A stretch of 64,000 nucleotides of DNA from NCBI RefSeq assembly GCF_964204645.1, contig NC_134028.1:16685653-16749652 (forward strand). Reading direction: 5' to 3'. The notes beneath the pieces are model-generated. The model was given only the letters and a program-made list of their open reading frames with translations. It did no database searches and was not told where the DNA came from. Source of the stretch: Tubulanus polymorphus. Its lineage: Eukaryota > Animalia > Nemertea. The position numbers were made by a program, and so were the translations under genes. Positions 1 through 64,000 of the stretch are shown in pieces (positions within the stretch are counted from its first letter, which is position 1; each line of letters starts with the position of its first letter).

Positions 1-192
1 TCGTCAAATATTGGAATTCAATGTGAATTAGATAATGAAAAATCATATAAAGATATTGTAGTTCAATGTAATTTAGATGATGAATTTAGAAAATTCAATC
101 CTAATGAAAAAGTGCATTGTTATTGCGGAGGTAAATATTTAAAATCACATAAATCAAAGCATTATGAAACAATTAAACAAAAACTGGCGTAA
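1..192 (+). CDS. 3' end of an ORF with a CxCG...H zinc-finger-like motif (virus/Polinton-like), truncated by the window edge
   Basis: Frame 1 is open from base 1 to TAA at 190-192: ...FNPNEKVHCYCGGKYLKSHKSKHYETIKQKLA*. It resembles small CxCG zinc-binding modules of large DNA virus and Polinton proteins (recalled, not searched). Confidence 0.45.
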   Translation, partial: SSNIGIQCELDNEKSYKDIVVQCNLDDEFRKFNPNEKVHCYCGGKYLKSHKSKHYETIKQKLA

Positions 193-251
193 AGAGTAAC
201 AATTCTACATTCTAATTATTGAATTGGGTTAAATGATTTAAATATCTAATA

Positions 252-1750
252 GACTGTTAAAATGTTAAATTGTTTGACAGTTAAAATGATAAATTGTTTG
301 ACAGTTAAAATGATAAATTGTTTGACAGTTAAAATGATAAATTGTTCGACTGTTGAAATGATAAGACAGTTGAAATGATAAATTGTTTGACAGTTGAAAT
401 GATAAATTGTTTGACAGTTGAAATGATAAATTATTTGACAGTTGAAATGTTAAATTGTTTGACAGTTGAAATGTTAAATTGTTTGACAGTTGAAACGTTA
501 AATTGTTTGACAGTTGAAATGTTAAATTGTTTGACAGTTGAAATGATAAACTGTTTGGCAGTTGAAATGATAAATTGTTTGACAGTTGAAATGATAAATT
601 GTTTGACAGTTGAAATGATAAGACAGTTGAAATGATAAATTGTTTGACAGTTGAAATGTTAAATTGTTTGACAGTTAAAATGATAAAATGTTTGACAGTT
701 GAAATGATAAATTGTTTAACAGTTGAAATGATAAATTGTTTGACAGTTGAAATGATAAATTGTTTAACAGTTAAAATGATAAATTGTTTAACAGTTGAAA
801 TGATAAATTGTTTAACAGTTAAAATGATAAATCGTTTAACAGTTGAAGTGATAAATTGTTTAACAGTTGAAATGATAAATTGTTTGACAGTTCAAATGAT
901 AAATTGTTTGACAGTTGAAACGATAAATTGTTTGACAGTTGAAATGATAAATTGTTTGACAGTTGAAATGATAAATTGTTTGACAGTTAAAATGGTAAAT
1001 TGTTTGACAGTTGAAATGATAAATTGTTTGACAGTTAAAATGATAAATTGTTTGACAGTTGAAATGATAAATTGTTTGACAGTTGAAAGGATAAATTGTT
1101 TGACAGTTGAAATGATAAATTGTTCGACTGTTGAAATGATAAGACAGTTGAAATGATAAATTGTTTGACAGTTAAAATGATAAATTGTTTGACAGTTGAA
1201 ATGATAAATTGTTTGACAGTTGAAATGATAAATTGTTTGACAGTTGAAATAATAAATTGTTTGACAGTTGAAATGATAAATTGTTTGACAGTTGAAATGA
1301 TAAATTGTTTGACAGTTGAAATGATAAATTGTTTGTCAGTTGAAATGATAAATTGTTTGACCGTTGAAATGATAAATTGTTTGACAGTTGAAATGATAAA
1401 TTGTTTGACAGTTGAAATGATAAATTGTTTGACTGTTGAAATGATAAATTGTTTGGCAGTTGAAATGTTAAATTGTTTTAGTTGAAATGATAAATTTTTT
1501 TACAGTTGAAATGATAAATTGTTTGACTGTTGAAATGATAAATTGTTTGGCAGTTGAAATGTTAAATTGTTTGACAGTTGAAATGATAGATTGTTTGACT
1601 GTTGAAATGATAAATTGTTTGACAGTTGAAATGATAAATTGTTTGACTGTTGAAATGATAAATTGTTTGGCAGTTGAAATGATAAATTGTTTGGCAGTTG
1701 AAATGATGAATTGTTTGACAGTTGAAATGTTAAATTGTTTGGCTGTAAAT
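252..1750. repeat. 24-bp minisatellite, about 60 copies (GACAGTTGAAATGATAAATTGTTT)
   Basis: Directly visible tandem array. Shortened 17-nt variant units (ATGATAAGACAGTTGAA) occur near 358, 615 and 1136 and shift the reading frame. Confidence 0.97.
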
Positions 1751-1865
1751 TTAATTGTTATTTGATTTAATCATTTAAAAGTTTAATATTTTAAAAATGA
1801 TTATAAAATATTTATATAAAGACTAGCAAATATTTTGTAAACTGTTTAATTTTTCTCTTAAATGA

Positions 1866-2084
1866 ATGGATGGTTTCATCCCAACTGGTAAAAGTGATTT
1901 GAAACATTATTTAGTTGCTGGAGGTTTAATATTGGCAGCATTATATTTTTACTATGAGAATATTTCAAAAGATTTGATGAATGAAAATAATAAATTGAGT
2001 AAAAAATTAAAGAAGTTAAATGGAAACAATCACAGAAATAAAAAGAATAAAAAAGTTAATTTAGATAATGATTTAGAGGATTAA
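1866..2084 (+). CDS. small protein with one hydrophobic segment and a basic tail (virus-like hypothetical)
   Basis: 72-aa ATG ORF. Hydrophobic LVAGGLILAALYFYY is followed by a K/N-rich tail; tightly packed with the next ORF. Confidence 0.4.
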   Translation: MDGFIPTGKSDLKHYLVAGGLILAALYFYYENISKDLMNENNKLSKKLKKLNGNNHRNKKNKKVNLDNDLED

Positions 2085-2122
2085 AACAGCATCTTTTAAT
2101 TTCATATATTTTGGCTATAAAA

Positions 2123-2425
2123 ATGAGTGAAAATATATTAAACTTATTACATCTAATATATAAAAATCAACAGAATATTAAATCAATTATTATGCTTACA
2201 GGTTTATTTTCATTCTCAGTTTATACTATAAAACAGTTGTTAGAATTCTATGATTGCTGTAAAATTAGATACACTGAATTAATAGATAATATAAATTATA
2301 TTTCAGATAGATTGAATAATATTAAGTGTTGTGAAATATGTAATAAAAGATATAAAAATAAAAAGAGTTTGAGAAATCATAAATATATTCATGAATTAGA
2401 TGATAAACTGTATAATTCAAATTGA
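2123..2425 (+). CDS. small protein with a C-terminal C2H2 zinc finger (virus-like hypothetical)
   Basis: ATG at 2123. Contains CEICNKRYKNKKSLRNHKYIH (C-x2-C-x12-H-x3-H). Intronless and very AT-rich. Confidence 0.55.
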   Translation: MSENILNLLHLIYKNQQNIKSIIMLTGLFSFSVYTIKQLLEFYDCCKIRYTELIDNINYISDRLNNIKCCEICNKRYKNKKSLRNHKYIHELDDKLYNSN

Positions 2426-2527
2426 GAATAAGACTGTTAAATTGGTTGAAAATATAAAAATAGATAATATTTTAACTATTTCTATATTTAGATTAATAAT
2501 TAATATTTATAATTTTTATAAAAACTA

Positions 2528-2641
2528 ATTTATATATCTATGTACTAGACGTACGAGTAAGAAAGTGAGATTCTTGCCAAGAAAGTAAGAATCTTTGATC
2601 TTGGATTCTTACTCGTACGTCTAGTACATAGATATATAAAT
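2528..2641. repeat. perfect 36-bp inverted repeat (hairpin)
   Basis: 2528-2563 (ATTTATATATCTATGTACTAGACGTACGAGTAAGAA) is the exact reverse complement of 2606-2641; 42-nt loop. Confidence 0.92.
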
Positions 2642-3177
2642 AGTTTTATCATATATATTTCTGTTTCAATATTTATTTATCTCACAGATTAATTATAAAT
2701 GTTTGGAAAAGTATAAATCATATTCAATTATATATTTACATTTTTCATTAATAAAAGAGGATTACAATGAACCCGCAAGATTGTTAAACTGTTTAAGTAT
2801 TGAATTTTGTAGATTGTATATTCATAAACTAAATGATAAATTACGAATAAGACTGGTAAATTAGCTGAAATGTATGAAATATTGTATGAAATATTAGTTA
2901 ACCCAAAAAAGGGGGTTGAGGTATCAATGTATTAAATACATATTAAATACATATTAATGGTATTAAATACATATTATGCTTTATTTCTGAAAATGAAGTA
3001 ACAGAAGGAATTTATGTTTTAATTCATTCAAGTATGATATTGTAAATTCTTTACATTTGACTAGGATAATACAAGAGTGATATTAGTTAGTTGGCTTATT
3101 CAATAAGAGAAACAATGAAATAATACAAGAGTGATACTAACAGTTAAAGTTATTGAATTTCTTGTTAAATCTATTTG

Positions 3178-3347
3178 AATTCTAGTCAATTCTTGTTAAC
3201 CAATAGCGCGAATAGAAATCAAAAAGATTTAAATAAAAAAACAATAAGTTACTTTATCTAATACTAACTTATTTAACTTATTGTTTTTTTATTTAAATCT
3301 TTTTGATTTCTATTCGCGCTATTGGCTAACAAGAATTTACTAGAATT
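3178..3347. repeat. about 74-bp inverted repeat (hairpin) overlapping the stop of the minus-strand ORF
   Basis: 3178-3251 pairs with 3274-3347 with 2 mismatches; 22-nt loop. Confidence 0.92.
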
Positions 3348-3802
3348 TTATTATAGATAATTTGTTTATTATCAAAATTGAAATAATATAATTGTCTTTT
3401 TTCAATTCTTAAGTTAATCAAATCATTGTAATCTTTTGAAAGTATTATATCATCATTTCTTTCATTGAAAGGAGTTTTAAGAATATTTATTATGTTTTCA
3501 TCTAAAATTCCTTTTAATTTTAAAACTGTATTGAATATTTTAGGATTTTTATCGCCATTATCAAAAGTATCTACTAGTTCAGTAATTAAATAAGTTTCAT
3601 TTGATAATATTTGATTAATCATAGTTATGTTATCGATTTTATAATGTCTTGCGGACACTAAATTTGTTGCTGAAATATAATTTTTAATGTTAAATAATGA
3701 AAATGATTTATTGGTTTCATTGATTTCGATTTTTAAGTTGGGTTCTTCTTCTCCTGTCTTCATTTTAATAACAAAACTTTTATTAAAATGAATCCAACGC
3801 AT
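3326..3802 (-). CDS. hypothetical protein, about 158 aa (virus-like)
   Basis: Long ORF for roughly 80% AT DNA. First ATG at 3802; N/I/K-rich, intronless, no recognised domain. Confidence 0.5.
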   Translation of the reverse strand: MRWIHFNKSFVIKMKTGEEEPNLKIEINETNKSFSLFNIKNYISATNLVSARHYKIDNITMINQILSNETYLITELVDTFDNGDKNPKIFNTVLKLKGILDENIINILKTPFNERNDDIILSKDYNDLINLRIEKRQLYYFNFDNKQIIYNKILVNSC

Positions 3803-3920
3803 ATAAATATAAATATTCACGGTTTTAAATATGAATTATTTCACTCACACTTTTATATTGAATAATCTATCAATTTATATGTTATTCATATATATTTTAT
3901 TCATGTATATGAATATTTTA

Positions 3921-4263
3921 AGAGTAATAGGGGTAATGGGCTTTCAGGTTAAAGGTTGAATGGTCGAGCTCATAAAAATGAAAAACATGAAAATAATAAC
4001 AATTTATACTTGAATTAGGAGTGAAACTCATAAAAAATAAAAAATAATTCTCACACTCGAATTTATTTCACTCACACTTTACTCACACTTTTTTCTAGCG
4101 AGTAAAAATGAAAAATAAATTCGAGTGTGTGAGAATTATTTTTCATTTTTTATGAGTTTCGCGACTAATTCAAGTAGAAATTGTTATTATTTTCATGCTT
4201 TTCATTTTTTATGAGCTCGACCGTTCGACCTTTGATTTGAAAGCCTATTATCCCTATTACTCT
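3921..4263. repeat. imperfect about 150-bp inverted repeat with AGAG...CTCT ends; possible element terminus
   Basis: 3921-4068 (AGAGTAATAGGGGTAATGGGCTTTCA...) pairs with 4113-4263 (...TGAAAGCCTATTATCCCTATTACTCT). Confidence 0.85.
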
Positions 4264-6358
4264 CCGGCACAAAAAAGTTAAACTCTTAAATCGATTTAAT
4301 TCTTTTTTTGATAATTCAGTTTATCTTAAATCGATTTAAGCCTTCCTTTTTGTGAAACTGTTTGTGAGGGCATTAGAGAATTAAGTGAGAAATTATAAAC
4401 CACAAGCCGATCAATCCAGATTGATTTACATTAGAAAACATATGATTAGGCAACAAACTAGGCCTATGATCGAACAAAAATGTTGAAGGAGTCTTTGTTG
4501 ATTAAGCATGCCTGCCTTGTTGTTAGGACAGGCTTAGCGTATCATAGGCCTAAAGAATGCTCTAAATTAAGGCCTCTTCATAAGTTGCATCGGACAAACA
4601 ATTTTCAAATTTCTCACTTCCAGCTTTTTGTCTTCACAATTTAAGTGAATAAATATGAAGAAATTCCAACTACAAAAATGGAGAAACAAAGAACACGAGA
4701 GGTATCTTCCAAATTCCATGATCTAAATGAAATATTTCAAGCTTACCGGTACCCCTCTGTAGTTCAGTAGGCATTAGGCCTATTGAAATGTAACTCAACT
4801 CAAGAAAAACCTAGTTTAGACTCAGTAAATTAATTAAGGTTCATTGGCTTTGATAGATTATTAAAGCTAGTTATAATTACCATAATTGTATTGAATTCGC
4901 TTAGTTTTTCTGCTACCTTTTACAGGAATATGGAGGGTGACAGGAATCAAACTGTTGATCATGTGACGAGTGTAGATTGCTTTCTGATTTTCTATCCCCC
5001 TTCCCCATAGATCTACCCACTAAAACTGAATTGAGGCAACAACAACTGTACATAACAGTCTCAGATACACAATCAAAATGAATTTGAGGAAGGATTATTT
5101 TGGAATTTTTGATTTATTTTCCTTGTTGGATGTGAAAAAAGTTCTTAATTTAGTGTTCAAAACAGAATGATGTAGGTGCTTTATAAATTGCCTAATTTAT
5201 AATTCTTATTCATCATCATTAAGATTTGACCCCCCTCTCCAAGTAGGTTGTTTGTTTTACAATCCCTCCACTCTAGAAAACATGTTTGCTACCCCTCTCA
5301 TTTGGATAGTACTTATAGACAGTAATATTTGGCGCCAGAATCAATATTTCCATATGTAGCCTTGAAAAATTAACAATAACTCTGGGGGTATCGGTTATGT
5401 ACCGGTAACGGCAAGATTCTCCTGGCATTCAAGTTTGGTTGTTATGCCTTATATTCTAGTAATAATCATTTCCTATTTTCCATGCATTGTTGATGTATGC
5501 AATATATGTTTTCAGAATAAAATCATTTCTATCTCCTCTGATGAGTAAGTGTGTAAGCCTTTCATTAAGTTTATTGAATTGATGATTTTAAAGCTTCTTT
5601 TGTTTAGTTAAACTTTTGTGAGCAGTTCATTAATTAGTATTGCTTGTTGTTTTACATTTCACAAACACCATAGTACTTGAGTACATTTCAAAACTGAATT
5701 CAAGGTTGGATCCAAGGGCCCATGAGACTTCCACAAGATCTTTAGATTTTAAAACGCCTTTTATTATGTCAAAAAGAATATCAGAAAATGGTATTTCAAT
5801 CGATTAAAAACCCAGTTCCGAAAAGATTCAGGCAAATGTAATTTTTCCTGTAAGAATACTAGATTTCAAGTACAAAATTTGGAATGTATGTAAATTTTTA
5901 GATATGGATTTCTCTTTAGGAATAACATAATCATATAACTCATTGACGATCTTCTGATTCTTTGTCATTTAAAGATGTATGATTCTCAAAACCTTAGGTT
6001 GACTTTTACACGAAGTAGACTTTAACTCGAGTATATACGGTATTTAATACATAAAAAATGACATGATTTTTTGAAAATTTTATTTCAGAGAAGAAGATGG
6101 GCCAAAAATTGTCCTAACAGATGAAGATGATATGGTTATTACATTTTGATGATTATAAATAATTCAGTCTCCATATTATCAAGAACAATGAAATATGAAA
6201 GAACAATTCAAAAATCTTTTGGAATTCAGTCATCTGATTTACGTACCATCACTGCCGTCACCGTCACCCAAAAGAGTCAAATTTGAGGATGACTTAGAGC
6301 AGCTTAGTGATAGCAATAGGTAGGTGTGTAAAATTTGTTTATGAATGTTGTTTCATTA

Positions 6359-7175
6359 AGGCCACTTGGACTAGTCCATACACAGAATCCAGTTATTTTA
6401 GAAAGTTTTGAAGATGCTTCTATGAATTGTCTTGATATTTGATTGACATCTACCCTAGACAAATTTTCAGACCAAACGTGGACCCAGTCAGAAACTAGAG
6501 GGACAACTGGCCACCTCTTCTATTTGCCAAAGGCAGTGCTTTTTACAATTTTTCAAGGGAAACTGCTTCAATCTTCAATCTCGTTTCTTTACGTTTGTAT
6601 CGCCCTCGGTATCAGCATAAGAAAAATTGGGTCAATTGGACACAAGCATGCCGTAAATTTTGGCCTGAATTCTGAGTCCTGTACTTCCTAATGGTTTGCC
6701 ATTTTTCATTGCAATTTCTGATGGGTATTCTTTGAAAAGGGATCTTTTATACTTGAGACAGGTATTTTTGATCAGTCAAGTATTGGTGTCATCAGTACTC
6801 ATTCTTCTGGTGAAAAAAGTATTTCCACATGATATTGATACTTCAGCGGTATGTTGTTGGAAAATTGCAGCTCATGACGTGTTCTATGATTGTAGTGAGT
6901 TTCAAGGTCATTGGGCCTTGCATATGGTCACCAGGGGGCGTTGAATAGTAAAATAACTTAGTATTTCCACATATCATTGGTAACTATGCATATTTTGTTA
7001 CCACAATCAATTACAAAATCGTAACTGCTGACATGTTCTATGATTGTGGTGAGTTTCAAGGTCATTGGATTTTTTTCAAGGTCATTAGATGGGGGCGTTG
7101 AATATTATAATTGTTAGATTGTTGAGCATTTGAAACCACTTCCCAAGTGGGCATGGTGTCCCTGGACCCCTAGTT
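6359..7175 (-). mobile_element. non-autonomous Helentron/Helitron-like element, family A (inverted, shorter copy of 43123-44386)
   Basis: The reverse complement matches both ends and the internal ~150-bp units of the 43123-44386 element. Confidence 0.7.
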
Positions 7176-7227
7176 TTATTAATTACTCAATATGAATAGG
7201 ACATGAACATATATTAATTTTTTTCAG

Positions 7228-9870
7228 TGTTACTGAAATAATTCAACATGGTGTAAGATATTTACATGGAAACAAGAACTTGCCGATTGTTCCTTCTGAG
7301 GTTGGACAGAGATCGTCTCAATCTATATGCTTTGACATACTACATCACGATGCCAAATATAATTCCTGTCAAGTGCCTGCTTTCATTGAAGAGAACTGCA
7401 GTTTCTATGTGGACACCTCAAAACTGGCTGATCCGGAAGACGTATTGAGTGATGAAATGGGAGCGTGGGAACAAACTAGAACTAGCTCAACAAAGCACAT
7501 TATTGATGATACAAGTTATAAACTAAAAAAACAGTCTTACCGGAATACCTCCAGTCGAGATCTTACTAGGCGTATTAGCACTATATATCATAACCATAAT
7601 CAGATTCCAATTGTTTTTATTTCATATCAACTTGAAGGCGAGGAACATCCCGTTGTTGTCAAACCACATGGTAGAGCTACTAAATCTGTTGTACCGTATT
7701 CGAGAACAAAACAAAGTATTAAAAACTCTTTAAATGAAGCAATCTTACGGGGAAACTCCAACCAAAAAGCCCCGAGTATTGTTCAGGAAGCACAGAGAGA
7801 TTTCTTCACCAAGTAATCTCCCAAGAAACCTTAATCAATTAAAGAAGATTAAATCATCATCCTCATTTACCCCCAAAAGTCCTGACCCATTTGGGCATCT
7901 TTTAATCATGCAGAAAAATGAGAGTTCTGATGAAAGATTTATAAGGGACATAGATTTCTGTGACCCAGAACCTTCGGTCATGTTATACTCAAGCTCAGTT
8001 AGAACAGTTGAAGAAATACTGTTGTGATAATTCTGAAGTTTTGATTGTAGATGTTACATTTAAATTTGGTAATTTCTATGTATGTATCTGCACATATCGA
8101 CATATTGAATTGATTAATGAGAGGGAACTCTCTTCGGTTTTAATTGGTCCGGTCATGTTACACAAGAGAAAAGAGTTTGAATCTTACTCAAAGTTTTTCC
8201 AACATTTGAGTGTAGTCTTGCCACAAATAAAAAACGACTTACGAGCGTATGGTACTGATGGTGAAGTGGCATTGTTTACTGCATTAGGTGGATTATTTCC
8301 ATTTGCGGTCCACTTAAGATGTATGGTTCATTTACGACGTAATATTGAAAAGTTGATGACAAAACTTGCTTTGCCTGTTAGTATACGGCAGGTCATTTTG
8401 AAGGATATTTTTGGATCAAAATCAGAATTAGGGTTAGTTCATAGCACAAGCATCAATTTCACTGAACGCTTAGCTTTACTAGAGAAGAAATGGAGTGATC
8501 TGGAATTATCCTATGAAAGAGAACGAACATTTTTTTCCACTATTCAAATATCATTTTGCAAGTATATTGAGACATCATGGTCTTGTTCCAGAAAACGTTG
8601 AATTTTCAGGATATGCTATCTATGATGGCAATAGAGTTGAATCTCTGATTGCAAAATTAAGAAGATTTACTAATTTTAAGGAGAACGATATTGACCGGTT
8701 TGTTACAGAGCTTCAATCAATTGTAAAGCAGCAACAACTTAATGTAGAACGAGCCTATCTGAATCAAGGTGATAGGAGATTGAAAGATCAGTCAAAGCGT
8801 ATTGGTGGGAAGGAGTTCATCACTTCTTCAACCATGCAGAGGAAAGAAATTCTTACTTCTGTACAGCAGTTACCTGTTAAAATTTCAGCTCCATCTGCCC
8901 AATCTTCGACATTACATTTGCCTCGATTGCATCAATCAGTTTCCTCATCTTCATCACTGCAACCACATTCTGCTGCTCTGTCAGGGTCTTTAATTTCTGT
9001 TGCTTCGACAGGTGCAGTTTCTGACAATTCGTCTTGCTCAACAGATCCGATAAGCAAAGCAGTTTCGATGCTCACTAGTTTAACTGATCACGAAAGAAAG
9101 TTTCTTGCAGAAAAGGCAAGAAGATTATTATTTGAAAACAAAGTCCAAGAAACATGGGAACCAACTAATGATAGATTCGTTGCTAGTGAACGTCGTGAAC
9201 TTCCAGGTACAAACAGCCAGGTGTTTATGAATGTGACAAGTTTTGTCCGGCTTATCAAGCAAGATGCATATGAGCTCATTCATTGGGAGCTGCCGAATCC
9301 AACAATGATACAATATCATTATACAATACCATATCTTTCGTTCAGAATCTGGTGCACGGTAAATGTACCAAAAAGCCCTTAATTACTGTTCTAACCAACA
9401 TAGACATGCCGACTTATGCTGGTCGAAAAAACCCACCAGAGTACGGCGTCCAAACAGTACGCCTCTGAATATGCCTATAACTGACCGATTGTCTAGTGGT
9501 TCTGACAACAAAGCCATACATGTTGTAGTTGTACAGAAACTACCTTCAAAACCACCCATGGAGCCATCTTGTGAACCATTCATATTGCGTGAAATTAAAG
9601 GCAACATTTCGGTATGTGCTGGATGTCGGGTCAATTTTAAGTCTAATGGGCGGCTTGTTGCCCTGATGATATTGCCATCGCTCACAAACAACGAGATTTC
9701 TTTCCGAATAAAACCAAGACTGAGTGGTAATTGGGAGCTTTAAGCTTCAATTACTATCATTTGAATAAGGAATGCATCCTTAAAGGTGATCCCTCTCTTT
9801 ATATAAAAAGAATTGTGCCTGTTGGTTTAAAGATAACACCAGAATTAGCTGAGGCGTTGAGGGGGCATAT
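7228..9870 (+). pseudogene. frameshifted Mutator-like (MULE) transposase with a SWIM finger
   Basis: Overlapping ORFs 7280-9913 give VLIVDVTF...GPVMLH...YGTDGEVAL...HLRCMVH (MULE D, D and CxxH). SWIM-like YECDKFCPAYQARCI*AHS near 9230-9280 carries a Cys-to-stop change. C-terminal GNISVCAGC...YYH. Several frameshifts. Confidence 0.75.
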
Positions 9871-10367
9871 TTGGTTTGCTCATATCGGAGTAAATATTGT
9901 GTTGTGGCTATAGTTCACCTAAACTTAATCACTGGTGTAATAAATAGGGCTAGAAATAAATTTTCAGTCATTCTCTAAAACAAGTTTTTGTATATTTAGA
10001 GTGTGTTCATATGAACATGATATATGTAAGCTCTAGAGAAATAGCACACGCATAATTTTCTGGTATTATGGTGATGTAAATGTCTTAACACTTGACTTCA
10101 GAGGATGTCGGGTGGCCTAGCTCAGTTTTGGGACCTGATATAGGCCTACATGTAGGTCATATAACGACCAGAATGGACTGGCAGTTGAATTTAAACAATT
10201 CTTTTTAATCCATTTTTATATTGTAGGTCTTCATAGAATGGGTCGAAATAGAAAACTGACGCCATAAGCTGATGCATAACTTGAATTTGAATGCAATGTG
10301 TTGAACCATATGTGCCTTGTCTACAAATTCTAGATAAAGCTTGAAAAAACTTATACAAATGTATATG

Positions 10368-10418
10368 TATACATGTATGTATGTATGCATGTATGTACGT
10401 ACGTATGTATGTATATAT
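10368..10418. repeat. (TATG)n microsatellite
   Basis: Visible TATG/TACG tetranucleotide run. Confidence 0.8.
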
Positions 10419-10484
10419 GAGGAGTATTAGTATTCCTCAGTATTAGGAATATTTTCAGTAGTCTCTAAAGCACAGACACCACTA

Positions 10485-11273
10485 GTTTGGAGGGGCTGCA
10501 ATTAACGTCGGACAACTAAGCATTCGCAAAAAGTCTACTTGTTCAACATTTTGGCCAAGATCATATGATTATTGAGGCGTATCTCAATTCATTATTGAAG
10601 TTAGAACGCCCTTCGAATAGTGCCGCCTCGATGCGAACGTTCTGTGATAAAATCGAATCCCATATCCGTACCTTGGAGAATCATCTGGTAAGTTTTGTTC
10701 CGATCAACAATACGGCGATCAAAACCGTCAGCAGTTTTAAATCTTCTCGCGAATCGCCAAAAGCGATGTATATATTGTGATAGCGAACGTCACTACGCCT
10801 CGAGCTGTAACATCGTTGAAGATCCGGCTGCTAGATATTTTATTGTGAAAAAGGCGGTATGTGTTTCAACTGCCTTGGGAAAGACAAGGTGAAAAATTGT
10901 GTTTCCAAAATGAAATTTGAATCACGTTCAGCTTCTCATCATACAAGTCTATGTGGAGCACCCCCTTAAAAAAAACCCGGTCGGGTTACATGTTAAAATC
11001 GATTCGACTGAGTCAAAGTTACAGCAGTCAGCAGTTGGGTCGGATTTAAAGAACCAAAATGGTGCTTCTTTAAACCACGATTTTTCAAATCAGGTTATAA
11101 CCAGTACTACTACTATTCAAGGGCAAAGGTACGGTTCGGTTTTATTAAAAACTGCTGTTGCTGCTGTGACAACTGCCTCCTATCAGATAATAATAGAAAA
11201 TAAAGGAATATTATTTGATGACGGCTCACAGAGGCCATTCATAACCCAATCATTAGTTATTAGTAAGACTTAG
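10485..11273 (+). mobile_element. BEL/Pao LTR retrotransposon gag-protease remnant
   Basis: DUF1759-like LEGLQLTSDN...IIEAYLNSLLKL...DKIESHIRTLE; knuckle CIYC-x4-H-x4-C; Pao protease VLLKTA...ILFDDGSQRPFIT. Broken by frameshifts. Confidence 0.8.
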
Positions 11274-11979
11274 TAATCACCAGCGAAATTAAGAAATTAG
11301 AAGAAAATTCTCGTAATCTATCAGATGAACTCTCGGATTTAAAATCAATTCTAGTTACAAAAGCTGAAAAAATTATAGGTCAACTAAAAGAGATATTTGG
11401 ATTACAATCGAAAGTGGACAAATTGAAACTCCAGTTAGTTCATCACAGTGATAAAACAGACACGAAAGATCTTCGGATATCTGATGGAATTCTGTCAGAT
11501 ATTGGCGTTTTGTACGATACAGATCCGCCTAAAATTATGGCTGCAAAGCGATCAACTATACCGGTGTATGAAGTGCGTGTGCAAGACCCCATATCTCGGG
11601 AACAAGTAGACTTTTCTGTAACTTGGGAACAATCATTGTCATCCGTTTATTATGACAATTTGGACCGTTATGATATGGATATTAAAGCGCTAACGAATCG
11701 TGAACCCGTTTCGAAGAAGAATGTGGATCTACATTTACATAGTTCTTTAAGATCTTTAGACAATTCCGGAATTCTTAAATCACAATGGGACAAAAGGGGG
11801 AGGAACATCCCCTTTGGTTTGGTATGAGATGGAAATAGAATATTTCTTCATCTCTCAGAAATTTATAAATTTAGTTCCTACGTTGACAATTTTGCTATCT
11901 AATTTTTCTCTATCTTTGTCAATTATGTAGTAATTCTTTTGTTTTCGGGGACGAAAACTTTCTGGACATATTAGGGGAG

Positions 11980-12368
11980 AATAAAGCAAAGCTAAAATTC
12001 ACTTGTATGTTCTTGTATGTACTAAATCTATATATTTCATATTCTTTTAATGTTTAAATGTCTGTATGTAATTATTCTTTGTCCTCTGAGACAGTTCGTC
12101 TGGGTCTGTGCGTATTAATTATTGTTTGTCTCCTGTCATGTCACTACTCGTCACCTTTGTTTGTACATCAATTTCCTTGTTTCTACTCGTCTTGTATCCA
12201 ATGAATATAAATAGTTCATGTGTAAAATAAAGATCAGTCAGTTTTGGATTCCAAACTGGAACGTTCATTCATCATTTCATCCGGATTTCCGATATCGACC
12301 ATTCTTCGAGAATAGGACTTAATCTACGTTATAACGTCGTCTTTCTCCGGAATTACGTATTAGATACA
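11980..12368 (+). mobile_element. possible 3'/solo LTR
   Basis: Purine tract AGGGGAGAA near 11973, TATAAATA near 12206, AATAAA near 12227, ends in ...ACA. No second LTR is available for confirmation. Confidence 0.3.
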
Positions 12369-12542
12369 ATGGTATCTTTCAATACCAATGGGGAGCCACA
12401 ATCCGCCGCCGATACGCGGCGCTGATAAGCAACTCCGTCTCACCGCAAGATGGCGCTGCAGTATTGCTTCGTTATTTTCAAGTTTTTTAACGGCTTACTT
12501 CCATGAAGTGATCGTGAATAAATGCTGCTGTTGGAAGTCTCA

Positions 12543-13880
12543 ATGAATTCCAAACAAGAAATAAATGAAATGACATTACCAGAATTGAAATTGGAGCTTT
12601 TAACGTTCGGGGCAAAGGTGTCCGGTAGAAAAAGGAGCTTTGTGAGAGGTGATTTTTAAGTATATCTTATTTTTATGTCCGAATTGAATTGATTGAATTG
12701 TCTGTCTATTTTCGTGCATTTCACTCCCGGTTTCGGCACAAGCACAGAGAACGACGTTTTACTAGATAGAAAAAAGGATTAGTGCATGATAACAGTGGAT
12801 AGAATGATATTCAGTAAATATATGTTTTTGGATGGCTTTAGTTTTAGTAGCTAAAAAAATCCATGGACTGTCACGATGTTATCACTATTAGGCCTACTCT
12901 AGTCTACTCTGGTCTCTTAGACCAGCCTACAGCCACCACAACCGAAAGATACCTGATTGGTTTATGTGACAATACATGACATTAAAGCTATCTTTGTTAT
13001 TTACAGATTAGAATTCTACAGAAGGACAAGTGTACCTGTTAATCTGTCTTTTAGAACGAAAATGAATTGATGATAAATTCTGGGGTAACTTGAAAATTTG
13101 TTGTACATGGGGTAAATTTTAAAAAAATCAAACTCCAGGAAAAAATGATTTTGAATCAGTCAAAATTTTTTATTTATTTTTAGCTTACTACAATTTCAAG
13201 TGAAGAGGCTAAGGAGATTGAGAGAAGAACTCGTGGGCAAATTGTGAATAACGAATGGAAAAAAGAAAGAATTGTCATTCCTTGTCATCGAATAACAGCA
13301 TCACATTTTGGAACAATCGTAAAGTGCACAGTGAGACGAGATAAATTTAAATTGGCTAATTCACTTCTTAGTTCCATTCCTTTAAAATGTAAACCTATCC
13401 TACATTGACAAAAATATGAATCAGTTCAGTGGAAAAGTATGAGGCCTTAACAGGATGTAAAACACAAGAATGCGGATTATTCGCTTGCTCAGCATTATCT
13501 ATTCTGGCTGCCTAACCAGATCAAGTGGTCGCTGCTGACCTAATCTTAGAAGTGAAATGTACGTATGCGTCTAGGGAACGCATACGTAACGCCAGCTACA
13601 GTGCCTTATTTATATTACCACTCCAACAGAAATTTGCAATTAAAGGAAAACCATGATTATTACTACCAAATTCAGGGACAGCTGTATTGCAGTGAGCGAT
13701 AAAAATGTGATCTAGTTGTATTTACAATGAAAGACATTCAAGTGATAAGTGTAGAAAATGACATTGTATTTATTCAGAATATGGTAGATAAATTGTTGCA
13801 GTTTCATTCAGATTTTCATAGAGATGCAAACATCAACATGCAAATTTATGAAAATTATTTTGAATATTCTTTTTGAGAAA
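12543..13880 (+). pseudogene. decayed spliced SAP + YqaJ (lambda-exonuclease-like) gene, ISL2EU-type accessory ORF
   Basis: Exon 12543-12648 reads MNSKQEINEMTLPELKLELLTFGAKVSGRK (SAP-like). The exon from 13184 reads IERRTRGQ..NNEWKKER..RITASHFG..ECGLF..LAA*PD..ILEVKC..HDYYYQIQGQL..CDLVVFT (YqaJ motifs), with stops and frameshifts. Confidence 0.75.
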
Positions 13881-14190
13881 TCTTGTCACCTGAGACAGTA
13901 TTTTAATGTCCATCCAAATGAATTACGAGGCCTTAAGTTCCTAATGGTTTTCAGTTTTTCATTGAAATTTGTGAGAGATCTCAAACATCTGATTTTTCGA
14001 TCAGTCAATTGTCCAAAGTCAACCAATAGTCAACAGTCCTCATTTGTAGGGTTTTTTAAGGAAAATATTGACAAATTTTGACTTAAAATCTTAACTATTA
14101 CCACAGTAAATAGGATTCATCTCCTCGTATGGAATTGGGGTCACCAGATTGTCTCTGCTCACATCTTGTCCACCATAATCTCCTGGGTCG

Positions 14191-15038
14191 CATCGAGTCT
14201 GAAATTCTCGGATCACCAGAAAAAAATCTCAATAAATCTCAGCCTGACATTTCAGTCTACCTGTTGTCACAGCGTCCAACGACTTTTAGGGATGCAAGGG
14301 AGGCAGCCAGAATGGCTGAGTACATTGAACAATGAAAGGCGTTGTCGTCTCCCAAGATATTGCAAATTGGGACCGTACCGGATAAATTTTTATGTGACGT
14401 CATGGGTGAGCTACAGGACATGTTCCGCCAAATTATGGACACTCAACAGTTGGCCCGTACTCAACAGAACGACAGAGGGACTAATTATAGTGAAAGCCGC
14501 CCGTCACGAAGGTCACAGTTGTCACGCACAGGGGGCACATTTCAGCGCGATAATCGCCGTCCCCCATATTCTTTGTAGGGATCAGTTTCATTCACAGTGT
14601 TGGGCGTGAACCCCAACATCGAGTCTGAAATTCTCGGATCACCAGAAAAAAATCTCAATAAATCTCAGCCTGACATTTCAGTCTACCTGTTGTCACAGCG
14701 TCCAACGACTTTTAGGGATGCAAGGGAGGCAGCCAGAATGGCTGAGTACATTGAACAACGAAAGGCGTTGTCGTCTCCCAAGATATTGCAAATTGGGACC
14801 GTACCGGATAAATTTTTATTTGACGTCATGGGTGAGCTACAGGACATGTTCCGCCAAATTATGGACACTCAACAGTTGGCCCGTACTCAACAGAACGACA
14901 GAGGGACTAATTATAGTGAAAGCCGCCCGTCACGAAGGTCACATGTCACGCACAGGGGGCACATTTCAGCGCGATAATCGCCGTACCCCATATTCTTTGT
15001 AGGGATCAGTTTCATTCACAGTGTTGGGCGTGAACCCC
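14191..15038 (+). repeat. 426-bp near-identical tandem duplication of a gag-like remnant
   Basis: 14191-14616 is repeated at 14617-15038 with few substitutions and a 4-bp indel. PDISVYLLSQRPTTFRDAREAARMAE resembles Gypsy gag (weak). Confidence 0.85.
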
Positions 15039-16212
15039 AAGGGGTTAACCAAACATTTAACCAGGGGAACGGCCAGAGACCTCATCCTATGGACTGACAA
15101 GGGTGAGGTCCCGCAATGAATGGTCAACTGAGCCCTCGCCAGATTCGGCAATAAGGAGTGATTTTTGGTCGGATGACACATATTTGGGGTATCATAGATA
15201 TGACAACGACAGTCCAGCAATTGCCAATTACATTTTTGATTATAATGATATTTTTGAGGACAATTAGGGATGATATATTTGACATGTCATTTGATCAAGG
15301 CAACATGCTAGCTGATTCAGTTGACGATTATTTTGAACCTGAGGAAAATTGTACTTGATGACGACGAGTCTTTAGATTTAGATAGGTTTGTCGGCTATCA
15401 TACTCCTCCATGGGGTGCCGATGACGTTTATGACATTCAAGACATTCAAGATCGTAACTTTGGGAACAGCTGGAGGGACAATTCCAAGTTGTTCCAAGGT
15501 GAAAGTTTTCATATGGATCGGGGATCCAATTTTGAGGACAACTGGAGGGACAATTCCCAGTTGTTGGCTACTTACGAGCAGAGGAGTTAATGGTTCGACA
15601 GAAGATGAGATAGGAAGTCTCATTTAGATTGTCACGAAGGCGCTCTTGACCAGTATAGGTACCCAGCAACCTACGCATCAACAATACAACGTGATCTTGT
15701 GTCATCACATTCAGGTAGTAGTAATAATTCACAATGGTTGAAAAGTTATACTAGAGAAATTAATCAGAATATATGTAATTCAATGTTTGAAAATTGTGTT
15801 TTATTTTAAACTGGAAAAGGTGGCAGCACTTTTCAGATTTATTTTTTTACCATTTAAACCAACTCGAGAACTCACAGAAGACCTGAGACCAGCGATTGTG
15901 ATGAGTGGTGGCATGTTTAAGTGTGAAGGGTGACTCAATTTGCCCCTGGGAGTGACATGGCTGGTTCCGATTTTCTGAGCGGCTAGTCGAGGAGGGTGAC
16001 TCGGTTTAACTACTCCTAAGGTATCCACTCAGGTTTTAATGACAACAAACAGAACAAATACTCGTCGCGGGATGGCCACAGAAAGAACCTCACCTCCCAG
16101 AACATTCTTAGTTGAAAAATCATTTAAAAGCTAATCCACAGGATTCATTTTTAAAGAATAAGATCATTTTTATACTTTATTACTTGCAACATGTTTTAGG
16201 CATTTCTTGACA

Positions 16213-16495
16213 CTATGCAACGTCTAAAATTACACAAGTAAAAGCAACTCGAGATTCTATGATTTTTCCTGCCAGCACCGTTTTTGTATAGTTCAAAGGC
16301 TGCATCAAAATCATAAATGACTTAGCGACACCTATGGTACGTTCTACATGCACTCTCTTGCTGGCGGTTTTTCTATCTTTAATAACAGATTGGACTGACA
16401 TTCGATTCTTTTTTCTAAAGAACGATGGAATATTAATAAAAACATTTTGAGGCACAAAGAGGTCGTCAACATTAAACACTTTATCCACCATTATA
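16213..16495 (-). pseudogene. C-terminal fragment of a DDE_Tnp_4 (Harbinger/ISL2EU) transposase
   Basis: MVDKVFNVDDLF...INIPSFF...DRKTASKRVHVERTIGVAKSFMIL matches the xDKGF...RxHVERxIG signature; convergent with the YqaJ remnant. Confidence 0.75.
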
Positions 16496-16621
16496 CTGAT
16501 GTTGACGTGATTTATTATGAAAAGATATATTTGATTTACTAACATATTTATCACAATATTTGCAAAACATTTCATTTTTATCACCATTTTCACTTGTATT
16601 TTTATCCTCCATTTATATAGA

Positions 16622-17516
16622 AACAAGGCAATTCGATACTACGTATGTATGTCCCCCGCGATAGCCAGTAGGGAATGAATGACCCCCGAAGACACTAATC
16701 TTTGGTATAGAAAAATGATGAGTGTATCCAGGAATAACCATACTATGAAATATCATTTTCCTGCTATGAATGGTTATTTAAGAATTGAGTTTACAGGGTT
16801 TTAGGCAAAAGACGTCTACCAACCTTGACCTTTGACCCTAGAACTCCAAAATCACTAATGCACAACCTCTCCCCAGGGGTAATCATACTATGAAATAGCA
16901 TTGTTCTGTTATCAATGGTTCTTCTTGGATCGTGTTTACAAGGTTTCATATGAATGAAATCTAGTGACCTTGACCTTTCCCCCAAAATCAATAGGGCACA
17001 TCCTCTCCCTAGGGGTAATCGTGCGATGTAATATCATTGTATTGCTATCAACAGTTCTTTCTGAATCACATTCACGACACAAGGTTTCACATGAATGACC
17101 TGAAGTGACCTTGACGTTTGATCCTTGGAGCCCAGAATCAATAGGGCACATCCTCTCCCTGTGGGTAATCATACTACGTAATATCATGGTCGTGCTATCA
17201 ACGGTTCTTCTTGAGTGATGTTCACAAGGTTTCACATGAATGACCTGTAGTGACCTTGAACTTTGGTACTTGGACCCCAAAATCAATAGGGCATATCCTC
17301 TCCCTAGGGCTAATCATACTACATAATATCATGGTCCTGCTATCGACGGTTCTTCTTGAATCACATTCACAAGGTTTAACATGAATGACCTGTAGTGACC
17401 TTGACCTTTGATGTAATATCTTAGTCCTGCGATCAACGGTTCCTCTTGAATCGCGTTCACAAGCTCATGCTGACGGAGGCGGATACCAAGTCCCACGCTC
17501 GCGTGGGGGACAAAAA
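16622..17516 (+). mobile_element. non-autonomous Helentron-like element, family B, with ~140-bp internal tandem repeats
   Basis: Starts AACAAG; subterminal GTCCCCCGCG; internal units with TGACCTTGACCTTT...CCCCAAAATCAATAGGG; 3' hairpin GTCCCACGC-TC-GCGTGGGGGAC followed by AAAAA. Confidence 0.7.
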
Positions 17517-19066
17517 TCACCCAATATATTTCACCCAACATTTTTTACCCAAAAAGCTCCCTACCTCATACCCCTAGTATGAAACCTCCAATTCTCCTTT
17601 ACTCTAATTGGATTTGTAAATTATGAGATTTATAATTAATTTTGCTAGAATCAACATAAAATTTTTATTCTTTTAATTTATCTTGCATTTATTTCATATA
17701 TTTTTTTATCTTATTCAAAATCTATATCATGATGTCATTTTATATCCTTACCTTTATATATGAAAAAGAAATCACCAGAACATAATTCTTCAATATCTTC
17801 ACTGGATAATCGATGAAATCTATCTGGTTAATATGTTCAAATTTAATAAACATATTACCTTTCAATCCTTCATATTCTAATTGTAATACAATTGATCACC
17901 ATATTTATCTACAATTGTTTCAATATCTTTTATTAAATAAATACTTCTTACATAATGTTAATTCTGTTAACTTTTAAATTTATAATCTACAGATTTAACA
18001 CACGCAGTAACTTAAAATGTATCTAGAAATAATGTGTTATTTTCACAGTTTTGTTTACACTCCATTTAAATATGTAAATTTTTTATTAAAATTGGTTCTA
18101 GAAATATATCATACTTCATATATGAATATAATAAAAATATTACATATATAAAATCATTAGAGTAATAAGCTATTTTCACATCTCCGCAGTAAAGAAAATG
18201 CTGCAATCTATGCGGCGCATCAACATGGAATTTTCAGCACAGTACAAGAAAAATGAAAAATCCTCATCAATTTTCTTTCTTCTTTTGTAGTTTTCTTAAT
18301 GAAGAATTTCATATGTTCTACCATTAATATATAAAAAGTCTACTTGTAAATTCGACAGCAAATGTTGTACAAATCCGCTCATGTTGTGCTTACGTTAGTA
18401 CATCAGGATGACGTCACATTACATCGCAAAAATCCCCAAAAAGCGACATAAAATTGCCAATTAACCTAATCTAAGCTTTATCAATAGCCTTCAAACACAG
18501 TCACCTGTTAGCTGCAATCAAAACTGCAGAATTTGAAGTCCTTAGCCCATGAATCATTTCATACTCTGAGGAGTTATCGGTCAACACAAATTCAACACTC
18601 CGTTGTTACTACTGTCCAAATACATATAGAACCGAGTTCCGTGAAGTCTACTGTTCTACCAAGATTATTAAGGGGAGAGGCAAAATTGTCCATACGTGCT
18701 ATATGTATTGAACACTTGCTAGCTCTGATACCTTTCTCCTTTAGTATCCGCATTCTCCGGATTCTGCTCCGTCGAAAACCTAATGGAAATTTTCAAAACT
18801 CTAATGGATAAGTAAATAGATAATTCTGAGAGGCAATTTTTTCATGACAATTTTATTTTACTATTTACATCATATCTCATCATAGAAATGACAACTCAAT
18901 TAAATCGATTTAGAATAAATGTACAGTAGAGTACGCCGTCGGATAGGTTAAAAGGTCAAGTGCCCTCTAAGTAGAATTTTGTGTATTACCTATTATGTAA
19001 CTGTGAAATGTGTATAAATGATGTGTGTTACTATTTTGATTTTGGTAAACCATTACTGAGAAGTAA

Positions 19067-19780
19067 TGCTAGGTTCACATACACACACACACACACGATT
19101 TTTCGTCGAGGAATCGAGCAACTCACTATCGAGGACAACTATTTTGAAATGAGTCATGTGTGTGAACGAAAAAGTTGCTCGATTTTCCTCGACACAACTC
19201 TAGTCTCGACTAGTTGAGAGAAATAGAACATGTTCTATTTCTCTCAACTCAGTCGAGGAGTTGAGAGAAATCTAACCAATCAACATGCAGTATATTCGCG
19301 CGCATTTTAATAGTCTTCCTTTCTGGTAAGAGAGGGCAATATATTACTACGATTTCTACAATAAAAGAATAAACCTTTTATAAAATCTCATCAATCTCAT
19401 GTCTATCAGATAATTGATATGAGACTCGTGAATTCAAACGAATTCAAGACTCATCAAATTTCTGGAGTCAGACGGTTCCAGGATCCCCTAACACCAGGCA
19501 TGATATATCCATGGATGCTGAATAGGCCAAAGTCGTTTTATCACAATAATTGTTATCTTTTAAATTTCTGCTTAAATTGCGATTTCTTGTTCATCCTTCA
19601 TGCCTTCTACACTGCTGCATCTACGCCCAGCTGGAGTTGTGTGAATTATGCTGTGTGTGTGAACACATATTTTGACACAACTTTGTTTATTTTTCTAACC
19701 GGGTCAGAAGTTGAGAAATCGAGAAGTTGAGACAACTTCGCAATTTCTCTTCAAAAAGTCGTGTGTGTGTGAACCCAGCA
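19067..19780. mobile_element. PIF/Harbinger-like MITE
   Basis: TIRs TGCTAGGTTCACA(CA)nCGA / TCG(TG)nTGAACCCAGCA, flanked by TAA and TTA. Confidence 0.75.
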
Positions 19781-20852
19781 TTAGACTATTTTCACCAGCT
19801 TGCCATACACAGCATGTGCACATTTGCAAGGAAAAACCCACGATCGCTGACGTCATTGATGTACATAGGATAGAGTCAAGTACCGTCATAACTTCAGTCA
19901 CAAAATATTTGCGGCATAACGGAATGATGATCCTGAGAGTTGACATAGTATTCACGGTATGACTATTGACTAACATTTTCCCACAGCTTATAAAGATGCA
20001 TATCATATGTAAAAAAAGTTTAAATAAATAATACAAATGGTCTTTTGAAAATATTCGAGAACTTTTCTTACGTAGATCACTGTGCAATAGGGGAGGGGTC
20101 AGTGTAATTGCGTTCTATCTTGCGCACTGTGTACGAATTGTATATCGTTTCATTGCCCTCTTGCGATCAATTTATACAGGACAAATTTAAGGAAGTAAAA
20201 TATTTGATTGTAGCAAAACAATGATACCGCGGCCACGGCCAAGCCACGGCCATCAGCTGTTAACCTTATCAGAGAAAAGACTTGACTCTAATTGGTTCCT
20301 TAAAATGTGATGTACTTCGTCCTATGCTCTCAGGATATTACTTTCCGAGATTTATCATCCAAATGATACTTATTAGTACATTGTGACAACCTATGATCGG
20401 CCTGGTAGGAAAAATATCACTAATTAGACCACATAAAAAAACCTGTTTCTCTGGCCCGATAACCCTATATTTCAAATAACTTTTTTTCAGAATAAAATAA
20501 AATTGCCTACCAACTATCTTCATAATTTTGGGTGATTTAATTTTTTTTTAAATTATATGTGGCTGTCTGACTACCAAACTCGTCGTTCTCGTAAAAATCT
20601 TTTTCTTCTAACCAAATCATAATATAATTACTTAGATCAACATCATGAAAATATTTCATCACATTAGATTCAACAGTTTGATCCTGGAAATGGTACAGCC
20701 ATCCTCAGACAACTTGGCTAATCAGAACTCATCTACGGTAGGGGGCTGATCACGACTGAAAGGCCTTCGTTCCGCGATTAGCTGCCAGAAAACTTTCTGT
20801 CACAAACTGAACATTTGATTTCAGCATTTTGTAAGAATAATTTTGACATTCA

Positions 20853-20961
20853 GGGTTCAGTTCCACAGTTCTGAGTTAAGATTTGACTATGAGCTAACTC
20901 ATTGAAAATGAACTAATTTTAACTCAGAGTTAACTCAGACTCACAACTGTGGAACTGGGCC
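20853..20961. mobile_element. short palindromic MITE
   Basis: CAGTTCCACAGTT ... AACTGTGGAACTG inverted arms. Confidence 0.5.
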
Positions 20962-21554
20962 AGCAACTTGGAACTTTAAGCAACTGTTTCTAAACTCAGG
21001 GATAAATATGTGTAATTGATTCTTTGCAATCAAATAAGCCCTCCAAAATGATTGAGAATGTTAGTCAGAAACTTGGAGATGATAACAAGGCCTATAGCCC
21101 ACTTTTGACCATTGTTTTAACTAGTCTGGCCAACATGACTATGCAGTATAAAATGCCAATCCAGTGTGTACACAGCAATTAAAGCAATTAATGTGATCAT
21201 CAAACAACACCATGCATTCACTCTGTCTCACTACAGTTCATGATCCGGCCTACATTGAGGGAATGTTTGAAAAAAGGTCCTTTAGAAATAGATAAAACCT
21301 CTTCATGACCCCTTTAAACGCAAACGAAACGAGTCAAGTTTCTTCTAGGCTGTACCGTACCCATTTTTGGTGATTGCCCCGCCCGAGAAACAGGATTTTT
21401 TGTGTGGCCTCAGCCCCAAATTGAGAAAACTAAACTAAACCACTCAATCATGATACATCCTTCATTCGGGCAAACCAAGAGCAACGGGAATTTCAAGGAA
21501 GCAAAAGAACATCTGTATACGTAATGGTGCTCTTATAGCAGTCTACACAATACA

Positions 21555-22411
21555 AACAAGAGCCCCAAAGGGCACTATGGCCAGCCTGTCAGCTTTTCAT
21601 AAAATGGCATATGATGCATTCTGTGGGTTAAATTTGTCCAAATACACTCATAACTCAATCGTGCTTTCATAAGTAGCACAGACAGTGACTGGAGCTGGCA
21701 GGAACAAATACCTCAGATAAATCTTTTTTCCCTTAGTGATTTGAATGCGGAATAGAATTGAATTTTCTGAAATTTGCTCAATGAAGCAAAACTGAATTGG
21801 ATTTGCTGTTTACCTTGTTCAATACAGTAAAATTGGATTGGATATATTTCAATAAAATTGATTGATTGTTTGATTGAATTTGCAGTTTGAGTTCATGGCT
21901 AATTAGCTTATCAAGTTCATCCATCCGATTTGAGAAAAAGCTATTTTTCCCGGACTTTGCACGAATGTCAATGATATTTTCTGAAGTGCAAATAAAAATA
22001 TTCCTCCCAAAAACCAAATCAACTAAAGATTTCACAGAAATCGGTATTGAAATACAATTTTAGAACTTAAAATGAAACCCGGAAGTAAATGGGTAGACGA
22101 TACCGCGGGTTCACGTGAACACCTGCCGATGTCTGCGGCTAAGCCAATCATAGAGGAGTCTTTGCATTCTGATTGGCTTTTTAAAAAAGATATTTTTGCA
22201 TTCAGATTTTCGCGAAAAAGCTCATAAATTTTAACGAGGCCCTCTTTCAAAATTCAGCTTCATAGGGGATGGAGAATGGATAATGCTTTAATGAATGATA
22301 TGTATGAATATATGCTTAGTTGCAGTCAAAAAGCCTTTACTCTGGAAACCACGTCGTTCAAATTCGCTCCATTTGTGTAGTAATAGGCTCAGCCTACGGC
22401 TGGCCTATAAA
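21555..22411 (+). mobile_element. non-autonomous Helentron-like element, family C
   Basis: AACAAG start, subterminal GGCCAGCC, 3' hairpin TAGGCTCAGCC-TAC-GGCTGGCCTA. Second copy at 35539-36368. Confidence 0.7.
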
Positions 22412-22833
22412 TGATCAGTACCGGTACTGTTTTCCAACAGTAGCAATGAAGCTATTGAAATGAAGACAATCTGGTTACCCCAATTCATTGTCTGTGAAAT
22501 GTGATTGCATACTCAGACCTCGTTGAAGAAAAACTCAAAGAATAAAACTTTAAACATAGAAGCCTTTGAAAAAGATGGAACATCTAACAAAATTATTCAT
22601 TTGTGTAAATATGTACTTCATGTAAATAGAAAACTGTTCTAGGAGAACAAGGTAATTCCCTTTATATGTTTAAGCATCCTGCACTAGATTGGTCAAATTT
22701 TGGATACATGGTTGAAGTAAGAAAATAGTTTGATATTCACTGCATTTAATTATATTATACTATTTGATCAATACACTTCAGCATCATTAAAATCATGATC
22801 AAATTATGCGAGACTAACTGTAGGCCCATTGAA

Positions 22834-22981
22834 TCAGTTTTCTAACACATCACTTTTAGTAATAACTAACATCTGAAGAGATGGAACATTACGATTAAAA
22901 TCCCAGTAAAAATCTTCTATTGGGATATGTGTACATTTCAAGTTCCACTTATGTAGCAGCTGAGTAATATTCCTGTCTGCA
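22834..22981 (-). CDS. METTL23: METTL23-like methyltransferase, last coding exon (5)
   Basis: tttcag| acceptor, phase 2. (S)ADRNITQLLHKWNLKCTHIPIEDF...* matches the METTL23 C-terminus (RSADW..LLxKWxxKCxHIP). ATTAAA on the minus strand at 22750-22745. Confidence 0.85.
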
Positions 22982-23021
22982 CTGAAATCAAAATACAAAA
23001 TAATCATTCTAAAAATACAAT

Positions 23022-23954
23022 TTACAAAAAGAACTTACGTCTACTTGTTTCCATTTCATGCCGTTTATGAACCCATTCATATTCACCAAATTTAGAGTCA
23101 AAAGTGCCTTTCTGAAGGGAACGCAATTTCAGAGTAAATCTCGGGCCTAATTCTTTAAGTCCAACTTTCTGTGAATTACGGAATTCATACCGATGTTGAC
23201 GAAAAAATATAAAATCCCGTTGATTGTGAAATGTAACTACCCTACGACCTTCAAACTGAGGACTATGGGGAAATAAAGATGCCATTAACCGCCCTATTCT
23301 ATGACCGAGATGAGTATTGAAATTGTTGAGAATGACTTCTGGATGATGACATGACATACTACCCATCTTTTTTAAGTCACCTACCAATTTTACATTACTA
23401 ACTTTGAAATGGGCAGTTGGGCCATCAGGTAAGTGTGAAATTACTAAACCATTAGGTATACCACGATTTTGATTAACAACGAGTAAATCAGTATATTCAC
23501 ATCCTTTACACTGTTCAATGATCTTCTTGAGAGCTAAACCACGGCGATATTTAACAACAGAGTTCGGAATAATTCTCTTCAGTTCTTTACAAAAGCAATC
23601 AGTTCGACCACGGGATGATCGATCTGATGCAACAATAAGAATTTTAGGAGTTGTTTCGCGGTTGAAATATGGGGCTAATTCATCATTTGCTTCGTCAACT
23701 GCAACCTCCTCATCTTCAGGATTAACAAATGTTTCATCATAAACTCGACAATTTTCAATCGTTTTTGGAACCTGCTTAGGGGGTGCATTATCACCTAATG
23801 CTTTTCTTTCTTCTTTTTGTAGTTTTTTCTGCTTCTTCTTCTGTTTTCTTTGTTCACGTTTCATTTCAAGATAAGCTGCAGTTCTACGCTGCTTGTTTTT
23901 TATCTGAGAAATATTTGTCTTCGGAACACACCCTTCAACTGCTTTATCAGCCAT
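23022..23954 (-). CDS. RPF1: Ribosome production factor 1 (Brix domain), intronless, nested in METTL23 intron 4
   Basis: Intact 310-aa ORF with [100 protein letters not shown]. Strong start context gaaaATGG. Confidence 0.95.
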
Positions 23955-23973
23955 TTTCAACAAAGAATTTTAC

Positions 23974-24058
23974 CTTCGCTCTTGGTAAGTTGTCCAAAAT
24001 TCAGCCGATGGATTTTCTTCTAAAATATAGCTTACAGTCACAAGAATATCTTCGAAAT
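23974..24058 (-). CDS. METTL23: METTL23-like methyltransferase, coding exon 4
   Basis: tttcag| ... |gtaaaa; 85 nt; (D)FEDILVTVSYILEENPSAEFWTTYQER. Phases match exons 3 and 5. Confidence 0.88.
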
Positions 24059-24080
24059 CTGAAAATTATAAGAAGAAACA

Positions 24081-25180
24081 CATGGGCAAAGTGTGGTTTA
24101 CCTTGAAAGTTAGAGGTTGTTTGGGGTAAGGGCATTGCTTGAAAAATCTTTTTTAATTCGTGACTTCAAAGTTCTTCAAGTTTAAATATTGTATTTTATC
24201 TTTCTTTATGGATTATTTTGTAGTCAAATAAGACCAAAGATATACATTTGTTTACGGTCCACATCCAAAATCTTATATTTTCAAAGAAATATTTTTCATT
24301 AATACGAAAAAATATTCAAATAAAATTCATATGATGTCACATATCAGAGGGTGGCTGAATGTATGGCCGTGGAAGCTAACATACTGGTGCAATAAGAAAT
24401 CAGCGTATTAGATCGTTTTAAATCCTGGAATTTACCACTAAAATATTCAGACCTCGACCTATACCTATAGTTTGCTGCTTAGTATTTTCAGGTCATAAGA
24501 AATTACAATTTATTACAAATTCTATCAAACAGAAAACACAGCGCTCTTCTGCTGATGAAATGTCAAACGCGCCAGCAAGCAGCATTACAGTATCACTATA
24601 GAAGTGTCTACTGTACGCGCGTGTGTTTGTGTGTGCAACTGTCTAATCTAATGATTTCCACGCGCACGTGGAGGCCTTGTGTAAGTGAATGTTCGCTTAC
24701 ACTTCAATGCAAATGAAATCAATCACCGGGTATTAAAATGAAACAATACCTGTGGCGGATAATAATTACATTCTCACCAGCAATGAGCATTTGAAATTCG
24801 CACGTTTACGGCACCTAGTCCAATGAAACGTTCGCCATTCTATGGCTTTCCCATAATTATTTTAGTAGCGCCGGAATTCCCCGTATATCCCAAAAAAGCC
24901 AATCACATTTGCTCGTAGAGACAACGCCACCCCATCGAGGTCATTGCGATATGTTATACGTGAGAGCTTAGAATTTTCCCGCCAAAAACAGTTTTTCGTA
25001 GAATTTTAACTGAGTTGACCATGTCATCGACGGAGGTTCGCCATGTCTTCAATCGCATCGTTTATACATCGTTTATGCCGAGAACCAATGAAAAAAATGC
25101 TCACATTAAAAAACGTACCACGATTTTACATGAATTGGCTCAATGTCAACTTCATATCGCTCATTAAGGTAAACCAAAAA
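24081..25180. repeat. interspersed repeat; a second, interrupted copy lies at 30502-30778 + 33444-34326
   Basis: Long colinear similarity between the copies. This copy has the empty TAA site (24321-24323) for the insertion seen in the other. Confidence 0.85.
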
Positions 25181-25722
25181 CACAAACATCCACTACCAGG
25201 TTTTAGACTTTTTGGCTGATTTGATGTTTCATAGATTTTCTGGAACATATAATTTTGTCTTTGCCGGAATTGGGATGGTCAGCAGACACGCATATTTAAA
25301 GTTTCCGGTAAGTTTGTGATGCAAATCCAAACGCACCAGGTTTTTTGTTGACAAGTTCATGAGTTTAAGCAAAAAAAAATAAAAAATACATGTGTCCTTT
25401 GACCAGTCACACACAGTGTTAACGGCAACCATCAACCCATATATCACTGAGAAATCTCAATCCATTTGAGCTAGGGTCAGGAATTGTTAAATACAAAATG
25501 GCTTCTAATGACCGTGAGTAATTTCCATTACTACTGCCATCGATTAGAGAACATTCATGGTCCTCACAAATGATTGGAGAACCTGCATTGAAACTGTCTG
25601 CTCTCGCACAATCGCCATTGAACCCATGACATAGGTCAATAACCATGCAGTACATTGGGTACAAGCTTCACATCAATGATTCAACACGAGTGTTTTAAAG
25701 CTGTTCACAGACTGAACCTTAA

Positions 25723-26014
25723 CCCTTTCAGTGCGTTTACACCGCAATACGGTGTAAAATCAGTGATAGATTTTGCTAGTACACCGCAATGCGGTGTAGT
25801 AATTAGTAATTATCTCTCTTGAAAAATGACAGCACCTGTCAAACATAGTGAAATAATAGTAACTAAAGATACACCTGGCTGCAGTGTAGATGCATTATAG
25901 TGGTGATGCATTAATAGTGGTATTCCCGTTATTCAACACACTAGGGTGAAATTTTTTGAAATTTTCAAATTATCTCCATCACTATAGGGTATTAATTAGT
26001 CAGCATTGAAAGGG
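25723..26014. mobile_element. piggyBac-like MITE
   Basis: TTAA|CCCTTTCAGTGC ... GCATTGAAAGGG|TTAA. Confidence 0.85.
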
Positions 26015-27713
26015 TTAAGGCCGACTGCTAGCTGTACCCTGAGGGCCTAAAGCTAGTCTAACGATCGACCAAGTGGAACAGGAAAACAATGTTTACCAGC
26101 GGAAAAACGAAAGTTACACAAGAATAATTTTGGACTTAATTAATTTTGATCCTGTGAGACAATGACAACACCTAAAACTTTAGCATAAACTATTCGGGAC
26201 ATACAAAATCAGAAGCTGCTATATAAGTTTTTCAAATTTAAAGGCCGACTTCAAGTATAAAAGGCCCATCATCTGTCAGACATGGCAGTATCTCTGAACC
26301 CATGGAGCAGTCAAGAGCTCCAGAGTTGAAACTGGAATTTCCCTAATATCTCTGTCAGTTAACCAATTTGGACCCTCCTTTTTGTCAGGGATATGTGTAA
26401 ACATGTAATATAGTCATATCTATGGCTTAAAATTTAGTTTAAGCCCTCCTTCATGCATAGATTAGCAATTTACTTAGTACATTCTTCAAATTTTCAAATC
26501 TTTGAATGACAAGCTGGGAGGAGTTATTCACCTCACCACAGAGAGCACAGTGACCTGTAGTCATAAACCTATATAAACAAAACAGTTGCAGCTCTCTAGT
26601 GCGTAATTTTGGGGGTTAAAAAACTTTTGACCTGAAAGTTATATCAAACTGAAAATTTATATATCATCTTAACTCCTCATCAGTAACAATGTGTGAAAAT
26701 TTCATCAAAATCGGACAAAAATTGAATAAATTGTAAATACAGATTTTATGTTCAACTCCATTATTACTGGAGGAATTCTTATCAAAAAACATCTACAAAA
26801 TCAGCGAATTCTAATTAAGAAGATTACTATGACCAAAATGATATCAAACATATACGAAAAAAGTTTTTTTTTATGTGTCACTGTGATACTGTGTGATACT
26901 GGTGTGAGCCAGATGTGTTCCAGTAAACACTATAAACAAACTACCGCTTGCTAGTTGCTAGTGGGATGTGGCCTGCACTGCAAATCTCAAGTACCAACCG
27001 GTGGGTTTTTGGACCTCCATTTGAGTCGGCCTTTAAGGGCAGTACATATTAAACCAGGCCAGCCGGTTACTGTTGAAATCAAGCTCATCAACTGAATGTG
27101 ACTTTCAATAGTTTCATTCATGATAGGATATCTATGTGCATCATAATAGGATGCATGTCTGTGTGCATGCGGTAAAAACACTAATCTGCTCCGTGGGAAG
27201 CGTTATCTATTACTACACGTGATTGATACATAAATGGTTAACGGTTAAGGCGTTATTTCTGACAATGCTTCGACTAGTGTCTTGCAATAAGTATAACAAG
27301 AAACGAAATTCTTAGTATGGACTTTCCTAAATTTACATGAGTGTATGTTTAATCAGCATCACAATTAAACATTGGTACTCTTTAGATCGAAAATAAGGAC
27401 GGAAAATATCAAGAAAAAAATGTAATTTCTCAAATTATGAATGGAAACGCATACCTATTTTCGGCATGATGATGTACCCCCTTGAATCGAAAAGTTTTCA
27501 TAAAAATCTGTCTATTGATGCGATCTCCATCACACACAACTCCATGATGATTCATCAAGAATATACATGGTAGTGGGTTTTCCCCACTGACTCAAATAGA
27601 CACTCCACGCTCACAGTGTGACGATATCATTTATTTCTTACACTATGTACGAAAAATGAAGAAATCCCTCACTTCGAATTTAAAATTATACGATCAAATT
27701 TATTATAATGAAA

Positions 27714-27755
27714 CCAGAACGTTTCGGCTGTTGACTAACAGCCATCATCAGGTGG
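27714..27755 (-). ncRNA. minimal type I hammerhead ribozyme motif (Penelope-type)
   Basis: Minus strand reads CCAC-CTGATGA-T-GGCTGTT-AGTC-AACAGCC-GAAA-CGTTC-TGG: core boxes, perfect 7-bp stem II, palindromic AACGTT stem III. Confidence 0.65.
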
Positions 27756-27756
27756 A

Positions 27757-28150
27757 ATGACCAGAAAAACAAGTCTCGCTTAGTTCTTCTCGACTTAAGT
27801 GCTGATTTCTACACTGTTGACCACTTCAAATTATTACCCAGATTGGAAAAGATGGGTATTACTGATGTCGCTCTAAGACGGCTTTCATCTTATTTATGTG
27901 ACAGGTATCAGAAAGTGTGCTTAAATGGTTCTTTTTCCGAGCCAGTAAAGCTAAATTATGGTGTACCACAGGGCTCCGTTTTAGCTCCTTTGCTTTTCTG
28001 TGCTTATATTGCTCCAGTTGGTAACATTTTTTAAGCATCTTACAACTGATTATCATCTATATGCAGATGATAGTCAGTAGTACATTCCTTTTAACTGAAA
28101 AAAAGCTCTCTTAAGAAAATGTATGTATATATGAGAGATATCGAAAAAAT
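27757..28150 (+). mobile_element. LINE (L2/CR1-type) reverse transcriptase fragment
   Basis: LVLLDLSA..TVDH..LL..L...GVPQGSVLAPLLF..Y...YHLYADDSQ, with stops. Confidence 0.8.
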
Positions 28151-28575
28151 TATGTCAAGCAGTGATACAAAATACAGAACCCTAATACCATCGTCAAGCG
28201 ACTCTCAGCAATTTTTGATTGATGATAGTCCCACAATCTAAGCATAATATCATGCAATTCGTTGGTTGATAGGAGGGTCTTTTTTAATGGACATACGGGT
28301 GGTGTATAATTTAAATCAATATAGTAACTACAAAGATCGAACAAGGACAAGGGGCCTAAAAGCGGCTGGGGCAGAATTTACTGTTAGTTTTTTTAACGAT
28401 AGGTTGTGTATCACGGACAGGTCAGACGGGGTAGAGAGGTGAGGGGTTGGTTCCAAGAACTCTAAACATTTGAAGCAATTAGATTCATTTCCCGGCCAAT
28501 TACAATGACTGATTTTTGTTAGCAAAAATATCAGGGTATGTGCCGAGCTAGTATATATATCTTCTCCGAGCCTAC

Positions 28576-28813
28576 CTTTAGTATCATAGAAGCAATCAGA
28601 CCCAAGTATGATATCAACTGCGCCAATGTTAAGTATATCTGGATGAAATATTCCCCAAGTAATAGACAGCACAGGAATATCCAATATATTGTTCAGTTCA
28701 CAGCTATCTTGAGCATTTTTCCGCGCATATGAAAATGCTTTACCATCTGACAACTTAAGTAAACCACCACACCTCAATGCAACTATACCAGGAAGACTAC
28801 TTCCACATCCAAG
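28576..28813 (-). CDS. METTL23: METTL23-like methyltransferase, coding exon 3
   Basis: ttttag| ... |gtagg; 238 nt; LGCGSSLPGIVA (SAM motif I) ... ITWG ... DIILGSDCFYD. Confidence 0.9.
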
Positions 28814-28894
28814 CTAAAATGAAAAATCATTTTATAATCAAGCATGCATGTTTCATCAATTGACTGAAAGTGATTAAATTACATTTTATCTCAC

Positions 28895-28999
28895 CTCGAC
28901 AATGCTTTTGTTATGTACTTTTTGTCTGTTAAACCAGAGGAATTGCCCTAAAAGTGGTGCAGATGGCCAAACGTAAGAGCCGTACTGTTGATCGGTCAA
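28895..28999 (-). CDS. METTL23: METTL23-like methyltransferase, coding exon 2
   Basis: ttccag| ... |gtgaga; 105 nt, phase 0/0; QYGSYVWPSAPLLGQFLW...KSIVE (Methyltransf_16 W-motif). Confidence 0.9.
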
Positions 29000-31984
29000 C
29001 TGGAAATAAAAATTTAGTAACCGTATTTTCCGGCGATTAAGCTGACTCAGCCAATAAACGGAGAGCAGTTTTTTAGCCTAAAATACATGGATTTCTTAAT
29101 GCATCGCCCAATAAGCAGAGGCCGTTCATCAGGTTTTAATCCACTGATTTGTCAATTAGTTTGTCTTAATTGACGGTGTATGAGGCTGACAATGCAGCCT
29201 GCCGATGGGCGAGAGTGGTGTGTATACTATCATTGCCGAGTCACTGCTATATATAGACTCATTCAGGTGATTTCTAACACACAGTGCCATTTATTGTAAC
29301 CTGCATTGGCAAACAGGTGGCTGACTGCTGGCGCGCATATATACTAATGTATTAGCGCTGCAGTCAGGCATTTAGCCAGGAGGGCGTCATTTGGACGCCC
29401 TCAACCGGATGTTTTCAGGGAAAATATCAGATCAAGGAATTTGCAACACAGCTGATCTGACTATGTTATTTGAGACTTAAATTTCAATGTAAAAACGAAA
29501 TAAATATCAATCAGTTCCCGCCGTCGTTGTTTTTCTTTTCTGTGTGCATCCATGTTTGTTTATTTGAGCCTCCGCATTCAGGAGAGTGGATCGATTTTTA
29601 TGTACGACACCACTGGTTCATTGAACGTCTATTCACTTCAACATGATCAGTGCATAAAGCTCACATTGTTCGACACGTGTGGCTGGCATGAATAAGATAA
29701 CAGATTATTTTAAGGGCTCTCGGGCAGGGCAGCCCAGCGGAGTAGTTAGCCATCAACCTACAGAACCTGTGATTTTGGAGGATGATGGGCCTGAATCCGA
29801 GGTGGAGGATCCAGATCCCCCGGTCCCTGAAAACATAGTGGGAAATCACTGGCTATTTATACTCTAGTGCAGCGCGCACTCATGGGGTGTATATTCTGAG
29901 TGATATGCAGCGGTGTAGTGTGTGTTTATACAATTATTGAAACTCGCCCCCGCCACACATGAATAGATTAATCTTTATCATTTTCCGATTAAAAACTATC
30001 GAGAAACACCTCAAATCGGACCAGCACAAATTGTCCATTCCAAGGGCTGACAATTTGCAGGCGGATTTGGCAGTCATCCAAAGCATGGAATGAAAAAAGA
30101 GTGCAGGCATTCTCGGTGGCTCTGAAAAAGTGCCTACTGGGTTATCAGGGATAAAATAGCGAATCGTAAATATGCTTCCCTGGTTAAATTTCTGCAGGAT
30201 TTACAGATGCCAGCTGCTTTATATTTGAACAGTAGCTGCAGAGCTAACTACATAAGTCCCGATATCTTTAACCAATTAACCCTTTCAGTGCTATGGATGT
30301 GCTATGCACGCTTCTATGGCGTCACTTTGTGCGCGGCTGATGTGCAGAGCACACGTATTAGCTATTCTTTTCAAAATGACTGCAGCACAATGCCGATTGT
30401 ATTATTTTGAATTGCAAGCAATTTCCAAAAAAAATCTTTCAAAAATTGTTTTGCAAATCATCAAAATCTTGTAGATTGCTCATGGGTGTAAATAAATTGC
30501 CCATGGGCAAAGTGTGGTTTACCTTGAAAGCTAGAGGTTGTTTGGAGTAAGGGCATTGCTTGATAAATCTTTTTTAATTCGTGACTTCAAAGTTCCACAT
30601 GTTTATATTGTATTTTATCTTTCTTAAAGAATTATTTTGTAGTCAAATAAGACCAAAGATATACATTTGGTTACGGTCCACGTCCAAAAAATTGTAGGGT
30701 ACAGGTAGGCGTGGCAGGGAAATCATTTTATATTTTCAAAAAAATATGTTTCACAAAATGAAAAAAATATTCAAATAAGGCCATCCCAAAATAATTGTCT
30801 GTTTGCCGTAACACCGACTCAACTTTTCAGGACTAGTCGGTAGGAAGAGAAAAAATTTTTTTGCTAAATTTTTGGGCCAAAAAACAAATTTATCACCTTT
30901 TTACATGGAAACAATATCGCAAAAATCATCTACGTTGTGCACAGGAAATTTGTCTTATAGCGTAGATTTCGAGAATTATTCTAAAATTATAACTTCGTCC
31001 AGAGCGTCATCTGTGTTAAAAATGAAACAGTACATTGAATATGTGCGCAGTTTTACGTTAACAGCTTTGCAGCTTATTGGAAAACTTAAATTAGGCCACA
31101 TTGACAATGCATGTTTTCACACGATGCACACTTGAATTCAAACATATATAATACGTAGCTCATACGTAGGCAGTGGGTCGGTCAGCCGTTTATATCAAAG
31201 ATAAAATTTATTTCAATGAATCCCAGAAAAAAGTTTTCACTCGGTACCTTTGAAGTCGGGTCGGTCGGGGTTATGGCAAACCAGGGAAGTGTGATGAGAT
31301 GGAATACGGACGCTTTTAATTGCCGGATGTAGGCTATTCAATTCAGCCCATACATCAAAGGTTACCGCAACAGCAGTAAGCTACGCTTATCGAGTGTGTG
31401 TTACCAGCTGAACACTAGTCAACATCAACTTTGATTCAGTCGCAGAACAACCCGCAATAGTTTTAGCCCGATAAATGTTCTGCGATCGATACTACGCATG
31501 CGCACTGCAGTTCATTGAACAACGTGGAAGTGGCTGTGTATACACATATTTTTCTTTAGAAAATGGTTGAAATTCAACAATTTCTCGTAAAATTTGTCCA
31601 AAAAGGTATGTATTTTTATTCTTCTATATCTCCGAAACCCGGTATCGGAACATTAAGTATTTATATTGTGATTAAAGTCTGCTTTTATGTGTTAAACATA
31701 TGTTTTTGCCAGTTCGTTCCGATTCCGGGTTTAGCGTTATTTGGGCCTTGAAGATGTCAAATATTTCGGCCCAGACTCGCGCAGCTTTCGTTTCTGACGT
31801 CATGTTGCTATGTTATGACACAAACATATACACGAAGTATGATCTTTAAAATGTGTATTTACTACATAATAATGTTACTTAATAACGCTTACATTAGGCC
31901 TACAAATTATTGTCCCCCATATAAACCAAGTTGCCTAAATAGCATCAGCAATCTCATTTAATTAACCTTTTCTTGTTTTTAGTC

Positions 31985-32191
31985 ATGGATCTTTGTCGAT
32001 TGTGTGGAAAAAATGCGAAACCTCCGGATCGTCGTCCTATCGATAAAAATAATTTCAAAAGCCATGTGAAGGAGTTGTTCAACATTGATTTTGATGATGA
32101 TACTGAACAGTACCCGATATATATCTGTAATATGTGTTGTGTCAAATTACAAAAATGGCGTAAGAACAAAAACGTTAAATATTTTTGTTAA
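31985..32191 (+). pseudogene. truncated ORF with a RAG1-N-terminal/ZAD-like CxxC...CxxC zinc domain
   Basis: MDLCRLCGK...VKELFNIDFDDDTEQYPIYICNMCCVKLQKW; a splice acceptor lies just before the ATG. Confidence 0.6.
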
Positions 32192-32797
32192 GAATTTTTG
32201 TAAACCACTGTTAATTCCAAGTCTGGACGGCGACGTATTTGTAGTCAAAATTTTATCGATCGATTTTCCATAATGTACTGCTGCCATTCCATTTGAACTG
32301 AATTTAAATACTCGATGGTTAATCACTTCAGTCATAGCCTTTTCCAAATATATAGTGTTCCTGCGAAAATAATAATAATGATTATTATTTTAACATGTAC
32401 TTATCTGGATTTTTTATATCATGTTTATATATTTATTTCTGTATTCGTTTATTATTTTATAACCTAAAAGGATTGTATTGATTATAAAAATAAATGTAAA
32501 AAATACCTGTATGTGTGTTTTCTCGTGTTCAGATCGCAGTCTCTGGTCAGCTGAGCCTGAGAAGTACCTATATGAAAAAGAAAAGGAAAGAATAAAGTGC
32601 CTGCAATTAGGTGGAAACTATTCCGATATTTCATTGATTCAAAAGGAATAACACTCACTAGAATCGGCCGAATTAGTTGATCCTGATCCAGAGGATTCCC
32701 GTAATATTTCCGTATCGATCTGAACCAATTCGTCACTATCAAAGAATAGATCGTCAAAATCGTCATCAATTATAATTTCGTTGACAACCGTTGCCAT
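32147..32797 (-). CDS. three-exon hypothetical gene inside the 7-bp-TSD element (probably 3'-truncated)
   Basis: Exons 32797-32659, 32567-32507 and 32360-32147 have canonical GT-AG sites and compatible phases, giving about 137 aa (MATVVNEIIIDDDFDDLFFDSDE...). Confidence 0.55.
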
Positions 32798-32908
32798 TTT
32801 AATACAGCGGAAAGAACCGATATCACGATTGATAAAACACTATATCCGTCTGAAGCGATGTAGAGAGAATCCCACAATGATAACGAAAAAGTCCAAAAAT
32901 GTTAGTAG

Positions 32909-32955
32909 TTTATTCAACGTTTCGTCTATGTCCTAATAGTCATCTTCAGAAATAA
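32909..32955 (-). ncRNA. minimal hammerhead ribozyme-like motif (Penelope-type fragment)
   Basis: Minus strand reads TTATTT-CTGAAGA-T-GACTAT-TAGGAC-ATAGAC-GAAA-CGTTG-AATAA. Stem II has one mismatch and the cleavage triplet is non-canonical. Confidence 0.45.
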
Positions 32956-34539
32956 TGAATACTACAGAAATTATGAGAGATATATACAATCCAGAGACAA
33001 AGAGACTAATTCAAGTAATCAGAGATGATACTAACTAAAGGAAAATTAACGTAGAAACAGTTACACGCTAAAACAGATTAAAGAGAAGCAGTTAAGAGAC
33101 AAACTAGGGGGCACTTAAATTTAAGACAATTGTGAATACAAGTTGATCGACTAAAATGGATGAGGGGAAATCAGGTGTTGAGTTTAACCAGTATACAGAG
33201 GAATTTTTATATAAGTTTATTATGGGATGAAAAACCGATATTCGGAAACAACTGAATTATTACGGAGATTCCCGATCTCGCTGGTTATCGCTTATTGGCG
33301 CGTTACGTAACAAAGCGCTCGCCGATGAACCGTTATCGGCTTTAGGGCAATTACAACGCACATTGACAAGAGCTGCACAATAGCGTCCGTATTCCATCTC
33401 ATCACACTTCCCTGGGCAAACAGACCATTATTATGGGATGGCCTAAAATTCATATGATGTCACATATCAGAGGGTGGCTGAATATTGGGTTATGGAAACC
33501 TCTTCCAATGTTGGCTGCGGAAGTTAAAATACCAGTACAGAAGAAATCGGTTATTAGATCGTTTTAAATCCTTGAATTTACGACTACAATATTCAGAGCT
33601 CGACCTATACTTTTAGTTTGCTGCTTAATATATGTCACAAGAAATTACAATTTATTACAAATTCTATCAAACAGAAAACACAGCGCTCATCTTCTGCTAC
33701 GATTATTCAGCCTATTTTCATGTCAAACGCGCACGCGTTACAGCATCAGCTTGAGAAGTGTACTGTACGAGCTTGTGTGTGTGTCGTGTAGCACTCTGCG
33801 CGCACAAGTGGAGGCCTCGGGTAAGTGAGTGTTCGCTTACACTTCAATGTCAATCAAACCAATCACCGGGGATTAAAATGAAACAATACCTATGGGGGAT
33901 GTGTGAAATAATTACATTCTCACCAGCAATGAGCATTTAAAATTTGCACGTATACGGCACCTAGTCCAATGAAACGTACGCCATTCTATGGCTTTCCCAT
34001 AATTATTTTAGTAGCGCCAGAATTCCCAGTATATCACAAAAACAGCCAATCCCATTCGCTTGTAGAGACGACGCCCCCCAATCGAGGTCATCGCAATTTT
34101 ATATGCGAGAGCTAAGAATTTTCCCGCCAAAAACCGTTTTTTGCAGAATTTTAACTCAGTTGACCATGTACATCGACGGAGGTTCACCATGTCTTCAATC
34201 GCATCGATTATATGTCGTTTAAGTCGAGAACCAATGAAACAAATGCTCACATAAAAAAACGTACCGTGATTTTGCATGAATTGGCTCAATGCCAACCTCA
34301 TATCGCTGACAAAGGTAAACCAAAAATGGAAATAATAACCAAAAATTGGAAATTCTTTTTCTTATTCTGGCATCCGTTCCATTATATCACCCTACATACC
34401 GTACGGTGCTGCCATCTCTCCATAATCATTTTATTGGTTTTTATTTCCGATTTTTTGTGATTATTTTCGGAAAATGGTGGTTTTTAGTATGGTCAGCCAT
34501 ATGTATGAAAATGTGTTTCTAATGCTCAATAATCTAACA

Positions 34540-35210
34540 ATTTCAATGTTCAACGCCCCCTGGTGACCTCATACAAAAACCAACCACAATCATAGAACAC
34601 GTTATAAGCTACAACTTTCTAATTCATTGTTGTAACAAAAAATGCTTAGGCATCAATATAATGTTGAAACACTTTTCCCCACCTACGAATGAGTACTAAT
34701 GACACCAAGATGGCCACCAATTGCGTCATAATTGGCTGATCAAAGATACCTGTCTCAGGTATAAAACATTTCTTTCCAAAGAATACCCATCTGCAAATGC
34801 AATGAGAAGTGGCAAACCAGTAGGAAGCTACAGGACTCAGAATTCAGGCCAAAATTAACATTTTTGGGCACTTAAAAGGGCCTAGGACGACCATCTTGAG
34901 TCTGATCCATCCAATTTTTGTTATGCTGATGGGTCCTGGGGGAATTCAAATGTATTCGAAGAATCAAGGTAATTGATCAAGGAGTCTTCAAAATTTCCCT
35001 CAAAAGGTTCAAAAACGTGTAAAAAGTGCTGATTTTGGCAAACAACAATGGCTGCCAGTAGGCCATCTTGATTCTGACAGGGCCAGTTTTTGGGCTGAAG
35101 ATGTGTCTAGGGTAGATACATGTATAAGCTAAATATGATGGCATTACCTTGAAGCGCCTTCAAAACTTCTTCACGTCTTCAAATAACTGGATTCCTTCTA
35201 CGGACGGATG
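34540..35210 (+). mobile_element. partial copy of Helentron-like family A
   Basis: Colinear with about 43660-44330. Confidence 0.7.
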
Positions 35211-35538
35211 AAAGTTTCTAACAAAAGTTATCGACTCCCCAAGCAAGTTATCAATCCGTGTGATAGCAATATGGGCTTGCAAGCATGCAAGCCCATGAGA
35301 AGGATAATTCAATTCACTGTATTATTATCATATAATTCGCTGTTTCAGATATTTGAACCAAGGAACCAGACATTACACGGGACTTAAACAGATGGGGAAC
35401 TATAGAAATTGAAAATCTCCTTGGTCATTACGGGATAGCAAAACTTGATGAAAACGGAATTATGGTCCCTGCCATCGTTGACCCTGAGGCATGCAAGGGG
35501 GAGTTCATCACTTTCAAACGTTTGATCCACTAGGTTTT

Positions 35539-36368
35539 GGGCACTATGGCCAGCCTGTCAGCTTTTCATAAAATGGCAAATGATGATGCATTCTGTGGGT
35601 TAAATTTGTCAAAATACACTCCCAGCTCAGAGTCAATACCTAATAATTTACACAATACAATCGTAGAATACTAAAGTAGCACAGACAGCGACTAGATCTG
35701 GCAGGAACAAATACCTCAGATAAATCTTTTCCCTTTGTCTTATTGATTTTAATGCGGAATAGAATTGAATTTTCTGAAATTTGCTCAATAAAACAAAATT
35801 GAATTGGATTTGATGGTTTTTTTGCGGAATAAAATTTGATTGAATTTGTAGTTCGAGCACATAGCTAATTAGCATATCAAGGTCATCTATCCGATTTAAG
35901 AAAAAGCTATTTTTTTCCGGATTTTGCACAATGGTCAATGATATTTTCTGTAGTGCTGATAAAAAAATTCCTCCCAAAAACCAAATCAACTAAAGCTTTC
36001 ACAGAAATCGATCTTGAAATACAATTTTAGATCTGAAAATAAAACCCTGAAGTAAAACGGTAGACGATACCGCAGGGTCACATGAACACCTGCTGATTTC
36101 TGCGGCTAAGCCAATCATAGAGGAGTCTTTGCTTTCTGATTGGCTTTTCAAAACCAATATTTTTGCGATCAGATATTCGCGAAATAGCTCATATAAATTT
36201 TAACGAGGCACTCTTTCAAAATTCAGCTAGGTAGAGTTTGGTGATTGGATAATGCTCTAATGAATGATTTGTATGAATATATGCTCAGTTGCACAGTAAA
36301 AGAGCCTTTACTCTGGAAACCATGTCATTCAAATTCGCTCCATTTGTATAGTAATAGGCTCAGCCTAC
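35539..36368 (+). mobile_element. second copy of Helentron-like family C
   Basis: Colinear with 21571-22397. Confidence 0.75.
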
Positions 36369-37449
36369 CGCAGCGAACTTATCTCTGATCCACTAAATTG
36401 ATGGAACATTCAAATTTATCCAGGAGAGGCAGATTCATTACATGGAACATGGATAAAAAATTTCCAATCAAATTTTAATAATTTTTATCAAAAACTTTTA
36501 TTCCGATAAACTGAAAGATTCAATTCATTCAATGTTTTTTAAAATTTTATTTTAAGAAATGTGCCGCGTGATGTCAGCTTGTCAGCTTGTATGGCTTTGA
36601 TGCCTGGCAACGCTGAAGCTGAACGCATATTCAGTATAAACTGTATAAAAAGCGACACCAGGACAAGGCTGGCAATAGAACACCTTGATCAGCTTGTCAG
36701 ATTAAGTTACTCCAAGGTTCTCCTGACAGACATTGAGATGAAACAGGCGGCACAGAATTTTTTTCTCATGCTTTTACACAGAGAAAATTCATATTTTGAG
36801 CACCCAAAATCCACCAAATTACTTGCGATATTCGAAAATTTTCTGGGGGAGGTCCGATCGCGTCGCGCCTTAGACACTCGGTGCTTTAAGACATATCGGG
36901 CATTCGGCCCTCATTTTACTGGACACCCTAAAATTTTGCCCTGGCTAAATACCTGGCTGCAGTATTAGATTGCCCCTGTGAGATGATGAAAGAAACTAAA
37001 TAACAAAATAGTTCTAAATAGATTATTGGTAGTAAATAATAACCTAAAATAAATATGGAACACTCTTATTGATTTTGATGATCCTCAGGAGCATTAAAGT
37101 GACATAGTTCGGAAAGTAATTATTTAAGTCAGATTGTATCCGTCCACTAGGCCTAAGCCGATCATGATATTTTGGGGAAAAAATCTGAGGCTAGAAAATC
37201 GGCTTATTAGCCGGTAAATACGGTACTCCAGTTCCATAAGGATATCGGTCAAAATTATCAAATATTAAGATTCTTAAGTTAGAACCTTTGATATACACAT
37301 TAAAAAATATCAATTAGACCGATTATTCATGATAAAATCTATTTTATTCATAAAACTTATTTCATTCAAACTCCGTATGAAAAAGGTATTTATAACATGC
37401 GTACCAATATGAGCATCTTTATACTGTCACTATAGCATGAGCAGTTTAA

Positions 37450-37985
37450 AGGCTGGCTTATGTCGACAGGCAACGCGACGCCTACCGACGCAACTGAGAG
37501 CAACCGCGATTGGAGCACAGCTTATGTTGACTGTGCTCCGATTCGCAGCAACTGAGGCCGACTAGCGGGATATGAAATCATCCCAGTTGCTTCCCTGCTT
37601 ATGTCAGTTACGATAACTGGCAACTGCAATGACTCAGATGGTCACATGATAAGCGTATTGAGAATAAATTTGATTTATTTTGAATTATTGGGGAATATAT
37701 TTCTATTAGAAAAGCTATTTCTTTAAGATCTTTATCTTTCTGTTTTGAATACAATGTGCTAGCGACATAACATAAAGATGGCCCCTCACACCATAATTCT
37801 ACCAATTTCATTTCTAGATCTTCGGTCCAGTCATCTGCCATGCTGAAGGTTTGGTTTATGTTTTGAACTACTTGATTTAAAGTTTATGACTAATTACGAA
37901 TGACGCTAACTAGCAGTCATAATTTGTACTAAGTATATTCGGTCTCAGATTGGCTGGAACCCCTGTGCTCAGTTCAACGAAGTCA
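37450..37985. mobile_element. truncated Harbinger derivative carrying a MADF-domain remnant
   Basis: TAA|AGGCTGGCTTATGTCGAC left TIR. Minus-strand MADDWTEDLEMKLVELWCEGPSL..YS (MADF-like). Confidence 0.7.
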
Positions 37986-38942
37986 AAAATTCCGGGATTG
38001 GTGATAAGCAATATGTTGGTAATCTACTAGGCATATCTGTAGCTGCGATCACACGAGCCTTTTTATATGTGCCAAATTTGGCACACAACAACAATTTGCA
38101 CGGGTGTCAAATGGGCCCGAGCTTGTTTGGTCGAATACGTCGGGCCAGGCTCGAGCCAAATTTTAGCACTGACAAATGACTGCATTTGAATTGCGACTGG
38201 CACGGGAAACAACTCGCTTTGCTTTGTTACAGCATTGCTTTGTACCAAGTGAGTGGTTTGTGATCGCGCTCTTTAATTAGGCATAGCCCAAATTTGACTC
38301 GAGCCTGATATGGGCCAAATCTTTTCCGTGTTATGGAGGCTACTGATTCTGGTCTTGAAATATGATGTAAATAGCAATGTCACTATATATACGAAATTTG
38401 ATATCCATGTTTATGGTTTTGCATTAACTGCACTGTGTTGCCCAACTTCAAACCACCAAGGGGACACAGCTATTTGATAATGAGGTGGTCTGGCTTTCAC
38501 ACTAAAACATGAGGGAACCCCCCAAGCTATCTTCACTATTATGATTCTATCATTTTATCTATTCAAGCTTTATCATTCTAACAGTGGTTAACCTAGACTG
38601 AGTCTACTGTCATTATCTTAATTACACAGGTACAATTAAGGTATACCATTATTGTTGGAAAGTTACACATGTCCTGAATTTACTAGCTGGGAATAATAGT
38701 AACTCTTAATTGCCTAATTGTGAAGACTTGAGCCAGGTGTTCTATACACATTCAGTGTTCTCCATAAGCAGTTTTGAAAGACAGCCACCCCTCCTGTTTA
38801 TTGTCCTTAAAATTGTCAATAAGCCCTTTGATAATCAATAAACACCCTCCTGTTGATCTCTCATCAACTGCTGTCAAAACAAACTTCTTACATGAACTAG
38901 ATAATAAACATCTGATACTGACTGTGACAGATGTGCAAGTGT

Positions 38943-39665
38943 CTCTGGCTTATGTAGACAAGCAACACGACGCCTACCAACTGCAACTGAGAGCAACCGT
39001 GATCGCAGCCCAGCTTATGTCCACTGGGCTCCGATTCGCAGCAACTGAGGCCGACTAGCAGGATATGAGATCCTCCCAGTTGCTTCCATGCTTATGTCGG
39101 TTGCGATTACTATTTGAATTATTAGGAAATATATTTCTATTAGAAAAGCTATTTCTTTAAGACTGATCTTTCTGATTCTGCTTTGAATACAACGTGCTAG
39201 CGACATCATATAAAGATGGCCGCTCACACCATAATTCTACCAATTTCGTTTCTAGACCTTTGGTCCAGTCCTCTGCTGTGCTGAAGGTTTGGTTTACATT
39301 TTGAACTACTTGAATTTGAAAGTTTATGACTAATTACGAATGACGCTAACTAGCGGTGATAATTTGTACGATGTATATGCGGTATCTCATTGGCTGGAAC
39401 CCCTGCGCTCAGTTCCGTCGCGTCGCAGATGAGCTTATGTCGGCTGCGATCGAAAGCAACTATCCGCCTACCGTAGGCCGGAGTAGAACATGGGCAACTA
39501 GCCGCATACGGCTTGCGACGAGTCGGTAAGTGTCGGGTTGCCATCGCAAGCCGGCTTATGTCGAACCGATAGAGCAGCAACTGGCGGCCTCTCATAGGCC
39601 GCTAATCGGCGATAAACCAAGTTGTGTCGGTAGGCGTCGCGTTGCTTGTCGACATAAGCCAGCCT
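38943..39665. mobile_element. second copy of the Harbinger/MADF derivative, with both TIRs
   Basis: Colinear with 37450-37985; right TIR GTCGACATAAGCCAGCCT. Confidence 0.75.
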
Positions 39666-40531
39666 TTCAATTCTTTAGTAGAGATAGTACAGTTAGATTC
39701 CTAGTAGCCTACAGCTAGTAACAGAAGGATATACTCTCAATAATAGGCGCTTGGCACACTTGCGACTGATTGGAAAATAAAGTATATAATTTGGTTCATT
39801 CGTTATGGCATGGACTCTTGAGTCCATGGTCATGGTGATCAAGATTATTACATTCCTCATTTTGTTGGTTATATTGGAAATATTGGATCTGACCAGGATG
39901 TGTCCTGCCTGAAATCCCATCCAATTCATAATGTTGACAAAAGCTCTGTCATCTAGATAAATGGGCTATTTTAATGTGGAAAACTGTGGAACTAGAAAGC
40001 TGAGAAACCCTTTAATAATGTCTACAGGCACCTAATTTTTTGGGGGGAGGGCCCCAAACCCCCCTACTGAGGCTTCGCGACTTTAGCGCTTGCTGCTGTC
40101 GCTACGCAACACAGATGGACATATATACTAATTCCTATCTCCCACCCCTGAGAAATTTATATATATGGAGAACACTGACATTGCATAGGCACTTCACAAA
40201 TCATACCTGCACAAGACCACACTTTGAAAAGACACTGATCACAAAAACAAGCATACAGAATTTTCCGATGACCAAGATCCTGAAATTGTTTCCAGGAAAA
40301 GCCCTTTAAAACCCTTAATTTCCAGGAATTCCAGATCCTGGAATTGCTCAATTTCCAGGAAATCCAGGAATTTTAGGAGGTGTACAAACTCTGCAACATT
40401 GAGTTTACCACTTTCAGTACTTTCGGTTAAAATTTCCGGTTTTGTTCCCATTTTCAGTAACATTTTCTTTTGCAACATTTGCAGTAGCCTATTTTAATAT
40501 CTAAATCAGTATTTTCTAATTTTTACCTTAA

Positions 40532-41049
40532 AGCGGCCCATACACGTTGAATAAAAATGTCAATATTATTGACTCAATTTATTGAGTCAATATCGTTGAC
40601 AGAAATTGTCCACACACGATTCAATATTTACTATCAATAATTCCATCAATATATCCATCAACATTTTGCTAATTTCAAAATGGATCCAGCTGTTACTGTA
40701 TTTTTTGTACATTCATTTGCCATGGCTCCTATATTACCGAGTCCTATTCAAAACTACACACAAGAATGAAAAAAGCTGAAAAACTGGTCAATATATTCAT
40801 GGATCCTACACATGGGTCAATTTTTCCATCAAAATATTGACAATTCGGGCAATTTATTGGCGATTCGACCGTCAAAAAATATCAAAATGGTTTTGATCGA
40901 TCAATAGGCCTATATTGGCTCAATAATAGATATTGACAATATTTTCATCAATATAGGACACACACCTTCAATAATATTGGCTCAATAATATTGGGTCAAT
41001 ATATTGAGTCAATATTATTGACATTTTTATTGAACGTGTATGGGTCGCT
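40532..41049. mobile_element. PIF/Harbinger-like MITE
   Basis: TAA|AGCGGCCCATACACGTT...AACGTGTATGGGTCGCT|TAA, with long AT-rich inverted arms. Confidence 0.85.
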
Positions 41050-41738
41050 TAAGAATCGCCAGTTCAAACCTTGTGCCGATATAAGTTAAATGCAATCAAA
41101 ATATCATCTATGAAACTAAATTACCGTATTCATGAATACAAAATCGTAGATTTTAAATTTCTTGAGATTTTTTGGTGAATAAATCGTATTTTGCTGATCT
41201 AAAGAGAAAAACGTACTTCAACATTATTGACCCTAGTGTCGTACTGATGATCTTTTTAGCATAAAATACGTCACGAATACGGAAGAATCGTACGGGTTGG
41301 CATGTATGTAGTTTGTTTTTTGTTTGGTTGTATCAGAATACACGTTCCTCGTAAGTCTAAATATTTGGTAATTTAATGCTTTTGGTTATTATCCAGAGGA
41401 TCACATCGAGCGTTTCTTTATACCCCCATTCTTGTTATAACGCCAAAATTGGCCAGGTCCTGATGGTGGCGTTATAACGAGGTGTGACTGTACAAACATT
41501 TACCATTGGCACTTTATCAAAATTGATTTTGGAAGTTTTTAAGGAGTTTTAGACATTATGCTCAAATTAAAGAAGTTCCAAGCACCTTTGAATGCATGTT
41601 TGATTAAGAGGGAGTTTTTAAGGAATCAAGGAGTCATAGGGACCTTGAATAATCAATAACCCCAGGAACTGTATTCCAAGCCCATCAGCAAGTGAACCCC
41701 TGAAGCAGACACTAGATCTGAGATTTTAAAAAACTTAC

Positions 41739-41810
41739 ATTAGAGACTGTAACAGAACATGCTTCTCCAGAATTTTTATCTTTAAATGTAAAACTTCTGC
41801 AATCACTCAT
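41739..41810 (-). CDS. METTL23: METTL23-like methyltransferase, probable first coding exon
   Basis: MSDCRSFTFKDKNSGEACSVTVSN|gtaagt, phase 0 as exon 2 requires. Acceptor ttttag at 41860 with an in-frame upstream stop. Fits the 'F-x-F...V-x-I' N-terminus of the family; 12.7-kb intron. Confidence 0.65.
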
Positions 41811-43122
41811 GGAATATGATAAGCAGCATTCCAACTGCTAATCCAAAATCTTCTATATCCTAAAAATAAGAAAATCAAGCATTGGCCCGAGTTCCGTGCA
41901 TATGACTTTACGCACTTAAGTGGTTTTTCGTCCACATTCTCATCAAAACTCTTGAAATATAATCAAACCTTTAGAAGATTACTAGCACATATTCACCTTC
42001 TCTTATTCTTCAAACCTGTAACCTAATTCGGTAGAAAGATGGTCCCAATCGCTTGAGTTTAACGGGAGTCTATTGCATTCAGCTAGATGGACCCATGTAC
42101 GAAAAATGAACGCAATTTCCTGTCGGGACTTATGTTAAGTGTTTACACGAGGCAGGGGCCGCTTACCCCGCCGTTCTTATACAACACCGCACTACTGTCT
42201 CTAGCCTACTTCATGTACTAACTCTGCAGAGACATTAATCTACTGGTCCTCTCCCTGTCAGTGTAAAGCACTTACTGGCAATTTCTATGAACTATTTTTG
42301 AATTCATCAGCGCACGAGCACCTGGCTTCGAGAGTGATACAATTTATCAATTACCAAGACTCTTAAGGGAAACCTGTCTATATTTTCCTCAAAAAACATG
42401 AATGATAACACTTAGATGACTATTGATTGCATCGCACAAACAAATTCATCAAATTTAGCAACATATATCAATTTCCTCGATAATTTTCACTTGAAACGCA
42501 TCGATTTTAAAATGAATATCGACGACTCATCATCAAGTTGAAAGATAAGACTGTTGTGCATCGTTTGGCAGTTTGTGGGATTAAATGCCTGAAACGGACT
42601 AGATCTCTTCACTTTAATGCGTGCACTCGCCTGTATGTTACGTCTTATCATTTGCCATGCTGGACTATTAAGGTCAATTTTTCAGTGGAAAACCGCAATT
42701 TCGATGTGAAATAATCATCATAGACCAATAGTTATGGGCTCACTGGAAAGAATCAGGATATTTAACTGTATACAGCAAAGTGTTTACTCACGCTATTTTA
42801 CCGTACATCATTGCTATATATAGTATTAACTATATAAGTAACAATAAAATCATTTTATTGGGTTTAGGTTTAGGGTTCCGATGGGTTTACGGCCTATAGC
42901 ACCAGAGGGTTATGATTAGGGTCCGTTTTACCCCCAGGGATAGGATTAGGGTATGGTTAGGTGCAATAGCTAGTTAAAACATTCAATTGGTTTTCTGCGA
43001 GCTTGGTGGTCTAGTAGTACGACGCTGCGCTAGTAATTTACTGGCCCAGGCACAGGCACTTGAATATGGGCTTTGACCTCGTTGGTGTGCTTAAAATGAT
43101 AAAATTTATTATAAACTACGAT

Positions 43123-44386
43123 AACTAGGAGTCCAGGGACACTATGCCCACTTAGGAAGTGGTTTCAGATGCTCCACAATCTAACAATTTCAATAATTCA
43201 ATGCCCCATCCAATGACCTTGAAAAAATCCATTCACCTTGAACTCACCAAAATCATAGAACATGTCAGCAACTACAATTTTGTAATTTATTGTGGTAACG
43301 AACTATGCCTAGTTACCAATATATGGAAATACTTAGTTATTATAGGCCTACCATTCAACGCCCCTTGGTGACCATTTGCGAAGCCCAATGACCTTGAAAC
43401 TCATCGTAATCATAGAACATGTCATGAGCTACAACTTTGCAATTGATCATGGTAACAAAATATGCCTAGGTACCAATCTAATAAGGAAATACCAAGTTCT
43501 TCTACTATTCAACGCCCCCTGGTGACCATATAGAATAACTTATGTCCGCGAAACTCACGTCAATCATAGACGATGTCATGAGCTACAACTTTGTAATTGA
43601 TTGTGGAAACGAAATATGCGTAGGTACAAATATAATATAGAAATACTAAGTTTTTGTATTATTCAATGCCCCCTGGTGGCCATATACAAAAACCAATGAC
43701 CTTGAAACTCACCAAAATCATAGAAAACGTTATTAGCTACAACTTTCCAATACATTGTGGTAACACAATATGCTTAGGTATCAATATAATGTGGAAAAAC
43801 TTTTTCCCACCTACGAATGAGAACTGATGACGCCAAGATGGCTGCCAATTGCGCCATAATTGGCTGATCAAAAATACATGTCTCAGGTATAATACATCCC
43901 TTTCCAAAGAATACCCATCACAAATTGCAATGAGAAATGACAAACCAGTAGGAAGCTACAGGACTGAGAATTTGGGCCAAAATTGCCATTTTTGGGCACT
44001 AAAAGGTCATAGGACAGCCATCTTGAGTCCGATCGACCCAATTTTTCTTAGGTTGATGGGCCCTTATATATTGGCAAATTATACACAAACAATCATGGTT
44101 ATTGATAAAAGTGTCTTCAAAATTTCCATCGAAAACTTCGAAAATGTGTAAACAGTGCTGATATTGGCGAACAACAATGGCTGCCAGTCGGCCATCTTGA
44201 ATCTGATAGGGCCAGTTTTTGACCTGAAGATGTGTCTAGGGTAGATACATGTATAAACCAAATATCAAGACATTACCTTGAAGTGTCTTCAAAACATCCC
44301 AAAATAACTGGATTCCGTCTACGGACGGACGGATGACAAGTGAACGCAATAGCCCGCTGGGACTAAATTCCCAAGTGGGCTAAAAA
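43123..44386 (+). mobile_element. non-autonomous Helentron-like element, family A, full length
   Basis: Subterminal inverted repeat GCCCACTT / AAGTGGGC, about four ~150-bp tandem units (TTCAACGCCCCCTGGTGACC...), (GGAC)n microsatellite, 3' hairpin then TAAAAA. Confidence 0.75.
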
Positions 44387-44571
44387 TTAGATGGATATCT
44401 TAAAAGACAATGAAATGCAAGGCAAATTACTCGTGAGTCAAATTGATTCACGAAAATTTCATTGCAAAATGACCTTCCCATTCCTGACTGTGGTTTGTGA
44501 AAACATCCGATCGTGAAACTAAACAATGGTCAGGTTACTGACTAAAATTATGGGTGCTCATTATATTTCAG

Positions 44572-44778
44572 GGTAGAAGTGCAGATCCGCACCTCTCCGC
44601 GTAAACGTTTCAATCAATTACATTAAATATCATTGTTTCAGATTTAAAATGCCATCATCAATTCAGTACATTGACATTGGTTAATTTTCAATCTTCACTA
44701 GAAAGATTTTATTTAGCCTGGATTCTGTCATTCAGTAGATTGCGTCAATCACGAGAGGTGCGGATCTGCACTTTTTCC
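44572..44778. mobile_element. MITE with 8-bp TSD and GG...CC ends
   Basis: TIR core AAGTGCAGATCCGCACCTCTC; TSD TATTTCAG on both sides. Confidence 0.8.
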
Positions 44779-44809
44779 TATTTCAGGGGTCTAACTGCAG
44801 TTTGGGTTA

Positions 44810-47800
44810 GGGTAACTCCACGTAAGTTCGGAATACATTTATAGAAATGCGATTTTGATCGGTGGATTCCGTCAATTATTAGCAGTAATCGGCAATTAAG
44901 CTCCGATATGTATTTTTGTTTTTTGCCCAAATTATTGTCAAAATCATTTTTTTGTGGGTTTGAATAGATAAACGCACTGATTTTTTAATTTTTTTATGCC
45001 GACGTAATTTCGGAAGCCGCGGTCACGTAAATTCGGAAACCTAATACGTAAGTTCGGAAATGCTCTGTACGCCGATTTAAACGCAGCTTGTATGCTATTG
45101 AAAACGGGCGATACCATGTTGTTTATGGGGGATATGGGTTATACCAATTTGTTAGGGATGGTAGCATCACAAACCGCACAAATGGCCGTTGGAGGGAGTT
45201 TTTCGTCTAGGAAATTAAGACAAAACATAGATCGCATTTTGTTTAATATTTAATATATATTGCCTATTAGATGGCTTATAACATAAAAAATTCGAATTTC
45301 CATGCGCGTTTCAGAAAAATCACGAACCGGTTTTCATTTTCGATATTCCCTCGGCTTTACGCTACCCACCGTCCCCAATGCGACGAATAGATGTGCCCAG
45401 AAGTCAAACCCGGAAATGATTTGGAAGATTGCCAGATTACGGTGTTTCCACGTGGATTTTGATGGATTAGATAGATGATGTACCGTTATCTTTCACACCT
45501 AAGCTTTAGATACCAAAACTGTATCTTAACTGTCATACGAACTACATGGTTGTCACGTTGGAAATCAAACGGTGGCCTAGACTGTAAGTGACGGGAGATG
45601 ACTGCTTAATCATGCAAACACGAAGAATGTTTGGCTTGGGAAATTGATCCTAAAATTCATCACACCTGAAAGGAGGACCGTTAGATAAGAAGGTAATAAA
45701 ATGGAAAACTGAGAATGTATGTAGGTCTATTAAAGGCAAAACACTAACAACAGCACATTTTTATTGCACAACTAAATAGGCCTACTGGTGCCGGTAGGCT
45801 AATAAATATTATAAAACATCTTACGACTGTAGAATAAAGAGATAATACATAATCGTAGCCAATAACAGAAATAACTTTAATGATTTAAATAATTTTTTCT
45901 TAACAACAAATACGTGTATATATTATCAACAGTACAGTAAAACATTTATGTACATATGCAAGCAAATAAATCGCAACTTTTCACAAATTCGGCAGCCCGG
46001 AAAACCATCTGAATCCTTGTGTTCACTACTTCTGGTGGTTCCAAGCTGTTTACAATATTTTCAACCGGATGATCTTCTATGAGCTCCACGTCCGGCCAAA
46101 CGAACAGATTTTTATTGTTCCAAAAATTGCACCGACATTGTTTCTCCGTCATTCGATATTTCCAGAATCTGCAAATAGTTGAATATATAACTATCCGTAC
46201 ATGAATTCTATTTCTCCTTTTTTTCAGTTAAAATTTAGCCGATGAAACATACCACTCCGAAGTAAAGGTGCTTTCTGCCTTTCTGGCCCTCTTGGTATAG
46301 GGCTACATATGAACCTTCACTACAATGATAATAACCCAGTAATGATAGATTATTCATCACTATTAACCAGGTAGGCCTATTACATGTTTTTAAGCTAAGC
46401 ATGTAGTAATTTACCTTATATTGATCTCGTGAATCAAGTTCACGCCACTTGTTTCAGGCACACTCACAGGATCCTGAAATTCAGATACACATTGTAGCCC
46501 TTCTCAATTTTAAATTCCAAAAAACCTTATTTCATTAAATGTTTAATTTTCATAGGCCTACCTCAACTACACGATTTTCGTTTTTTTTTTCCTCGACAGG
46601 AGACTCCACTGGTCTTGAGGACGCCTGAAATATTTATAGACTAAGTACCTAGCAGGTCAAGAATCATCACGATGTACCGGGAAATGAATGAACTCACAAC
46701 TCGACAGGACGTTGTCCCTGAAACTTACACTTGTCGCACATTTCTTATTTCTCTCTTGTCGTTCTAATTTCTTGTTTTCTTTCTCTTCTTTTTTTCCGAT
46801 TTTTCTCGAGAGCTTTCGCATAGGCATCATCTGCTGTGAGGATGAAATATCGTTTCGAATCTTCTGTGCGATTTTTCGAGCGACGACTTTCCACAATCGG
46901 ATATTTTAAAACATCCTTGTCCGAGTCAGCTTGAAAATGAGATAAGAAAGGTAATTTCACGTTCTAACAATTAGTTGAATCAAAAAGACCCATTTCATTT
47001 GAGTCTCACCTGGCGATGATGAATTGTTGTAAATGTTGGAATGAATGTTAATTTCGTTTGATTTCAGGGATTTCCATGCCTCATACAGGGAATCTCATAA
47101 ACATCATATCCCTCATTGTATCGACGTTCAAATTGTATTTTCATTTCAGGTGAGATAACCGACTCCAACGTCTGTAGCGCAGTACTATAAGAACGAGAAT
47201 TGTTCACCGGTAGAGCCTGAAAAAAATATCAAACAGTATAAGTATCTTTCACTAATTTTCAAAAGTTAAAATAAAATATTTTGAATTGAATTCATTTCAG
47301 TTTCTTGCAAATTTATTCAGGTTTATTCAGGTTTTTAAAAGGATATCTTGCATGTAGCAGCTCTCCAAGGACAGAAAAATGCTGAAACACAGAAGTAATT
47401 CTAAAAGTTTGTTAAAGCAATCATAACGCTATCGTCAACTGTTATTAGTGTAACTATGGAACAAAATTCATCAAGAAAAACGTAAATTTTTCAAATTCTA
47501 TTGCAAAATTGCATAATTGTAATATGTTACCTCGCTTGGTGGATTTTGATTCAATTCAAATGATTGTATTGGCAATAATGAAGCAGGATCTGATATCTGA
47601 ATATAAATAAATGCTAGTCACTTATATATGAGGACATTTTAGCCGATACAATACATATATGAATGTATAACTCACTATATCGCGAACAGTTGTTGTAGAC
47701 GGTAAGTACGCCTCGTTTGGTATGGCATATGGGTTGAAAGGAAATATTCCGCAAGAACTGAAACCATTGATAAGCATATCTGGTGAAATGCTCTGCCAAG

Positions 47801-49955
47801 CCTTGCGAAATATTTCGAAGAAGCAGCTTTTGTTTATCACTCTCCCCGGGTAATCATTGGAGAATTCTTGACATAAGCGGTTCCAGCTAGACTTTAAAGT
47901 CTTGAAACACGTTCTGTTTATGTAAAAATAAACCATTAATATTATTGCTAGAATATACTACAAAGAGTTAAGAAAAGGATTGTGGTGTTACCTATCTAGG
48001 GGTTGCAGCCAGTGTGATGTATGCTCTGGCAACTCAACTAGAGTGATTTCGTTCTGTCTGGCTAATTCGACTAGTTCTAGGAAGTTGTGACTATTATGGC
48101 CATCTGAAATTAATATTTGTGGACGTGTTTGTCCGATTGCCGGAAGGAAGCTTTCTCGAAACCAAAGTGTGGCAATACCCTAGAAAATTCAAAGATAAAA
48201 TACATTTAATGGTTAGAATATTGGATTTCAAATAATTGTTTAATATTTTTGTTGTTTTAATAAATACCTGTTTAGTCCACCCTGTTTCTGAAACTGACAG
48301 AGTTGTTCCAGCCGGAGCATTTATCGAATCCACCGATTGCAGCGAAGCGACAGTTTTTCCTTTGAATATGACGTGTGGTGCCAGCATTTGCCCTGAGGCA
48401 TTACCACACGCCATAACAGTAATCGTCTCCCGGTTTCCGCTAATCTGTGACTGAACGTACTTGCTTCCTTTTTTCTGAAAAAACCAAGTAGGCCTATTCA
48501 TTAAGGTATCAGCAGAGAATTGTAAAATTTAACTCTGTTTCTAGATGATATATTAACAATAAGAATATAGTTGTAATAAGATCAGTGTAATTGGCCAGTT
48601 CGTTACATCAAAAATCATCAATTTGCCCTACCTTGCTACGATTTTCCCTGGTACGTGGGTCAACTGAACCCCGGTTTCGTCAAGGTTCCAGATGTACATT
48701 GGCCTAACATTCTGGTGCCTAACAGCAGCAGTGCCCTCTGGCTTTCGCAACGATACGCTTGGGTGTCTGGCTCTAAAGCCAGCCCAAAACTGGTCACTAG
48801 GAACAACCTACAGATATAAATACCGGTATATATATATATAGATTTTTTTAACTTATAGGCCTACATACCAAGCTGAGAATTAACAGATCACAAGTCAATA
48901 GACATACCTCCTGGAATGGTTTGCCGCGTTTGAGTGCCAAATCACCAGCATACCTCAGAAAATTACTTTTCGAAAACCCATACCCCAAATCAGCTCGGTT
49001 CTTTGCAAAGTCTGCAAGTTTTGTCTCATCCACCATGCTGAGATGGGTCGGCCTGCCTAATTTTGCTGTTGCATGACAGATTTTTCCACTAACTCTATCA
49101 TGCAGAGTTGATTTTAGTACAGAAAACTCACTGGCTGCTCTCAATATCGAAGAGCCAGATTTCACTGATTCAATCGCGTTGGTCATTTGGTCTTCTGACC
49201 ATTTGCAATAAACCTTTGGCATCCTGGAAATAAAACCAATTTTTAAATTAATGAGAAAGGGCACTGTCCTCGGGCCGATAAAACAGCTTAGGGTCTAAGA
49301 CCTTCAATTTGTGGTAGTTTTTCAATTTGTTTTAATTTTATTAGGCTGCTACAGTCATTAGCCACAAGGTCCAACTAATTATAGGCCTAAGCTTAAATAA
49401 ATTCAATTTTAATCTAAAAAAGTTGTTTGTTGTTTTGAATTAGAAATAGAATCGTTCATTTCTAGGAAAAACAGCTGTGTAAACATACGCAATAACAATT
49501 ATACATTATTTCGGAACTTCCGAAATTACGTGGAGGAGCCGTGAAAGCTGGGTATGGGATTTCCGAAATTATGTGTAGGCGTTTGAGTTTTTGAAAATCG
49601 CCGTTTATGTAACAATGAGCGTATTCCGATAGTAAATGAATGTTTATAAACAAACTATCGGCTTCCTAGAACTTCGCGGCAGTGTTTACGTATCGGCTGC
49701 CACGAAATGCCGTAAAAGCGGGTCGAATCAATAGTGTACTTACGTGACCGACTTTAGCGATTTGCCGCGCTGATTTCGTGTGCCAGAAAGAAATGCGTAC
49801 TACGTCATCAAAATGGCGCGGATTCCCGTGGAATTCCCAGGAAATACCAACCTACTCCCCCTTTTTCAAATTTAAGCTAGTCCAAATAGGTATTCCCTCT
49901 CCGCGACCGCGGAGAGGCCGAAGAAGAAAACTTCCGAACTTACAGTGAGTTACCC
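44810..49955 (-). mobile_element. pogo-like (Tc1/mariner superfamily) transposon with an intron-containing DDE_1 transposase
   Basis: TA|GGGTAACTC..GTAAGTTCGGAA TIRs with TA TSD. Exons from ATG 49222: HTH_psq [74 protein letters not shown]|RTCFKTLK. An apparent frameshift near 48470. Confidence 0.9.
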
Positions 49956-50037
49956 TACCTATCCACTGGGTGGCGCTAGTGTTATTAAAGAATAGTGTTA
50001 TAGTAAGGTTAAATACATAACTAGTCTATTTCTTTGA

Positions 50038-50208
50038 GCGTCTATTATACCCCTTAAAACACCATCAACTTCCCTCAAACTGCTACTACAATCGTCAAAA
50101 GCTACTAAGGATTAAAAATTTATGCACAAACAATAGTTAACTTCCATCTGATTACAGAACAGTCAGTTTGAGGTAAGTTGATGGTGTTTTAAGGGGTGAA
50201 ATAGACGC
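50038..50208. mobile_element. palindromic MITE
   Basis: GCGTCTATTATACCCCTTAAAACACCATCAACTT...AAGTTGATGGTGTTTTAAGGGGTGAAATAGACGC. Confidence 0.7.
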
Positions 50209-50283
50209 TATGAGGGACGAAAATTAACCTTAAATGAGCACTTTCGCCCTAGACATTGTGTTAGGAACAACGGCTAGGTACTT

Positions 50284-51547
50284 ATGTCTATTTATTGATT
50301 GATGAGACCTGTTTTTCTGGGATATTTTGCTTACTTTTTGGGGAACATACCTCATTTATGTCTTAACAGAATGCCAAAAATCGCGGACAACAACTGAATA
50401 TCCGATATATTTCCAGTTCTGTAGGCCTACCAATTAGATGGATTGGCAAAAAGACTCCTTAAGTCCAGTTGAATGAGAGAGAAAATCCTCCATTTTGTCA
50501 AATTTCTTGGATTTGAACATTGTTACCATGCCTACGCCACCCTGATTTCAGGGATGAGAACGCCGACCTGTAAAATTCGCGGGTTTTTTTTCTTGAGTTA
50601 CACACGCGAACAAGTTGACGGCATAGCCGTCAGCACTAGCGAGCGCCGTAGGCGCGAAGCTATTTCGGGAGGTTTGGCGGCCCTCCCCCAAGAAAATTTT
50701 AGAAATTAAATGCGTTTTCCGAGCACTTAGAGCGATCTTGAACCCATGAACGACTATTATATTTTGGAAGGTAATGGCTAGTTCCAATGTGGTACATCCT
50801 CATTCGATGACATTCAACATCTCATGCAATATGGGTCGAGCCCTGAATTATTGCAGTAAATATGCGCCGATGAATGCTCACTAAAAATCATCACCCAGTA
50901 GTGTATAATATCCGAAGACGTTCGCCACACACGCGCGGCAACAGTAAGTAGGCCTATATACATTACTACTGAACCGCGCGTGCGGCAACCGATCGATAAA
51001 ATACATACACACTCATCAAGATCGTAGTACAAATGTAGATACAAAATCACCGTGTTGCAATGAATATGCATTGAAATACGATACTTTTACGTGACGATGA
51101 GTAAAACAGGCACTGAACGCTTTTACAGTTCACCTGATTACCGATCGCGCCGGACCAATTGAGTGAGATCATCCCCCCCATACTTTTACATCATTTTTGG
51201 ACTATTTGGAAAATTGATATTTTTCAATACCGAAATCTGCGGGAAATTCTCATCCCTGTGATTTAGTTGTTGAGACCCCACAAGAAAAATAACTTCATTT
51301 CGTAGGCATGGCGACAATGTAAAAATTCAAGAAATTTCACAAAATGGAGGATTTTCTCTCTCATTCAACTGGACTTAAGGAGTCTTTTTGCCAATCCAGC
51401 TAATTGGTACAGAACTGGAAATATATCGGATATTCAGTTGTTGTCCACGATTTTTGGCATTCTGTTAAGACATAAATTAGGTATGTACCCCAAAAAGTAA
51501 GCAAAATATCCAAGAAAAACAGGTCTCATCAATTAATAAATAGACAT
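50284..51547. mobile_element. foldback/MITE with about 250-bp inverted arms
   Basis: 50284-50536 is an inverted copy of 51301-51547. Confidence 0.85.
50549..51258. mobile_element. TIR element with a 6-bp TSD (hAT-like), nested in the foldback
   Basis: CAGGGATGAGAA ... TTCTCATCCCTG; TSD TGATTT on both sides. Confidence 0.75.
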
Positions 51548-51857
51548 TAGACTACAGATATAGGAGCGTAGTCTGTCTTTATTTAGGCCTATAGTATAGT
51601 TAAACGACGTACGTACGTGCGTGCGTTGATTGTTGAATGATGGGTAAATAAATTCATCATAAAACCTGGGGGAATATCATATCGGAAGTAGGAATAACAT
51701 ATCCCTGGTAATTACTCATTATCTTTTTCATTCCACGTACTATTAGGACCCCTTAAAAGCATTTTGAGACTACTAACTTAACTAACTTAATCACAACAGT
51801 CTTACGCCGCACAATACTGCCCACACGTGTATATTTCGGCTATTACCAACGAAGTGA

Positions 51858-52528
51858 CTATTTCAGATGACTCAAAACCAGACCGTTCCGTCTATAGATA
51901 GTATAACGGATTAGCGTTTTACATTAGCATGTTGAATGACATATAGGCATAGCCTATATGGCGATATAGGCATAGCCTATATGGCGGACAATTCGACATT
52001 GTCTGCGCTGTCATCTACTGACTGTAGTGATTTTAAGGCCGCCCAGAATGCAATTAAAGAGTATAGCATTAGGTGTTGCAATGTTACCTGCAATATGTGG
52101 GCGTACATACTAGCGCCGAGCTTATCTTTAACAAAATGTTTTGAGGACTGAATGTGTCGTAACATTTGTTGTGCAAATCTATTTCACTGAAGCAAAAAAT
52201 AAATATATAAATAAATATATGCCAATATAGTTCTTCTTTTCTGTTGTCTCTTGTTTTTTCTTTCTCTAATTTTACAAAGGCTTGTGTGGAATTTTGGGAT
52301 TTGGAAGTCGCCTCCCTTCCCTCCAGGGAAAGCCTTTTAAAAATCGGACCTAATAAATCAATCCACAGTACACTGAGGTAAGTGGGACTCGAATCCAATG
52401 AGATCTTCCATTTGTATATTATATGGATCAATAAAATTAAAGTTCAAGTTCATTTGTTGATGGTATAAAATCCGAACTATACAGACGAAACGAAAAATAG
52501 GAACCTGGTTTTGAGTCATCTGAAATAG
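51858..52528. mobile_element. element with 24-bp perfect inverted repeats
   Basis: CTATTTCAGATGACTCAAAACCAG / CTGGTTTTGAGTCATCTGAAATAG. Confidence 0.6.
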
Positions 52529-52578
52529 CCAATTCCCAAACCTTTACAAGACGGGGTTCACCGTACTCATTGTTTGTA

Positions 52579-53621
52579 TAGACTGGTTACCGGTCTCTAT
52601 CTTCAATTAGAGACCGGTTGTGCCCATCCTCCATTTTACATTTTCGATGCATGTCAAATAAGGTCAAACATGTAAAGTAGCAAGTTACTTCCTGGTTAAG
52701 ATGGCGTCTCTTCGAATCTGCTTAGCTTCGAGCGATATCAAAATTGCCCTTTACAATGGACGGAAAGACATTAATTGCTGTAAGTATCAGATAAATCCGC
52801 TGATACTTTACCTGGTACTCGGAATACAAACTAACAAGGATCGAAATCTAATGCGAGGTGAGCTCTGCCGCTACCGTCACTGAATACACTATACAGAACA
52901 TTCTGAAGGAACAGGGGACATCCTTTCTATATCTACCGTTCGTGAGATGTATTTAGTGAATTGATGTTTTAATACAGTGTTGTAAAATGACTATATTAAG
53001 TATCTGAATAAAGTTGTTGAAATCCTTAGTGCTTTGTGAGATCAGATATTTGGATCCACCTCTGCCTTCTGATTTCCTGATACAGACAGCAAGTTGGGAC
53101 TGTCAAATTAAGAGACTTGGTCAAGACAAGATACTCAGATCACACTGGAAATTCGCAATATCCTCTCTCCTCATGGACCACACAATGTCTATGTTGACTT
53201 TGCTAGAAATCGATTATAAAATTCATCACGACCAATTCTTTTTCACTGAATTCAATATTTATTGTTCACTTCTGGTACACAATCTTGTTCAGCCCCTGAC
53301 AAGAGAATAAGCAATTGACAAGAGAATAAGCAATGACTCTACGTATTTCATGACATAGAACAGTAGTTTTTTTTTCATCGACAAATTGGGACGATCCTGA
53401 TATCCCTGATTTGAATGATAGTATCTTTAGAATCATAAAGACCATGTCTCGACCAGACAGATAGTCCAATCACAATTCAAATAGAAGGCTCGCTAGTGCA
53501 GTTATTCACAGAATCCAGCTCTTTTAACCTCATCAGTTTATCAGATCGTGAGCAGTGGAGAAATGCAGTACACAACATCTTGGCGCAGCGGCGCTTGCTG
53601 ATGTAACTGATGATGATTGAT

Positions 53622-53674
<53 letters not shown>

Positions 53675-56673
53675 TTGACGATGACGATGACGATGACGAT
53701 GATTGATGACGATGATGATGATTGATGATGACGATGACGATGACGATGATGATGATGGAGTTTATCAGAATCAAGGAGTTTCACCGCCTGTTATTTGGAA
53801 TCTCATTTCACGACAGCTAGTGCTGATTCTTTATTCTTTTCGATTACTGCATGATGTTATCATTCTTAAATTAAAATACATATCACACTTACAATTAATC
53901 TGGATTGACTTTACAATTAATGGTTCAGAATCCATTTTTCAAACTTACCTTGATGTATTGCAATCTATTCTTTTCATGTTGAGCTAATTTGATACGCATT
54001 ACTTCAATTTCTTAAAACATCCTACGAGTTGTGACTAACAAAATCATCACTAAAACGCTCACAATAATCTACAATAGATAATCAATATAGTGTTTGTGAA
54101 ATAGCACTCATATTCAATGTTCACATTTTTACGAAGTAAGTAGGTGAAGTTACGTTGTTGATGTCATTATTTTCACTGGATCAACTGCTGATGTCCAATG
54201 TCACATTAAGAACAATCAATCAATATCGCCTCGAGTGAACAAACAAGTAGCCTCTGCTGCAAGGTTCAGTATGTCAGTAGTGGTATAGTAGTATTGTATG
54301 TATTGTTGTTGACGACCGGTAGGTTTTGACGGCGCTGTCACGCAGCCATCCTGAATTGAACACCGATATTTTCGGTACCACACGCTAAACAAAAGCCTGC
54401 AGAAGCGTTACCTGGCAGTTTTAATGGAATTTCTTTCTTCATTGGTATAAAAAATGACTTTAAAGAGGTCCATGGAACGTAAATCGAGACACAGTGTAGG
54501 CGGCCATGTTACATTTTTCACGTGATGAAATACTGAAATCTGATTGGATCCGTGAAATCCGCGGAAGATGGCGGACGGGCAAAACCTAGACTGGTTACCG
54601 GTCTCTATCTTCAATTAGAGACCGGTTGTGCCCATCCTCCATTTTACATTTTCGATGCATGTCAAATAAGGTCAAACATGTAAAGTAGCAAGCTACTTCC
54701 TGGTTAAGATGGCGTCTCTTCTAATCTGCTTAGCTTCGAGCGATATCAAAATTGTCCTTAGCAATGGACGGAAAGACCTTAATTGCTTAAGTATCAGATC
54801 AATCCGCTGATAATTTACCTGGTACTCGGAATACAAACTAATAAGGGTCGAAATCTAATGCTTGGTGACTCTGCCGCGACCGTCACTGAATACAGAACAT
54901 TCTGAAGGAACAGGGGACATCCTTTCTACCGTTCGTGAGATGTATTTAGTGAATTGATGTTTTAATACGGTGTTGTAAAATGACTATATTTAGTATCTGA
55001 ATAAAGTTTACAATTCTTTAACCCCTTAGTGCTTTGTGAGATCAGATATTTGGATCCACCTCAGCTTACTGATTTCCTGATACAGACAGCAAGTTGGGAC
55101 AGTCAAATTAAGAGACTTGGTCAAGACAAGTTACTCAGATCACACTGGAAATTCGCAATATCCTCTCTTCTCAGGGACCACACAATGTCAATGTTGACTT
55201 TGCTAGAAATCGATTATAAAATTCATCACGACCAATTCTTTTTCACTGAATCCAATATTTATTGTTCACTTCTGGTACAAAATCTTGTTCAGCCCCTGAC
55301 AAGAGAATAAGCAATTGACAAGAGAATAAGCAATGACATTACGTATTTCATGACATAGAACAGTAGTTTTTTTTCTTTGACAAATTGGGACGATCCTGAT
55401 ATGCCTGATTTGAATGATAGTGTCTTTAGAATCATAAAGACCATGTCTCGACAAGACAGATAATCCAATCACAATTCAAATTGAAGGCTGGCTAGTGCAG
55501 TTATTCACAGAATCCAGCTCTTTAAACCTCATCAGTTTATCAGATCGTGAGCAGAGGAGAAATAAAGTACACAATATCTTGGCGCAGCGGCGCTTGCTAA
55601 TGTAACTGATGATGATGAGTTTATCAGAATCAAGGAGTTTCACCGCCTGTTATTTGGAATCTCATTTCATGACAGCTAGTGCTGATTCTTTATTGTCTTT
55701 GATTACTGCATGATGTTGTCATTCTGAAATTAAAAAACATATCACTTACAATTAAACCTGGATTGACTTTACAATTAATGATTCAGAATCCATTTTTCAA
55801 ACTTACCTTGACTTGATGCATTGCAATCTATTCTTTTCATGTTGAGCTAATTTGACACGCATTACTTCAATTTCTTAAAACATCCTACGAGTTGTGACTC
55901 ACAAAATCATCACTAAAACGCTCACAATAATCTACAATAGATAATCAATATAGTGTTTCTTAAATAGCACTCATATTCAATCAATGTTCACATTTTTACG
56001 AAGAAGTAAGTAAGTAGGTGAAGTTACCTTGTTGATGACTTTATTTTCACTGGATCAACTGCTGATATACAATGACACATAAAGAACAATGAATCAATCG
56101 CCTCGAGTGAACAAACAAGTAGCCTCTGCTGCAAGATTCAGTACGTCAGTAGTGGTATAGTAGTATTCTATGTATTGTTGTTTCAATCCACCAGTCCAAA
56201 TTGCTGATTGACGACCGGTAAGTTTTGACGGCGCTTTCACGCAGCCATCATGAATTGAATACCGACATTTTCGGTACCACACGCTAAACAAGTGCCTGCA
56301 GGCGTTACCTGGCAGTTTTAACGGAATTTCTTTCTTCATTGGTATAAAAAATGACTTTAAAGAGGTCCATGGAACGTAAATCGAGACACAGTGTAGGCGG
56401 CCATGTTACATTGTTCACGTGATGAAATACTGAAATCTGATTGGATCCGTAAAATCCGCGGAAGATGGCGGACGGGCAAAACCTGTCCGATATTGAATGG
56501 GACAGGCAACCAGTCTTATTGTTTGTATTTATTTAGACTGGTCGCCTGTCCAATTCTGTGCTAGACTGGTCGCCTGTCCAATTCAATATTAGACTGGTAA
56601 CCGGTCTCTATCTTCAATTAGAGACCGGTTGTGCCCATCCTCCATTCTACATTCTTGATGCATGTCAAATAAA
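52579..56673. repeat. about 2-kb head-to-tail tandem repeat (two copies plus the start of a third) of a probable TIR element
   Basis: Unit starts TAGACTGGTTACCGGTCTCTATC at 52579, 54587 and about 56590; inverted terminus GACAGGCAACCAGTCT at about 56501-56516. Confidence 0.88.
53609..53757. repeat. (GAT/GAC)n microsatellite
   Basis: GATGAC/GATGAT run, present only in the first 2-kb unit. Confidence 0.92.
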
Positions 56674-56778
56674 AAAATGACGTCACTTGACGTCCGATTT
56701 GAATCTAATGGGGGAAATCGGAAGTAGAATTACGTCGTGAAATAACGGATAAAATCCGGAACTTATGGATCGGGTGAC

Positions 56779-57401
56779 GGTTCAACTCCAGAATAGGTCA
56801 ATATAGTTCTGTCGTGGAGGGTTTTCTTTAATGAAGTGAGTGGTTCGGTTCCCGATTGTCGACCGATTCTACTCGTCGACAATGTCGACAACCCCGATTG
56901 TCGACCGATTCTACTCGTCGACAATGTCTACAACCCTGATTGTAGACCATTTGTACTCGTCGACAATGTCTACAACCCTGATTGTCGAGTAAAATCGGTC
57001 GACAATCAGGATTCTAGACATTGTCGACGAGTACAAATGGTCGAAAATCAGGGTTGTAGACATTGTCGACGAATAGAATCGGATGACAATCAGGGTTGTA
57101 GACATTGTCGACGAGTAAAAATGGTCTACAATCAGGTGTGTAGACATTGTCGACGAGTAAAAATGGTCTACAATCAGGGTTGTCGACATTGTCGACGAGT
57201 ACAATTGGTCAACAATTAGGGTTGCAAACATAGTCGACGAGTAGAATCGGTCGACATTTAGGATTGTAGACATTGTCGACGAGTAAAATCGGTCGACGGT
57301 TAGAATCAGTCGAATACAGTCCATGCGGATTAATCTCAAATACCAGTCCGCTGTGATTAGATTCTGCGCAGATCTACTTTTACCTGTTCTGGAGTTGAGC
57401 C
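56779..57401. mobile_element. TIR element with an 8-bp TSD, containing opposed arrays of a 42-bp GTCGAC-rich unit
   Basis: GGTTCAACTCCAGAATAGG / CCTGTTCTGGAGTTGAGCC; flanks CGGGTGAC / CGGGTGAT. About 3 units run forward (56851-56985), then about 7 are inverted (56990-57297). Confidence 0.8.
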
Positions 57402-58794
57402 CGGGTGATTTCAGAATTTATTCATTTTGTGATATTTAGAACAAGATTGGGTTGTTGAATAGTGTAACCATGAACCGCGTTGATGGAACGAGCTGAAAAA
57501 GGCTGAAATCCCTTAGCAACGGGAGCGAATTCAAAATAACAAACAACGCCCGCCGCGGTTCGGCGCCGCAGGTTCGAATCCCGGTGTGAATTATGCTCGC
57601 GCGCGGAGCAGTCAATCCCAAGCCACGGCACTAAAGAAACGTTTATTTCATAAAATTTTTATGACCTTAAAACTGCGGTTAGAGATGCGTTAGAGTCGTA
57701 CGATTTACTCAAAATTTCACGGCAGCTCGCGGCCCGCATCGCATATCGGCACGTCTCGCTCGTGCAGCAGCAGCAGCAGCAGCAACATCGCGGTCGGCAA
57801 AAACATTAGTCTCCACCCCGGAATTCGGTACCGCTGGCCACGTGCACTGTTTATTTTGAGCCGTAGATTCCCGGTACTTGATATTCACGGAGGATCAGAA
57901 ACAAATAAATATTTTTTCGCAAGAGAAATCAATTTTTGTATTGACATATGCATTTTCCTGCTGTATTTAATTCGATTTTTTTCTGCCAGAAAAACATTTT
58001 CCGATTGATTTCACGCGTTCCATTTTTTCATGGTACCGTAATTAGAAAATTCGTAGTAATCTTCTCGTCTTCCTATTTTCAAATGGAGCTAATTTCTAAA
58101 TTAACAACCAGGTCAAAATTCTTCAATCTTGCAAAATACCGTACCGGTATCAGCTTCACCATGTCCATGGTACATTATTGTTTTACAAAGTTTAAACCAT
58201 ATCAAATTCTTCATACATTTTAGTAAATCGAAATAGTAATCTTTTAGCAGACAGTGGTAAACAGACCTAGGTTATATTTAATTATACAAGAAATGTTTCA
58301 AGTTTTTTTCTTGCAGAAAATTTAATTTCATTTGATCTGTTTCCTCATAATTTTCTAATCTTATGAGCCCAAATTTCAGAAATGAATCAAACCTTCGAGT
58401 TACAGTTTTCTTCTTTCCATCCAACCCTTAACTCTGTGGCATAAGTTTTCAATTTTCTAAGTTTTAACTGAACATTGATTTAATTTCTTAATTAATTTAA
58501 TGCTTTGGGCCCAAATCTACAGTACGATTTCAATATGATACTAAATTGGAGTTATTTTCTTTCCAGTTTCATTGACAACATTAAGTGTGTTCCTTACTAA
58601 AGTCACCGACAATATTTTGAGTGTTTTCGTTACACCCGTATACGAGAATGAGCTTGTTTTCGGTCAATTGCTATAAGCTTATGATTTCTTCTTCTTCTTC
58701 CGTTTACTGTCAGCATCAACTTGTTGATGAATATTACAGTTTTCGAGTGTGCGAGGAGGAATAAATATAAGTATCAGGGAGAAATTTAAAGGAT

Positions 58795-60215
58795 ATTTTT
58801 TTGTTTTTTTTTTGTTTTAATTAAAATAGCCATGAATATACTATTGGCTAAGGAGAGCAGCCTTGAAGCTTGCAAGGTTGCCGACTGACAGCAGGTCTGC
58901 AGGGAGTCCACTCTCGGATAGTGCGAGGGAAGAACGACTGCTTCCTGGTTTTTCCTGGTTTATGTACGCTGGTACTTGACTTGAAACATTCTTTCGTGTC
59001 CTCTGGTCTGGCGTACTGGAGCAGTGAGACGTTCACTGTTGTCGACTTGTGAGATTATTGGCATACTTGTCCATCAGGGTTAGTCTTGCCTCCTTCCTTC
59101 TCTGCTGTAATGGTTTCCAGTTTAGTTCGGACAGCATGTCTGTTACACTTGACCGGTTGTGATAGCGGTTACTGACGTACCTGGCTGCTCTCCGCAGTAC
59201 CATCTCCAGGCGGTGGATGTCTGTCTTGGTATGGGGGTCCCAGACCGAGCTGGCGTATTCGACGAGCGGTCTTACTAGCGACTTGTAGGCCGCCTCCTTG
59301 ACGTGTTTCGAGCTGATGTTTACGTTCCGTTTAAGGAATCATATTGTGCGATTGGCTTTGCTACATAGAGACCTGACATGCGGCGACCAGTTTAAGTTAT
59401 TGGAGATCGTTACGCCCAGGTACTTGGCCGACTGCACGTGACTTAGGATGTGGTTCCGCCGTGTGTAAGGGTATGCTGTTGCTCGTCCTTTTTTATGATG
59501 AGGACATGGCATTTTTCAGGGTGAAATGCCATGAGCCACCGGTCTTCCCATTCCGCTAGTTGGTTTAAATCTTGTTGTAGTATGTCTGCGTCTTGCTAGG
59601 ATGAGACAGTGAGATAGGCCAATGTGTCCAATGTGTCATCCGCGAATAGCCTAGCTGTTGAGTGGATATTGTCTGGGATGTCGTTAATGTAATAAAGGAA
59701 TAGGCTCGGCCCCAGTACTGATCCTTGCGGTACACCTGATTCAACGCTAACGGGGTTTGATGACTCTCCTGAGGCTACTACTGTCTGCATACGATTGGCG
59801 AGGAAAGCTTGGATCCAGGCATTTGTTTTCCCTGTGATACCATATCTTCTCAGTTTTTCCACTAGTAACTGGTGACTCACATTATCAAATGCCTTACTAA
59901 AGTCCAATATGATGCAGTCTGTCTGTTTACCGGCCCCCATGTTGAGGGTTGCATCGTCAATGAACTCTGTCAATTGGGTCTCACGTGACAGTGCACTGCA
60001 GAATCCGTGCTGCATCTTGTAGAGTATGTTGTGTGTCTCTCCATGTTTCATGATGCTGCTCGTTAATGATGTGTTCTAGAATTGTACAACATATACATGT
60101 CAGTGAGATAGGGCGATAATTCTCGGCTGCGTACTTCTCTCCTTTTTTGAAGATAGGAGCAACGTTTGCTCGGCGCCAGTCTGTTGGTAATTCTGATGAG
60201 TCATACGATTCCCTG
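58795..60215 (-). mobile_element. 5'-truncated CR1-like LINE, decayed ORF2
   Basis: LPTDWRRANVAPIFKKG..NYRPISLT, QHGF, LDFSKAFD, GVPQGSVLGP, LFADD, SFFPRTIREW; A-rich tail near 58795-58818. Confidence 0.92.
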
Positions 60216-63200
60216 AATGGCGAGACGCAGGCTCGAACGGAGTAAAACATAACTGAGGATGAGAGGCAGGCGGAATGAACAGAACGGATTTCTGTCTATC
60301 GTATAACAATAGTTTATTCGATTTCTTGACAGACTTAATCTCGAATCATCGACACGTTCAGTAAACCCGGAGAAACAGTGCCACACAATATGTGGAGACA
60401 ATGTACAGTGTCAATACCAAACAAACTAATTATCAAAATAAACTAATACAAACAACTACATATAAAATTAACTACATGTAATACTACGAAATGCGCGTTC
60501 AACGAAACATCCTTCCCCCGATGGGAGCTATCAAGCTGTCATCTTAGAAACCTTCTACAGGGTAAATCACCGCTAATTTTGTTACTGGTCTAAAATACTC
60601 GCAGGTAGAAGTTTTATTACTCACATTACGAACTCTACCGTCACTGCCTGGGAGGACCTGTTGTACTCTCCCAAGACACCATTTGCCTCGCAACGCGTTC
60701 GGCTCAACCAAGGCAACAATGTCACCAACGCATACATTTCTTCAACGAATTCTACTCTATGCCTAGGATTCTTAGTTTGCCTGAACGGTCCCTGAGGAAC
60801 TTCTGTCGACGACCTGCCGAGCAGTATGTCATTAGGACAGATGTATCTTCCATTGGATCGTTTGGGGTTCTCCCTATAGGACGCTGGTTCACTAAATTTG
60901 CCGCTTCTAGAAATACTGTGTACAGTTCGAAAGGCGTTAACGCTTGCGAACCGACGGCTTTCTTTATAGCCTGTTTACAACTTTTGACGAGCGATTCCGC
61001 GCACCCGTTTTGATGAGGTGCTCCCGGAGTACTGAACTTCCATACAATCTTCCTATCCGCGCAATACTGTTAGAGTTGTTCATCATTCCAACCATCTATC
61101 ATTGCCTTTAATTCCCTATTCACACGTACGAACTGTGTTCCGTTATCACTTATAATCATTGCTGGATAGCCACGTAACGAGAAAAACCTACGTAACGCTT
61201 GCATGGATTCCATCGTAGAACAGTCAACTGCCAACTCTAAGTGCACGGCTCTGGTGTTAAGACAGGTGAATATAAATCCATAATGTTTCGCCGTTTTGCT
61301 CCTTCCAACTTTCACGGAAAAGGGACCAAAGTAATCGCAAGACGTATAATAGAACAGTGGCGAGAACGGGGCAAATCTCTCCTTAGGTAACTCGGCCATG
61401 AACTGCGTTTATCTTCTTTGCTCCAGTATGCGACATGTAATGCATCGATACTTCTCAGTTTTCGCTAGTCTATGTGCATGTAAGATCCAATATTTGCTTC
61501 GTACTTTAGCAACGGTCGTAGCTACTCCTGTATGTCCTCTTTGGTGGTAATTTCGAACCAGAAGTCGAGATATATGCTGTTCGGCAGGAAGTAGGATTGG
61601 ATTTTTCGCGTCGTACGAAGTGGCAGCTTTATCTATCCTGCCACCACCCTTTAAGATTCCTTTTCCATACCGAAAAGGACTCAAGGTCTTCAGACTGTCT
61701 ACGTTCATGGTCTTCTGTGCTTTCAACACCAAATATTCCTCGGCCTTTATTAGTTCCGAAGGAGTTATGACGTTACTCTCATCCTCTCGAACACATTTTC
61801 CACATTTTGCTTTAAGTCGTTGAATAAATCTGAACACATTAGCCGTTACCCTGACTAATCGTTTCCAATTGGTGAAACTTGAACATTCGATAACTGATTC
61901 CGTTCGCTCGATTCGTGTTGCTAAGACTGCTTGCGCTCGTTTCTTCTCATTGTCAGCAAATAATTTGTCTGCGCCCGCAGAACCAACGGTTACTGGCCAG
62001 TCATGTTCCGGCAATAGCAGGAACGCTGGTCCGTGTTTCCATCTCTTATCCAGATCCTCAACGGAAATACCTCTGGACACGTCATCATCACCTCTCCGGG
62101 GATATGTTTCCAATCCGATGGATCACAATTGCTCTGAATTTCTCCAACCCTGTTAGACACAAAGGGTTTGTATGATCTGGATTCATTTCGTATCCATTCA
62201 AGGACTATCATACTGTCGGTCATAAACACGACCTTCTGTATCTGTAAACGCGTTTCTTCGAGGATCGCTTTGTACAATCTACTCGCCATTACCACTGCTT
62301 GAAGTTCCAATCGAGGAATGGTTAATCCTCTCAACGGTGCAACTATTGACTTTGCCGCAATGAACCTCGCTCCATAAATGTCTCCAGATTCCCATCGTGT
62401 ATATACACAGGTACCGAATGCCTCTTCGGATGCGTCTGAGATACGCATAGTACAAGATTTGATACATTCCTCGGAGTGAGACATCGGTCAGTGTATATCG
62501 TACTAAGCTGTTGCATTTCTTCAAAGAATTTTTTCCAATCACTCTTGTCCGCCTCCGTCAACTATTCGTCCCACTCGAGACCTTTCTGCCACAACTTTTG
62601 CATGCCAATTTTGGTGCGAATCAAAAAGGCAGCTGCCATACCGATAAGATCGAAAATACTGGATATTTGGCTGAGTATCTCTCTTTTGGTATTGAAATCC
62701 ACTTTTCTATTGTCTACCTTGTAGCTAAGAGAATCGCTCCTGGTTTCCAGACAACGCCTAAGACCTTCTCTTCGACGTTTCCATTTGTACAATCTGATAG
62801 CGGTTCGTTCGGTCGTTATTCAGAGTTAGATAACCATCCATTCACTCGGAAACCTCCTGTCGACAGTACGTCATCCACCTCAGCTGTTAGCGCCCTTGCC
62901 TCGACTAGGGTATCAACCGAGTCACAGATATTGTCCATGTAGGTATTACTTAAAAGCACCTCTGCGGCTTTCGGCTATCGCTCTTTGGCTTCTATGGCCG
63001 TTTTACGTAACGCGGCCTGGGCCATCGCTGCGGCTGGTTTGTCTCCGAGTGGGAGGACCGACATAACGTAAACGTCTGGCTCCTTTTCCGCGTCAAACTG
63101 TCTCCATAAGAAGCGATGAACATGTTGATCTACCTCAGGTATCAGCACTCGATTATACATCTTCGATATATATGCCACCAGCGCAATTGACTTCTCGCGA

Positions 63201-63710
63201 AATCTAAAAATCACTCCGAACAGGTTGTTGAGCAAATCGGGGCCCTTCATCCAATAGTCATTCAACGAATGACCTTGAAATGCAGACGTATTGAAAGCAA
63301 TTATCAGCGGGGTACTAAACTTGTCCGGTCTCATAACTTCTCGATGGCATATGTAATGAATTGGACCCGTGTATTCATTAACCTCCGAATCTGTCAGCTT
63401 TCTAGCGAATTTTTCTTTTACCATCATTTCAATTTGGTCATTGTAGGCCCGAGCGTGTTCTGGAGTTCTTATGAGCCTTTCTTCTGTGGACTTACGCTTT
63501 CCGTTCAACTTGTTTTCTATTATCCGGTAAGGATGACGGATCCCTACGCCAAGGAAACGGGATCATCCACTGATTCCCGACCTTCTAACAAGACTGTACG
63601 ATCAGTTTAGCCTCTTCTCGTTCGACAGGGCTAATTTTATCACGTTTGCATGTACAATCCTTCATGGTGACTCCCATCGATTCGGTGGTCCAGAAGTTCC
63701 GCAAATCTAC
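60216..63710 (-). mobile_element. decayed BEL/Pao LTR retrotransposon (RT, RNase H, integrase, PPT, 3' LTR)
   Basis: SLND..GPDLLNNL, ISKMY, SDASEEAFG..IPRLELQA, DYFGP..TRAVHLE..SDNGTQF, GDIV..DGRVR. PPT GGGGGAAGGA followed by TGT near 60510. Many frameshifts. Confidence 0.93.
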
Positions 63711-63759
63711 TGGTCCTCCAGCGTTTAAGTCTACGTGGAGTATTCCCTTCTTCCCAGCT

Positions 63760-64000
63760 ACAGATTCAGTGGTTCTTCAACCCACCCACTGCCAGCCATA
63801 TGGGAGGCGTGTGGGAACGTCTACTCCAGTCCGTAAAAAGATGCTTGAAACTGGTTCTACAACAGCCAACAACAGATGAAGTTCTACATACGCTTATGGT
63901 GGAAGTCGAAGCAGTCGTTAACTCACGCCCGCTTGTTTACACTGGAGATGCTGAGATTCCAGAGGCGCTAACTCCGTCACACTTTTTACTCGGCCGAGGA
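63760..64000 (+). mobile_element. integrase fragment of a second BEL/Pao element in the opposite orientation
   Basis: IQWFFNPPTASHMGGVWERLLQSVKRCL...EVEAVVNSRPL...ALTPSHFLLGRG, open to the window end. Confidence 0.88.

Follow-up and report, generated by a model that had tools for sequence, protein, structure and literature searches.

A same-strand RPF1 gene nested in the last intron of METTL23 in the ribbon worm Tubulanus polymorphus, and its possible expression by intron retention

In the ribbon worm Tubulanus polymorphus (Nemertea), an intact RPF1 gene makes up 94% of the last intron of METTL23, an unrelated gene on the same strand. Within the window (the whole 64,000-nucleotide stretch of DNA analysed), METTL23 is read from the minus strand, with its first coding exon at 41739..41859 (ATG at 41810), exon 2 at 28895..28999, exon 3 at 28576..28813, exon 4 at 23974..24058 (85 nt) and the coding part of exon 5 at 22834..22981. 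The first four exons are connected by splice joints at 41739/28999, 28895/28813 and 28576/24058 in RNA-like sequencing runs. When all five are joined (41810-41739, 28999-28895, 28813-28576, exon 4 and exon 5), they yield exactly the 215-aa RefSeq METTL23-like isoform X2 of this species (P0134), and exon 3 shows 100% identity with the RefSeq METTL23-like proteins of T. polymorphus, a palaeonemertean. Annotated isoform X3 uses an alternative first exon that sits in the repeat-rich intron 1 and whose coding part (30897..30929, minus strand) supplies the N-terminus of protein P0121. No METTL23-like isoform X1 containing exon 3 occurs among the RefSeq matches, where isoforms X2 and X3 are both present; that the missing isoform is the RPF1 ORF is a guess. 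The METTL23 ATG at 41810 stands in a weak context (TCCATGA) and is overlapped by an upstream ORF of 8 codons. At least one non-coding exon lies further upstream, represented by 25 and 58 unplaced 5' letters on contigs of the sequencing runs X2 and X3, respectively. About 3 kb upstream of exon 1, the interval 44800-45550 reaches CpG observed/expected values of 1.4-2.0 and is a candidate site of the non-coding first exon and promoter.

The exon, intron and ORF coordinates given by the initial annotation proved exact to the base when we re-checked them. Intron 4 of METTL23 (22982..23973, minus strand) is 992 nt long and runs from GTAAAA to TTTCAG between exons 4 and 5, and RNA-like contigs cover it. 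It contains the uninterrupted, intronless RPF1 coding sequence (23022..23954, minus strand; 933 nt, 310 aa), which begins 19 nt after the donor in the strong start context AAAATGG and ends 40 nt before the acceptor. If the intron is kept, the METTL23 frame ends at a TAA (23970..23972, minus strand), which shares the RPF1 frame and lies 15 nt upstream of the RPF1 ATG. The intron 4 donor (AAG/GTAAAA) is the only one of the four METTL23 donors without a G at +5. Since the ORF takes up 933 of the 992 intron bases, RPF1 possesses neither its own acceptor nor its own poly(A) site; the 19-nt leader between donor and ATG contains no AG. For RPF1, exon 5 is 3' untranslated sequence, followed by a 3' UTR shared by both genes (22500..22833, minus strand). 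The initial annotation had assigned both messages to a shared ATTAAA at 22750-22745. This hexamer is present, as are others at 22666, 22601, 22489, 22341 and 22292, but the contigs of run X2 (to beyond 22500) and run X3 (to 22585) pass it, and no more than one of several 3' ends can lie there. Between 22585 and 22836, in or near the shared 3' UTR, both runs show 11 gap letters relative to the window, probably an indel allele. On the other side of the nested gene, high-copy repeats (24081..25180, made up of 24081-24270 and 24321-25180) start 22 nt upstream of the exon 4 acceptor; they have copies at 30502-30689 (93% identity) and 33444-34326 (81% identity), and bin depth over them in the DNA-like run X1 is 14,000-23,000, compared to about 40 for single-copy DNA. 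Misassembly does not account for the layout, since a single X1 contig covers 22500-24109 with 0 differences from the window.

The nested ORF carries a Brix domain (PF04427, E = 1.2e-30) and has full-length matches to human RPF1 (1e-130) and yeast Rpf1 (5.7e-62), with lesser matches to the best IMP4 (1.8e-44) and BRX1 (1.2e-5). Judged by alignment over its full length, the predicted product is nearer to RPF1 than to IMP4, BRX1 or SSF1, and by homology it would act on nucleolar pre-60S particles; RPF1 is described as essential in yeast (PMC3846774). Within a set of 30 named invertebrate RPF1 proteins, it retains 111 of 116 conserved columns, its five changes placing it at rank 4 of 30 (median 2), and it has a one-residue insertion and an R215H change in the otherwise invariant TRLG motif. 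Mean identity to eight relatives is 0.70, the others ranging from 0.68 to 0.74. The conserved columns and this normal identity argue, at the protein level, for purifying selection on RPF1. In a neutral simulation with 10% substitution, the RPF1 frame stayed open in 1.3% of 1000 trials, and the one RPF1 variant among the 40 of 100 variants listed is synonymous. GC3 is 0.25 in RPF1 and 0.28 in METTL23. The host gene is also intact but more divergent: with 32 of 39 conserved columns retained, METTL23 ranks 1 of 30, the most divergent of the proteins compared, and its C-terminus (22834-22900) lacks most of the loop that precedes the last strand in relatives.

Four sequencing runs cover the locus, and we compared their contigs over 22500-42499. 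None is recorded as RNA; X2 and X3, which come from two studies, were classed as RNA from the three canonical splice joints upstream, and X1 and X4 show no such joints. In X2, exons 1-4 form one contig of depth 151.5 whose end coincides exactly with the exon 4 donor. Another contig, 1050 nt long and of depth 57, spans 22954-24003 and thus runs from exon 4 through the whole of intron 4 into exon 5; that of exon 5 begins at 22983. Exon 4 has a 2-nt suffix in common with intron 4, and exon 5 has no prefix in common with it. Given assembly words of 31 letters and the 2-nt shared suffix, the X2 overlaps correspond to two paths that separate at the donor and rejoin at the acceptor, as expected for a spliced form beside a retained one. 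The same arithmetic applies to X3, where the spliced contig extends 113 letters past exon 3, equal to exon 4 (85) plus 28, and where two listed RPF1 contigs have depths of 4.3-4.7 compared to 9.04. The ratio of RPF1 to upstream-exon depth is 0.38 in X2 and 0.48-0.52 in X3, contig depth being a poor guide to level. Coverage of intron 4 is specific, since six other low-repeat intronic bins in X2 have depths of 0-4.4 compared to 57 on intron 4, and the 81-nt intron 2 of METTL23 leaves no break in the X2 contig. The joint of exons 4 and 5 is not among the 15 of 99 joints listed, and the spliced form is implied by the contig overlaps and assumed by the RefSeq proteins. No contig break occurs at the exon 4 acceptor in X2 or X3, and the sole visible entry into exon 4 is the splice from exon 3. 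Contigs of this kind show neither starts, strand, levels nor single molecules, and a short tip left by an internal start could have been pruned. A consensus donor (GAC/GTAAGT) is also present at 23038, 57 nt away from the intron 4 acceptor and 16 nt short of the RPF1 stop, but X2 has an unbroken contig across it, with no sign of its use.

These contigs bear on two proposals of the initial annotation, namely that RPF1 mRNA uses exon 4 as 5' UTR and exon 5 as 3' UTR, and that one decision to splice or retain intron 4 selects between METTL23 and RPF1. The RNA is continuous with both exons, but exon 4 would be a 5' UTR in the proper sense only if the RPF1 message began in or just before it, and exon 3 is the only entry seen. 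The proposed choice is in keeping with the data in so far as the retained form was observed as a contig and the spliced form is indicated indirectly.

No other RPF1 gene came to light. Among the best 120 of 2991 RPF1 protein matches there are no other Tubulanus proteins, the RPF1 protein cluster has one member, and X1 DNA depth at RPF1 is 42.4, compared to 33.7-39.9 for seven other listed single-copy pieces. The nested gene is thus likely to be the worm's only RPF1 copy, as judged from protein databases and read depth; an unannotated, diverged second copy may lie elsewhere in the genome.

The intron appears to be older than its content. Directly after YQER, at the intron 4 boundary, the sequence departs from the consensus in seven of 127 METTL23 homologues (mussel, shark and ray proteins and an oyster-like frame), which places this intron position as ancestral on protein comparison. 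METTL23 and RPF1 lie on different scaffolds in 17 of 17 other species with both proteins among the matches listed, including Lineus longissimus, in a comparison of scaffold lengths and some accessions only. An ancient intron, together with genes that lie apart in all 17 species, indicates that RPF1 moved in and that its locus is new and lineage-specific. RPF1 has no intron here, and Gigantopelta RPF1 isoforms part after EWIHK, which points to one intron in the mollusc gene. The retrocopy origin suggested by the initial annotation is likely, but neither of the traces looked for was found: the longest A run in the 40-nt trailer is 2, leaving no poly(A) remnant, and no 6-mer common to the RPF1 flanks marks a target-site duplication. 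Such traces are expected only in young retrocopies, according to PMC5408686. The best fit is likely an old retroposition after which the parent was lost, and RPF1 may instead have moved at the DNA level as an already intronless gene. A quick, weakly resolved RPF1 tree identified no donor. In a metagenome scan by RPF1 alignment, a METTL23 match (E<=0.01) was found in 0 of 80 kept loci (508 confirmed), mostly short contigs from distant eukaryotes and uninformative for ribbon worms. We also considered P0125, an unnamed 167-aa protein that ends in YQERR, as a retained-intron relative and rejected it as an oyster-like frame running through intron 3 in genomic-type sequence; this frame still confirms the METTL23 intron positions.

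How RPF1 would be translated from such RNA was not considered in the initial annotation, which left out both the upstream ATGs and the truncated METTL23 frame. In a full retained message, eight ATGs precede that of RPF1, three of them with a purine at -3: the METTL23 start, the overlapping 8-codon ORF and six out-of-frame ORFs of 3-17 codons. The truncated METTL23 frame itself comprises 167 codons. With these upstream ATGs and this frame ahead of it, RPF1 must be translated by leaky scanning or reinitiation unless its message is shorter. Exon 4 and the 19-nt leader together contain no ATG over 104 nt, and a stretch of this kind arises in 8% of shuffles.

We favour, with a probability of about one half, the reading in which RPF1 is made from full METTL23 transcripts that keep intron 4 and is translated by reinitiation or leaky scanning. 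Pre-mRNA from the METTL23 promoter would give rise to the 215-aa METTL23 when intron 4 is spliced, with RPF1 being discarded. When the intron is kept, the message would present the truncated METTL23 frame, its TAA and, after 15 nt, RPF1, with exon 5 serving as 3' UTR. Because the retained intron is the last one and no exon junction follows the early stop, this message should escape junction-dependent decay. Ribosomes might bypass the weak METTL23 start by way of the overlapping 8-codon upstream ORF or through leaky scanning, and then reinitiate at RPF1 after translating the 3-17-codon out-of-frame ORFs. Alternatively, they may reinitiate after the 167-codon truncated frame, although reinitiation after a long ORF is normally poor; there is no UGGGA motif near the METTL23 early stop. 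A structured or IRES-like leader is unsupported (z = -0.82), and an Rfam search over 22000-47000 returned 0 matches. Retention is favoured by the donor without G at +5, by the repeats that reach to within 22 nt of the exon 4 acceptor and by the lack of a second entry. Rather more tentatively, we propose a stricter version in which there is no dedicated RPF1 transcript at all and the donor splits one pool of transcripts, some 40-50% to RPF1 and the rest to METTL23, with RPF1 placed behind the eight ATGs and the 167-codon ORF. The loss of internal methionines from METTL23 was examined as a possible adaptation and rejected, as 28 of 119 homologues also have none (120 of the 127 proteins being usable).

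A shorter message would remove the need for unusual translation, and it is possible, if doubtful, that RPF1 transcription starts inside exon 4 or a few dozen bases before it, yielding a monocistronic message with METTL23 made separately. Exon 4 would then be a short ATG-free leader, its weak donor ignored and exon 5 used as 3' UTR, and RPF1, its ATG in a strong context, would become the first ORF of the message; contigs cannot reveal such a start. The initial annotation had seen no room for an intronic promoter. This is true of intron 4, but a start within a host coding exon has a precedent in UTP14C, which is reported to start in coding exon 3 of its host ALG11 (PMC5750009). The lack of ATGs over 104 nt is nevertheless not significant in view of the shuffles, and the upstream DNA is high-copy repeat from -22 on. 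Nine core-promoter motifs were sought near exon 4 and the only one present is a YY1-like match on the ATG itself, which is also an ordinary start context. Depth arithmetic in X2, which is weak and assumes even cover, predicts 70.7-71.9 for one pool and 73.1-74.3 with an extra internal start; the observed 70.2 leaves little space for additional input into exon 4.

It is unlikely that the shorter message arises by splicing instead, either from a non-coding first exon joined straight to exon 4 or from a spliced leader trans-spliced there, with intron 4 kept. A non-coding upstream exon does exist, exon 4 is free of ATGs and a short leader would be invisible in contigs, but the exon 3/exon 4 contig is unbroken in both X2 and X3, where a skipping form of comparable depth should break it. 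For trans-splicing, we found no literature report of nemertean spliced leaders: only a chaetognath report surfaced, PMC7986045 contains no nemertean term, and the spliced-leader lineages named in the accessible text of PMC12460157 are others. Still less probable is a secondary or decaying RPF1 retrocopy, carried passively in incompletely spliced METTL23 RNA while a working RPF1 resides elsewhere. Such a copy would account for the somewhat greater number of conserved-site changes than in most relatives and for the end branch of 0.76 (median 0.29), which was not flagged as long in the quick, weakly resolved tree, and METTL23 proteins of other animals also depart from the consensus at intron 4, so that this intron is maybe prone to retention anyway. 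Set against these points are the normal identity to RPF1 of other phyla, the 1.3% of simulations in which a neutral copy stays open, and the failure of DNA depth to reveal a near-identical second copy or of protein matches to reveal a second Tubulanus RPF1. The least probable route is readthrough of the TAA at the donor, with a METTL23(1-167)-RPF1 fusion supplying RPF1 activity. METTL23 and RPF1 share a frame with a single stop between them, but a shared frame has a one-in-three chance and RPF1 has retained an ATG of its own, whose context is strong. A UAA with A as the next base ranks among the tightest stops, which also counts against readthrough.

Same-strand nested genes and hitchhiking retrogenes are already known, and the RPF1 locus acts like a hitchhiking nested gene. 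Human nested genes mostly lie on the opposite strand from their hosts (PMC4394429), and intronic retrocopies are common (PMC5408686), according to the sources cited. Its closest likenesses are to the unc-17/cha-1 locus and to primate UTP14C/ALG11, though it lacks a defining feature of each. PMC5750009 reports UTP14C as an intronless ribosome-biogenesis gene on the host strand, for which host coding exons serve as untranslated sequence and which has the host's terminal exon in common with it. On the same account, UTP14C differs in being placed within the terminal exon's 3' UTR, after the host stop, in using the host's splice, in being testis-specific and in having kept its parent. In Tubulanus, the RPF1 ORF constitutes the intron that precedes the terminal exon and is removed by splicing, and no parent came to light. 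The unc-17/cha-1 (VAChT/ChAT) locus, as described in PMC3875643, similarly encodes two unrelated same-strand proteins, one nested in an intron, with pre-mRNA processing choosing between them. There, the nested gene occupies the first intron and is reached by splicing from a non-coding exon common to both, and the two products belong to a single pathway, whereas RPF1 sits in the last intron, after four coding exons, and has no acceptor of its own. Orphan retrogenes, as presented in PMC3548309, are likewise intronless, under strong purifying selection, without a detectable parent and relocated in particular lineages; retention of a host intron falls outside the definition given there, and parent loss for RPF1 is suggested by protein databases and read depth. 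Intronic retrocopies that use or disturb host transcription include mouse Taf9/Ak6, Mcts2/H13 and KTI12/TXNDC12, as listed in PMC5408686. Those cases differ in using 5' host exons or their own promoter and in altering the choice of host poly(A) site, and the part of that source available to us describes no ORF that fills over 90% of a last intron and is read by retention. Our literature search, which mostly lay outside subscription journals, returned no paper naming METTL23 together with RPF1 and no case of the same layout.

What stands out is the tightness of the arrangement, with an apparently sole-copy essential gene making up 933 of the 992 bases of an ancestral last intron, such that host splicing destroys the RPF1 message. 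Under any of the rival explanations, host coding exons 4 and 5 are dual-use, and some transcripts have to leave the one weak donor unused. If the one-pool version is true, an intron-retention switch in an unrelated host would dose an essential gene, by way of non-canonical initiation. If full retained METTL23 transcripts are the source, the locus would offer a naturally occurring example, in an animal, of an essential downstream cistron whose translation has to get beyond a long upstream frame, and would serve as a compact system for testing how intron retention, escape from decay and reinitiation are coupled. For annotators, the locus is a warning that what is labelled a "retained intron" can turn out to be an entire essential gene.

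Within METTL23 intron 1, a multi-copy element at 31600-32660 (X1 contig depth about 1,300-1,500 compared to 40) shows canonical joints in X2 on opposite strands, at 31603/31981 (GT..AG) and 32565/32657 (CT..AC), which may stem from other copies. On the minus strand, a reading frame of acidic composition begins near 32795. An 870-nt repeat occurs in two copies of 81% identity at 21570-22400 and 35539-36371, the former just past the METTL23/RPF1 3' UTR. Further out, a 24-nt tandem array of 63 copies at 252-1741 has open frames of repeated MINCLTVE, and 42-nt tandem arrays at 56851-57297 have an open frame on the minus strand. Broken DNA-transposon frames are found at 47622-49222 (HTH_psq and a weak DDE_1 match) and 16213-16587 (DDE_Tnp_4), and retroelement fragments at 59596-63427 on the minus strand include reverse transcriptase (RVT_1), Pao peptidase A17 and a weak integrase match.
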